Positions 1 through 32,000 of a stretch of DNA of 32,000 bases are shown piece after piece (positions within the stretch are counted from its first letter, which is position 1; each line of letters begins with the position of its first letter). The DNA comes from Trichlorobacter lovleyi SZ (GTDB taxonomy: Bacteria; Desulfobacterota; Desulfuromonadia; Geobacterales; Pseudopelobacteraceae): contig NC_010814.1 in NCBI RefSeq assembly GCF_000020385.1, positions 2,100,001 to 2,132,000 of the forward strand. The letters run 5' to 3'. A program made the translations under genes and the position numbers. The notes beneath the pieces were generated by a model. It was not told the origin of the DNA. It ran no database searches and worked only from the letters and a program-made list of their open reading frames with translations.

Positions 1-988
1 CTTTCTGCAGCACCAGGGCACTCCATTAACAATAGCGCAACAGGGGGCAACCGACCGCAACCTGCTTGCTGCCTATGGCTGTTCCTTATGCGGCCTGTGC
101 GATGCTGTCTGCCCGGAGGGACTCTCACCTTCCGATATGCTGCTTGGCATGCGTCAGGAAGCGGCAACACGCGGCTTGACGGATCTGAAAAAATACGCAC
201 CCTGGCTCAACTATGAGAAGCTGGGGGCATCCCTGTTCTTCCGGCGGGATCTGATCCCGACCGGTTGCACCACCGTTTTTTTCCCGGGCTGTTCTTTACC
301 CGGCACCAGACCGGATGCAGTGCTAGAGCTGTTCAAGCGTCTGCGCCTGATGGAACCAACCGCCGGCCTGGTTCTGGATTGCTGTGGTAAGATATCCCAT
401 GACCTGGGATTAACAGACCATTTCACCGCGCTCTTTGGACGGTTGTCAAAACGGTTACGGCACAAAGGTATCACCCGTATTCTCACCGCCTGCCCCGGCT
501 GCAGCAAGATTCTGCGTAACCATGGAGAAGAGTTTGATGTTACCAGTATCTATGAGGTGCTTGCTGCATGCACCGCACCCTCACGTCCTGCTTCTCCACT
601 CAAAGTCGTGACCATCCATGATCCCTGTCCGGCCCGGTTTGATCCGGCACAGCAAGCCGCTGTCCGGCAACTGGTACAATCTTGCGGGTACCGTATTGAA
701 GAACTGCCCTCCCACGGAACAACCACCCGCTGTTGTGGCCAGGGAGGTATGGTGGAAGGCTGCGTGACCAGTACCATCAAGCAGGAATCCGGGGTTATTG
801 CTGCCGAAGCTGCCGGTCGCCCGGTTATTTCCTCTTGTGCATCCTGCAGTGATAGCATTACAACAGCAACACCGGCAGGCCATGTTGTTGACCTGTTGTT
901 CAGTAAGACCGATTTTTCTGCTAAACCGGTCTCATCGGCCAGACGCTGGTTGAACCGTCTTAAACTGAGATGTGCGAGACTGACATGA
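1..988 (+). CDS. (Fe-S)-binding protein, HdrD/GlcF-like with two CCG cysteine-rich domains; 5' end lies outside the window
   Basis: The frame of the 137..988 ORF stays open back to nt 2 (no stop codon). The extension encodes CSLCGLCDAVCP, a CxxCxxCxxxCP 4Fe-4S motif. Two CCG motifs follow downstream (VLDCCGK and TTRCCGQGG), together with PGCS and DPCP motifs. Confidence 0.8.
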   Translation, partial: FLQHQGTPLTIAQQGATDRNLLAAYGCSLCGLCDAVCPEGLSPSDMLLGMRQEAATRGLTDLKKYAPWLNYEKLGASLFFRRDLIPTGCTTVFFPGCSLPGTRPDAVLELFKRLRLMEPTAGLVLDCCGKISHDLGLTDHFTALFGRLSKRLRHKGITRILTACPGCSKILRNHGEEFDVTSIYEVLAACTAPSRPASPLKVVTIHDPCPARFDPAQQAAVRQLVQSCGYRIEELPSHGTTTRCCGQGGMVEGCVTSTIKQESGVIAAEAAGRPVISSCASCSDSITTATPAGHVVDLLFSKTDFSAKPVSSARRWLNRLKLRCARLT

Positions 989-1716
989 ACATTCAACCAT
1001 TTTCAAGACACTTCAGGCTTCAAAAACTGGTCTTATGTTTAGTCTGGGAATCCTTTCCTTCCTCTGTAGTTCTGCGGCTCTGTGTTGCAATTTTGTTTTG
1101 CTTTGCATTTTTTTGTGTGGAGCCGGCCTTGGCAGACGAAGTCGCCATATCCCGCTTTGCAACAGAAGGACTCAAGGGCTGGGAGTCCAAGAGTTTCAAA
1201 GGCAGCACTGACTACACACTGGTGCAGGAAAACGGTCGCACCGTACTGAAGGCCCATGCCAAATCAGCTGCATCAGGCCTGTCAAAAAAGATTGCATTTC
1301 AACCTGCTACCTACCGCTATCTCAAGTGGAGCTGGAAAATATCCAATACCATTGCTCAGGGCAATGAAAAGAGCAAACAGGGTGATGACTATGCTGCCCG
1401 GGTCTATGTCGTCTTTCCAGGCCGGTTCTTCTGGCAGATGCGAGCCTTAAACTACATCTGGGCCAACAAACTGCCCAAAGGCGAATTTGTCCCCAACGCC
1501 TTTACCTCCAATGCCATGCTGATTGCAGTCGAATCCGGGCCGTCAAAAGCAGGACAGTGGGTTGCTGAAGAACGTGATATCCTGGCTGATTTTCGCCGTG
1601 TGTTTGGCGAAGAGCCGCACGAAGCAGGCGCCATTGCAATCATGACTGATACCGACAATACCGGTGCAGAGGCCACTGCCTGGTACGGAGATATCATCCT
1701 CTCGACAAACCGCTGA
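985..1716 (+). CDS. DUF3047-family exported protein
   Basis: The ATG at 985 overlaps the upstream stop (ATGA). There is a hydrophobic signal-like segment, VVLRLCVAILFCFAFFCVEPALA. The core LKWSWKI...GDDYAARVYVVF matches my recollection of DUF3047. The family call is from memory only. Confidence 0.65.
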   Translation: MNIQPFSRHFRLQKLVLCLVWESFPSSVVLRLCVAILFCFAFFCVEPALADEVAISRFATEGLKGWESKSFKGSTDYTLVQENGRTVLKAHAKSAASGLSKKIAFQPATYRYLKWSWKISNTIAQGNEKSKQGDDYAARVYVVFPGRFFWQMRALNYIWANKLPKGEFVPNAFTSNAMLIAVESGPSKAGQWVAEERDILADFRRVFGEEPHEAGAIAIMTDTDNTGAEATAWYGDIILSTNR

Positions 1717-1769
1717 TGTTCTGTGCTATAATGTCTACCTGTCTGATCAACATATGCAGGAGGCCTGTC

Positions 1770-2384
1770 GTGTGGAAGATCATCTACCGCTGCATGCTTG
1801 TCTGTCTGATCCTTATCAGCTGTTTGCGCAGTACCGATGCAATTGCAGCGACAACTGAAAGGGCGATCTTTGCCGGTGGCTGCTTCTGGTGCATGGAACA
1901 GCCTTTTGATACATTACCGGGCGTTCTGTCGGTCATGCCCGGCTACACCGGCGGCACCAAACCAAATCCAACCTATCAGGATGTCTCTGCCGGTGGTACA
2001 GGCCATGCTGAAGCGGTTGAGATCATCTTTGACCCCAGCAAAATCAGTTATCAAAAATTACTGCAGGTATTCTGGCACAATATAGATCCAACCGTAACTG
2101 ACCGCCAGTTCTGCGACACCGGCCACCAGTACCGGGCAGCAATCTTCCACCTCTCTGAACAACAGCAGAAACAGGCTCTTGCATCAAAAGAAAATATAAA
2201 CAAAATCAAGCGCTTTAAAGAACCGGTGCTGACAGAGATTGTACCTGCCGGTACGTTCTATCCTGCAGAAGAATACCATCGACAGTATTACAAAAAGAAT
2301 CCGTTCAGATACCGTTTCTATCGTGCAAACTGTGGCCGGGACAAACGCCTGAAAGAACTGTGGGGCGCTGTGGCCGGACATTAG
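1770..2384 (+). CDS. msrA: peptide-methionine (S)-S-oxide reductase MsrA, exported
   Basis: Catalytic motif GGCFWCMEQPFD, plus GHAEAVEI and YHRQYY. The GTG at 1770 lies 6 nt after AGGAGG (1758-1763) and gives a signal peptide, WKIIYRCMLVCLILISCLRSTDAIA. The track start at 1716 (TGATG overlap with the upstream stop) is the alternative. Confidence 0.9.
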   Translation: MWKIIYRCMLVCLILISCLRSTDAIAATTERAIFAGGCFWCMEQPFDTLPGVLSVMPGYTGGTKPNPTYQDVSAGGTGHAEAVEIIFDPSKISYQKLLQVFWHNIDPTVTDRQFCDTGHQYRAAIFHLSEQQQKQALASKENINKIKRFKEPVLTEIVPAGTFYPAEEYHRQYYKKNPFRYRFYRANCGRDKRLKELWGAVAGH

Positions 2385-2402
2385 CCGGAAAGGGGTATTG
2401 TC

Positions 2403-2960
2403 ATGAAAATCATGCCACTGCTGGTTGGAGCGATCCTGTTGCCCCTCTTGCTGGCCTGCAGCAACAGTACAACCTCTACAGCCACCACAGCCGCAAAAAC
2501 AGCTTCTGAAGCAACGGTCAAAACCATCAAACTCTATTCCGTTGCCGACAAGGGGTACATCATGAGCGTCAAGGTGATCAAGACTGAAGAGGAATGGAAA
2601 AAGCTGCTGACCCCCCAACAATACAACGTTACCCGTGAAAAGGGTACTGAGGCACCGTTTAGTGGAGCGACCTGGAATACCCATGAAAAAGGTATCTATC
2701 GCTGCATCGGCTGCGGTAACGACCTGTTCAGTTCAGAACACAAGTTTGATTCAGGTACCGGCTGGCCCAGTTTCTGGCAGGCAATTGCACCTGAAAATGT
2801 GACCGAAAAGCCGGATAACAGCCTGTTCATGCGCCGTACCGAAGTGGTCTGCAGCCGCTGTGATGCCCACCTGGGCCATGTCTTCAATGACGGCCCAAAG
2901 CCGACCGGTCTGCGCTACTGCATGAATTCTGCCGCCCTGCAGTTTGTTAAGACCCCCTGA
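2403..2960 (+). CDS. msrB: peptide-methionine (R)-S-oxide reductase MsrB, lipoprotein
   Basis: Lipobox LLLACS. Zn-binding pairs CIGC and [13 protein letters not shown], and the catalytic RYCMNS motif. Confidence 0.92.
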
Positions 2961-4483
2961 TGCCTGCCGCCCCGCTGATACTGCCTGATACACCGCAAAA
3001 CAGGCAGCTGTCTGAAAATGTTCACCCCTGTCACTGGGTTAACCCGGAACCTGCTGAGCGGTACAATCTGGTGGTGATCGGTGCCGGAACAGCCGGTCTG
3101 ATCTGTGCTGCCGGGGCAGCAGGCCTGGGGGCAAAGGTCGCCCTGGTAGAACGCAACCTGATGGGAGGTGACTGCCTCAATACAGGCTGCGTGCCCTCCA
3201 AGGCCCTGATCCGTGCAGCCAGGGCGGTATATGATGCTCGTACCGTTTCCGAGTTTGGCATGCAGGACAGCAACCTTGCCGGCTTTGATTTCAAGGTTGC
3301 CATGGAGCGGATGCAACGCCTGCGTGCCGGCATCAGCCGGCACGATTCTGCCACACGGTTCCGGGATGAACTAGGAGTTGATCTGTTTATTGGCGAAGCA
3401 TGCTTCAGCGGGCCGGACAGTGTACATGTGGATGGTAAGACGCTGCAGTTTAAAAAGGCTGCCATCTGCACCGGAGCCCGGGCAGCGGCGCCACCTGTAC
3501 CCGGGCTGGCTGAAGCCGGGTATCTGACCAATGAGACGGTCTTTTCACTGACTGAACTCCCGCTTCACCTGGCGGTGATTGGGGCCGGTCCGATCGGTTG
3601 TGAGCTGGCCCAGACCTTTTGCCGCTTTGGCAGCAAGGTGACCCTGATTGAGCTGGCCCCCGCCATTCTGGGCCGGGAAGACCGTGATGCAGCCGCAATC
3701 CTGCAGGATGCCTTGATTCGTGAAGGAATTGACCTTCAGCTTGGCGTTAAAATTTCAGCAGTTGAATCCCGAGACGACCAGAAGATTCTGCATCTTGAGA
3801 AGGATGGACACGCCATAAAAATCACTGTTGATCAGATTCTGGTTGGCGTGGGCCGCGCCCCCAACATAGAAGAACTGGCACTGCAGACAGCCGGAGTCGC
3901 GTTTGACAGAAGCGGCGTAAAGGTCAATGACCAGCTGCAGACCACTAACGCGAACATCTATGCTGCCGGCGACGTCTGCTCGGCCTATAAGTTTACCCAT
4001 ATGGCCGATGCCCAGGCCCGGATCCTGCTGGCCAATGCCCTCTTCAAGGGCAGACAGAAGGTGTCGGACCTGATCGTGCCCTGGTGTACCTACACCGATC
4101 CGGAAATAGCACATGTGGGCATGTCCGAACAGGACGCAACAGCCAAAGGGATCAACGTAACCACTCTGACTATTCCGCTTTCTGATATTGACCGTGCGGT
4201 GTTGGATGGAGAAACAGAGGGGTTTGCCAGGGTTCACCTTCACAAAGACACTGACAGGATACTGGGGGCGACCATTGTGGCCCGTCATGCCGGCGAGATG
4301 ATCAATGAATTGACCCTGGCCATCACCAACAACCTTGGTTTAGGCGCCATTGCCCGAACCATCCACCCCTACCCCACCCAGGCAGAGGTGATCAAGAAGC
4401 TGGCTGATAGCTATAACCGTACCCGCCTGACACCGTTTTTGACCCGCCTTTTGTCAGGTTGGCTGAAATGGCAGAGGGGTTGA
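2960..4483 (+). CDS. FAD-dependent pyridine nucleotide-disulfide oxidoreductase (MerA/Lpd-like class I, not a true mercuric reductase)
   Basis: VVIGAGTAGL FAD fold. Redox-active GGDCLNTGCVPSK. A second dinucleotide fold, AVIGAGPIGCE. C-terminal dimerisation motif HPYPTQAEV. There is no NmerA domain and no C-terminal Cys pair. The start overlaps the msrB stop (TGATG). Confidence 0.88.
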   Translation: MPAAPLILPDTPQNRQLSENVHPCHWVNPEPAERYNLVVIGAGTAGLICAAGAAGLGAKVALVERNLMGGDCLNTGCVPSKALIRAARAVYDARTVSEFGMQDSNLAGFDFKVAMERMQRLRAGISRHDSATRFRDELGVDLFIGEACFSGPDSVHVDGKTLQFKKAAICTGARAAAPPVPGLAEAGYLTNETVFSLTELPLHLAVIGAGPIGCELAQTFCRFGSKVTLIELAPAILGREDRDAAAILQDALIREGIDLQLGVKISAVESRDDQKILHLEKDGHAIKITVDQILVGVGRAPNIEELALQTAGVAFDRSGVKVNDQLQTTNANIYAAGDVCSAYKFTHMADAQARILLANALFKGRQKVSDLIVPWCTYTDPEIAHVGMSEQDATAKGINVTTLTIPLSDIDRAVLDGETEGFARVHLHKDTDRILGATIVARHAGEMINELTLAITNNLGLGAIARTIHPYPTQAEVIKKLADSYNRTRLTPFLTRLLSGWLKWQRG

Positions 4484-5301
4484 TGGTCCAGGTACCTGCC
4501 TTAACAGAGACTATCAGGCTGGCTGTATTTATTGGCCTGTTTGCACTGCTTGCTGCAGCTGAACGGCTCTGGCCCAGACGCCCGCTTACGGTTTCCAAAA
4601 GCAGACGCTGGCTGGCAAACATCAGTATCATTGTGGCAGATTCACTGGTGATCCGTCTGTTTTTCCCGATTCTACCGGTAGCGCTGGCAGCCACTGCACA
4701 GGTAAACAACCTGGGCCTGTTCAACCAGCTATCTTTGCCGAGCTGGTTGAACATGACGGCAGGCCTGTTGGTTCTGGACCTGGTCATCTACCTGCAACAC
4801 CGTCTGTTCCACCGTGTACCGCTGCTCTGGCGTCTGCACCGGATGCACCACACCGATCTTGATCTTGATGTATCGACCGGTAATCGCTTTCATCCGTTTG
4901 AAATTGCCCTGTCACTGCTCATCAAGATGGCGATCGTGCTGCTGTTCGGCATAGACCCGCAGACGGTACTGCTGTTTGAAATACTGCTGAATGCCACCTC
5001 GATGTTCAACCATGCCAATCTATCCATTCCCCTGCCAATGGAACGCTGGCTGCGCCTGTTTCTGATTACACCTGACATGCACCGGGTCCATCACTCGGTT
5101 ATCCCGCGAGAGACGGACAGTAATTTCGGCTTCAGCCAGCCCTGGTGGGATCGCCTGTTGGGCACCTACCATGCACAGCCCCGGGACGGACATCTCAACA
5201 TGATGATCGGACTGCGCGAATACCGCAAGCAGGACGAACTGGGAGTCTGGCGCCTGTTGCGCATCCCTTTTGAATCCATTTCTGCCCGGAGAGGCGTGTG
5301 A
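4483..5301 (+). CDS. sterol desaturase / fatty acid hydroxylase superfamily membrane protein
   Basis: Three histidine boxes: HRLFH, HRMHH and HRVHH. Several hydrophobic helices. The ATG at 4483 overlaps the upstream stop (TGATG) and follows GAGGGG. The alternative starts at 4459 (TTG) and 4468 (ATG) cannot be excluded. Confidence 0.8.
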   Translation: MVQVPALTETIRLAVFIGLFALLAAAERLWPRRPLTVSKSRRWLANISIIVADSLVIRLFFPILPVALAATAQVNNLGLFNQLSLPSWLNMTAGLLVLDLVIYLQHRLFHRVPLLWRLHRMHHTDLDLDVSTGNRFHPFEIALSLLIKMAIVLLFGIDPQTVLLFEILLNATSMFNHANLSIPLPMERWLRLFLITPDMHRVHHSVIPRETDSNFGFSQPWWDRLLGTYHAQPRDGHLNMMIGLREYRKQDELGVWRLLRIPFESISARRGV

Positions 5302-5984
5302 AGAGTAAAAAAATCATCCTGGTTCTGACCGGCCTGGCCATTGTGGCCCTGTTCTTTTACCTTGATCTGGGCCGCTATCTGACCCTTGAGAGTCTCAAGG
5401 CCAACCGTCAACTGCTGCAAACATTCTATGCTGATCATACGCTGCTGATGGTGGCAGCCTTCATGGGGGTCTACATCATCCAGACCGGCCTGGCCCTGCC
5501 CGGGGCCACCATCCTGTCGCTCTCTGCAGGCGCCATCTTCGGGCCGGTCATGGGTACGGTCTACGCTGTCAGTGCCGCCTCCATCGGTGCCACCCTCGCC
5601 TTTCTGTTCACCCGCTACCTGCTGCGGGATGCCGTGCTCAGAAGATTCGGCAACAGGCTTGAAGGAATGAACAAGGAGCTTGAAGAACGTGGCATCAACT
5701 ACCTGTTATTCCTGAGGCTAGTCCCACTCTTTCCGTTCTTTTTAATCAATCTGGCTGCGGGGCTGACCCGGCTGCCTTTGCGCACCTTTATGCTGGGCAC
5801 CTTCTTTGGCATCATTCCGGGCGGCTTTGTCTATGTCAACGCCGGGGCAAGCCTGGCCTCCATCAATGACCTGTCTGACATCGCTTCAGCACGGGTGCTG
5901 GGCTCCTTTGCCCTGCTGGGATTGTTTGCGCTGATCCCGGCTCTGTATGCACAATTCAAGAACAGGAACACGACTACCCCATGA
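5298..5984 (+). CDS. TVP38/TMEM64 (DedA-superfamily, SNARE-associated-like) membrane protein
   Basis: The GTG start overlaps the upstream stop (GTGA). It is a polytopic hydrophobic protein. The motifs LFLRLVPLFPFFLINLAAGLT and FGIIPG are typical of the family as I recall it. Confidence 0.78.
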   Translation: MKSKKIILVLTGLAIVALFFYLDLGRYLTLESLKANRQLLQTFYADHTLLMVAAFMGVYIIQTGLALPGATILSLSAGAIFGPVMGTVYAVSAASIGATLAFLFTRYLLRDAVLRRFGNRLEGMNKELEERGINYLLFLRLVPLFPFFLINLAAGLTRLPLRTFMLGTFFGIIPGGFVYVNAGASLASINDLSDIASARVLGSFALLGLFALIPALYAQFKNRNTTTP

Positions 5985-8983
5985 CCTTTGATCCACCCCG
6001 TTGGACTCGTTTTCAAGTCGATAACACGGCTGTCTGGCTCTGCCCTGATCGTCCTACCTGGTTTGTCCCCACCGCACATGGTGACCGGTTGCTGCAGCAG
6101 ATGCCGACCGACACGGCCAGTCAGGATCTTGCAACCGCAACCTTCCTGCAAAGGCTGCCCGATCCGCCTGCAAACAGCTACCAGGGCCGCCAGACGCTGC
6201 TGGGTACTACGCCGAAGCTACGGGAACTCTGGCTGCATATCACGGATCGTTGCAACCTGTCCTGCAGCCACTGCCTGTTCAGTTCCGGCCCGGACCAGGG
6301 ACGTCAGCTCTCACTGCAACAACTGAAACAGCATATTGATGATGCAGCAGCCCAGGGATGCCGCCTGTTTGCCCTGACCGGTGGAGAACCGCTGGTGCAC
6401 CCTGATTTTGCCGAGCTGATCGGCCATATCCTGGCCATACCGGACAGCCGGATTGCCGTTCTGACCAATGGTCTGTCTGTGGCTGACAAACTGGCTGCTG
6501 ACTGGCCCAGGCAGCGGATTCACCTGCAGATCAGCCTTGACGGCAGACCTGAACACCACGACCTGCTGCGGGGGGCTGGCAGTTTCAAACAACTGGAACA
6601 GCAACTGACCTGGTTGCAACAGCAGCACTGGCACTTTACCCTTAGCTGTTGCGTCACCAAGGAAAATGCCCGCGACCTGACCTGGCTGGTTGACTATGCT
6701 GCGGATCAAGGGGCTGCTGCACTGCACCTGATGTGGCACTTTATCCGTGGCCGGGGCAGCGTTGCCCAGCATCTGCAGCCGCCGGAACTGCTACAACCGG
6801 TACTGGCTGCCCTGCTGCGGGCAGAACAACGGGGCATCACCATCGACAACATCGAAAACCTGAAAGCTCAGATCTTCTCAGCACCGGGTACGATCCACGA
6901 CGGCTCCAGTGCAGGCTGGGAGGCAGGGGCCATCGGCCCGGATAATCAACTCTACCCCTCTGCAGCCACCATCGGCCTTGCTGAGCTGGCAACCCCACTG
7001 GATCAGGGACTTGTGCAGGCCTGGCAGCAAAGCCCCATACTGGCTCGGATCAGGCAAACCAGTGTAGCCGGTCTTTCCGATCCCTGGCGTTTTCTGCTGG
7101 GTGGCGGTGACCTTGATCATTGTTACCATCACAATGGCAGCTTTGTCGGCACTGATCCCTACCAACCCCTGTTTGAACAGCTGTCTCTGCTGCTGATCAA
7201 ACAGGCGGCAAACCGATTGCCTGAAGCTGCACAACCCGGACTGCGCCTCAAGATGGGAGAGCTGCTGGTCAGCTGCGACAGTCACGGCCCGGTGGCGCTC
7301 TGTCACACCAATTGTCTCCTGACACTGGAACCTTTTGCCGACAGTCGCAGCCGGGTGGGCAGCTACTACGCCGAGGCTGTTGGAGACAAGCGGCTGGAGA
7401 TCCTGAATCCGGTTCATTACGATGAAAACATGATGCAGCACATTCCCGCTGCCTTCCGTTTCAGGGGGTATGGCTGCGGCAGCCCGGTGCTGGATGCCTG
7501 CCTCAGACCGGGTGAGCAGATGGTAGATCTGGGCTGCGGCAGCGGCGTGGAATGTTTTATTGCCGCCCGGCTGGTGGGAAAAGACGGCATGGTAACCGGC
7601 ATTGATATGCTGGAGCCGATGCTTGATCTGGCCCAAAAGGGCGCAATTGAAGTACAAGAGCACCTTGGCTATAACAACCTGCAGTTTTTAAAAGGTTTTC
7701 TCGAATCACTTCCTGTTGCCGACAACTCACAGGACCTGGTGGTTTCCAACTGCGTATTGAACCTGTCTACCGATAAACGCAGCACCTTCAGCGAGATCCT
7801 GCGCATCCTGAAGCCGGGGGGCAGACTGGTGGCAGCAGATGTGGTCTGCGAGACGGAACCTGATGCCGCTATCCTGAATGACGAAAACCTGCGGGGTGAA
7901 TGTATCAGCGGCGCCCTGACCCAGAAAGACCTGCTGGGTATCCTGGATGAAAGCGGTTTCACCGGTTTCAGTGTGATCAAGCGCCTGCCCTACCGGGTGG
8001 TAAACAACCACCCGTTCTTTTCACTGACCTTTTGCGTGCGGAAGCCGGAAAACAGTTCTGAAACCGTACTGATCCTCTACCCCGGCCCTGCAGCAGGCTT
8101 GCTGGCACCCTCAGGTGCCTGGCTGCAGCCAGGGCAGGTCAACCGGATATCCAGGCAGGATGCGGATTTACTGGGCACCCAGGTCTGGCATCTGGACAGC
8201 CACGGCTTTGTCACCAATGTGACCATTGAGGCTGGTGCCAACTGCTCAAGAGCGCCGGAAGGCCGCACCAGGACGGCTGCTCAACCCCCAAGCAGACATG
8301 ATAGCGGCTGCCTGGTCTGCGGCGCCCCCCTGGTCTACCATCCGTTTGAGCAACAGATCGCCTGTCATTTCTGCGGCAAGACGCTGTCAGCCAACGCCTG
8401 CTGTGAACAGGGGCACTTTGTCTGTGACAGCTGCCATACCGACGATGCCTTAAGCCTGATTGAACACCTCTGCACAACCAGCGGCGTATCTGACCCGATC
8501 CAACTCATGAAGGAGATCCGTCGGCATCCTTCCATTCCGCTCCACGGCCCCCAATATCATGCCCTGGTGCCAGGCGTTTTACTGGCCGGCCTGCGTGCTG
8601 CCGGACATCCGGTTACCACAGAACAACTTTTTGCCGCTATCCGGCGTGGTGGTGAGGTCGGTGGCGGCAGCTGTGGTTTCATGGGGATCTGCGGTGCAGC
8701 TACCGGTACAGGTATCGCATTTAGTGTGTTGTTGGAGGCGACACCTCTCAAGGCGGCCAGACGTCAGACCGTGCAACAGGTTGTGCAACAGGTGCTGGCC
8801 GAGATAGCGGGATATGAGGCAGCCCGCTGCTGTCAGCGTGATTGCTGGATCGCCCTGCGCACCGGAATGCGGCTTGCTGCAGAGCTGTTCAGCCTGAAGC
8901 TTCCTGCTGTTGAGCCTTTTTGCTGTACCCAGATGGCCCGAAATCATGAATGTCTGGGACTGGACTGCCCACTCTGGCCATAG
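5981..8983 (+). CDS. 1000-aa fusion protein: radical SAM domain + complete ArsM-type As(III) SAM-methyltransferase + zinc-ribbon + C_GCAxxG_C_C-like Cys-rich domain
   Basis: The ATGA start overlaps the TVP38 stop. Residues ~80-300 carry CNLSCSHC (CxxxCxxC) and LTGGEPL. Residues ~458-760 carry YYAEAV, YGCGSP, VDLGCGSG, SNCVLNLSTDK, LKPGGRL and GECISGAL, which are the three As(III)-binding Cys contexts of CmArsM, with the same 50-residue spacing between the last two. Residues ~775-1000 carry CLVC...CHFC...CC...CDSC, then GGGSCGFMGICGAATG and CCQRDC. Confidence 0.85.
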   Translation: MTFDPPRWTRFQVDNTAVWLCPDRPTWFVPTAHGDRLLQQMPTDTASQDLATATFLQRLPDPPANSYQGRQTLLGTTPKLRELWLHITDRCNLSCSHCLFSSGPDQGRQLSLQQLKQHIDDAAAQGCRLFALTGGEPLVHPDFAELIGHILAIPDSRIAVLTNGLSVADKLAADWPRQRIHLQISLDGRPEHHDLLRGAGSFKQLEQQLTWLQQQHWHFTLSCCVTKENARDLTWLVDYAADQGAAALHLMWHFIRGRGSVAQHLQPPELLQPVLAALLRAEQRGITIDNIENLKAQIFSAPGTIHDGSSAGWEAGAIGPDNQLYPSAATIGLAELATPLDQGLVQAWQQSPILARIRQTSVAGLSDPWRFLLGGGDLDHCYHHNGSFVGTDPYQPLFEQLSLLLIKQAANRLPEAAQPGLRLKMGELLVSCDSHGPVALCHTNCLLTLEPFADSRSRVGSYYAEAVGDKRLEILNPVHYDENMMQHIPAAFRFRGYGCGSPVLDACLRPGEQMVDLGCGSGVECFIAARLVGKDGMVTGIDMLEPMLDLAQKGAIEVQEHLGYNNLQFLKGFLESLPVADNSQDLVVSNCVLNLSTDKRSTFSEILRILKPGGRLVAADVVCETEPDAAILNDENLRGECISGALTQKDLLGILDESGFTGFSVIKRLPYRVVNNHPFFSLTFCVRKPENSSETVLILYPGPAAGLLAPSGAWLQPGQVNRISRQDADLLGTQVWHLDSHGFVTNVTIEAGANCSRAPEGRTRTAAQPPSRHDSGCLVCGAPLVYHPFEQQIACHFCGKTLSANACCEQGHFVCDSCHTDDALSLIEHLCTTSGVSDPIQLMKEIRRHPSIPLHGPQYHALVPGVLLAGLRAAGHPVTTEQLFAAIRRGGEVGGGSCGFMGICGAATGTGIAFSVLLEATPLKAARRQTVQQVVQQVLAEIAGYEAARCCQRDCWIALRTGMRLAAELFSLKLPAVEPFCCTQMARNHECLGLDCPLWP

Positions 8984-9004
8984 GCACGAAACAGCTATAG
9001 CTGC

Positions 9005-9032
9005 TTGACACAGATCCGGTCTGAGGTACTCT
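9005..9032 (+). promoter_or_regulatory. sigma-70-like promoter candidate for the signalling operon
   Basis: TTGACA (9005-9010), a 16-nt spacer, then TACTCT (9027-9032). It sits 31 nt upstream of the ATG at 9063, which follows GGGAG. A perfect 12-bp palindrome, CAGCTATAGCTG (8992-9003), abuts the -35 box. Confidence 0.4.
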
Positions 9033-9062
9033 TACAGTTGTAACAAACAGGGAGCAGACCTC

Positions 9063-10016
9063 ATGATCTCTGCTGCAACCTACAGTGCTGTGACGGATCT
9101 GCCAACCCGACGATTTTTCCTCGGGTTTGCTCTGTTGTCTGTTATTCTGCTGCTGACCGGCTGTAACCCTCAATCTGCTGAAAAACCGTTGCAGTACAGC
9201 AAAACACCATCGGCAGCATTACCACCGGTCTACCGCTTTGCAGTCCATCCCCTGCATAATCCGGCAAAACTTGCTGAGGCCTATCAACCGCTGATCGAGT
9301 TTTTAAATCTTCATATCCCGGAAGCACACTTTGAACTGGAGGCCTCACGGGATTATCAGGCTTTTGAAGAAAAATACCGCACCCGACGCCCCGAATTCCT
9401 GTTGCCCAATCCCTGGCAATCGATTGAAGCCATGAAGAACGGCTACCAGGTGATTGCCATGGCCGGTGACGCAGAAGACTTCAAAGGACTCTTTATTGTC
9501 CGTAAAAACAGTCCGATCAAAAAGCCGGCCGATCTCAAGGGGAAGACCGTCAGTTACCCTTCCCCGACTGCCCTGGCAGCCTGCATCATGCCGCAGTACT
9601 TCCTGCATCAACAAGGTATTAACATTAACCGTGATATTACCAACATCTACGTGGGATCCCAGGAATCATCCATCATGAGTACCTACCTGGACCAATCCGC
9701 AGCAGGTGTCACCTGGCCGGTCCCCTGGCGGCTGTTTCAGCAGGACCACCCCCACGAAGCTGCCCAGCTTAAAGTACTTTGGGAAACGCCCTGTCTGCTG
9801 AACAACTCGGTGATGATACGTGATGATGTACCGTCAGTGATCAGCCGGAAGGTCAGACAACTGCTGCTTGATCTGCCACAAACAGCAGAAGGACGAGCTG
9901 TCTTGAGCAGTATGTCCACTACTCGTTTTCATGTCGCTGACAATGGAAGCTATCAAAAGGTACGTGACTATGTGACAGCCTTTGAAAAAGAGGTACGTCC
10001 GGTGGATACAAAGTGA
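9063..10016 (+). CDS. PhnD-like phosphate/phosphite/phosphonate-type periplasmic substrate-binding protein
   Basis: An N-terminal hydrophobic segment with LLLTGC (lipobox-like). It looks like a type-2 periplasmic binding protein of about 300 aa (YRFAVHP, GKTVSYPSPTALA). Its stop overlaps the downstream kinase start (GTGA). Confidence 0.75.
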   Translation: MISAATYSAVTDLPTRRFFLGFALLSVILLLTGCNPQSAEKPLQYSKTPSAALPPVYRFAVHPLHNPAKLAEAYQPLIEFLNLHIPEAHFELEASRDYQAFEEKYRTRRPEFLLPNPWQSIEAMKNGYQVIAMAGDAEDFKGLFIVRKNSPIKKPADLKGKTVSYPSPTALAACIMPQYFLHQQGININRDITNIYVGSQESSIMSTYLDQSAAGVTWPVPWRLFQQDHPHEAAQLKVLWETPCLLNNSVMIRDDVPSVISRKVRQLLLDLPQTAEGRAVLSSMSTTRFHVADNGSYQKVRDYVTAFEKEVRPVDTK

Positions 10017-12316
10017 TCTTCAACAGACTGACCTGGTTTCTGGCGGGTACGCTGCAACGGCGCATGGTTGCCGGCATGACACTGGTTATGGCAATCACCA
10101 TGTCCCTGTTTGTGCTGGACATGACCCGTCGCCAGGAAGCCGTTGCCCTGCAGCAGCATGTCCTGCAGGCACGTGCCTTAACCCAGAGTGTCTCAGCATC
10201 CTCGGCCGTCTGGGTTGCCTCACGGGATTACAGTGGGCTGCAGGAAATCATCGCAGCCCTTGAACACTATCCAAATCTGGCCCACGCCATTGTTCTTGAT
10301 TCCCGTGGTCAGGTTCTGGCGCACAGTGATCGCAAGCGGATCGGTCTCTATCTGACCGGTTTGCCCGATCAGCCATTATTGCAGGTTCTACAAAAGACTA
10401 TCCGCATGGTGGATGTTGCGAGTCCGATCCTGCTTGGCGGGAAACCGATCGGTTGGGTACGGATAGGCCTTAACGGTAAAGGGCTTGAGGCTGACATTGC
10501 CGAGATTCACCGCAACGGACTCATTTTTGCGCTGGCAGCAGTCATGCTGGGAGCCCTGCTCGCCGTGCTTACCGGTCGTTATCTGACCCGTCGGCTTGAT
10601 CTGATTCAAGAGGTGGTTGACCAGGTTGAGACAGGCAACGCAGATGTGCGTGTACAGCTTGCTGGAAACGATGAGGCTAAACGTCTCGGTCTTGCCGTGA
10701 ATGCGATGCTCGACGCACTATCCCAACGTGCTGAATCTCTGCAGCAGAGTGAACAGCGCTTCCGATCGATGATAGAAAACGCCGGCGACGCTATTTACAT
10801 CCACGATCACAACGGAAAGATACTGAGTGCCAACCAGGTCTGCTGTTGTCAAACCGGCTATACTCTTGATGAACTGTTGATGTCTCCTGTGTCATTGGTA
10901 GACAGACAGATTGACGTGCAGACTTTAGAAGAAATCTGTCGCCTGGCTACGGCAGCCCCTGCCAGATTCCCCATGACACTGAAAACTGTTCACACTCGCA
11001 AGGATGGCAGCAGTTTTCCGGTCGAGGTGCGCCTCAGTCTGCTCCCGGCAGGTGATGATGTGCATTTCGTTGCCATGGTGCGCGATATCACCGAGCGCAA
11101 GCGTGCTGAGGACGAGTTGCTGCGTGCCAAGGCTGCCGCCGAAACGGCCAATACCACCAAGAGCGAATTTCTGGCCAATATGAGCCACGAAATCCGTACC
11201 CCGATGAACGGGGTGATCGGTAATGCCCAGCTGCTCCGTTTTACCGATCTGACCGAAGAACAGTCCCGCTACCTCGAATATATCGAAGCTGATGCCAAGC
11301 ATCTGGTTTCGGTTATCAATGACCTGCTTGATATCTCCAAGATTGAGGCAGGCAAGATGGAGCTTGAGCAGACCTCATTCAGTCTGCGCGGCTGCATCAA
11401 TGACCTGTTGAAACCAATGACTCCGAGGATTGCAACCAAGGGGCTGATCTTCAATACCGAGATTGCCAACACGGTCCCGGATGCCTTGACCGGAGATCAG
11501 CTCAGACTGAAACAGATCCTTCGTAATCTGGTAGGCAATGCCATCAAGTTTACCGATCAGGGATCTATCACATTGCGGGTCGAACTGCTTGAACACTCAG
11601 AAAACAAGGCATTATTTTATTTCAGTGTGATTGACACCGGCATCGGCATCCCTCAAGAAGCACTTGAAAGGTTGTTTACCCCCTTTACCCAGGCTGACAG
11701 TTCAGTAACACGAAAGTTCGGAGGAACCGGCCTGGGGCTGTCAATCTGCAACCGGCTGGCCGGGTTGATGGGAGGCAACATTTCCGTTGAAAGCAGCGAA
11801 GGTGCAGGAAGTTGTTTCCATGTCACCCTGCCGTTTCAGACCAGGCAAGCCGGGACATTACCGCAGGAGGAGCCGCTTCAAGCCAACACCTCACCGGGAT
11901 GGCAGGGGACACCGCTCACCATCCTGCTGGTGGACGACAGTCAGACCAGCCAGATCATGGCAGCGAACCTGCTGCGCCATTTCGACCACAGGGTAGAGAC
12001 CGCTGAAAATGGAGCAGATGCTTTGGAACAGTGGCGCAAAGACTCATTTGACATTATTCTGATGGATATCCAGATGCCGGTGATGGACGGTCTTGAGGCC
12101 ATGCGCATCATCCGCGAAGAAGAGCGCACAACCAACCGCCATACCGCCATCATTGCCCTGACCGCCCATGCCCTGGTTGAACAGCGCAATCATCTACTCT
12201 CCTCCGGCTTTGATGGTTATGTCTCAAAGCCGTTGGATATTGCTGTGTTGCATACTGAAATGAAGCGGGTACTGAACCCGAAAACAGATACTCCAGAATA
12301 CTGTCGATTGGATTAA
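10013..12316 (+). CDS. hybrid sensor histidine kinase (2 TM periplasmic sensor-HAMP-PAS-HisKA-HATPase-REC)
   Basis: H-box [15 protein letters not shown]. ATPase motifs LVGNAIKFT, DTGIGI and GGTGLGLSI. Receiver motifs ILLVDD, ILMDIQMPVMDG and YVSKP. Confidence 0.9.
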   Translation: MIFNRLTWFLAGTLQRRMVAGMTLVMAITMSLFVLDMTRRQEAVALQQHVLQARALTQSVSASSAVWVASRDYSGLQEIIAALEHYPNLAHAIVLDSRGQVLAHSDRKRIGLYLTGLPDQPLLQVLQKTIRMVDVASPILLGGKPIGWVRIGLNGKGLEADIAEIHRNGLIFALAAVMLGALLAVLTGRYLTRRLDLIQEVVDQVETGNADVRVQLAGNDEAKRLGLAVNAMLDALSQRAESLQQSEQRFRSMIENAGDAIYIHDHNGKILSANQVCCCQTGYTLDELLMSPVSLVDRQIDVQTLEEICRLATAAPARFPMTLKTVHTRKDGSSFPVEVRLSLLPAGDDVHFVAMVRDITERKRAEDELLRAKAAAETANTTKSEFLANMSHEIRTPMNGVIGNAQLLRFTDLTEEQSRYLEYIEADAKHLVSVINDLLDISKIEAGKMELEQTSFSLRGCINDLLKPMTPRIATKGLIFNTEIANTVPDALTGDQLRLKQILRNLVGNAIKFTDQGSITLRVELLEHSENKALFYFSVIDTGIGIPQEALERLFTPFTQADSSVTRKFGGTGLGLSICNRLAGLMGGNISVESSEGAGSCFHVTLPFQTRQAGTLPQEEPLQANTSPGWQGTPLTILLVDDSQTSQIMAANLLRHFDHRVETAENGADALEQWRKDSFDIILMDIQMPVMDGLEAMRIIREEERTTNRHTAIIALTAHALVEQRNHLLSSGFDGYVSKPLDIAVLHTEMKRVLNPKTDTPEYCRLD

Positions 12317-12319
12317 AAC

Positions 12320-13627
12320 ATGAGTCTGCAACAGACAGATCTGCCCCTGATACTGCTGGTTGATGATGTCCCCTCTAACCTGCACCTGCTGGTGGCGGCG
12401 TTAAAGGATGATTACCGGATCAAAACTGCTGTCAGTGGCCAGGCCGCTCTGGAGCTGGCAGCCCGTGAAGACCGTCCTGAGCTGATACTGCTGGATATAA
12501 TGATGCCGGAAATGAACGGGATTGAGGTGCTGCGCAGGTTGCGCGACACCCCTGACACTGCCGGAATTCCGGTTATCTTTGTTACAGCCGACAACTCTGA
12601 GCAAAGCCAATTAAGTGGCTTGGAGCTGGGCGCGGATGATTACCTCACCAAACCGGTGGTTACTGCTGTGCTGAAGGTGCGTGTCCGTAACCTTCTGCAG
12701 CGTAAGCGTATAGAACGGGAACTTCGCCTTGCCAGTCACGTCTTCAACTACAGTGGTGAAGCGATCATGATCACCGACCGCTCAAACCGGATCATTGAGG
12801 TTAACGCTGCCTTTACCCGGCAGACCGGGTACCTGTTGGAGGAGGTACAGGGGCAGGACCCTAAGATACTTTCTTCCGGCCGCACCAGTCCGGAAGAGTA
12901 CCGCTCAATGTGGCAGAGTCTTCATGATGAGGGGTTTTGGCAGGGAGAGCTGTGGGACCGCAGGAAAGACGGGGGCGTGTATCCTAAACTACTGACTATC
13001 TCAGTTGTCCGAAACTCCAAGGGGCAGATTGATTTCCATATCGGCAGTTTTACCGATATCTCCCGCCAGAAGACCGTAGAGGCGGAAATCCGTCATGTTG
13101 CCAATCATGACTACCTGACCGGTCTGCCCAACAGGATGTACGTTCAAGTGGTGCTGGAACAGACCATGACCCTGGCACGGCGTGAGCATACCGAAATTGC
13201 CGTGATGTTTATTGATCTTGATCGTTTCAAAAACATCAACGACACCTTTGGACATGCTGTGGGGGATGGGCTTTTGATACAGGTTGCGGCACGGCTCAAA
13301 CAAAGCGTACGGGAAAGCGATCTGGTGGCCAGGCTTGGCGGAGATGAATTCGTGGTGGTGATGACCAGTCACCTGACGGTTAATGGCGAAATTACCGTGG
13401 CGCAAAAAATCCTGGAAAACCTGTCACTCCCGTATCAGGTCGGTGAACTGACCTTGCACAGCCCCCCCAGTATCGGCATCAGCCGTTACCCTTTTGATGC
13501 ACTGTCCGTCGAGGAGCTTATGAAGCATGCTGATATGGCCATGTATCAGGTCAAACAGTCCGGCAGAGGGCAGTACCGTTTTTTTGAGCCGGCACACGCG
13601 GCCGGCACCCCGGAACAGCCCGCATGA
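12320..13627 (+). CDS. response regulator REC-PAS-GGDEF diguanylate cyclase
   Basis: Receiver motifs ILLVDD, LLDIMMPEMNG and DYLTKP. PAS region FNYSGEAIMITD. Active-site motif RLGGDEFVV, with an RxxD I-site (RESD) five residues upstream. Confidence 0.9.
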   Translation: MSLQQTDLPLILLVDDVPSNLHLLVAALKDDYRIKTAVSGQAALELAAREDRPELILLDIMMPEMNGIEVLRRLRDTPDTAGIPVIFVTADNSEQSQLSGLELGADDYLTKPVVTAVLKVRVRNLLQRKRIERELRLASHVFNYSGEAIMITDRSNRIIEVNAAFTRQTGYLLEEVQGQDPKILSSGRTSPEEYRSMWQSLHDEGFWQGELWDRRKDGGVYPKLLTISVVRNSKGQIDFHIGSFTDISRQKTVEAEIRHVANHDYLTGLPNRMYVQVVLEQTMTLARREHTEIAVMFIDLDRFKNINDTFGHAVGDGLLIQVAARLKQSVRESDLVARLGGDEFVVVMTSHLTVNGEITVAQKILENLSLPYQVGELTLHSPPSIGISRYPFDALSVEELMKHADMAMYQVKQSGRGQYRFFEPAHAAGTPEQPA

Positions 13628-16600
13628 CCAGTACCTCTTTTACCAAAAGTCCGCCTCGCCACTGGGCCATCTTCAGCCTTACCGTACTGATGCTGGGCCT
13701 GTTGCTGTTTTTGTATCTTTTCCGGGAGCACGAACGGGCAGGGATGCGTGAGCAAGAGCAACTTCTGCGAAAAGCTGAGATCATCAGTAAAAATACGGCT
13801 TGGAACCTGGAGTCGCTGAACAAGCTTTTGCTCAGTCTGCAAAAAGATCCTGCCCTGCTGGCAAATGACCCCGGTTATAATCAACGTTTTGAAGACCTGG
13901 CAAATGCCATGCCCGGTATTCGCACCATAGTGCGGCTGGATGCCCTGGGCATCACCCGCCTCTCCAGCAGGGCTGAACTGCTGGGTAAAGGCTTCAGTGA
14001 CCGTGATTACTTCCTGATTCCGCAGCAACAGGCCGGTAAGGAGTTGCTATATGTCTCACCCCCTTTCAGGACAGCCCTGAACACCTATGTGATCAACCTG
14101 AGCAGGTCACTACGCAATCCTGACGGCAGCTTTGCCGGCGTCATTGCAGCCTCCCTTGATCCTGATTACTTCAGCAGCCTGCTTTTATCCGTCTTGTACG
14201 CACCGGACATGCGTTCTGCACTGGCGCACTGGGATGGCCTGCTCTTTCTCATGGAACCCGGCCACAAAGAATTTATCGGAAAAAACCTGGCCGTCCCGGG
14301 CAGTTTCTTCAGCAGGCACCGTGCGAGCGGCAAGCAACAAACGGTGCACACCGGCACTGTCTACGCCACCGGCAGAAACCAGATGATGGCACAGATCACC
14401 ATCCAGCCCGAATCGCTGAAGATGAACAAGCCGTTGGTGGTGGCGGTTTCCCGTGATCTTGACGTTGTGTATGCCGACTGGCGGAGCGAAGCAATTCTAC
14501 TGGGATCGCTGTTTCTGCTGTCTGCAACCGTAGCCGGTTTTACCCTGCATTTTTTCCACAAACGGCATGAGGAGTTTACCCGGCAGAAAGCGGCGTCGGA
14601 TGAAAGTATCCGTAAACTGAATGAGGAGCTGGATCGGTTCTTCAGCATGGCCCTGGATATGCTCTGCATAGCAGATCTGGATGGCCACTTCAAGCGGTTG
14701 AACCGTTCCTGGGAAGAAACACTCGGCTATGCCCTTGACGAGCTGACCGGGAAACAGTTTCTTGAGTTTATCCATCCCGATGACATTCCGGCTACCCTGG
14801 CAGCCCTGTCCGATCTGGATGCAAACAAACAGATTCTCAATTTTATCAATCGCTACCGTTGCAAGGATGGCTCCTACCGCTGGATCGAATGGCGTTCAAC
14901 CCCCTGTGCCAACCTGATTTATGCTGCTGCACGGGACATTACTGAACGTAAGAACGCCGAAGCCGCACTTGAGGAGAGTGAACGGTTCATGCGGGTGTTG
15001 ACCGACATCATTCCCGGCATGGTGGGCTACTGGGACAGAGATTTACATAACCGCTTTGCCAATATTGCCTACCTGGAGTGGTTTGGAAAAACATCTGAGC
15101 AGATGCGCGGCATCCATATTCGAGACCTGATGGGTGACGAGCTGTTCGCTAAAAATGAACCATACATGCGGGCAGCGCTGAACGGAGAACGGCAACGCTT
15201 TGAACGCACCCTCACCAAGGCTGACGGCAGCATTGGTTATACCTGGGCCCACTATATACCGGATATCGCCAATGGACAGGTCAGGGGCTTCTTTGTCCTG
15301 GTATCTGATATTACGGAACTGAAACTGACCCAGCTGCAACTGGAGCAACGTACAAAAGAGGCCGAAGCTGCCAATCGGGCAAAATCAGAATTCCTCGCCA
15401 ATATGAGCCACGAGATCCGCACCCCGATGAACGCCATTCTTGGGTTGACCAGACTGGTGCTTGAGACCGAGCTTGATCCGCGCCAGAGGGATTTTCTGCT
15501 CAAGGTCTACAATGCATCGCAAGCTCTGATGGAAATCCTGAATGATATTCTTGACTATTCAAAAATCGAAGCCGGCCGGGTTGAAATAGAACAGTTACCG
15601 ATCTCTGTGGAAGAGGTTGTCAGGAATACCATGGGGTTGTTCAGGGCTAAAATTGAAGAAAAAGGGCTTGCCACCATCATGGAACTCGCCTCTTCCCTCC
15701 CTGCTGTGCTTCAGGGCGACCCGATGCGCCTGTCACAAGTGCTCAACAACCTGGTGGGAAATGCCGTCAAGTTTACCGAAAGCGGAGAGATCCGCATCAT
15801 GGTTGAACAGATACAAGAAGACTGTAGAACGGTTACGCTCTGTTTTTCCGTGCAGGATACCGGCATCGGCCTCGACAAAGATGAAACAGCCCGGTTGTTC
15901 CAGGCCTTTACCCAGGCTGACAGCACCATCAGCCGCAAATACGGTGGCACCGGATTGGGGTTGACCATCTGCCAAAGACTGGTTGGACTGATGGGAGGTT
16001 CCATCAGCGTCTCAAGCCTAAAAGGAGTTGGCAGCACCTTCAGTTTTGTCATTCAGATGGGTAAAGTTCCCCCGGGTACCCAGGCAAAGAAACTGCATGC
16101 CTTTGCTGACGGTGCAATGGGTACACCAGATTCTTTGGCAGTTTTATCAGCGCACCAGAAGAAGCTTGAACTGAACAGGCTGCGTGTCCTGCTGGTGGAA
16201 GACAACCGGATCAATCAGGAGGTGGCTGCCGAGATACTACAGCAATACGGCGCACAGGTTACCCTTGCCGACCATGGTGCTGCTGCGCTTGAGCTGCTTA
16301 CCGGCCCCGGCTTTGACGTTGTTCTGATGGACCTGCATATGCCGGTAATGGACGGATTTGAAGCCACCCGCAAAATCAGGGAGCTGTACGATAGTGCAAC
16401 CCTGCCGGTGATTGCCATGACCGCTGCAGTCTTGCAGGATGACCGTGAGCGCTGTACTGCAGCAGGCATGGTGGATTTTGTAGCCAAACCGATCAACCCG
16501 CTGGAACTGGTGACTGTGCTGAAACGTTTTCAAAAAACAAGTTCACCATCATCAGTACCTCATGAGGCTGCGATCTCCCCCTTTGAGCCGAGTGATCCCG

Positions 16601-17211
16601 ATTCGGCGCTACCAAGTTTAGATGTCGCAACCGCCCTGCGTCGAATGGGCGGTCACAGCGAATTATTGAACAGCCTGTTAAAATCCTTTGCAAAGGAGCA
16701 CGGCCTGTCGGCAGATGAGCTTAAAGCCTTGCTGTCTGAAGGTAAAACAGATGACGCGCTGCACCTGGCCCATAACATAAAAGGCGTTTCCGGAACCGTT
16801 GGGGCAGTACGGCTGATGCAGGCGGCTGCAGCGTTGGAACAGCAACTGCGTTCAGATCCACGTCAGGCAGACCTGGACCTGTTTACCCGCGAGCTGGAGC
16901 TGGGCTTGTCTGCCATCAATCGTTATCTGCTCAGCCAGGAGCGGACCGTAACCGCTCCTGGCGGCGACCATACGCCACTTGATTATGAAAAACTGCATCC
17001 CTTGTTGCAGGAACTGACCACCTATCTGCGTGAACAGGAGCTTGCTCCTGAACAGCTGCTGCAGCAGATCGTAAAGCTATCTGCCGGCACAGACAGCCCG
17101 TTACTCGCAAATCTGCTGCGTCAGCTGGACCGTTTTGACCATGCCGGCGCACTTGAGACAGTACAACAGCTCATTGCCGGGCTGACAGAGCAGCCCCACC
17201 AGCCACGATGA
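13624..17211 (+). CDS. hybrid sensor histidine kinase (Cache-like periplasmic domain-TM-2xPAS-HisKA-HATPase-REC-Hpt)
   Basis: The ATGA start overlaps the upstream stop. [30 protein letters not shown] and GGTGLGLTI. Receiver motifs VLLVEDN and [12 protein letters not shown]. Hpt motif [12 protein letters not shown]. Confidence 0.9.
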
Positions 17212-17888
17212 AGATTTCCGTTATCATTCCGGTACTGCATGAGCAGGATCAGATCAACGGGATCATCAGACATCTGCGTTCCATTGATCCTGACGTTGAA
17301 ATTATCGTAGTTGACGGCGATCCAGGCGGTTCAACCATTGCGGTTATTGCTGACGGCACAGTGTTCCGGCTTGGCTCATCCATTAAAGGACGCGGCAATC
17401 AGCTGGCTGCAGGAACCGCCACTGCCAGCGGCGATATCCTGTTGATGCTGCATGCAGATACGTTTTTACCGTCTCATGCCTTCAGTTCCATCCTGACTGC
17501 GGTCAGCAGAGGAACTGACTGGGGCGCCTTCCGCCTGGGTATTGATGCCACCTCCCCCCTGTATCGTGTGATTGAAAGGTTTGTTGATCTGCGCTGTAAA
17601 CTGTTTGCGCTTCCTTATGGTGACCAGGCCATCTTTGTCCGTAGAGTTGCCTTGCAGGAGATCGGTGGCATTCCCGCCATTCCGCTGATGGAGGATGTGG
17701 CGTTGGCCCGCAAACTCCGGCAGACCGGCTTCAGGTTTGCTATGCTGTCCGAACGGGTGAGCACCTCTCCCCGCCGTTGGCAAAAGGATGGAGTTATTCG
17801 TCGCACTCTACATAACTGGCTATTGTTATTGCGTTATCTATGCGGCACAGAACCGGAAGAACTGACGAAATGGTACCGCCCGAACTAA
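17208..17888 (+). CDS. family-2 glycosyltransferase of the TIGR04283 type (rSAM/selenodomain-associated transferase 2; arsenosugar-associated)
   Basis: The ATGA start overlaps the kinase stop. [43 protein letters not shown] and TSPRRW match my recollection of this family's conserved blocks. Confidence 0.8.
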   Translation: MKISVIIPVLHEQDQINGIIRHLRSIDPDVEIIVVDGDPGGSTIAVIADGTVFRLGSSIKGRGNQLAAGTATASGDILLMLHADTFLPSHAFSSILTAVSRGTDWGAFRLGIDATSPLYRVIERFVDLRCKLFALPYGDQAIFVRRVALQEIGGIPAIPLMEDVALARKLRQTGFRFAMLSERVSTSPRRWQKDGVIRRTLHNWLLLLRYLCGTEPEELTKWYRPN

Positions 17889-17984
17889 CACGGTCCGGTC
17901 CCAGGTTACTACTGCAGGCAGTTACAGGCCAACCGTCTATTCAACCAGATTCATATGAGAGAAATATACATAGGGAGGTACACC

Positions 17985-18356
17985 ATGAATTATTTTTTGA
18001 GCATATTCTGCGTATGCCAGATCCTGGTCGCAACATCTGCCCTGGCCGCCGATTTTACCGGGACCTGGTGCCGCCCTCAGCACAGTGGAATGCCGGATGA
18101 CATTATCTGGGTTGCTGCAGGCACAGAACTCTACTCAGTCAAACTTACAGAAGGCTGGCAGGGCAAGCATTATTCTCAGGGAGTCGCCTCTGCAGTTGGT
18201 AATAAACTGATTGCCACCTTAAAGGGTGAGGCCTCCGGCAAGACAATCCACGCTGTCATGGCACTCTCGGACAATCAGCTTTCGTACCGCTCCTACAAAG
18301 ACAACCAGACCAGTCACTACTGGCAGGGCAATTACCAGCGATGCTCCAAACCGTAG
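17985..18356 (+). CDS. small exported hypothetical protein
   Basis: The ATG at 17985 lies 7 nt after GGGAGG. Signal peptide MNYFLSIFCVCQILVATSALA. I recognise no family. The 3' end overlaps the next gene by 16 nt. Confidence 0.6.
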   Translation: MNYFLSIFCVCQILVATSALAADFTGTWCRPQHSGMPDDIIWVAAGTELYSVKLTEGWQGKHYSQGVASAVGNKLIATLKGEASGKTIHAVMALSDNQLSYRSYKDNQTSHYWQGNYQRCSKP

Positions 18357-18958
18357 CCCTGTTCGTCAAACCGCCTATCCCCGGCCGGGTTAAGACCCGC
18401 CTGGCCAGGGCTATCGGTGCAGATGAGGCCTGCACTATCTACCGCACTCTGGCTGATCACACGATTCAGCAGGTACAAGCCAGCGGTACGCCGCTGGCCT
18501 TGTTCTTTGACGGTTCTGATCCGGCAGCTTTGCCGCCTGCCTGGGTGCAGGCTTCACAGGTCTGTTTGCCTCAGCAGGGTGATGATCTGGGAGAACGGAT
18601 GGCGGCTGTCTTCAGATATCTGTTTGCTGCCGGTGTCAAACAAGCGGTTTTGATCGGCAGTGACATACCCGGTATTGATGCCGCCTATCTTCAGCAGGCT
18701 TTTGAGTTGCTGGCCGCTAACGCCATGGTGCTCGGTCCTGCTCTTGATGGCGGCTACTGCCTGATCGGCTTCAACAAGATCCATTTTACTGAATCCGTCT
18801 TTCAGAATATCCCCTGGAGCACTGACCAGGTCTTTGAACTGACGCTACATAGTGTGCAGCAGGCAGCGTTGACCGTGGGCCTGCTGCCGCCGCTGCAGGA
18901 CATTGATACGATTGCCGACCTGAAGCATCTTAATCCGGCAAGATTCCAGGTTGACTGA
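18341..18958 (+). CDS. DUF2064 / TIGR04282-type transferase (rSAM/selenodomain-associated transferase 1; arsenosugar-associated)
   Basis: Hallmark N-terminus LFVKPPIPGRVKTRLA, then GDDLGERM, VLIGSDIPG, GPALDGGYCLIG and IPWSTDQV. Confidence 0.82.
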   Translation: MLQTVALFVKPPIPGRVKTRLARAIGADEACTIYRTLADHTIQQVQASGTPLALFFDGSDPAALPPAWVQASQVCLPQQGDDLGERMAAVFRYLFAAGVKQAVLIGSDIPGIDAAYLQQAFELLAANAMVLGPALDGGYCLIGFNKIHFTESVFQNIPWSTDQVFELTLHSVQQAALTVGLLPPLQDIDTIADLKHLNPARFQVD

Positions 18959-18961
18959 GTG

Positions 18962-18990
18962 TTGACAAAACAGACCAAAGCCTGAATGAT
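18962..18990 (+). promoter_or_regulatory. sigma-70-like promoter candidate for the M3 peptidase gene
   Basis: TTGACA (18962-18967), a 17-nt spacer, then AATGAT (18985-18990). The -10 box covers the track ATG at 18986, which favours the SD-preceded ATG at 19028 as the real start. Confidence 0.4.
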
Positions 18991-19027
18991 GGCAACCTCA
19001 GAGAAAACCACCAAGGAGCCATCATAC

Positions 19028-20806
19028 ATGTCCCAACCTGACCTGACCTGGAATACCGCCCTGCTCTACCCTGCCCCCGACTCCCCGGAGCTTGAGGCTG
19101 ATCTTGCCTCATTTGATCAGCTGGCCGCTGACTTTCGCGCCCAATACTTTGAAAAGATCGCAACGCTGTCCCCCTCTGATATACTCAAGGCACTGTCTGA
19201 GTACGAGGCAATGCAGACCCGGATGGCAAAGCCGTTCTGCTACAGCCACCTGCTGTTTGCCTCAGACTCCGGCAACGAGATCCACCGCGCCCTGTCCCAG
19301 CGCTGCTCCGAGCTGGGCAGCCGCCTCTCGCAAGCGCTCTTGTTCTTTGATCTGGAGCTGATGAACCTGCCGGATGATCTTTTCAGCCAGGTCTGCAGCC
19401 TGCCCGGAGCATCCGGATATGTCCATTTTCTGGAAGGTATCCGCAAGTTCAAACCGTACACCCTGCAGGAAAACGAGGAACGCCTCCTGACACGTAAAGA
19501 CCTGACCGGTAGCCGTGCCTTTACCAAGCTGTTTGATGAGCTGTCTGCTTCCCTAACGTATCAGATGGAGTTTGAAGGTGAGGTAAAGGAATTTACCGGC
19601 GAAGAACTGCTCTCCCTGCTGCACCATCCCTCGGCAGAGGTCCGCTTTAACGCCCAGACCTGTTTTTTGGAAAAACATGCAGAGTCCGGCAATGCCCTGG
19701 TCTTTGGCACGGTCTTCAACACCATGGCCCTGGACCATGGCCAGGAGATGGAACTGCGGGGCTACCAGTCTGCGATCCAGCCCACCAACATTGGCAACGA
19801 ACTAACCGACGAGGCGGTGGAACACCTGATGCAAACCACTGAGGCCAACTACGGTCTGGCCCAGGAATACTTCCGCCTCAAGGCAAAGATGCTGGGCATG
19901 GACAAGATCCGCAACTGCGATGTCTATGCGCCGGTGGCAGAGGCACAGAAAAAGTATGAGTTTGACGAAGCCCGCGACCTGACGGTTGCAGCCTACCGCA
20001 ACTATGACCCTCAGTTTGGCGATATTATCAAGGCCTTTTTTGACGAGCGCAGGGTGGATGTCATGCCACGCCAGGGCAAGTCCGGCGGCGCCTTTGCCAT
20101 GGGTATCTCGCCGGTTGATCCACCCTTTCTGCTTTTGAACTTCACCAATAATCTTCGTGATATCGCAACCATTGCCCACGAAGCCGGCCATGGTCTGCAT
20201 TTTGTCCTGTCCCAGAAGCAGAACAGCCTGAACTACCATGCTCCGCTGCCACTGGCAGAAACCGCCTCGGTCTTTGGCGAGATGCTGCTGACCCGCATGC
20301 TGCTGGATACGGAAACTGATCCTGAGGTTCGCAAATCACTGCTCTGTGCCAAGATAGAAGATATCATTGCCACCACCTTCCGCCAGACCGTTCTGACCCG
20401 CTTTGAGCTGCGGCTGCATCAGGAACGACAGCAGGGACTGCTTTCCAATGAGCGGATCAGCCAGATCTGGCTGGAAGAGAACAGCAAACTGTTCGGCGAT
20501 GCGGTAGAGATGATACCGGCCTATCAATGGGGCTGGTCCTACATCAGCCACTTTATTCACAGCCGGTTCTACTGCTACTCCTACACCTTTGCCGAGCTGC
20601 TGGTACTGGCGCTGTACCAGCAGTACCGAGAAACCGGAGACGCCTTCAAGCCGGGCTATCGTGCCCTGCTGGAGTCAGGCGGTGCGCTGTCGCCAGCCGA
20701 CACTGCCAAACTGGCCGGGATTGATATTGAAAGCTCCGGCTTCTGGCAAAAAGGGCATGACTTTCTGGAAGGATTGATTGAGGAATTGAAGGCGATGGTC
20801 TCTTAA
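19028..20806 (+). CDS. M3B-family oligoendopeptidase (PepF-like)
   Basis: Zinc motif HEAGHGLH with a downstream ETASVFGE. Length of about 590 aa. AAGGAG (19013-19018) lies 9 nt before the ATG at 19028. The track start at 18986 is the alternative. Confidence 0.88.
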   Translation: MSQPDLTWNTALLYPAPDSPELEADLASFDQLAADFRAQYFEKIATLSPSDILKALSEYEAMQTRMAKPFCYSHLLFASDSGNEIHRALSQRCSELGSRLSQALLFFDLELMNLPDDLFSQVCSLPGASGYVHFLEGIRKFKPYTLQENEERLLTRKDLTGSRAFTKLFDELSASLTYQMEFEGEVKEFTGEELLSLLHHPSAEVRFNAQTCFLEKHAESGNALVFGTVFNTMALDHGQEMELRGYQSAIQPTNIGNELTDEAVEHLMQTTEANYGLAQEYFRLKAKMLGMDKIRNCDVYAPVAEAQKKYEFDEARDLTVAAYRNYDPQFGDIIKAFFDERRVDVMPRQGKSGGAFAMGISPVDPPFLLLNFTNNLRDIATIAHEAGHGLHFVLSQKQNSLNYHAPLPLAETASVFGEMLLTRMLLDTETDPEVRKSLLCAKIEDIIATTFRQTVLTRFELRLHQERQQGLLSNERISQIWLEENSKLFGDAVEMIPAYQWGWSYISHFIHSRFYCYSYTFAELLVLALYQQYRETGDAFKPGYRALLESGGALSPADTAKLAGIDIESSGFWQKGHDFLEGLIEELKAMVS

Positions 20807-20850
20807 TCAGCAACACAGGACCATTGGCAAAACAGCTTTAGTCTGCAGAT

Positions 20851-20878
20851 TTGACAAGCCGGTCAGTTCAGCTACAGT
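20851..20878 (+). promoter_or_regulatory. sigma-70-like promoter candidate for the carbonic anhydrase gene
   Basis: TTGACA (20851-20856), a 16-nt spacer, then TACAGT (20873-20878). It lies 34 nt upstream of the ATG at 20912, which follows GGAG. Confidence 0.45.
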
Positions 20879-20911
20879 TATCTCAACCGATCTACGAAAT
20901 GGAGCGAATCA

Positions 20912-21616
20912 ATGAGAAAAATTGTGGCAAGCATCCTCGTGGGAACCTTGGCAGCAGCAGGTTTGGTATTCGCCTCAGCGGGCACTCCGTCTGTTTCAGC
21001 CGATGAAGCGCTTAAAAGACTGATGGATGGTAATGAACGCTACACGGCAGAAAAACCGACTGCAGCTCAACGTAGCACCAAGGCATCACGGGCAGCCTTG
21101 GCAAAATCGCAATCACCGTACGCCATCATCCTCACCTGTTCTGATTCACGTGTTCCACCGGAACTGCTTTTTGACAGCGGCCTTGGTGAACTTTTTGTGA
21201 TTCGGGTGGCCGGCAATATCCCTGACCCGGTGGTGTTGGGCAGCATTGAATATGCCGCTGAACACCTTGGCACACCCCTCGTCATGGTGCTTGGCCATGA
21301 GCGCTGCGGTGCGGTAAGAGCCACTGTTGATGCCAAAGGCAAGGCCCACGGCAATATTGGCGCCATTGTGAAGGCCATTGCCCCTTCCATCAAAAAGGCA
21401 ACCAAAGAATGCGCCGCCTGTAAAGAAGATAAACAGTGTGAAAAAACCAGAAAGAGTGAGTATGTGGAATGCGTTATAGATACGAATGTCAAACTGGTCA
21501 CCGCAAACCTGACCAAAAACTCAAAGGTACTGAAACATCTGGTGGCGGAGAAGAAACTAAAGATTGTCTCTGCCAAATACGATCTTGATGATGGTAAAGT
21601 CACTCCTTTCAAATAG
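20912..21616 (+). CDS. beta-class carbonic anhydrase with N-terminal signal peptide
   Basis: Zinc ligand motifs CSDSRVPPE and GHERCGAV, plus FVIRVAGN. Signal peptide MRKIVASILVGTLAAAGLVFASA. Confidence 0.9.
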   Translation: MRKIVASILVGTLAAAGLVFASAGTPSVSADEALKRLMDGNERYTAEKPTAAQRSTKASRAALAKSQSPYAIILTCSDSRVPPELLFDSGLGELFVIRVAGNIPDPVVLGSIEYAAEHLGTPLVMVLGHERCGAVRATVDAKGKAHGNIGAIVKAIAPSIKKATKECAACKEDKQCEKTRKSEYVECVIDTNVKLVTANLTKNSKVLKHLVAEKKLKIVSAKYDLDDGKVTPFK

Positions 21617-21642
21617 TTACAGACTTATCTGATACGTTTCAA

Positions 21643-21690
21643 ACAAGCCCCTTCCCGCAACCGGAGGGGGCTTGTTGTTACTCTGTTTTT
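21643..21690. terminator. stem-loop terminator between convergent genes
   Basis: A 13-bp stem (21643-21655 pairs with 21663-21675, core ACAAGCCCC/GGGGCTTGT) and a 7-nt loop. A T-rich run ending in TTTTT at 21690 follows on the plus strand. Confidence 0.7.
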
Positions 21691-21701
21691 AATAACTTTG
21701 A

Positions 21702-22817
21702 CTACACCGTCAGATCAACATCCTGTAACGATCCAACACTGCCATCTTCTTTCAGGTAGACACTGCTTGCCCGCAACGTACCGAGAGACTCATTGACACC
21801 GGTCTTGATATCAAATTCCGTGGAGACCGCCCCCAAATAGAGAGCACCCACCCCGCTGATTTTCAAACCAGTCAGAGACTCATTGCCTTGTGCGTCCCGT
21901 GTCCAGGCCTTTAATTGGCTGAATACCGGATCGTTATCATCGATCCAGCCATTTTTGTCCTGATCATAGGCAGCCAGGTCTTGAAAACCATTGCCACTGA
22001 CCGTGCCAAACAGTTCGCTGCCGTCATTAATTGTGCCGTCTCCATTTTTATCCAGAGCTATAAAACCGCTATTGGGTCCGACAAATGAAATCTGCTCTGC
22101 AGTTCCATCCGAGTTGATGTCAAAGCTGAATTTTGTGTCGGTCAGTTGAGCCGCGGTACCGCCAAAGTTAATAACCAGAGGATCTTGCTGTTTCAATACG
22201 GCATCCCCCATCCGGATGCTGGTGGTCTGTTCGGTGGCAACTACTCGCTGCATAGTAAACTCAAGGCTAAAGTCAACCTGTTTACCATCAGTGGTTCTTA
22301 CTACTCCCTTAGTAGAAAAACTCATCAGCTCTGCCTCAAGTGTAGTCTGCTGTGCATCGTATTCCAGGCCAAACCCCATCGGCGCAACGGGCTGTTGCGG
22401 GGTTGTCTGTGGTTGCGATAACGCCGCAGCCTGACTTGCAGCTTGAGTTAACTCAGCAGCCTTTTCCGGATCAACATTTTCTACCTGTGGAGATACTCTC
22501 GTCAACTTGATCTTCTTTCCGGTAAGCAACTCCATCAGGACACTGATAAATTTTGATACCGGATCGCTCGCGGCTGCCGCATCATCATCTTCCCTTGATC
22601 TGACCGATCTGGTCTGATTGCCCTGGCCATGGGTCGCAGATCGGGCCTGCTGCGACAAGTCAACATTGTCACGTGTCAACAGCTGTAACCCTTCTCCCAT
22701 CTTCTCAAAATCAGGTCGTTGATTGCCAACCCAGACCTTGAGTGATTCAGATTTGCTTTCCTCTTTCACTGCAATGTGCTGGCTGGTCATCTGGATATCT
22801 GAACTTTGAATTTTCAT
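21702..22817 (-). CDS. hypothetical protein with three C-terminal EF-hand/dockerin-like calcium-binding loops; no signal peptide
   Basis: The ATG at 22817 lies 6 nt after GGGGAGG; the track start at 22868 is a GTG without an SD. Calcium-binding loops: DINSDGTAEQI, DKNGDGTINDGSE and DQDKNGWIDDND. The N-terminus MKIQSSDIQMTSQH is hydrophilic. Confidence 0.75.
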   Translation of the reverse strand: MKIQSSDIQMTSQHIAVKEESKSESLKVWVGNQRPDFEKMGEGLQLLTRDNVDLSQQARSATHGQGNQTRSVRSREDDDAAAASDPVSKFISVLMELLTGKKIKLTRVSPQVENVDPEKAAELTQAASQAAALSQPQTTPQQPVAPMGFGLEYDAQQTTLEAELMSFSTKGVVRTTDGKQVDFSLEFTMQRVVATEQTTSIRMGDAVLKQQDPLVINFGGTAAQLTDTKFSFDINSDGTAEQISFVGPNSGFIALDKNGDGTINDGSELFGTVSGNGFQDLAAYDQDKNGWIDDNDPVFSQLKAWTRDAQGNESLTGLKISGVGALYLGAVSTEFDIKTGVNESLGTLRASSVYLKEDGSVGSLQDVDLTV

Positions 22818-22858
22818 GGCAGCCTCCCCAATAACCGGCATTACTGCATATGGGGTTC

Positions 22859-22866
22859 TTATCGGC
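22859..22866 (-). promoter_or_regulatory. possible sigma-28 (FliA) -10 element
   Basis: The minus strand reads GCCGATAA, an 8/8 match to the enterobacterial sigma-28 -10 consensus. It lies 42 nt upstream of the ATG at 22817. No convincing TAAA -35 element is present at the expected spacing. Confidence 0.25.
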
Positions 22867-22974
22867 ACTTTCTGAAAACAATGAAAAGCACGTTCTTGCT
22901 CCTTGACTTACCCGCAATCCATGCTTACCTCATAAACAACAGGTACAAAGAGTACCTTTGAAAGGAAGCTGGTT

Positions 22975-25575
22975 ATGGATATCAATCGTCTGACACAAAA
23001 ATCCCAGGAAGCCTTAGGGGCAGCTCAAGCCAAAGCAACATCATACGGCCATGTGGAAGTGGATGGCGAACATCTGCTCTGGGCCCTGCTGGATCAGGAA
23101 AACGGCCTGGTCCCTCGCATTCTGGCAAAAATGGATGTGGATGTGCCGAGCCTGCTCAAGGCCACCGAGGTCGAGCTTGACCGCAGGGCACGGGTCTCCG
23201 GCCCGGGTGCGGAACCGGGCAAGATCCGTGTGTCACAACGGTTTTCCCGTTTGTTGGTGGCTGCCGAGGCTGAAGCCAAACGGTTAAAGGATGACTATAT
23301 CTCGGTTGAGCATCTGCTGATGGCGTTGATGGCAGAAGGAGAAGGCAGCGGCGCCGGTAAACTCCTCAAACAGCACAATATCACGCAAGAGCGACTGCTG
23401 GCCGCCCTGACTGAAGTCCGGGGCAACCAACGGGTAACCTCGGCCAACCCGGAAGAGACCTATGAGGCACTGGAAAAATACGGCCGCGATCTGGTCAAGA
23501 TGGCCCGTACCGACAAGCTGGACCCGGTCATCGGCCGTGATGAGGAGATCCGGCGGGTGATCCGTATCCTGTCCCGCAAGACCAAGAACAATCCGGTTCT
23601 GATCGGTGAACCGGGGGTGGGCAAAACCGCTGTGGTGGAAGGACTGGCCCAGCGGATCGTAAAGGGGGATGTGCCGGAAGGTCTGAAGGACAAGACCATC
23701 TTTGCCCTGGATATGGGTTCCCTGATTGCCGGCGCCAAGTATCGTGGCGAATTTGAAGAGCGTCTCAAGGCGGTTTTGAACGAGATCAAACAGGCTGAAG
23801 GAAGGATCATCCTTTTCATTGATGAGCTGCACACCATTGTTGGGGCCGGCAAGGCCGAAGGCGCCATGGATGCCGGCAACATGTTAAAACCGATGCTGGC
23901 CAGGGGAGAGCTGCATTGCATTGGTGCCACCACACTGGATGAGTACCGGCAGAACATAGAAAAAGATCCGGCCCTTGAACGTCGTTTTCAACCGGTACTG
24001 GTTGATCAGCCCACGGTGGAAGATACGGTCTCAATCCTGCGCGGCCTGAAAGAGCGTTTTGAGGTCCATCACGGCGTAAAAATCCAGGACAATGCTCTGG
24101 TGGCAGCCTCTACCCTCTCCCATCGCTATATCACCGAGCGGTTCCTGCCGGACAAGGCGATCGATCTGGTGGATGAGGCCTGCGCCATGCTGCGCACCGA
24201 GATCGACTCGCTGCCATCTGAGCTGGACACCATCTCCCGCCGGGTGGTGCAGCTTGAGATAGAAGAGCAGGCGCTCAAGCACGAAAAGGATCAGGCCAGC
24301 CGTGAGCGCCTTGAAGCACTGCGTAAAGAGCTGGTGGAAGAACGGGGAAGAGCCGATTCCATGCGAGCCCAGTACGATGCTGAAAAGGTGGCGATCCAGC
24401 GGGTACAGGGCTTAAGGGAACAGATCGAGAAGACCCGCCGCGAGATTGAGCAGGCCGAACGTTCCTATAACCTGGAACAAGCCTCAAAACTGAAATACTC
24501 CGAACTGCCCGGTCTTGAAACCGCTCTCAAGAATGAAGAGGCAGCGCTCAACAGTAAACAGGGGGGGCAGAAACTGCTGCGGGAAGAGGTGACCGAAGAC
24601 GAGATCGCCGAGATTGTTGCCCACTGGACCGGCATCCCGGTGACACGGCTGGTTGAAACTGAGCGGGACAAACTGCTCAAGCTGGACGAGATCCTGCACC
24701 AGCGGGTGGTGGGCCAGGATGAGGCGGTGCAGTTGGTGGCAGATGCCGTACTGCGGGCCCGCTCCGGCATCAAGGACCCCAAACGCCCGATCGGCTCATT
24801 CATCTTCCTGGGCCCCACCGGGGTTGGCAAGACCGAGCTGGCCCGCACCCTGGCCGAATCGCTGTTCGACTCGGAAGAGAACATGGTGCGGATCGACATG
24901 TCCGAGTATATGGAGAAGTTTGCAGTATCCAGGCTGATCGGTGCACCTCCCGGCTACGTGGGTTACGAAGAAGGTGGTCAGCTGACTGAGGCAGTCAGAC
25001 GCAAGCCCTATTGCGTACTACTGTTCGATGAGATCGAGAAGGCCCATCCGGACGTCTTTAACATCCTGTTACAGATTCTGGATGACGGACGGGTTACCGA
25101 CAGTCACGGACGTACGGTCAGCTTCAAGAACACAGTTATTATAATGACTTCAAATATAGGTGCGCCACATCTGCTTGAAGGAATCACACCTGACGGCGAC
25201 ATCCGTGAATCAGCCAGAATCGCGGTTATGAATGAGCTGAAGCACGCCTTCAGGCCTGAATTCCTGAACCGGGTGGATGATATTGTACTGTTTAAACCGC
25301 TGCACCTGGATGAGGTCACCAGGATTGCCGGTCTGCTGGCCAGGCAGCTGGTGGAACGTCTGAAGGACCGCCGGATCAACCTGGAGATCAGTGACGAAGC
25401 CCTGAAACAGATTGCCCGGGCCGGTTATGACCCGGTCTATGGTGCCCGCCCCTTAAAGCGCTATCTGCAGCGAGAGCTGGAGACAAAGGTTGCCAGGGCC
25501 ATTATTGCCGGACAAGTGGCTGACGGCGGCTCCCTGCGGGTGGAGTTTGAGGACGGGAAACTGGTCATCCACTGA
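22975..25575 (+). CDS. clpB: ATP-dependent chaperone/disaggregase ClpB
   Basis: 866 aa. Clp N-domain. NBD1 has GEPGVGKT and ILFIDELH. A long coiled-coil middle domain follows. NBD2 has GPTGVGKT and [10 protein letters not shown]. There is a GARPLKR sensor motif. AAGGAAG lies upstream of the ATG. Confidence 0.97.
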
Positions 25576-25611
25576 TCAGTCTGATGACAGTATAAAATGG
25601 CACCCTTTACG

Positions 25612-25650
25612 CGCCCTGGGCTGACAACTCTGCACAGGGCGTTTGCTTGC
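25612..25650 (+). terminator. weak stem-loop after clpB
   Basis: A 7-bp stem, CGCCCTG (25612-25618) pairing with CAGGGCG (25635-25641), with a 16-nt loop. TTTGCTTGCTTGC follows. The large loop and interrupted T run make this weak. Confidence 0.3.
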
Positions 25651-25723
25651 TTGCAAAATACAGAATCAGTGCTATTTGATTATCATTAGTTAATCGTTAG
25701 CCTGATCCAGCAAGGGGGACGCC

Positions 25724-27349
25724 ATGAAACGCCAGATCCGTATTGTTTTTTATCTCGTTTTAGCGTCAGTTCTACTCTCTACCTATCTGTGGGCAGAACA
25801 ATGGAAGATCAGCTTCAATGGTTACCCTGGAACAATGGAACTTTCAGGGGGCCAGAGCAACTACACCGGACGTTTTAACCTGCATGGCAACTGGGAACAG
25901 ATGCTGGATCTGCAGGTGTACCGCAATGCCATATTCTTCCGCCGTGCTGCGGCCGATCAAAAATATCTGGGAGTCATGGAGGGAGGCCGGATGCAGGGGG
26001 TCTTTACCCAGCACGGTTCCGGCCGCTATCCATGGACTGCAGAACGTACTGACATCGTCTCAATTGATCCGGTGGTGCCTCCACTCTCCGGTGGAGACAC
26101 AGGAGCAGTTAAAAATCTCGCCTTGAGAAAACAGGCCCGCCAATCATCCACCAGTTATGGTGGCACTCCGGAACGCGCTGTAGACGGTAACCGCGATGGC
26201 AACCATAATGCAGGTTCTGTTTCGCATACGGCCAATGTGCCGAATGATTGGTGGGAGGTTGACCTTGGCAGCCAGAAACAGATCCAGGAAATCAAACTCT
26301 GGAACCGGACAGACTGCTGCAGTGAGCGGCTCTCTAATTTTTACGTCCTGGTCTCACCCAATCCGTTTTCAGGTAACAATCTGAAGGCATTGCTGAATGA
26401 TCCGTCCATCTGGCACTTCCACCATCAGGGTGCCGCTGCACGGGAGACAACGGTTGCTGTTGCCGGCGAGGGACGCTATGTCCGCGTTCAGCTTGCCGGT
26501 CAGAACTGGCTGTCATTGGCAGAGGTCGAGGTATTCGGACATGACAGCAGTGGCAGTACAGCATATCCTGTCGACACCGGCTCAGGCACTCCGGTTACCA
26601 TCTATTGGCACATGGCTGATGACGCTGATGTCTATTTGAACGGCAAGGCCTTGCGCTCATACTCACCTTCGTTCAAAACCCGCCCTGATGAAGCACCACG
26701 GCCTGCTTTCTCAGCCAGAGCCACCCTGCATAACGGCGATATCTTTACGGTCGGAGGCCGCAGAGGGGGCAGCTTCGGACTGATGCTGCTGGCAGTTGAT
26801 GATGGCGGCAGAATAGTCTTCAAAACTGATCGCAGCTCCTGGGCTGTCTACGAACCGGATGAGCGCTCTGACTGGTACGAGCCGGCCGTGGCAAACAGCT
26901 CAGCCAAGCGTCCGGTCACCGTTCAACCAGACCCCTGGTATCCCCAAAAAGAATTAAATGCCAGATATCACAACACTGCGCTCTCCATCTGGAGTGAACC
27001 TGACAAACGTTTTGCCTACCTGGTGGGTACGGTCAGGCTGTCTGATCAGGCCACCGGCACGATCAACCCGGTCGGAACTTGGCGCCACCACCCCACTGCA
27101 ACCTGGGTGGTTTCACAGGGTGCTGACGGCCGTTACCACGCCCAGGAACATGGTCTGGGAAACGCCTCAGGACCGGCCTATTTCACCCCTGCCGGCAGTT
27201 TCAGGATTGATTACGTTACCCGTGATGGCGCAGTAACCGGCTTCTATGAAGTCACCTTTGCACCTGACGGCCATACCGCAACAGGCAGAGTTCAGGAACT
27301 TTCCGGGCCACGCCGCAGCGGCAACACCAGTTGGACAAAGGTACGCTAG
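25724..27349 (+). CDS. secreted multidomain protein with a fucolectin/F5-8 type C (discoidin-like) carbohydrate-binding domain
   Basis: Signal peptide IVFYLVLASVLLSTYLWA. The central block NLALRKQARQSS...AVDGN...HT...WWEVDLG...IQEIKLWNRTDCCSERL...VRV is the FTP/discoidin pattern. The flanking domains are unassigned. AGGGGGA lies before the ATG. Confidence 0.78.
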   Translation: MKRQIRIVFYLVLASVLLSTYLWAEQWKISFNGYPGTMELSGGQSNYTGRFNLHGNWEQMLDLQVYRNAIFFRRAAADQKYLGVMEGGRMQGVFTQHGSGRYPWTAERTDIVSIDPVVPPLSGGDTGAVKNLALRKQARQSSTSYGGTPERAVDGNRDGNHNAGSVSHTANVPNDWWEVDLGSQKQIQEIKLWNRTDCCSERLSNFYVLVSPNPFSGNNLKALLNDPSIWHFHHQGAAARETTVAVAGEGRYVRVQLAGQNWLSLAEVEVFGHDSSGSTAYPVDTGSGTPVTIYWHMADDADVYLNGKALRSYSPSFKTRPDEAPRPAFSARATLHNGDIFTVGGRRGGSFGLMLLAVDDGGRIVFKTDRSSWAVYEPDERSDWYEPAVANSSAKRPVTVQPDPWYPQKELNARYHNTALSIWSEPDKRFAYLVGTVRLSDQATGTINPVGTWRHHPTATWVVSQGADGRYHAQEHGLGNASGPAYFTPAGSFRIDYVTRDGAVTGFYEVTFAPDGHTATGRVQELSGPRRSGNTSWTKVR

Positions 27350-27401
27350 TTTCCTGACAGTAGACGCTGCAACACTAAAGAGATAACAGGATTGAATCAC
27401 C

Positions 27402-27839
27402 ATGAAACATCTGCTCATAATAGTTGTGGCTGTACTGTTGACCGTTTTTCTGTGCCATCCAGCTGTTTCGGCTGACCAACAGGGACAGAATGTCCCGTCA
27501 GAGATTAAACAGTACCTTGAGCAGCGAGGTCTGCAGATCACGGCAACTGTAGCGGATGTCAAAAAGACCGGGTACATTTTGGTACTGGGAACAGCCAACG
27601 GAGATAAAGTTGCCGCCAAACGCGCTGCAACAGTGACTGCCCAACGCGCCATAGTCTCACTGTTGGCAGAACTGCCGTCCAGCAAGGGAAAGGCAGGCAA
27701 ACAGGTAGTCAGGACACCACCAGTGACAAAAACCAGGGTTTCTGGAACGGTTCGACGGGCAACGCCTCTCTTCAGTCACTATGATAGCTCGGATAAGACC
27801 ATGTACCTGTTGTTGCAAAAGCCGGTCGCCGTGCCTTGA
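27402..27839 (+). CDS. small exported hypothetical protein
   Basis: Signal peptide MKHLLIIVVAVLLTVFLCHPAVSA. It lies 52 nt downstream of the previous gene and is followed by a terminator hairpin. I recognise no family. Confidence 0.62.
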   Translation: MKHLLIIVVAVLLTVFLCHPAVSADQQGQNVPSEIKQYLEQRGLQITATVADVKKTGYILVLGTANGDKVAAKRAATVTAQRAIVSLLAELPSSKGKAGKQVVRTPPVTKTRVSGTVRRATPLFSHYDSSDKTMYLLLQKPVAVP

Positions 27840-27869
27840 ATCTTTTAGACTCAAAAGTACGTAGAACAC

Positions 27870-27893
27870 AAATGGGGGCATCAGCCCCCATTT
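27870..27893 (+). terminator. perfect hairpin terminator
   Basis: AAATGGGGG (27870-27878) pairs with CCCCCATTT (27885-27893), with a 6-nt loop. It lies 31 nt after the stop at 27839. Confidence 0.65.
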
Positions 27894-27958
27894 GCATTTA
27901 TGCAACATTGCAGATAATCCAATCGTTGTTTGCACAAATGCAAACCGTGCATTTGACA
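27892..27958. promoter_or_regulatory. candidate enhancer (UAS) sites for a sigma-54 activator
   Basis: Two inverted repeats of the same design: TTGCA-N4-TGCAA at 27892-27905 and TTTGCA-N4-TGCAAA at 27929-27944. Their centres are 38 bp apart. A related half-site, TGCATTTGACA, lies at 27948-27958. The repeats lie about 135-190 bp upstream of the -24/-12 promoter. Confidence 0.45.
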
Positions 27959-27982
27959 CAAAAGCAGAGCATACACTAATAA

Positions 27983-27995
27983 TATCAAAGTCTTG
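27983..27995 (+). promoter_or_regulatory. IHF-binding core candidate
   Basis: TATCAAAGTCTTG fits WATCAANNNNTTR exactly. It sits in an A/T-rich stretch between the inverted repeats and the sigma-54 promoter. Confidence 0.4.
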
Positions 27996-28077
27996 ACACC
28001 ATTAACCTACTATTTACAAACCTGCCACGAAACCACCTCAAAAACATAACACACTGTATTTAAACGCTTTTTATATA

Positions 28078-28093
28078 TGGCATAACGTTTGCT
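28078..28093 (+). promoter_or_regulatory. sigma-54 (-24/-12) promoter
   Basis: TGGCAT-AACGT-TTGCT, with GG at 28079-28080 and GC at 28091-28092 (GG-N10-GC). Only one mismatch to TGGCAC-N5-TTGCW. The predicted start is near 28104, 33 nt before the SD-preceded ATG at 28137. Confidence 0.7.
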
Positions 28094-28136
28094 AAATAGC
28101 AGACATATGTGCATTACGCCCAATCAGGATCACAGG

Positions 28137-28331
28137 ATGCCGAACAAACCGATCTGCCCGTTTTATGGAAAAAATGATGATTTCTGCGATGTCGGGTGCG
28201 GCTATATCTCACCATACGACGTCAACATGATCATCCGCTACTGCAGTAAACGCTACTGCGAATGTGCAAAATACCAGGAACTGGCAGACCGTTATCCCCA
28301 AAAAGATATGCTGCTTGTCGCTGCAGCCTGA
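28137..28331 (+). CDS. 64-aa cysteine-rich hypothetical protein (6 Cys)
   Basis: The ATG at 28137 lies 7 nt after AGGA. The track start at 28089 is the TTG inside the -12 promoter element, so it is rejected. Sequence MPNKPICPFYGKNDDFCDVGCGYISPYDVNMIIRYCSKRYCECAKY. I recognise no family. Confidence 0.6.
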   Translation: MPNKPICPFYGKNDDFCDVGCGYISPYDVNMIIRYCSKRYCECAKYQELADRYPQKDMLLVAAA

Positions 28332-28343
28332 AAGGAATCTCCC

Positions 28344-28466
28344 ATGCTCTACATGCTTGCGAGCAAGACGGACCCTGCAACGCTTCTGATAGTCCTTACA
28401 GTTAGTATACTGTTTACCGTCGTCATCTTTGCAAAGGAGAAGAGACATGACCCAAAGAGAGCTTGA
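28344..28466 (+). CDS. possible 40-codon single-TM micro-protein (too short for the ORF track)
   Basis: The ATG at 28344 lies about 7 nt after AAAGGAA. Translated by hand: MLYMLASKTDPATLLIVLTVSILFTVVIFAKEKRHDPKRA. It has one hydrophobic helix followed by basic residues. Its stop at 28464-28466 overlaps the next gene's start by 20 nt. Confidence 0.3.
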   Translation: MLYMLASKTDPATLLIVLTVSILFTVVIFAKEKRHDPKRA

Positions 28467-28698
28467 ATTGATGCAGCGGATCGAAGAACTGGAGCGCCAC
28501 ACCTGGCGTAACAGCTCCATCCTGCGGGCAGTTGCCATGGTTTCCTTCACCGCCATGGTGGGGATCATTGTTGCAGCTGGTGTCATTGGTGGTGGACACG
28601 GCAGTCATTGGTCCGGCCCAGCCTGGAACACCATGTGGCTGTATGGCCTGTTTGCCGCCAATGCGGTCTCAATGTTCTGGACCACTCACAAGGATTAG
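28447..28698 (+). CDS. 83-aa hypothetical membrane protein (N-terminal charged helix + 2 predicted TM)
   Basis: The ATG at 28447 lies 7 nt after AAGGAG (28434-28439). MTQRELELMQRIEELERH is followed by the hydrophobic segments AVAMVSFTAMVGIIVAAGVIGG and MWLYGLFAANAVSMFW. Confidence 0.6.
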   Translation: MTQRELELMQRIEELERHTWRNSSILRAVAMVSFTAMVGIIVAAGVIGGGHGSHWSGPAWNTMWLYGLFAANAVSMFWTTHKD

Positions 28699-28711
28699 GA
28701 GGAGATCTGTC

Positions 28712-29761
28712 ATGCCGATGAAACTATCCCACGCTGCACTGCTGCTGGTGGTCTGTGTTATCTGTGCCGCCTTCAACATGCGTATCTTTCAAGGTCTGGA
28801 TGACATGATGGGCGACAACTACTGGGTCGTTGACACCACTCAGGGCGATCATGGCTGGTATGCCATGGGGCTGCTGCCACACCTCAAGACCGTTCCCAAG
28901 GATGTCGTCAGGGCAGCCAATACTGACGCAACCATAAAAGACAAGTTTATCATCTACGCCCAGAGCGGCGATTTTGCCGGCAACTCGGTCTATGGTATCT
29001 GCTTTGGCATCCCACTGATCATGTACCTGATCTGGTTTGCCTTTATTCTCGGATTTCCAGATCGGGTTGACCCCTATCTGTTACCTCGAAGGATATTTAC
29101 CCTTGCCGTTATTGTTGCCTGTTCAGTCATTGTCAACCTGTTCCTGATGCGTATTGCCGCCGACTTCATCCGTGACCCGATGGCCCGTATTGCCAACATT
29201 GCAGGTAACCATTCGTCACTACTGTTCCACAACGCCGGCATCTGGTTTGCCATCCTGTTCTCTGCTCTGGGAACCCACAATCATTCCTATAACGAGGCGC
29301 CGGCACCGGATAGCCGTAACTGGCAGACCCAGGCTTCAGAAAAATTCAACTGGCTCTTCACACTGCTGGCCTTTGTCACCATCCTTGAAGTAGCACTGGT
29401 TAAAAACAAGCTTGCCCTGCCGGACGCTGCGGTTGATTACTCGGTCTGGATTATCTGGGTGGTTATTTTCATGCGTATGTTTGGTTTTTCCCCCAAGTAC
29501 TGGATCAAGCGGATTCCCGGTATCTCAATCATGCTTGTCGGTACGCTGCTGACCCTGCCTGTCTTCTACCTGCTTGAGCGGGTAACCGGTACCCTTGGCG
29601 CCGGCTTTGCATCACCAATTCTTGCCAAGGCACTGGGTGCAGAGAACCAGAATATCGGTCTCTCACTGATGATCTCAATCTACCTCGTCTTCTGGATGGA
29701 GTTTGCCGCTGCCATCCGTATGAACGGCCCAGTGAAAAAAGCGGTACCTGAAAAGGCCTAA
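28712..29761 (+). CDS. 349-aa polytopic (about 8 TM) hypothetical membrane protein
   Basis: The ATG at 28712 lies 9 nt after AGGAGG (28697-28702). The track start at 28532 would overlap the whole preceding gene. There are multiple long hydrophobic segments and a roughly 80-aa loop after the first helix. I recognise no family. Confidence 0.8.
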   Translation: MPMKLSHAALLLVVCVICAAFNMRIFQGLDDMMGDNYWVVDTTQGDHGWYAMGLLPHLKTVPKDVVRAANTDATIKDKFIIYAQSGDFAGNSVYGICFGIPLIMYLIWFAFILGFPDRVDPYLLPRRIFTLAVIVACSVIVNLFLMRIAADFIRDPMARIANIAGNHSSLLFHNAGIWFAILFSALGTHNHSYNEAPAPDSRNWQTQASEKFNWLFTLLAFVTILEVALVKNKLALPDAAVDYSVWIIWVVIFMRMFGFSPKYWIKRIPGISIMLVGTLLTLPVFYLLERVTGTLGAGFASPILAKALGAENQNIGLSLMISIYLVFWMEFAAAIRMNGPVKKAVPEKA

Positions 29762-29766
29762 CGGCA

Positions 29767-29825
29767 CGTTTTCCGCCATGAAAACGGAAAGGCCCCGGCG
29801 TGGGAACCGGGGCCTTTCGTATATC
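29767..29825 (+). terminator. tandem hairpin terminator
   Basis: First hairpin: CGTTTT (29767-29772) pairs with AAAACG (29781-29786). Second hairpin: a 12-bp GC-rich stem, GAAAGGCCCCGG (29787-29798) pairing with CCGGGGCCTTTC (29807-29818). It starts directly after the stop at 29761. Confidence 0.75.
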
Positions 29826-30028
29826 AATAACTTACGTCCCATCACCTACCCCGCCACAACCCCATTGTCCAGTTGTAACAATACCAAGCTTAATGTACTC
29901 TTTAGACAATTTTAGAAATTCCCAGCCATAGTGATCAATCTGTGGAGGCTAGATATAGAGTATGTCTAGGTCTTCCTGCAAAATCGACAGTTTAAGCAGA
30001 GTTTCCGGCAACGGCGGGAGCGCAATCC

Positions 30029-32000
30029 ATGAGACAGCCAATCCAAGCTTTTAGAGCTGCCCAGATTTTACCCACAATGTCACCGTTTGCTGCGGCATGC
30101 AGCTGTTTTTGCATTGTTTTAATCATGCTCATGCTGTTGGGGGCAGCGCCGGTCAACGGAAACCAGACCGTTAACACCAATCCGACTATTGAACTGACAC
30201 CTGCAGAAAAGGGTTGGATAACTGCTCATAAGCATATCAAGGTAGGAATTGATCCCTCATTCCCGCCGCTCAAGTTCAGTGACAACGGAACCATCAAAGG
30301 TCTCGAACTTGACTACCTTAAACTGTTATCTGAAAGGATAGGGCTACAGTTTGAACCGGTAGTTGCCGGTTTCACTGTTTTGGACGAAATGGTTAAATCC
30401 GGTGAGGTGGACATGTTTATTTCGTTCAACATCCCGGAACGGCTCGCTTATATGCAGTTCACTGACCCGTTAATTGAATTCAAGCAGATCATCATTAGCC
30501 GCCAGGACGCCCCGTTTCTAAGCGGCCTCAGTTCTTTGAAAGGCAAAAAAGTTGCCACGGTCCGTGGAGTAAAACTCTACGACAAACTTTTGAGACCCTA
30601 CCCTGAAATCCAGGTGGTTCAATTCAGTTCAATGGATCAAATGTTCCGGGCTGTCTCTGAACACAAGGCAGATGTCTTGATTTCACGAACATTGTATGCA
30701 GGGCACATCATCAACAACTATCCTGATCTGAAGGTTGCCGGCGTTATTGATCTTCCAGCGGAACCATATCGCTATGCAGTTCGTAAAGAGTATCCCGAGC
30801 TTGTCACTATTCTGAACAAGGCCATCAGCACTATCTCCAGAGATCAGCACGACCTGCTTGCACAGAAGTGGTTCAACATCACCATCGACTACCGTGCCCG
30901 CTGGTCTGACATCCCGATCTGGGTCTACCTGCTGGGCGGCGTAGTTATCCTTTTCAGCACCGTTATTATTGTTTCGAACAGGCGCCTCAAACGTGAAATG
31001 GCAGAGCGCAACAGGGCAGAGCAAGCCAGCGCTGATAGCGCAAAACAGCTAAATGCCATTATCAACACAACAGATGCGGGCATAATTCTGGTTTCTCCGC
31101 TGGGAGTGATTGAATTCGCCAATAACCGCATGGCCGATATGTTTACCTTGCCGCTCAATGACCTGATCGGCACCAGATATGTCGAGCGCCTGCATCCTTC
31201 TGAGCGTCAAATTGGCGATGAACGCATGCGGCAGCTGATTAAAGGCGAAATCCGCTCAGTAACCCTGGATCGACATTACATCAGAGCTGACGGGACTGAC
31301 TTCTGGGGGCACCTGTCAGGCAGCCGCATGGAGCATGCTGACGGCAGCCTCAAATCGCTGGTTGGCGTTATTTCGGATATTACCCATCGCAAACAGGCCG
31401 AAGACACCTTGCGTGAAATGGAGGCAACGGCACAGGCAGCCAAGCGCCACCTAGAAGAGGCACAGCGGATAGCACACCTCGGAAGCTGGCAGCTGAATAT
31501 TGTCAGCAATCAGCTAGTCTGGTCTAAAGAGTGTTATGCAATTTTCGGTATTCAACAAGACACGTCTCTGACGTTTGAATCCTTTGTAAACTGCATCCAT
31601 CCTGACGATCGGGACTTGGTGTCTACTGCCTGGAGCAGTGCGCTTACCGGAGCGCCCTACGATATTACCCATCGCATTTGTGTCGGCGACAAGGTGAAAT
31701 GGGTTGTCGAGCAGGCTGACATAGTCTTTGACAACAACGGGAATGCCCTGCATGGGGTCGGCACGGTCCAGGATATTACCGAACGCAAGGAAACCGATAA
31801 CGCGCTACGGGAAGCAAAAGAGCGTTTCCAGTTTGTGATTGAAGGAAGCCAGCTAGGGTTCTGGGACTGGGATATTGCAACCGGCAGTGTGATACGCAAC
31901 GAGCGTTGGGCTGAGATGCTTGGCTACACCGTTCAGGATATTGAAAATAGTGTCAGGCAATGGATTGACTATATCCACCCGGACGACAGAGACCCTGCGA
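30029..32000 (+). CDS. sensor protein: family-3 solute-binding periplasmic domain-TM-at least three PAS domains; 3' end lies outside the window
   Basis: It is absent from the ORF track because no stop codon is reached. I translated it by hand from the ATG at 30029, which lies 8 nt after GGGAG. It has a signal/TM segment, then KVGIDPSFPPLKF...GLELDYLKLL (SBP_bac_3-like), then the TM segment IWVYLLGGVVILFSTVIIV. Repeated PAS blocks end in DITHRK and DITERK. Confidence 0.85.
   Translation, partial: MRQPIQAFRAAQILPTMSPFAAACSCFCIVLIMLMLLGAAPVNGNQTVNTNPTIELTPAEKGWITAHKHIKVGIDPSFPPLKFSDNGTIKGLELDYLKLLSERIGLQFEPVVAGFTVLDEMVKSGEVDMFISFNIPERLAYMQFTDPLIEFKQIIISRQDAPFLSGLSSLKGKKVATVRGVKLYDKLLRPYPEIQVVQFSSMDQMFRAVSEHKADVLISRTLYAGHIINNYPDLKVAGVIDLPAEPYRYAVRKEYPELVTILNKAISTISRDQHDLLAQKWFNITIDYRARWSDIPIWVYLLGGVVILFSTVIIVSNRRLKREMAERNRAEQASADSAKQLNAIINTTDAGIILVSPLGVIEFANNRMADMFTLPLNDLIGTRYVERLHPSERQIGDERMRQLIKGEIRSVTLDRHYIRADGTDFWGHLSGSRMEHADGSLKSLVGVISDITHRKQAEDTLREMEATAQAAKRHLEEAQRIAHLGSWQLNIVSNQLVWSKECYAIFGIQQDTSLTFESFVNCIHPDDRDLVSTAWSSALTGAPYDITHRICVGDKVKWVVEQADIVFDNNGNALHGVGTVQDITERKETDNALREAKERFQFVIEGSQLGFWDWDIATGSVIRNERWAEMLGYTVQDIENSVRQWIDYIHPDDRDPA

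Follow-up and report, generated by a model that had tools for sequence, protein, structure and literature searches.

The locus and the fusion gene

The window, the whole 32,000-nucleotide stretch of Trichlorobacter lovleyi SZ DNA that was analyzed, contains a long open reading frame for a fusion protein. The gene is preceded by genes for redox and membrane proteins and followed by a block of sensor genes and two transferase genes. The following genes were annotated, some of them as members of the cassette described below:

137..988 (+), CCG-domain (heterodisulfide-reductase-like, cysteine-rich) protein (Pfam)
970..1716 (+), DUF3047 protein, cassette member (Pfam, E = 2e-69)
1716..2960 (+), methionine sulfoxide reductase pair, MsrA (1716-2384) and MsrB (2403-2960) (Pfam)
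2960..4483 (+), pyridine-nucleotide disulfide oxidoreductase, cassette member, named 'mercuric reductase' by NCBI (Pfam)
4459..5301 (+), FA_hydroxylase, a sterol-desaturase-type membrane di-iron protein, overlapping the neighboring genes at both ends (Pfam)
5298..5984 (+), VTT/DedA (TVP38/TMEM64) membrane protein (Pfam)
5981..8983 (+), fusion protein of 1000 aa (WP_012470040.1, UniProt B3E2P4)
9063..17211 (+), sensor block (Pfam): PhnD-like binding protein (9063-10016, +), hybrid histidine kinase (10013-12316, +), response regulator with PAS and GGDEF domains (12320-13627, +) and second hybrid histidine kinase (13624-17211, +)
17208..17888 (+), TIGR04283-family 'arsenosugar biosynthesis glycosyltransferase' (GT2; 231 bits, cut-off 182), 100% identical to a T. 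lovleyi protein
18341..18958 (+), TIGR04282-family 'arsenosugar biosynthesis glycosyltransferase' (DUF2064; 201 bits, cut-off 134), with the same product name at NCBI

The fusion gene is read in a single frame without interruption, and its ATG overlaps the stop codon of the upstream VTT/DedA gene (ATGA). The protein is identical to ACD95701.1/WP_012470040.1 from the anaerobe T. lovleyi SZ (also Geobacter lovleyi), which NCBI names just "DUF5714 domain-containing protein". The SZ genome is closed, and the identical protein is present in GenBank/RefSeq from several other T. lovleyi assemblies. Homologues that extend over the full length, about 1000 aa, fall into no fewer than 664 clusters when grouped at 90% identity. 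The same full-length architecture was found in 214 of the 185,579 species genomes, closed chromosomes among them, and colinear homologues were also observed on hundreds of metagenome contigs. This result agrees with the single uninterrupted frame of the original prediction; the candidate explanation that separate genes only appear joined, through an error in sequencing or assembly or in a chance open reading frame, was rejected on these grounds, with nothing found in its favor, and has a negligible probability. Thus, the fusion protein is real and widely conserved across genomes. Searches of the literature by domain, architecture and accession retrieved no publication on it, and no NCBIfam model names it in a profile search, in agreement with the earlier impression of an undescribed protein.

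Domain composition of the fusion protein

Profile searches recovered the architecture that had been read from the sequence, with radical SAM, ArsM-like, and zinc-ribbon and DUF5714 domains in one chain. The AF2 model of the 1000-aa chain has a pLDDT of 86 and a pTM of 0.74. Conservation was assessed in 95 homologues with 50-87% identity. The protein was divided into the following segments:

5981..6160 (+), aa 1-60, N-terminal domain with a predicted beta-beta-beta-alpha-alpha topology, RRE/PqqD-like
6224..6880 (+), aa 82-300, radical SAM core (Pfam PF04055)
6881..7351 (+), aa 301-457, SPASM-derived C-terminal extension of the radical SAM module (BLASTP against P0415)
7352..8230 (+), aa 458-750, ArsM-like SAM methyltransferase, covering the N-terminal, Rossmann and C-terminal ArsM domains
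8231..8302 (+), aa 751-774, predicted disordered linker (AF2 pLDDT ~34)
8303..8440 (+), aa 775-820, double zinc-ribbon-like segment (residues read from the sequence)
8459..8977 (+), aa 827-999, DUF5714 domain (Pfam PF18978)

The N-terminal domain is modelled with confidence (AF2 pLDDT 81-96), with W27 and R58-L59-P60 unchanged throughout the homologue alignment. Support for the proposed RRE/PqqD-like character comes solely from the topology prediction and from structural alignment to RiPP maturases; a Pfam search gave no match for aa 1-60, including PqqD/RRE.

The radical SAM core was identified as predicted, with the Pfam match spanning residues 87-236 (E = 2.6e-20). The predicted [4Fe-4S] ligands C91-x3-C95-x2-C98 (nt 6251-6274) and the GGEP motif (G134-G135-E136-P137) are invariant in the 95 homologues. 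The closest NCBIfam and PDB relatives of the core are the SPASM/twitch-type enzymes MftC, SkfB, PqqE and SuiB. A check against the ArsS family (TIGR04167) spoke against membership, since the module scored 50.8 bits (cut-off 300), covered only profile positions 6-145 and showed no homology to ArsS past the common core; a DUF3641 domain was not found by Pfam search.

Two other proteins, P0415 and P0426, begin with an ArsM-like domain that has all of the cysteines, followed by a homologous radical SAM module with intact SPASM (a Pfam SPASM match in P0415). Compared with the T. lovleyi protein, their halves give E = 1e-51 and E = 9e-38, and these proteins represent an independent gene fusion in the opposite order. 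Residues 17-63 of the window protein align with the corresponding region of P0415 in BLASTP. In the same comparison, every SPASM cysteine position is occupied by another residue, and all cluster cysteines have been lost from the SPASM-derived region. This region has conserved motifs of its own, GGGDxDH (aa 374-380) and DPY (aa 392-394), and is closed by a conserved C432...H435...H442...C445 motif; D307, D321, Y325, R358, D377, D379, D392 and Y394 are invariant.

The methyltransferase domain contains a Pfam Methyltransf_31 match (residues 509-658, E = 4.6e-29). In the NCBIfam search, ArsM families were the top methyltransferase matches (PRK11873, 196 bits, E = 6.8e-58), as compared to 77 bits for the best non-ArsM family. 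CmArsM (4FR0) was the top PDB match by sequence (E = 1e-32) and also the best by fold, with 275-305 aligned columns, a length that takes in the ArsM domains at both the N- and the C-terminus; ArsM and AS3MT fill all of the top 13 fold matches (E ~1e-17). C499 (nt 7475-7477), C591 (nt 7751-7753) and C641 (nt 7901-7903) align to the As(III) ligands C72, C174 and C224 of CmArsM and are invariant in the 95 homologues. The DLGxGxG motif is likewise invariant, and judged by their motifs both SAM-binding sites (CX3CX2C/GGEP and DLGxGxG) look intact. Additional cysteines are the near-invariant C623 and the invariant C755 (nt 8243-8245), located in the linker just beyond the domain.

The description of this domain as a complete ArsM does not apply in the catalytic sense. 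There is no cysteine between Y463-Y464 and G498-C499, the interval into which the fourth conserved ArsM cysteine (CmArsM C44) presumably falls. In fungal three-cysteine ArsMs, absence of the fourth is associated with methylating methylarsenite instead of arsenite, a point against the combined ArsM and ArsS role proposed below. The domain also scored below every NCBIfam ArsM cut-off (196 vs 263, 153 vs 500 and 110 vs 400, the last for the arsenosugar-type ArsM). By its best family, sequence and fold matches the domain is closest to ArsM, yet it lies outside the curated ArsM families.

The zinc-ribbon-like segment has two predicted zinc sites, C777/C780/C795/C798 and C808/H812/C815/C818. Its CxxC motifs number three, supplemented by C808 and H812, rather than the four first described. 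These residues are invariant both in the fusions and in stand-alone homologues, and the segment gave a weak Pfam match to Zn_ribbon_PriA. The following domain had been likened to the C_GCAxxG_C_C family, which proved to be the wrong family (15.5 bits, below the cut-off of 27), whereas the suggested DUF5714 assignment was confirmed with coverage of the whole profile (192.6 bits, cut-off 26.2, E = 5e-57). DUF5714 is all-helical in the AF2 model (pLDDT 92.6) and contains seven conserved cysteines: C898, C904, the vicinal pair C950-C951, C982, C991 and C996. A Foldseek search with this model gave no PDB match (best E = 0.93), with a best TM-score of at most 0.24 by query length and 0.36 by target. 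The region also matches positions 39-265 of the profile of the MbdU selenoprotein family, the 'CU' motif of which may correspond to the C950-C951 pair.

Gene neighborhood of the fusion and of ArsS

The neighborhood was compared across 82 genome loci holding the fusion gene. DUF2064 was found at most 7 kb from the fusion gene in 18-19 loci and GT2 in 12, while DUF3047 and VTT/DedA were present in 15 loci each and the CCG-domain protein in 10. Both transferase genes directly abut the fusion gene in other lineages, and stop/start overlaps with them are common in Geobacter-like, Desulfuromusa, Desulfobacterales, Victivallales and Anaerolineales genomes. The canonical ArsS gene was found in none of the 82 loci, the comparison covering the loci rather than whole genomes. 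The same families of partners surround ArsS as surround the fusion: one ArsS locus (L088) has the order GT2-ArsS-DUF3047...DUF2064-oxidoreductase, with the disulfide oxidoreductase adjoining DUF2064. A second cassette (L089) contains FA_hydroxylase and VTT, and L088, L089 and L090 all have DUF3047 beside either ArsS or the transferases. These observations point to the fusion gene occupying the cassette of transferases, DUF3047, oxidoreductase, VTT/DedA and FA_hydroxylase that normally accompanies ArsS.

Several observations weaken the case for an arsenosugar-type role. The 37 loci with one or more cassette genes inside 10 kb of the fusion make up less than half of the 82, and GT2-DUF2064 pairs were also seen with neither ArsS nor the fusion nearby. 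In the window, the transferases lie 8 kb from the fusion gene, behind the sensor block. In T. ammonificans and at one further locus (L093), GT2-DUF2064 likewise follows this block, and a relative has the block without the fusion. The term 'arsenosugar' in the names of TIGR04282 and TIGR04283 itself goes back to comparative-genomic prediction. The window contains no arsenic-resistance genes. T. ammonificans also carries a DUF2064::SelR (MsrB) fusion.

A possible role in organo-arsenical synthesis

The gene neighbors suggest that the fusion represents an unrecognized route to carbon–arsenic compounds. Our leading explanation, tentative and at somewhat under even confidence, is that it is a single-polypeptide organo-arsenical synthase that combines the roles of ArsM and ArsS in an arsenosugar-type cassette of anaerobes. 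The earlier guess of an organo-arsenical enzyme is strengthened by the transferases scoring above their family cut-offs and by the ArsS-cassette neighbors, while the substrate and the bond formed are what we infer. ArsS adenosylates DMAs(III) to DDMAA by established chemistry (PMC13598754). In the mechanism proposed here, the ArsM-like domain would bind As(III) or methylarsenite through the C499, C591 and C641 thiolates and methylate it with SAM, probably as far as dimethylarsenite. At the [4Fe-4S] cluster of C91/C95/C98, the radical SAM domain would reductively cleave another SAM molecule to yield a carbon radical, in the simplest case 5'-deoxyadenosyl, as for ArsS. This radical would add to the trivalent methylated arsenic, forming a further C-As bond in a 5'-deoxy-5'-dimethylarsinoyl-adenosine-like product. 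The toxic, oxidizable intermediate could be channelled between the methylation and the radical step. On its flexible linker, the zinc-ribbon/DUF5714 module may be a metal(loid)-binding or Fe-S/redox accessory, either replacing the auxiliary clusters lost from the degenerate SPASM region or delivering As(III). Further processing of the product may fall to the two transferases (TIGR04283, TIGR04282) and to the cassette's membrane proteins. Counting against an ArsS-type role, no sequence feature specifies adenosylation.

An organo-arsenical enzyme with radical chemistry unlike that of ArsS is an unlikely alternative. The ArsM-like domain would still bind and methylate arsenic, whereas the radical SAM domain would take hydrogen from, or move another fragment to, a further substrate, for example a lipid or sugar, giving an arsenolipid-type or other new product. 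The descent of this domain from SPASM/RRE-type enzymes, which usually abstract hydrogen (MftC, SkfB, PqqE, SuiB), rather than from ArsS is consistent with such chemistry, as are the recurring membrane- and lipid-related neighbors (FA_hydroxylase, VTT/DedA, patatin), and the family-specific invariant residues of the former SPASM region suggest a dedicated second substrate site. However, the best-conserved partners are the two ArsS-associated transferases, for which a ribosyl or adenosyl intermediate is the simplest explanation, and acyl-carrier or lipid-synthesis genes are not consistently adjacent. We consider it rather improbable that the protein acts on selenium, tellurium, antimony, mercury or a small sulfur compound within a general redox or detoxification system. 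The position of the methyltransferase outside the curated ArsM equivalogs would allow this, as would the redox neighbors (MsrA, MsrB, the 'mercuric reductase'-like oxidoreductase, the CCG protein, rhodanese). Related methyltransferases and DUF5714 modules moreover occur as the selenoproteins ArsM/AhpD, ArsM/DUF2284 and MbdU, which a review ties to 'organometallic' or metal-binding roles. The exactly conserved geometry of the three-cysteine As(III) site argues for arsenic, as do the top sequence and structure matches, all of them arsenic methyltransferases, and the activity on arsenic of ArsS, the sole experimentally anchored member of the cassette.

It is very unlikely that the fusion is a RiPP-type maturase, in which the RRE-like N-terminus would recruit a peptide, the radical SAM domain cross-link or epimerize it and the methyltransferase methylate it. 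The N-terminal topology fits an RRE, the closest structures to the N-terminal half belong to RiPP maturases, namely SkfB (372 columns), SuiB (437-459 columns) and PqqE (TM-score 0.69, normalized by target length), and the best NCBIfam matches are MftC, StsB and ScmE. Yet no conserved small open reading frame was found beside the fusion gene in the 82 loci, and its neighbors often overlap it outright, so that a precursor gene would not fit between them. The missing PqqD/RRE Pfam match and the loss of the SPASM auxiliary-cluster cysteines, which such maturases need, also speak against a peptide substrate, and a maturase would leave the invariant arsenic-ligand triad without an explanation.

The fusion and its radical SAM module

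A single open reading frame on the plus strand of the window (5981..8983) encodes the 1000-amino-acid fusion. It begins within the stop codon of the gene before it, the two codons sharing the sequence ATGA. The exact protein is found in the databases as ACD95701.1, WP_012470040.1 and UniProt B3E2P4 from Trichlorobacter (formerly Geobacter) lovleyi SZ, under the names "DUF5714 domain-containing protein" (NCBI) and "Methyltransferase type 11" (UniProt). We infer that the locus tag is Glov_1985, since the accession numbers are consecutive and ACD95695.1 is Glov_1979. At least 664 clusters at 90% identity were retrieved, of which the best 120 consist of colinear homologues of about 1000 amino acids. 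The fusion is present in 214 of 185,579 species-representative genomes, mostly from Desulfuromonadota (Geobacter, Trichlorobacter, Desulfuromonas, Desulfuromusa, Malonomonas and Syntrophotalea), with other hosts in Chlorobium, Pirellulaceae, Victivallales, Anaerolineales, Desulfobacterales and Desulfovibrionales. The identical database protein (WP_012470040.1), the colinear homologues and the occurrence in 214 species genomes confirm the uninterrupted reading frame of the original prediction; they rule out an assembly artefact or frameshift, an explanation to which we give virtually no weight.

Conservation was assessed in an alignment of 95 homologues with 50–87% identity to the fusion. The AlphaFold2 model built on this alignment reached a mean pLDDT of 86.2 and a pTM of 0.74, with residues 751–774 as the sole long disordered stretch.

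The protein belongs to the radical SAM superfamily. The Pfam family Radical_SAM (PF04055) matches residues 87–236 with 73.7 bits against a cut-off of 29.5, and both the CX3CX2C motif (C91, C95, C98) and the GGEP motif (G134-G135-E136-P137) are invariant in the 95 homologues. The structural neighbours of the radical SAM half in Foldseek searches with the full model were SkfB, PqqE, SuiB and BlsE, with a TM-score of 0.69 for PqqE (normalised by target length) and 437–459 aligned columns for SuiB. The best NCBIfam relatives of the module were MftC, Rv1681, ScmE, NirJ2 and StsB. By contrast with a bona fide ArsS from comparison locus L088, which consists of Radical_SAM and DUF3641, the fusion gave no match to PF12345 (DUF3641) at E values up to 1. 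The ArsS model TIGR04167 scored 50.8 bits against a cut-off of 300 and covered profile positions 6–145 of 303 only. Membership in ArsS was rejected based on the score below the cut-off, the restriction of the match to the generic core and the lack of DUF3641. The predicted radical SAM core was recovered by the Pfam match, the invariant motifs and the fold, and its predicted difference from ArsS held as well.

Judged from its sequence, the radical SAM module appears to be of a degenerate RRE-SPASM type rather than an ArsS. Neither the SPASM (PF13186) nor the PqqD/RRE (PF05402) family of Pfam matched the fusion. Residues 1–60 would be a candidate RRE, as they are predicted in the AlphaFold2 model to form three beta strands followed by two helices, the topology of that domain. 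At the level of the fold, Foldseek aligned the model with SuiB and SkfB, both of which bear an RRE, over nearly the whole target. Residues 301–450 represent a former SPASM domain without auxiliary clusters, since every SPASM cysteine of P0415, a homologous fusion of reversed domain order, stands opposite a non-cysteine of the window protein in the BLASTP alignment (...HDGSSAG..., ...YPSAA..., ...LGGGD... and ...DPYQ...). The only conserved cysteines after the radical SAM core are C432 and C445.

These two cysteines are part of a motif that closes the module, C432-x2-H435-G-x-V-x3-H442-x-N-C445 (window 7274–7315, amino acids 432–445), in which the cysteines are invariant and the two histidines nearly so. 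The motif is also found in P0351, a stand-alone form of the module, and could be a candidate small Cys2His2 metal(loid) site; the model confidence in this segment is moderate (pLDDT 66–74).

The ArsM-like and DUF5714 modules

The central region matches Methyltransf_31 of Pfam at residues 509–658, and its SAM motif (D516, G518, G520, G522) is invariant in the 95 homologues. All of the best NCBIfam methyltransferase matches were ArsM-type, with PRK11873 (NF008823) at 196.3 bits against a cut-off of 263, followed by the arsinothricin ArsM model at 153 bits against 500, the match of which extends over the C-terminal domain. The ArsM-fusion selenoprotein models scored about 130 bits, below their cut-offs, and the arsenosugar ArsM model 110 bits against 400, as compared to 77 bits for the best non-ArsM methyltransferase family. 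CmArsM was the top PDB sequence match (E = 1e-32), and C499, C591 and C641, which align with its As(III) ligands C72, C174 and C224, are invariant in the 95 sequences. Foldseek ranks 1–13 of the full model were occupied exclusively by ArsM and AS3MT structures (E about 1e-17; 26–31% identity; TM-scores of 0.55–0.65 normalised by target length). The alignments covered 275–305 columns of targets of 300–333 residues, and thus the N- and C-terminal ArsM domains are also present.

Both the window protein and the family consensus lack a cysteine in the stretch that separates Y463-Y464 from C499, where the fourth conserved ArsM cysteine, which we take to be CmArsM C44 and human C32, would be located. 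This cysteine is needed for the first methylation of As(III), and ArsMs with three cysteines are known to act on methylarsenite rather than on arsenite. The first methyl group may therefore be added in another way or at another place. The fusion shares the three-domain fold, the SAM motifs and the three cysteines with ArsM and AS3MT (CmArsM 4FR0/4FS8, CrArsM 5EVJ and human AS3MT 8XT7), but lacks the C44 equivalent, carries the additional conserved cysteines C623 and C755, and has its methyltransferase placed between the radical SAM and Zn-ribbon/DUF5714 modules, unlike the stand-alone enzymes. Thus, the "complete ArsM" of the original prediction is retained with regard to the fold and the three ligand cysteines, but not with regard to the fourth cysteine. 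The domain searches point to ArsM-type families as the closest ones while all scores fall below the curated cut-offs, and the domain is classified as ArsM-like, outside the curated ArsM families.

The C-terminal domain was identified as DUF5714 (PF18978), which matches residues 827–999 over its full length (profile 1–173 of 173) with 192.6 bits against a cut-off of 26.2. This identity had been suggested as a possibility, together with a C_GCAxxG-like redox domain. The latter was abandoned, as PF09719 (C_GCAxxG_C_C) reached 15.5 bits (E = 0.018) and so fell short of its cut-off of 27. Invariant residues in the 95 homologues are C777, C780, C795, C798, C808, H812, C815 and C818 in the zinc ribbon, and C898, C904, C950, C951, C982, C991 and C996 in DUF5714; further invariant cysteines of the fusion are C127, C432, C445 and C755. 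Stand-alone proteins of 225–270 amino acids consisting of a Zn-ribbon and DUF5714 also exist, and the invariant Cys/His pattern is common to both groups in an alignment of the units. In a model based on the latter alignment (pLDDT 92.6, pTM 0.86), a zinc ribbon formed by a beta hairpin leads into a bundle of eight helices, and Foldseek retrieved no relative from the PDB (best E = 0.93, TM-score at most 0.24 by query and 0.36 by target length).

The sole NCBIfam model linked to this region was that of MbdU (NF045648, metal-binding double selenoprotein), with 139 bits against a cut-off of 600 at profile positions 39–265 of 468. Membership in MbdU was rejected, because of the score and because the fusion ORF contains no in-frame TGA, as compared to the two selenocysteines required. 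The selenocysteine motif of MbdU is given as "CU" in a review, and we infer that it corresponds to the vicinal pair C950-C951; if so, this would mark the pair as the functional centre of DUF5714.

The stand-alone and MbdU proteins contain the Zn-ribbon and DUF5714 unit with the same invariant cysteines and histidines as the fusion, but the stand-alone proteins are found in heterogeneous gene contexts, and the family is functionally uncharacterised, with no solved structure. A constant partnership of DUF5714 with radical SAM enzymes was not supported, since an adjacent radical SAM gene was observed in only one of the five contexts examined. That context is locus L083 from Desulfatiglans sp. (JAAZBV010000115.1, 5794–7819), where a 272-aa Zn-ribbon/DUF5714 protein directly follows a 400-aa radical SAM gene that is unrelated to the module of the fusion beyond the core, with a small methyltransferase and an AMP-binding enzyme in the vicinity. 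JGI assigns some stand-alone DUF5714 proteins to the KO of the MJ0619-type radical SAM methylase.

Gene neighbourhood and family forms

The genes surrounding the fusion in the window are listed below.

Features of the window, with coordinates, strand where assigned, and description
137..988, CCG-domain protein
970..1716, DUF3047 protein
1716..2384, MsrA
2403..2960, MsrB
2960..4483, pyridine-nucleotide disulfide oxidoreductase
4459..5301, FA_hydroxylase
5298..5984, VTT/DedA protein
5981..8983, plus strand, fusion
9063..17211, sensor block: PhnD-like binding protein, two hybrid kinases and a GGDEF response regulator
17208..17888, TIGR04283-family transferase (GT2), 231 bits against a cut-off of 182
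17955–18356, plus strand, ORF of 133 aa, flanked by the GT2 and DUF2064 genes, N-terminus resembling a signal peptide
18341..18958, TIGR04282-family/DUF2064 transferase, 201 bits against a cut-off of 134
18986–20806, M3 oligoendopeptidase
20912–21616, beta-class carbonic anhydrase
22975–25575, ClpB

Both transferases are recognised partners of ArsS, as is evident from their names, "arsenosugar biosynthesis glycosyltransferase" at NCBI and "rSAM/selenodomain-associated transferase" at JGI. Among 82 fusion loci, DUF2064 was located at most 7 kb from the fusion in 18–19 and GT2 in 12. Frequently the order was fusion-GT2-DUF2064 or fusion-DUF2064-GT2, and the reading frames touched or overlapped; Geobacter-like, Desulfuromusa, Desulfobacterales, Victivallales and Anaerolineales genomes provide examples. 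DUF3047 and VTT were each found in 15 of the loci, CCG in 10, the oxidoreductase in 6 and FA_hydroxylase in 5. At least one gene of the cassette that usually accompanies ArsS was present within 10 kb of the fusion in 37 of the 82 loci, and none in more than half. A canonical ArsS was not found at any of the 82 loci by tblastn with the L088 ArsS.

Compact cassettes, such as that of L012, read CCG-DUF3047-VTT-fusion-GT2-DUF2064. For comparison, contexts retrieved through GT2 homologues showed the orders GT2-ArsS-DUF3047...DUF2064-oxidoreductase (L088), GT2-HTH-DUF3047-patatin-DUF2064-FA_hydroxylase-VTT (L089) and DUF3047-GT2-DUF2064 (L090). The accessory genes are common to the fusion loci and the ArsS/GT2 loci, and thus the fusion stands where an ArsS-type cassette would have its radical SAM enzyme. 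The cassette is also known with neither ArsS nor the fusion nearby, and a close relative has the sensor-GT2-DUF2064 block without the fusion block upstream. Most other recurrent families in a de novo clustering of neighbours represented lineage-specific synteny (aldolase, GAPDH-like, LysR and ABC ATPase).

The block of a PhnD-like periplasmic protein, hybrid histidine kinases and a PAS and GGDEF response regulator precedes GT2-DUF2064 in three Trichlorobacter-type genomes (window 9063–17211, L087 1–7983 and L093 3764–10004, the last without the fusion upstream), and may regulate the transferases. The downstream genes at window 18986–25575 show synteny with L093 and probably have no connection to the cluster; at the position of the 133-aa ORF, L093 has two small unannotated genes. 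Locus L087 of Trichlorobacter ammonificans (OW150024.1, 8669–9697) encodes a 342-aa fusion of DUF2064 (TIGR04282-type) to SelR/MsrB. Together with MsrA and MsrB inside the gene cluster of the window (1716–2960), this suggests that enzymes of the methionine sulfoxide reductase type belong functionally to the cassette, where they perhaps reduce an As=O or S=O group. In 8 of the fusion loci, the CCG/DUF3047 genes are preceded by a gene for a small protein (ORFs of about 139 aa upstream of the cluster in L009, L011, L012 and L036, among others), which from a reading of its sequence appears to be rhodanese-like and secreted. Rfam and tRNA scans of the window gave no matches. Predicted promoter and terminator sites were no more numerous than in shuffled sequence, so the scan is uninformative on the limits of the operon.

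An exhaustive phmmer search with residues 1–460 yielded 107 clusters at 50% identity (E < 1e-30), which fall into four forms based on length and Pfam content. These are full fusions of about 1000–1080 aa, proteins of 740–850 aa with the radical SAM and methyltransferase modules but no DUF5714 (such as P0360), the radical SAM module by itself (P0351, 474 aa), and a reversed arrangement of 681–705 aa. The latter is represented by two metagenome proteins, P0415 (681 aa) and P0426 (705 aa), in which an ArsM-like domain with a Cys-rich N-terminus is followed by the radical SAM module, which comprises the same small N-terminal domain as in the window protein, the core and a SPASM domain that Pfam recognises as intact. 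Each half has its homologue in the window protein, with 28% identity (E = 1e-51) for the radical SAM module and 35% identity (E = 9e-38) for the methyltransferase of P0415 in pairwise BLASTP. However, the reversed form has the methyltransferase first, has kept the N-terminal Cys-rich motifs and the SPASM, and lacks both the Zn-ribbon and DUF5714. No NCBIfam model reached its cut-off on the reversed fusion. That these two modules were joined independently in both orders is evidence, of a classical kind, for their functioning together.

The tail of P0360 (798 aa) contains two vicinal cysteine pairs in its C-terminal 50 residues (..DCC.. and ..ACC..), which parallel the C950-C951 pair of DUF5714 and resemble the tails of MerA/ArsD-type proteins. 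CC tails of the latter deliver metal(loid)s.

Proposed function and implications

We tentatively favour the reading that the fusion is an ArsM+ArsS-like organo-arsenical enzyme, which quite possibly performs methylation and then radical C-As bond formation. This reading draws on the domain identities, the intact catalytic motifs, the invariant As-ligand triad, the neighbourhood association and the reversed fusion. Arsenic would be bound and methylated on the cysteine triad of the ArsM-like domain, and the intermediate, without being released, would then receive its next C-As bond from the attached radical SAM domain. A metal(loid)-binding or redox function would fall to the flexible Zn-ribbon/DUF5714 arm, and the cassette transferases would work downstream. 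The substrate, the number of methyl groups, the radical used and the role of DUF5714 are putative in this scheme.

Known enzymes offer partial parallels. ArsS adenosylates dimethylarsenite to 5'-deoxy-5'-dimethylarsinoyl-adenosine via the 5'-deoxyadenosyl radical (PMC13598754). It has in common with the fusion the CX3CX2C core, a Cys-rich C-terminal appendage and the partners TIGR04283, TIGR04282, DUF3047 and disulfide oxidoreductase, but the homology is that of the generic core, and the fusion lacks DUF3641 and joins a radical SAM module of the RRE and SPASM-derived lineage to a methyltransferase. ArsL is described as a noncanonical radical SAM enzyme transferring a 3-amino-3-carboxypropyl group (bioRxiv 10.1101/2024.02.01.577332). 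Arsinothricin synthesis by ArsL and ArsM likewise combines a radical SAM enzyme with an ArsM-type methyltransferase to form C-As bonds on one arsenic atom, but with separate proteins, and the fusion scores 153 bits against the cut-off of 500. For residues 1–450, the best relatives in both structure and HMM comparisons are the RRE-containing SPASM/twitch maturases (SuiB, SkfB, PqqE, MftC and StsB), which share the order of a small N-terminal domain, a TIM-barrel core and a C-terminal extension. In contrast to these, the fusion has all SPASM cysteines replaced, matches neither PF13186 nor PF05402, and has no precursor peptide gene that we could find.

This kinship to the maturases raises the alternative that the fusion processes a RiPP-type peptide. 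We consider this highly unlikely, since the auxiliary clusters are lost and no conserved small ORF was found at the 82 loci, where a search for ORFs of 25–95 aa within 1.5 kb recovered only alternative-frame noise from a conserved aldolase gene. The neighbouring FA_hydroxylase, VTT and patatin genes are consistent with a different radical reaction on an organo-arsenical, possibly directed towards lipids, which is conceivable although unlikely. That the fusion acts on another soft metalloid or on a redox substrate is improbable. A bolder reading, which we regard as a long shot, is that the fusion is the founder of a new class of radical SAM enzymes forming C-metalloid bonds with a chemistry other than that of ArsS, in which a non-adenosyl carbon radical (on a lipid or sugar acceptor, for example) would be held in the cluster-less ex-SPASM pocket and meet methylated arsenic on the ArsM-like triad, with DUF5714 as a previously unseen metal(loid)/Fe-S fold. 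If true, it would provide a biosynthetic entry to arsenolipid-type compounds in anaerobes, for which we know of no described enzymology.

We classify the fusion in the broader type of ArsM/ArsS-type organo-arsenical biosynthesis. The cluster-less SPASM descendant, the fold without a solved relative and the single-chain coupling of two SAM-dependent chemistries look new. A literature search retrieved no paper that mentions DUF5714, the accessions of the fusion or a comparable fusion of ArsM with a radical SAM enzyme, although a prior mention in papers on MbdU/ArsM-fusion selenoproteins is possible. No NCBIfam model, those for ArsM, ArsS and MbdU included, scored at or above its own cut-off on the fusion, and none names it. 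The expectation that the architecture was undescribed was in line with both searches. To our knowledge, biological C-As bonds are formed by only a few enzyme types, namely ArsM/AS3MT, ArsS and ArsL. The fusion family would represent a fourth solution, and the first with methylation and radical chemistry on one polypeptide. It is also a natural case in which SPASM clusters were lost and a new Cys-rich domain, DUF5714, was gained, the predicted fold of which is confident and has no solved relative. The host, T. lovleyi SZ, is cultured and has a closed genome, and the hypothesis is therefore directly testable.

The fusion is found in anaerobes of the Geobacter, Desulfuromonas and Chlorobium types, which dominate arsenic-cycling sediments and paddy soils. 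Metagenome surveys based on motifs likely count the fusion as "arsM", because it carries the conserved ArsM motifs YGCG, SNCV and GEC, and such miscounting could mislead inference on which organisms methylate arsenic.

Follow-up and report, generated by a model that had tools for sequence, protein, structure and literature searches.

A radical SAM-ArsM-DUF5714 fusion gene at a possible variant arsenosugar-type locus of Trichlorobacter lovleyi SZ

A stretch of 32,000 nucleotides from Trichlorobacter lovleyi SZ (contig NC_010814.1, positions 2,100,001 to 2,132,000), referred to here as the window, was analyzed computationally. The features of the locus are given in Table 1. A preliminary description had placed a radical SAM-ArsM fusion upstream of two transferase genes on the same strand, and this was borne out. 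The fusion is one ORF with its domains at aa 87-236, 472-677 and 827-999. The fatty-acid-hydroxylase and VTT/TVP38 proteins described upstream of it matched PF04116 and PF09335, respectively. Four genes, those of the signalling operon, are all that separates the fusion from the first transferase, as had been stated. The genes overlap tightly from the CCG-domain gene to the fusion gene and again from the last kinase to the TIGR04283 gene. The VTT stop and the fusion start share an ATGA overlap at 5981. The coupling of the first transferase to the operon was also seen, with an ATGA at 17208 in which the kinase stop overlaps the transferase start. The CCG-domain gene extends past the 5' end of the window with its frame open from base 2. 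Scanning the window against Rfam and for tRNAs returned nothing. No terminator-like sites were present in the intergenic gaps 8984-9062 and 17889-17984.

Table 1. Features of the T. lovleyi SZ locus, with positions counted from the first base of the window
Feature	Position	Strand	Evidence
Dicluster/CCG-domain protein, C-terminal part	1..988	+	PF02754 CCG; NF045663 positions 418-658
DUF3047 protein with signal peptide	970..1716	+	PF11249, 233 bits; hydrophobic N-terminal segment
MsrA with N-terminal signal-like segment	1716..2384	+	TIGR00401, 198.8 bits; hydrophobic N-terminus
MsrB with lipoprotein-type signal	2403..2960	+	TIGR00357, 193.5 bits; N-terminus (19 residues)
MerA-like FAD-containing pyridine nucleotide-disulfide oxidoreductase	2960..4483	+	NF004991, 852 bits (cutoff 620)
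Membrane fatty-acid-hydroxylase-family protein	4459..5301	+	PF04116, 101 bits; three hydrophobic segments
VTT/TVP38 (DedA-type) membrane protein	5298..5984	+	PF09335, 99 bits; stop overlaps fusion start
Three-domain fusion protein	5981..8983	+	Single 1000-aa ORF: radical SAM, ArsM-like methyltransferase, Zn-ribbon/DUF5714
Radical SAM domain, aa 82-364	6224..7072	+	PF04055, 73.7 bits, Pfam match aa 87-236
CxxxCxxC motif, aa 91-98	6251-6274	+	Within radical SAM domain
ArsM-like methyltransferase domain, aa 472-677	7394..8011	+	PRK11873, 196.3 bits
Cys-rich Zn-ribbon and DUF5714, aa 776-999	8306..8977	+	PF18978, 192.6 bits; DUF5714 itself aa 827-999
PhnD-like periplasmic binding protein, first gene of operon	9063..10016	+	PF12974, 170.6 bits
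Hybrid sensor histidine kinase	10013..12316	+	sCache_3_2-HAMP-PAS-HisKA-HATPase-REC
REC-PAS-GGDEF response regulator, diguanylate cyclase output	12320..13627	+	Domain profile matches
Hybrid histidine kinase with dCache, PAS domains, REC, Hpt	13624..17211	+	Stop overlaps TIGR04283 start
TIGR04283-family GT2-type transferase	17208..17888	+	231.0 bits (trusted cutoff 182); 100% identical to T. lovleyi protein
123-aa predicted secreted protein	17985..18356	+	RBS and signal peptide read from sequence
TIGR04282-family (DUF2064) transferase	18341..18958	+	201.2 bits (trusted cutoff 134)

The fusion protein has more than 120 full-length homologues of at least 50% identity. Fusion loci were found in GTDB species genomes 231 times, and the hosts among these genomes are strict anaerobes (Geobacteraceae, Desulfuromonadales, Chlorobium and others). 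A literature search found no papers on arsM fused to radical SAM, and a paper on ArsM horizontal transfer makes no mention of radical SAM fusions.

The radical SAM cysteines C91, C95 and C98 are invariant across the fusion homologues, in a CxxxCxxC motif that is generic to the superfamily, ArsS included. The best NCBIfam match of the domain was MftC-type (94.5 bits). The ArsS model TIGR04167, with its cutoff of 300, reached just 50.8 bits, over profile positions 6-145 only, and hhalign to ArsS matched 141 core columns with nothing beyond the generic core. On this score the domain is not orthologous to ArsS, and DUF3641 is missing. As the likeness to ArsS is confined to the generic core, the reaction cannot be read from homology. 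An AlphaFold2 model (pLDDT 88) had its best fold matches in SkfB, CteB, PqqE and anSME, and the fold is predicted to be SPASM/twitch-like. In both sequence and fold, the domain was closest to these maturases and MftC. The fusion differs from them in that no cysteine of the auxiliary-cluster type is invariant between aa 225 and 431 among the aligned homologues, and in that its loci carry no peptide-substrate context.

The ArsM-like domain scored below the NCBIfam cutoffs (PRK11873 cutoff 263; AsSugarArsM 110.3 bits, cutoff 400). Its top five PDB matches were all arsenite methyltransferases, with E values of about 1e-32. The As(III)-binding cysteines C72, C174 and C224 of CmArsM align with C499, C591 and C641 of the fusion, and these three are invariant in alignments of 15 and of 55 homologues. 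The N-terminal part of ArsM is missing or replaced, as the profile match spans positions 40-240 of 272. For the fourth CmArsM cysteine, C44, no cysteine stands at the canonical spacing before YGCG; two invariant cysteines, C432 and C445, are found further toward the N-terminus.

The C-terminal region has 15 invariant cysteines. The DUF5714 match covers profile positions 1-173 of 173 and is far above the gathering score of 26.2. The last 230 aa match PF18978 and the first half of the model for the metal-binding double selenoprotein MbdU (NF045648). The fusion differs from MbdU in scoring below its cutoff (138.5 bits against 600), in having Cys instead of Sec and in being joined to two SAM enzymes. 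The motif ARCCQRDC is invariant and internal to DUF5714. An AlphaFold2 model of DUF5714 (pLDDT 84.6) had no Foldseek match in the PDB at E <= 0.001, and the best TM-scores were about 0.15. The fusion and ArsS both carry a Cys-rich extra module on a radical SAM enzyme. Homology of DUF5714 to the ArsS module, DUF3641, was rejected because the hhalign probability was 0.7%. The literature search found no mention of the DUF5714 family and no functional test of any DUF5714/MbdU member.

Membership of the two transferases in TIGR04283 and TIGR04282, proposed earlier from conserved blocks, was upheld over profile positions 1-221 of 221 and 2-189 of 189, respectively (scores in Table 1). The TIGR04282 protein also matched PF09837 (126 bits) and is homologous to PDB 3CGX, a "putative nucleotide-diphospho-sugar transferase" (E 5e-33). 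TIGR04283 was defined by its gene neighborhood with the ArsS radical SAM/selenodomain protein, and the role of both families in arsenosugar synthesis was assigned by association. No papers testing that role were found in the literature search. When bona fide ArsS and an ArsS-ArsM protein were used as tblastn queries, matches fell solely inside the fusion gene; a stand-alone ArsS or ArsM is thus absent from the window, in agreement with the preliminary description. The absence of canonical ArsS applies to the ground covered here, namely the 32 kb of the window and the 10 kb on either side of 80 fusion loci (0 occurrences). Beside TIGR04283 the fusion protein fills the neighborhood role of ArsS. 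A protein-database search with the ArsS of locus L088 gave best 120 matches that were all of at least 60% identity, and every named host was of the Nitrospirota.

The linkage of the fusion to the transferases was examined in 80 fusion loci from GTDB genomes, with 10-kb flanks, and in 81 TIGR04283 loci (80 from a metagenome scan, plus L088). The predicted co-occurrence across genomes of the fusion with TIGR04283/TIGR04282 and without ArsS was found, at 20/80 fusion loci within 10 kb. The transferases lie immediately 3' of the fusion in five loci (L004, L005, L010, L022, L034), and a stop/start overlap between them is frequent in relatives. They are adjacent to the fusion in Desulfuromusa, Desulfobacterales and Victivallales and about 6 kb away in Anaerolineales. 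The fusion and the transferase pair are thus neighbors in several unrelated lineages. ArsS was present in 21 of the 81 TIGR04283 loci and the fusion in none of those 21. A further locus, L118, had the fusion and no ArsS.

The accessory families of the window recur at both types of locus. The 21 ArsS loci contained TIGR04282 (20), VTT (12), FAD oxidoreductase (12), ArsM (7), MsrA/B (4), DUF3047 (3) and fatty-acid hydroxylase (2; L109, L112); L088, L109 and L112 are examples that share the families seen here. DUF3047 was present in 13-16 fusion loci, preceded by a homologue of the CCG-domain protein in five (L002, L010, L016, L022, L034). VTT was present in 15 and lies immediately upstream of the fusion in many, including S. 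acetylenivorans. ArsS-type and fusion-type loci draw on common accessory families, and ArsS and the fusion were never found together. In a neighbor-joining tree the fusion-associated TIGR04283 sequences were scattered among the ArsS-associated ones, a pattern which suggests that the partner enzyme of TIGR04283 may have been swapped repeatedly. The recurrent neighbors of the fusion included no ars resistance genes. FBP aldolase, GAPDH, a LysR regulator, RlmL, PilZ and an ABC ATPase were considered as functional partners and rejected, as their presence reflected lineage synteny.

Three known systems resemble parts of the locus. The ArsS plus ArsM arsenosugar pathway (Synechocystis-type, and Nitrospirota-type as in L088) has TIGR04283, TIGR04282, VTT/TVP38, MerA-like FAD oxidoreductase, DUF3047, fatty-acid hydroxylase and MsrA/B in common with it and would also share the combination of radical SAM and ArsM activities. 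It differs in that the fusion carries ArsM in cis together with DUF5714, has a radical SAM domain that is not orthologous to ArsS, and occurs in strict anaerobes. Natural ArsS-ArsM proteins (L111:7266-9302 and L113:7841-9904) likewise have an N-terminal radical SAM domain, a C-terminal ArsM domain and adjoining TIGR04282/TIGR04283 genes. Their ArsS half is genuine, however, at 362 and 349 bits against the cutoff of 300, and they lack DUF5714. These proteins support the idea of radical SAM and ArsM domains sharing one substrate. The arsinothricin pathway pairs ArsM with ArsL, a radical SAM enzyme that forms As-C bonds and binds arsenite via a C-terminal RCCLKC motif (bioRxiv 10.1101/2024.02.01.577332), a motif of the CC...C kind that ARCCQRDC of the fusion resembles. 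There the two enzymes are separate proteins, the motif is a tail, glycosyltransferase-type and membrane partners are lacking, and there is no specific sequence similarity to the fusion.

On balance we favor, by a modest degree of confidence, the reading that the window is a variant ArsS-type (arsenosugar-type) organo-arsenical cluster in which the separate ArsS and ArsM are replaced by the single fusion protein. We infer that the fusion would replace ArsS plus ArsM functionally, as a non-orthologous protein. The ArsM-like domain would bind As(III) via C499, C591 and C641 and methylate it with SAM, as its homology to structurally characterized ArsM indicates. The N-terminal radical SAM domain, with C91, C95 and C98 as ligands, would then add an As-C bond to the trivalent methylated arsenical. 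The reaction would most likely be a 5'-deoxyadenosylation, such as ArsS carries out on DMAs(III) (shown experimentally, PMC13598754); this assignment comes solely from gene-context equivalence and not from orthology. More speculatively, the Zn-ribbon/DUF5714 region might bind or pass on the arsenical or house an auxiliary cluster, and might be analogous, not homologous, to the tails of ArsS (Cys/Sec-rich) and ArsL (RCCLKC). Further processing of the product could fall to the TIGR04283 and TIGR04282 transferases, together with the VTT, fatty-acid-hydroxylase-like, MerA-like FAD oxidoreductase, DUF3047 and MsrA/B proteins. The end product is likely to be a glycosylated and/or membrane-associated arsenical, if the analogy holds.

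An alternative that we consider unlikely is that the fusion is a self-sufficient anaerobic enzyme for the methylation or detoxification of arsenic (or antimony). The radical SAM and DUF5714 regions would then serve methylation, for example by reduction of pentavalent intermediates or by radical methyl transfer, and the transferases and membrane proteins would be loose neighbors concerned with the envelope or oxidative stress. The intact ArsM cysteine triad fits this alternative. Within 10 kb, about 75% of the fusion loci lack a transferase, and at some of them every accessory gene is missing; D. acetoxidans has the fusion gene alone. MsrA/B and FAD disulfide oxidoreductases are classic oxidative-repair proteins, but T. 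ammonificans has a fusion of TIGR04282 with MsrB, which connects Msr with the pathway. Some DUF5714 relatives combine radical SAM and DUF5714 without a methyltransferase and have the zinc ribbon of a radical SAM methylase family. For a random single-copy gene, however, the expected rate is roughly 0.5% (20 kb of a 4-Mb genome), far less than the 25% of the fusion loci that are co-localized with this rare gene pair, across several phyla and in differing gene orders, with stop/start overlap. The mutual exclusion of ArsS and the fusion from one locus, while both locus types have accessory families in common, also stands against this alternative.

It is distinctly improbable that the radical SAM domain is ArsL-like, moving a 3-amino-3-carboxypropyl or other SAM fragment to arsenic to give an arsinothricin-like or non-sugar product, followed by ArsM methylation. 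ArsL and ArsM are the known precedent for a radical SAM and methyltransferase pair acting on As(III), and the invariant ARCCQRDC resembles RCCLKC; it is, however, internal to a helical domain of 170 aa and not a tail. The arsinothricin ArsM model matched the fusion at 153 bits, far under its cutoff of 500. No ArsL model was among the best 25 radical SAM matches, and the accessory genes are those of ArsS loci. Least probable of all is that the substrate is a selenium, tellurium or sulfur compound and the "arsenosugar" family names mislead. In its favor, the original definition of the transferase families was rSAM/selenodomain-associated (the name used by JGI), the closest named DUF5714 relative is MbdU, SelD lies beside TIGR04283 in L111, MsrB (SelR) is linked to the cluster, and the binding protein has a weak match (79.5 bits, cutoff 250) to a family of putative selenate-binding proteins. 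However, ArsS and its relatives are themselves often selenoproteins, which accounts for these selenium links; the As(III)-binding cysteines of crystallized ArsM are invariant in the fusion, and ArsS has been shown to act on DMAs(III) (PMC13598754).

The variant ArsS-type reading can be extended, though tentatively and at somewhat below even chances. In this extension the three-domain protein would be a third, independent lineage of As-C-forming radical SAM enzymes after ArsS and ArsL, of SPASM/twitch-type ancestry. Arsenite would pass from DUF5714, as a Cys-rich module of new fold, via the in-cis ArsM domain to the site of radical adenosylation or alkylation, and the hosts would have an anoxic arsenosugar or arsenolipid capacity. 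Were this true, such synthesis would have gone unrecognized in Geobacter-type iron reducers, Desulfuromonadales and green sulfur bacteria, and in some Planctomycetota, Lentisphaerota and Chloroflexota.

Studies of how arsenosugars and arsenolipids are made have dealt with oxygenic phototrophs and algae. Arsenic-mobilizing aquifers and paddy soils are dominated by Geobacter relatives. To our knowledge, the anaerobes responsible for arsenic transformation beyond reduction are poorly known. According to one paper, a functional arsM has been characterized in only a single anaerobic isolate (PMC11462812). The present locus suggests an unstudied organo-arsenical route in anaerobic iron-reducing bacteria. 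If the fusion is a dedicated enzyme linked to arsenosugar accessory genes, Geobacter relatives may produce complex organo-arsenicals, with consequences for how arsenic is speciated, how mobile it is and how toxic it is in groundwater and rice. DUF5714 would gain a first functional context, and the fusion would provide a single-polypeptide system for studies of As-C bond formation and offer a second, independent handle on the roles of TIGR04282/TIGR04283, VTT and Msr in arsenosugar-type pathways.

The dedicated sensory control proposed in the preliminary description fared poorly. The operon has no DNA-binding output and a GGDEF diguanylate cyclase instead, and in the close relatives L002 and L022 it is downstream of the transferases, with the PhnD-like orthologues 3' of TIGR04282. 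It owes its place in this window to a local, lineage-specific rearrangement. The claim is weak because the operon combines such a rearrangement with a c-di-GMP output. In this strain, the rearrangement with the neighboring operon may have split the transferase pair from the fusion gene. The 123-aa protein encoded between the two transferases had no family match in profile searches and no tblastn match in the 80 fusion loci. Its ORF was called as a gene in L081-L086 and was seen in no contigs but those of the T. lovleyi type. A promoter-like site lies 5' of the M3 peptidase gene, and therefore the unit is suggested to end at 18958.

The window carries a densely packed series of genes on the plus strand, and the same gene arrangement was found in several T. 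lovleyi-type contigs. The majority of gene junctions between 970 and 8983 are overlaps or gaps of at most 19 nt. Stop and start codons overlap as ATGA at 5981 and 17208, and 79 nt separate the fusion gene from the signalling operon. The TIGR04283 protein was 100% identical to a protein named from Trichlorobacter lovleyi. The preliminary description had assigned the two transferases to TIGR04283 and TIGR04282, families named for arsenosugar biosynthesis. Both were full-length matches over the HMM cutoffs (182 and 134, respectively), which removes sub-cutoff scores as an objection. The reported lack of a stand-alone ArsS or ArsM in the window was also confirmed, since the tblastn matches of both queries, the ArsS of locus L088 (TIGR04167, 420 bits) and an ArsS-ArsM protein, all fell inside the fusion gene.

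Genes and open reading frames of the window, in window positions
Feature	Position	Strand	Remarks
Dicluster/CCG protein	1-988	+	enters from 5' edge, gene cut by window edge
DUF3047 protein	970-1716	+	signal sequence
MsrA	1716-2384	+	signal sequence
MsrB	2403-2960	+	signal sequence
MerA-like FAD oxidoreductase	2960-4483	+	NF004991, 852 bits (cutoff 620)
Fatty-acid-hydroxylase-family membrane protein	4459-5301	+	
VTT/TVP38 membrane protein	5298-5984	+	
Fusion ORF	5981-8983	+	1000 aa
Four-gene signalling operon	9063-17211	+	PhnD-like binding protein, hybrid kinase, REC-PAS-GGDEF protein, hybrid kinase with Hpt
TIGR04283 transferase	17208-17888	+	231.0 bits
Secreted-protein ORF	17985-18356	+	123 aa, good RBS and signal peptide
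TIGR04282 transferase	18341-18958	+	201.2 bits
M3 oligoendopeptidase, beta-carbonic anhydrase, ClpB	3' of TIGR04282		unrelated genes
Long PAS-containing sensor ORF	about 29995-32000		cut by window 3' edge

Pfam and NCBIfam divided the fusion into a Radical_SAM domain (aa 87-236), an ArsM-type methyltransferase (aa 472-677) and DUF5714 (aa 827-999, 192.6 bits). The methyltransferase scored 196 bits against PRK11873, under the cutoff of 263. Arsenite methyltransferases accounted for all of its best solved-structure matches (E about 1e-32). A cysteine triad is the site at which ArsM methylates As(III). The As(III) ligands C72, C174 and C224 of CmArsM aligned to C499, C591 and C641 of the fusion, which are invariant across the fusion family alignments. 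The first conserved ArsM cysteine is absent from its canonical position, and the upstream C432 and C445 are invariant. The CxxxCxxC motif of the radical SAM domain (C91, C95, C98) is likewise invariant. The best profile scores of this domain were to SPASM-type maturases (MftC, 94.5 bits) and the structures nearest to its AlphaFold model (pLDDT 88) were SkfB, CteB, PqqE and anSME. No auxiliary-cluster cysteines are conserved between aa 225 and 431. Against the ArsS profile it scored 50.8 bits (cutoff 300) and hhalign confined the homology to 141 core columns, ruling the domain out as an ArsS orthologue.

Fifteen cysteines are invariant in the C-terminal Zn-ribbon/DUF5714 module, including those of an ARCCQRDC motif. 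The confident model of this module (pLDDT 84.6), a beta-hairpin with a helical bundle, had no fold relative in the PDB. Homology of the module to the Cys-rich domain of ArsS was rejected. The nearest named family is 'metal-binding double selenoprotein MbdU'. No mention of DUF5714 was found in the literature searched, and databases name the fusion only as 'DUF5714 domain-containing protein' or 'methyltransferase domain-containing protein'. Many relatives of DUF5714 stand alone, at about 240 aa; others are radical SAM-DUF5714 proteins without the methyltransferase or belong to other fusions. Among proteins P0249, P0292, P0305 and P0328, DUF5714 was joined to Zn_ribbon_HMPTM and radical SAM with the methyltransferase missing, to a solute-binding domain and Ser/Thr kinase, or to alanine-racemase-like/D-serine-dehydratase domains.

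The fusion family is conserved, with >120 full-length homologues at at least 50% identity. GTDB species genomes contained 231 fusion loci, and hosts included Geobacteraceae, Desulfuromonadales, Desulfobacterales, Desulfovibrionales, Chlorobium, Pirellulaceae, Victivallales and Anaerolineales. tblastn and jackhmmer were used to count neighbours in 80 of these loci, over as much as 10 kb on either side. TIGR04283 and/or TIGR04282 lay near the fusion in 20 of the 80, compared to a chance expectation of about 0.5% per locus for a rare single-copy gene, bearing out a cross-genome linkage. TIGR04283 begins at the fusion stop codon and is followed by TIGR04282 in L004 (a T. lovleyi MAG), L005, L010, L022 and L034. 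Desulfuromusa-type MAGs (L027, L031), Desulfobacterales (L062) and Victivallales (L059, L076) likewise have the pair adjoining the fusion, differently ordered or oriented. A distance of about 6 kb separates pair and fusion in the Anaerolineales locus L064, with VTT, FAD oxidoreductase and fatty acid hydroxylase genes between. Partial cases had TIGR04282 with or without DUF3047 (L024, L043, L045, L048, L050). Recurrent neighbours were DUF3047 (13-16 loci), VTT (about 15), the CCG protein (10), FAD oxidoreductase, fatty acid hydroxylase and MsrA/B, exactly the upstream gene set of the window. ArsS was found in 0 of the 80 loci, all ArsS-like matches falling in the radical SAM domain of the fusion itself.

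A VTT/TVP38 gene was directly 5' of the fusion in loci with no transferases nearby (L170:7071-7784 from S. acetylenivorans, L052, L053, L061, L073), so VTT and the fusion may form a minimal conserved pair. Two paralogous fusion copies were present on separate contigs of one MAG (L006, L012; Pelobacter sp. isolate GS8). A periplasmic single-domain rhodanese of 138-144 aa with the active-site loop CPRGKSGAK was encoded at L010:6608-7021, L022:5713-6126 and L034:7173-7589, and in eight further Geobacteraceae-type fusion loci. It was just 5' of the CCG gene in several loci (e.g., L010, L016, L022, L034) and directly 5' of the fusion in L003. In the T. lovleyi SZ genome the rhodanese gene would lie just outside the 5' edge of the window.

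A reciprocal set of 81 loci comprised 80 from a metagenome scan with a TIGR04283 alignment, together with L088. ArsS was present in 21, accompanied by TIGR04282 (20), VTT (12), FAD oxidoreductase (12), ArsM (7), MsrA/B (4), DUF3047 (3) and fatty acid hydroxylase (2). DUF5714 occurred in none of these 21. The three-domain fusion stood beside TIGR04282 and TIGR04283 in L118 (a 396-kb contig), with ArsS absent from the locus. Among the 18 TIGR04283 loci whose flanks reached 4 kb or more on both sides, eight had ArsS, one the fusion and nine neither. In the loci examined ArsS and the fusion never occurred together, and the accessory gene set was common to both. Fusion-associated TIGR04283 sequences were interspersed at several places among ArsS-associated ones in a neighbour-joining tree without support values, a pattern compatible with the radical SAM partner having been exchanged repeatedly.

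Canonical ArsS-ArsM fusions adjoined TIGR04282/TIGR04283 at L111:7266-9302 (+, 678 aa, TIGR04167 362 bits) and L113:7841-9904 (-, 687 aa, 349 bits), each with an ArsM domain. As a 'Rosetta stone', they match the window fusion in domain order. A selD gene (10921-11889) was a short distance past TIGR04283 in L111. TIGR04282 and TIGR04283 were joined in one 484-aa protein at L156:9212-10666, each over its cutoff, and both transferases formed a single ORF in many metagenome loci. T. ammonificans (L087:10669-11697) encoded TIGR04282 joined to an MsrB (SelR) domain in 342 aa. This fusion and the MsrA/B genes of four ArsS-type loci suggest that a sulfoxide-reductase-type step is part of the pathway, action on an As=O group being one possibility.

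ArsS adenosylates DMAs(III) to 5'-deoxy-5'-dimethylarsinoyl-adenosine (PMC13598754). ArsL makes an As-C bond, with arsenite bound via an RCCLKC tail (bioRxiv 10.1101/2024.02.01.577332). The fusion may supply both the ArsM step and an ArsS-like step. In this scheme DUF5714 would handle the arsenical, and elaboration of the product would fall to the transferases and membrane proteins. The finding of the preliminary description was real, and its central proposal that the fusion stands in the place of ArsS was largely upheld. The window is best read as a variant ArsS-type cluster for organo-arsenicals, in which the core enzyme is fused and not orthologous to ArsS. The main weaknesses of this reading are that orthology to ArsS does not hold for the radical SAM domain, that nearby transferases are missing from three quarters of the fusion loci, and that the fusion gene stands alone in D. 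acetoxidans. No description of such a cluster was found in the literature searched, and it is open to direct testing.

The fusions of L002 and L022 were 72-74% identical to the window fusion and their signalling proteins 73-78% identical to the window counterparts. In both loci the fusion comes first, then TIGR04283 and TIGR04282, then the binding protein and the kinase. T. lovleyi has the transferase pair distal to the signalling genes, and a similar signalling operon is likewise 5' of TIGR04283 in T. ammonificans. The window arrangement is a local rearrangement of two adjacent units, because L002 and L022 place the signalling genes after the transferases. The ATGA overlap makes it plausible that TIGR04283 and the kinase are co-transcribed. 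The dedicated sensory control proposed for the pathway was not supported, given this rearranged position, a GGDEF output domain and no DNA-binding regulator among the operon genes.

The 123-aa ORF between the transferases shares 16 nt with the start of TIGR04282, had no family match and was seen in T. lovleyi-type contigs only. A match to a sigma-70-like promoter (TTGACA, 17 nt, AATGAT) was present at 18962-18990, between TIGR04282 and the M3 oligoendopeptidase gene, and a terminator-like hairpin at 21648-21669, 3' of the carbonic anhydrase gene. Together these suggest that the arsenic-related unit ends at 18958.

Follow-up and report, generated by a model that had tools for sequence, protein, structure and literature searches.

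Which process is served by four close-packed genes of Trichlorobacter (Geobacter) lovleyi whose products belong to no described family, and how is their expression controlled? A sigma-54 promoter precedes the genes, here designated A, B, C, and D, and two terminator hairpins follow them in the 32,000-nucleotide stretch of DNA that was analyzed (the window; Table 1). A preliminary description had read the locus as a compact operon under sigma-54 control that encodes small and polytopic membrane proteins together with a Cys-rich soluble protein. Our analysis supports this outline: all four open reading frames are present where they had been placed, with a correction to the gap between A and B, which is 12 nt rather than 13 nt. 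The tandem terminator proposed downstream of D was recovered as two adjoining hairpins (-32.5 kcal/mol, z = -3.96), with a weak U-tract on the + strand. At the opposite end, a 65-nt segment containing the terminator of the upstream gene had a folding energy of -23.1 kcal/mol (z = -4.75), and this terminator marks the 5′ boundary of the A-D unit. An Rfam search of the window returned no match.

Table 1. Coordinates of the features of the A-D locus, numbered from the first nucleotide of the window
Feature	Position	Strand	Remarks
Terminator hairpin of the upstream 145-aa gene	27869..27894	+	11-bp GC-rich stem, then UUUGCAUUU
TGCA-N4-TGCA palindrome cluster	27893-27904, 27901-27912, 27931-27942; N5 variant, 27939-27951		Putative upstream activator sequence
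IHF-like consensus match	27983..27995	+	TATCAAAGTCTTG; single match, read from sequence, between palindromes and promoter
Sigma-54 (-24/-12) promoter	28078..28093	+	TGGCATAACGTTTGCT; canonical GG/GC spacing
Gene A	28137..28331	+	Soluble, Cys-rich, 64 aa
Gene B	28344..28466	+	Micro-protein, 40 aa, single TM; 20-nt overlap with C
Gene C	28447..28698	+	83 aa; charged N-terminal helix and two TM segments
Gene D	28712..29761	+	Membrane protein, 349 aa, 8 TM; periplasmic loop after TM1
Two adjoining terminator hairpins	29767..29818	+	7-bp stem, then 12-bp GC-rich stem, 3′ of the D stop codon

Taken alone, the sigma-54 element TGGCATAACGTTTGCT was not above chance within the window. When orthologous loci were compared, A was preceded, at a distance of up to 260 nt, by a comparable element with GG/GC spacing and 9 or more of the 11 core bases in 75 of 77 cases, versus about 6% of random segments, which bears out the promoter assignment made earlier. 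A second TGGC..TTGC match, at 29596 inside D, was treated as chance. The window holds four TGCA-N4-TGCA sites, three of which fall in the cluster at 27893..27951. This palindrome was found in 72 of the 77 orthologous upstream regions, at a density of 4.8 per kb upstream of A versus 0.03 per kb elsewhere in the loci (~160-fold enrichment), and we infer that the cluster is the putative binding site of an enhancer-binding response regulator. A candidate IHF site, TATCAAAGTCTTG, was identified by comparison with the IHF consensus, WATCAANNNNTTR.

Identity across the Geobacterales was 81 to 100% for C, and D retained ~80% identity across Geobacteraceae genera. A search of 1.84 billion representative proteins with D returned only 22 matches; relatives of D were present in 157 genome stretches and near-universal among the Geobacterales genomes sampled. 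The preliminary description had suggested checking whether the Cys-rich protein and the eight-TM protein are conserved together, and they are: A, C, and D were syntenic, with A upstream of C-D, in all 77 Geobacterales loci with upstream DNA. The C-D pair also recurs outside the Geobacterales, in Thermoplasmata, a second archaeal lineage, and a Firmicutes clade, as well as in a divergent bacterial lineage (L090), and a C-like gene (77 to 95 aa) lay directly upstream of every distant D homolog for which upstream DNA was recovered. At one Trichlorobacter thiogenes locus (L002), D abuts the contig end, and the upstream DNA there is unrelated to C. C and D form an ancient core, with C as its proposed small subunit and D as its proposed large subunit.

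Homologs of A numbered 176 (62 to 95% identity), and all of those with a taxon name came from Geobacteraceae. The six cysteines reported for A (positions 7, 17, 21, 36, 41, and 43) were confirmed; in the alignment, C7, C17, C21, C36, and C43 are invariant, and C41 varies. The invariant cysteines are spaced C-x9-C-x3-C-x14-C-x6-C. A had no match in Pfam, NCBIfam, or PDB sequences, and a PDB sequence profile search with the A alignment yielded nothing at E values up to 10. A-like Cys-rich open reading frames were sought beside the non-Geobacterales C-D pairs and not found. Gene B (MLY..hydrophobic..KEKRxDxKRA), originally flagged as a possible single-TM peptide, was kept at exactly 40 codons in ~68 of 79 loci, together with its hydrophobic core, its frame, and the overlap with C; its identity across loci was 32 to 92% despite this constancy, and it is missing from Geomonas-type loci. 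B is a genuine, conserved micro-ORF. A and B are both additions limited to the Geobacterales, and the conserved functional core comprises C and D only.

The earlier failure to place any product in a described family persisted in database searches. None of the four proteins had a significant match in Pfam or NCBIfam, a match to PADLOC or PHROGs models (anti-phage defense and prophage cargo), or a match to PDB sequences, and a PDB sequence profile search with the D alignment found nothing at E values up to 10. An AF2 model of D reached a pLDDT of 80.6 and a pTM of 0.82 from a shallow, 22-sequence alignment, with the five models spanning pLDDT 62.6 to 80.6; a run on 18 close homologs alone gave a pLDDT of 42.7 and was improved by adding five distant homologs. 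Foldseek comparison of this model with PDB and BFVD gave no match at E values up to 0.001 (best TM-score, at most 0.25). The model contains eight TM helices, in line with the approximate count given previously, and both termini are predicted to be cytoplasmic; the extracytoplasmic loop, earlier put at 80 residues, spans ~57 (residues 34 to 90). Conservation extends to polar or charged residues that lie inside a TM helix or at its end (N142, R147, D151/E, S169, K211, and D242). Apart from D30, D87, N142, S169, K211, and D242, the universally invariant positions are mostly Gly, Pro, Trp, or Phe, and none is a His or Cys. The predicted anatomy of D, with its eight TM helices, cytoplasmic termini, and conserved polar and charged residues, is transporter-like. 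An internal-repeat comparison of TM2-3 with TM6-7 gave a weak signal (hhalign P = 0.009, probability 4.6%) that we did not rely upon. ZIP zinc transporter matches occurred in 4 of 14 C-family members at sub-threshold scores (best E = 0.012, 13.7 bits versus a cutoff of 35.1); matches to DctQ were also sub-threshold, both sets were inconsistent, and kinship of C to either was rejected.

No gene for a Sigma54_activat regulator is encoded in the window, so the earlier label of an "orphan" operon stands there. It does not extend to ~29 of 80 related loci, in which the operon adjoins a tandem-sCache histidine kinase and an NtrC-type regulator with Response_reg, Sigma54_activat, and HTH_8 domains. 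This pair occurs in two different arrangements, in loci that include Geobacter pickeringii and Geobacter metallireducens; in the latter, the order is kinase, regulator, A, B, C, D (CP000148.1, ~770.6 to 776.1 kb). In L090, the bacterial lineage that diverges most, C-D comes directly after the regulator gene. TGCA-N4-TGCA sites were also present upstream of the adjoining kinase gene in six loci of relatives. In the PDB, the sensor region of the kinase had significant relatives only among sCache domains, namely 2QHK/4EXO, 4K08, and 5G4Y, whose structures carry pyruvate (2QHK/4EXO), acetate (4K08), and C2/C3 carboxylates (5G4Y) (PMC5062169).

Neighboring metabolic and transport genes had a similar character. 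In Thermoplasmata, a gene for an AMP-forming acetate-CoA ligase lies 54 nt directly upstream of C-D and is its sole same-strand partner; in the second archaeal lineage, C-D lies between an AMP-forming acetate-CoA ligase upstream and the alpha subunit of an ADP-forming acetate-CoA ligase downstream. A gene for an SfMCT-type L-lactate MFS transporter follows D immediately, as an apparent fifth operon gene, in 31 of 80 Geobacterales loci, and in the Firmicutes clade an SfMCT-type MFS gene immediately precedes C (404 and 415 bits versus a cutoff of 320 for these assignments). A terminator-like hairpin follows the Firmicutes MFS gene, whose adjacency to C-D is therefore not cotranscription. Genes of the GPR1/FUN34/YaaH acetate-channel family (satP-like) adjoin the operon in four loci, and the neighboring 209-aa gene of locus L061 matches PF01184 (2.4e-34). 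All four satP-like genes have their own TGGTAT-N5-TTGCT promoter, and TGCA-N4-TGCA precedes them in three of the four loci. Among other acyl-CoA-forming neighbors, Firmicutes had a PaaK-type ligase, and a fatty-acid CoA ligase occurred in 8 Geobacterales loci. No metal-related gene was found as a conserved neighbor. Together, the regulator, the coregulated genes, and the archaeal and Firmicutes neighbors point to the handling of C2/C3 monocarboxylates. The preliminary description had likened the locus to stress-response or transport modules; the comparative evidence favors transport, and no indication of metal, envelope, or redox stress emerged.

The established part of this picture consists of real, conserved genes, a promoter and palindrome footprint, the missing family and fold match, and the genomic associations. 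Building on it, we suggest, with a probability of roughly 0.5, that A-D in T. lovleyi is a C2/C3-carboxylate-induced, Geobacterales-wide operon, one unit of a regulon for short-chain monocarboxylates, and that its C-D pair is a carboxylate transporter of a new family. In this scheme, a periplasmic histidine kinase with tandem sCache domains, presumably encoded elsewhere in the T. lovleyi genome and adjacent to the operon in many relatives, would sense acetate, pyruvate, propionate, or lactate-type acids and phosphorylate an NtrC-type enhancer-binding response regulator. The regulator would bind the TGCA-N4-TGCA palindromes ~135 to 185 nt upstream and activate the sigma-54 promoter at 28078-28093, from which one transcript would encode A, B, C, and D. 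Since the window contains no activator gene, regulation of the T. lovleyi operon is extrapolated from the shared palindromes. C and D would together make up an inner-membrane transporter with two subunits, representing a family not described before, that brings carboxylates, with acetate as the prime candidate, into the cell, and A (cytoplasmic, with its five invariant cysteines) and B may be accessory parts used by the Geobacterales only. The function call for C-D rests on guilt by association, and we infer the inducing ligand, the binding of the regulator, the association of C with D, and the transport activity with its substrate. The operon is not mentioned in the Geobacter sulfurreducens RpoN regulon paper, the G. 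metallireducens genome paper, or a proteomics paper, nor was it found under accession numbers or guessed Gmet locus tags.

The proposed system resembles several known ones in layout. The Escherichia coli acs-yjcH-actP order (taken from the NC_000913 annotation) parallels that of Thermoplasmata, in that an acetate-CoA ligase, a small two-TM protein (77 to 82 aa), and a polytopic D-like protein are encoded on one strand with gaps of 10 to 54 nt. However, YjcH and C are not homologous (C profile versus E. coli YjcH, hhalign probability 0.8%), and C as a YjcH/DUF485 homolog was rejected; ActP is a 549-aa sodium/solute symporter, whereas D has 349 aa and eight TM segments; neither an SSF match for D nor a DUF485 match for C was found in Pfam or NCBIfam; and regulation of acs-yjcH-actP differs from the sigma-54 and two-component system proposed for A-D. 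DctB/DctD-dctA, MctSR-mctP, and LytST-pftAB are carboxylate-sensing two-component systems that drive carrier genes. The rhizobial DctB/DctD-dctA system follows the same logic as that proposed here (a Cache-type periplasmic kinase, an NtrC-family regulator, upstream palindromes, a -24/-12 promoter, and a membrane carrier operon), but DctB senses C4-dicarboxylates, whereas the kinase described here has tandem sCache_2 modules most like binders of C2/C3 monocarboxylates, and the regulator genes are unlinked to the operon in the T. lovleyi window. DctA, MctP, and LrgAB are unrelated to C and D; for LrgA/LrgB (PftAB), neither C nor D had a Pfam match at E values up to 1, nor did the 14 C-family members at E values up to 10. 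Genes for SatP/AceTr acetate-succinate channels share the neighborhoods of A-D as well as its sigma-54 promoter and palindrome signature, and SfMCT-type MFS genes share its neighborhoods, but D belongs to neither family: no match to PF01184 (AceTr/GPR1-FUN34-YaaH, SatP), a family with NPAPLGL and YGxFW motifs, occurred among A-D, D had no PF07690 match and has 8 TM rather than the 12-TM MFS fold, and its comparison with SfMCT (6G9X/6HCL) by Foldseek gave an E value of 0.79 and a TM-score of 0.13.

C-D already shares an operon or regulon with these two families, so that a third carrier seems redundant; the Apl sodium/solute symporters that Geobacter already has for acetate (PMC7894505) point the same way. 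C-D could instead belong to the carboxylate regulon as an accessory or regulatory membrane module, acting as a flux-reporting co-sensor, as a partner subunit of the MFS or SatP carriers, or in protection against weak acids or uncoupling. DctA for DctB and DcuB for DcuS are precedents for co-sensing, the extreme conservation of D would suit a protein with many interaction partners, and D lacks detectable kinship to any transporter family or fold. Nevertheless, we regard this module as an unlikely explanation: C-D in the T. lovleyi window is accompanied by no MFS gene, SatP gene, or kinase, and its only same-strand partner in Thermoplasmata is the acetate-CoA ligase, which argues for an autonomous function in supplying or handling the ligase substrate.

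The acyl-CoA-forming neighbors (Acs and ACD in archaea, PaaK-type in Firmicutes, and fatty-acid CoA ligase in Geobacterales) would also fit a role for D as a polytopic membrane enzyme, either an acyl- or acetyltransferase or a lipid- or envelope-modifying enzyme, that uses their acetyl- or acyl-CoA with C as a small subunit, and some membrane acyltransferases are comparable to D in size and TM count. Such an enzyme seems improbable given that D matches neither MBOAT, Acyl_transf_3, nor any other enzyme family in Pfam and contains no invariant His or Cys, and coregulation with two carboxylate carriers and a carboxylate sensor suits uptake better. Least probable in our estimate is that the locus serves metal, redox, or envelope stress, with A binding a metal or an Fe-S cluster and the membrane proteins handling a metal ion. 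The five invariant cysteines of A and the weak ZIP matches of C are compatible with it, but those matches lie far below the cutoff, metal-related genes are not conserved neighbors, and the sensor linked to the operon is similar to sCache domains that bind carboxylates; moreover, no C-D locus outside the Geobacterales has A, which therefore cannot define the core function.

Carboxylate transport by C-D could have wider reach, although we consider the following extension doubtful: C-D may represent a new superfamily, possibly with a new fold, of two-subunit secondary C2/C3-carboxylate (acetate) transporters common to the Geobacterales, Thermoplasmata, and a Firmicutes clade, which in Geobacteraceae, together with the Cys-rich partner and the micro-protein, would provide a major unrecognized route of sensing-coupled electron-donor uptake. 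In sediments, bioremediation, and bioelectrochemical systems, Geobacter-type bacteria draw their electrons mainly from acetate and related short-chain acids. Uptake has so far been credited to the Apl symporters, and the A-D operon points to a second system. The sCache kinase, NtrC-type activator, TGCA-N4-TGCA palindromes, and sigma-54 promoter make up a defined proposed circuit, which is therefore directly testable. If C-D is not a carrier, it would still be an uncharacterized, strongly selected part of the carboxylate response; if it is, it would constitute a new transporter family common to bacteria and archaea and offer a handle on the control of carboxylate scavenging in electroactive bacteria.

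The four genes encode a Cys-rich protein (A), a micro-protein (B), a small protein with two transmembrane (TM) segments (C), and a large eight-TM protein (D). All four open reading frames (ORFs) proposed in the preliminary description were recovered where it had placed them, each preceded, as it had claimed, by a Shine-Dalgarno-like purine run. Its spacing of 13 nt or overlap holds for C-D (13 nt) and B-C (20-nt overlap), but A and B lie 12 nt apart. The operon is bracketed by hairpins, and the U-tract that follows the second hairpin after D is poor on the forward strand. The sequences of C and D match ACD95717.1 and ACD95718.1 exactly (source names Trichlorobacter and T. lovleyi strain ATCC BAA-1151; the species was formerly Geobacter lovleyi). 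We found no literature on the operon, and the names given in the sources are all "hypothetical."

Features of the A-B-C-D operon and its flanks
Feature	Position	Strand	Details
Terminator hairpin of preceding gene	27869-27894		5′ bracket of operon
TGCA-N4-TGCA palindromes	27893-27942		three of the four copies in 32 kb
Candidate IHF-like site	27983-27995		consensus match read from sequence
Sigma-54 element TGGCATAACGTTTGCT	28078-28093		2 pattern matches in 32 kb versus 2.3 expected, not above chance
Gene A	28137-28331	+	ORF, 64 aa
Gene B	28344-28466	+	ORF, 40 aa
Gene C	28447-28698	+	ORF, 83 aa
Gene D	28712-29761	+	ORF, 349 aa
Two adjacent hairpins after D	29767-29818		-32.5 kcal/mol, z -3.96; 3′ bracket of operon

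Directly upstream, and cut off from the operon by the terminator, are a 541-aa ORF (25724-27349, +) with an F5/8 type C (NedA-like galactose-binding) domain and a 145-aa ORF (27402-27839, +) with a hydrophobic N terminus and no family. Just 3′ of the operon terminators begins a large sensor (30029-32000, +, running past the window end) with a periplasmic SBP_bac_3 domain, a TM segment, and several PAS domains; no evidence linking it to the operon was found. Elsewhere in the window are a 1000-aa radical SAM, SAM-methyltransferase, and DUF5714 fusion of unusual architecture (5981-8983, +) and a 388-aa ORF (21702-22868, -) without a Pfam match at E up to 0.001.

A word-index search returned 201 homologues of D, the best 120 of which were ~80 to 97% identical; all taxon-named proteins among these 120 were from Geobacteraceae and were called hypothetical or putative membrane protein. 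A had 176 homologues (64 to 95% identity among the 120 listed, the named ones Geobacteraceae). Scanning one genome per GTDB species for D relatives gave 157 stretches, from which 80 loci were kept. The preliminary description had tied its proposal to co-conservation of A with D: A, C, and D are linked in all 77 Geobacterales loci with upstream DNA, always in the order A-(B)-C-D. C was found in 79 of 80 loci; its identity across the order, 81 to 100%, is strikingly high for a membrane protein of 83 aa. The exception is a Trichlorobacter thiogenes contig end (L002:1-345; L-numbers denote loci fetched from other genomes), where homology to D is lost before codon 5 and the 345 nt 5′ of D are unrelated to C; the break could be a rearrangement, an insertion, or a contig-end assembly artefact. 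The label "nitric oxide reductase large subunit" that some JGI entries give to homologues of C seems to be an error of automatic annotation. In A, Cys 7, 17, 21, 36, and 43 are invariant in the homologue alignment and C41 is variable. B has diverged (32 to 92% identity) and is missing from Geomonas-type loci, yet in ~68 of 79 loci it remains exactly 40 codons long, begins with MLY, has a hydrophobic core and a basic tail, and overlaps C by 20 nt; because of this retained form we take B to be a translated micro-protein, and the overlap suggests translational coupling to C.

An exhaustive HMMER search of 1.84 billion representative proteins with the D profile yielded only 22 hits, the full-length ones comprising one bacterial lineage at 53% identity and four lineages at 28 to 35%. 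A search seeded with the distant set returned 48 proteins, the few named ones being from Thermoplasmata archaea and a Firmicutes MAG. Immediately 5′ of every distant D with recovered upstream DNA lies a gene of 77 to 95 aa that aligns with C, sharing its charged N-terminal helix, two TM segments, and conserved WNT..LYGL motif. The non-Geobacterales loci inspected showed no Cys-rich ORF resembling A, and we therefore regard C-D as the conserved core.

AlphaFold modeled D poorly from close homologues alone (pLDDT 42.7) and well with distant homologues added (pLDDT 80.6, pTM 0.82), albeit from a shallow alignment. The model bears out the ~8 TM segments of the preliminary description but not its 80-residue loop: eight TM helices are present, and the loop, which lies between TM1 and TM2 and carries short strands, has 57 residues. 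A basic N terminus (K4) and a C-terminal tail with four K/R fit a cytoplasmic placement of both termini. Among the residues invariant or nearly so in all lineages are D30, N142, R147, D151/E, S169, K211, and D242, as are the motifs GD[FY][AS]G before TM2 and GLSL. Foldseek, which is less sensitive for helical bundles, found no match to the model in PDB and BFVD at E up to 0.001 (best TM-score ≤0.25), and profile searches found none among PDB sequences. Residues 100-150 and 244-292 of D show weak internal similarity (hhalign P = 0.009), with IW..GFPDR..RR in TM2-loop-TM3 matching IW..GFSPK..KR in TM6-loop-TM7, which hints at a 4+4 TM duplication.

In the Thermoplasmata group (members 62 to 100% mutually identical), an AMP-forming acetate-CoA ligase (partial protein, NF003313, E = 4e-176) lies directly upstream on the same strand, 54 nt from C, with 10 nt between C and D. 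A second archaeal lineage has the C terminus of the same ligase upstream and the alpha subunit of an ADP-forming acetate-CoA ligase immediately 3′ (TIGR02717, 1.4e-154). The Firmicutes clade has an upstream MFS gene scoring above the NCBIfam equivalog cutoff for the SfMCT L-lactate transporter (415 bits, cutoff 320), separated from C by a terminator-like hairpin; downstream, in convergent orientation, lie genes for indolepyruvate-type oxidoreductase subunits and a PaaK-type ligase, and in two of four contexts a lactate permease gene as well. Clustering of flanking ORFs showed that in 31 of 80 Geobacterales loci D is followed, after 20 to 160 nt, by the same SfMCT-type gene (404 bits), which because of this proximity is apparently a fifth gene of the operon there. 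A GPR1/FUN34/YaaH (SatP/AceTr family) gene (PF01184, 2.4e-34) adjoins the operon in four loci (L061:3270-4192, L031, L028, and L019). All four are preceded by a TGGTAT-N5-TTGCT sigma-54 promoter of their own at -70, and three have TGCA-N4-TGCA (the fourth, L028, has just 125 nt of upstream DNA); these genes look like members of the same regulon as A-B-C-D. Less common Geobacterales neighbors are a fatty-acid CoA ligase (8 loci), NDH-2 (9 loci), and a TehB-like SAM methyltransferase divergent from the A promoter region (20 of 80 loci; L069:4512-5168, -, and 19 others).

Of 77 loci, 75 have a sigma-54-like site within 260 nt upstream of A, defined as canonically spaced GG and GC with 9 or more of the 11 core positions matching; random 260-nt segments drawn from these loci contain such a site in ~6% of cases. 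Upstream of the promoter, 72 of 77 loci carry TGCA-N4-TGCA, a putative activator site (one to four copies per locus, at least two in 57). Over the 450 nt preceding A its density is 4.8 per kb, compared with 0.03 per kb across the remaining 800 kb of locus sequence. The operon had been called an orphan, and indeed no sigma-54 activator gene is encoded within the window; however, orthologues of a kinase/regulator pair adjoin it in ~29 of 80 loci. Because they do so in two arrangements, same-strand upstream or convergent downstream, the adjacency speaks for a functional link rather than synteny by descent. Directly upstream of A-B-C-D in G. pickeringii and G. metallireducens, the pair comprises a 655-aa kinase (tandem Cache, HAMP, HisKA, HATPase) and a regulator of ~460 aa (Response_reg, Sigma54_activat, HTH_8). 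In the most divergent bacterial D lineage (L090, 53% identity), the regulator gene is followed directly by a sigma-54-like element and then C-D, with no A-like or B-like ORF between. Significant relatives of the periplasmic region of the kinase in PDB number only four (2QHK, re-refined as 4EXO; 4K08; and 5G4Y/5G4Z); all are sCache chemoreceptor domains, whose ligands are pyruvate (4EXO), acetate (4K08), and C2/C3 carboxylates (PscD) (PMC5062169). By inference, short-chain monocarboxylates would be the signal for the kinase, and its partner regulator would bind the palindromes. Since in six loci (L018, L059, L070, L074, L075, and L077) a copy of TGCA-N4-TGCA also precedes the kinase gene by 80 to 110 nt, the pair may be autoregulated.

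The most economical reading would be a regulon responding to C2/C3 carboxylates and comprising A-B-C-D, the SatP-like and SfMCT-like carriers, and the kinase/regulator genes; we put the probability that A-B-C-D belongs to a carboxylate regulon at about 0.75. Within it, C-D would be a two-subunit carrier of a new family for C2/C3 acids, and we give a carboxylate transporter function an even chance at best. The archaeal acs-C-D arrangement echoes acs-yjcH-actP of E. coli but is non-homologous to it. C-D might instead have an accessory or co-sensor role beside the neighboring carriers and sensor kinase. D might alternatively be a membrane enzyme that uses acyl-CoA. The metal or redox idea of the preliminary description has the invariant cysteines of A on its side; against it, A was not seen with the distant C-D pairs inspected.

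As a type, the proposed system is a familiar one, with a two-component system acting through a sigma-54 promoter on uptake genes; the C-D protein family is unfamiliar, and perhaps its fold is too. C-D may even represent a transporter superfamily that is truly new and physiologically important in Geobacter, an outcome that we consider rather unlikely.
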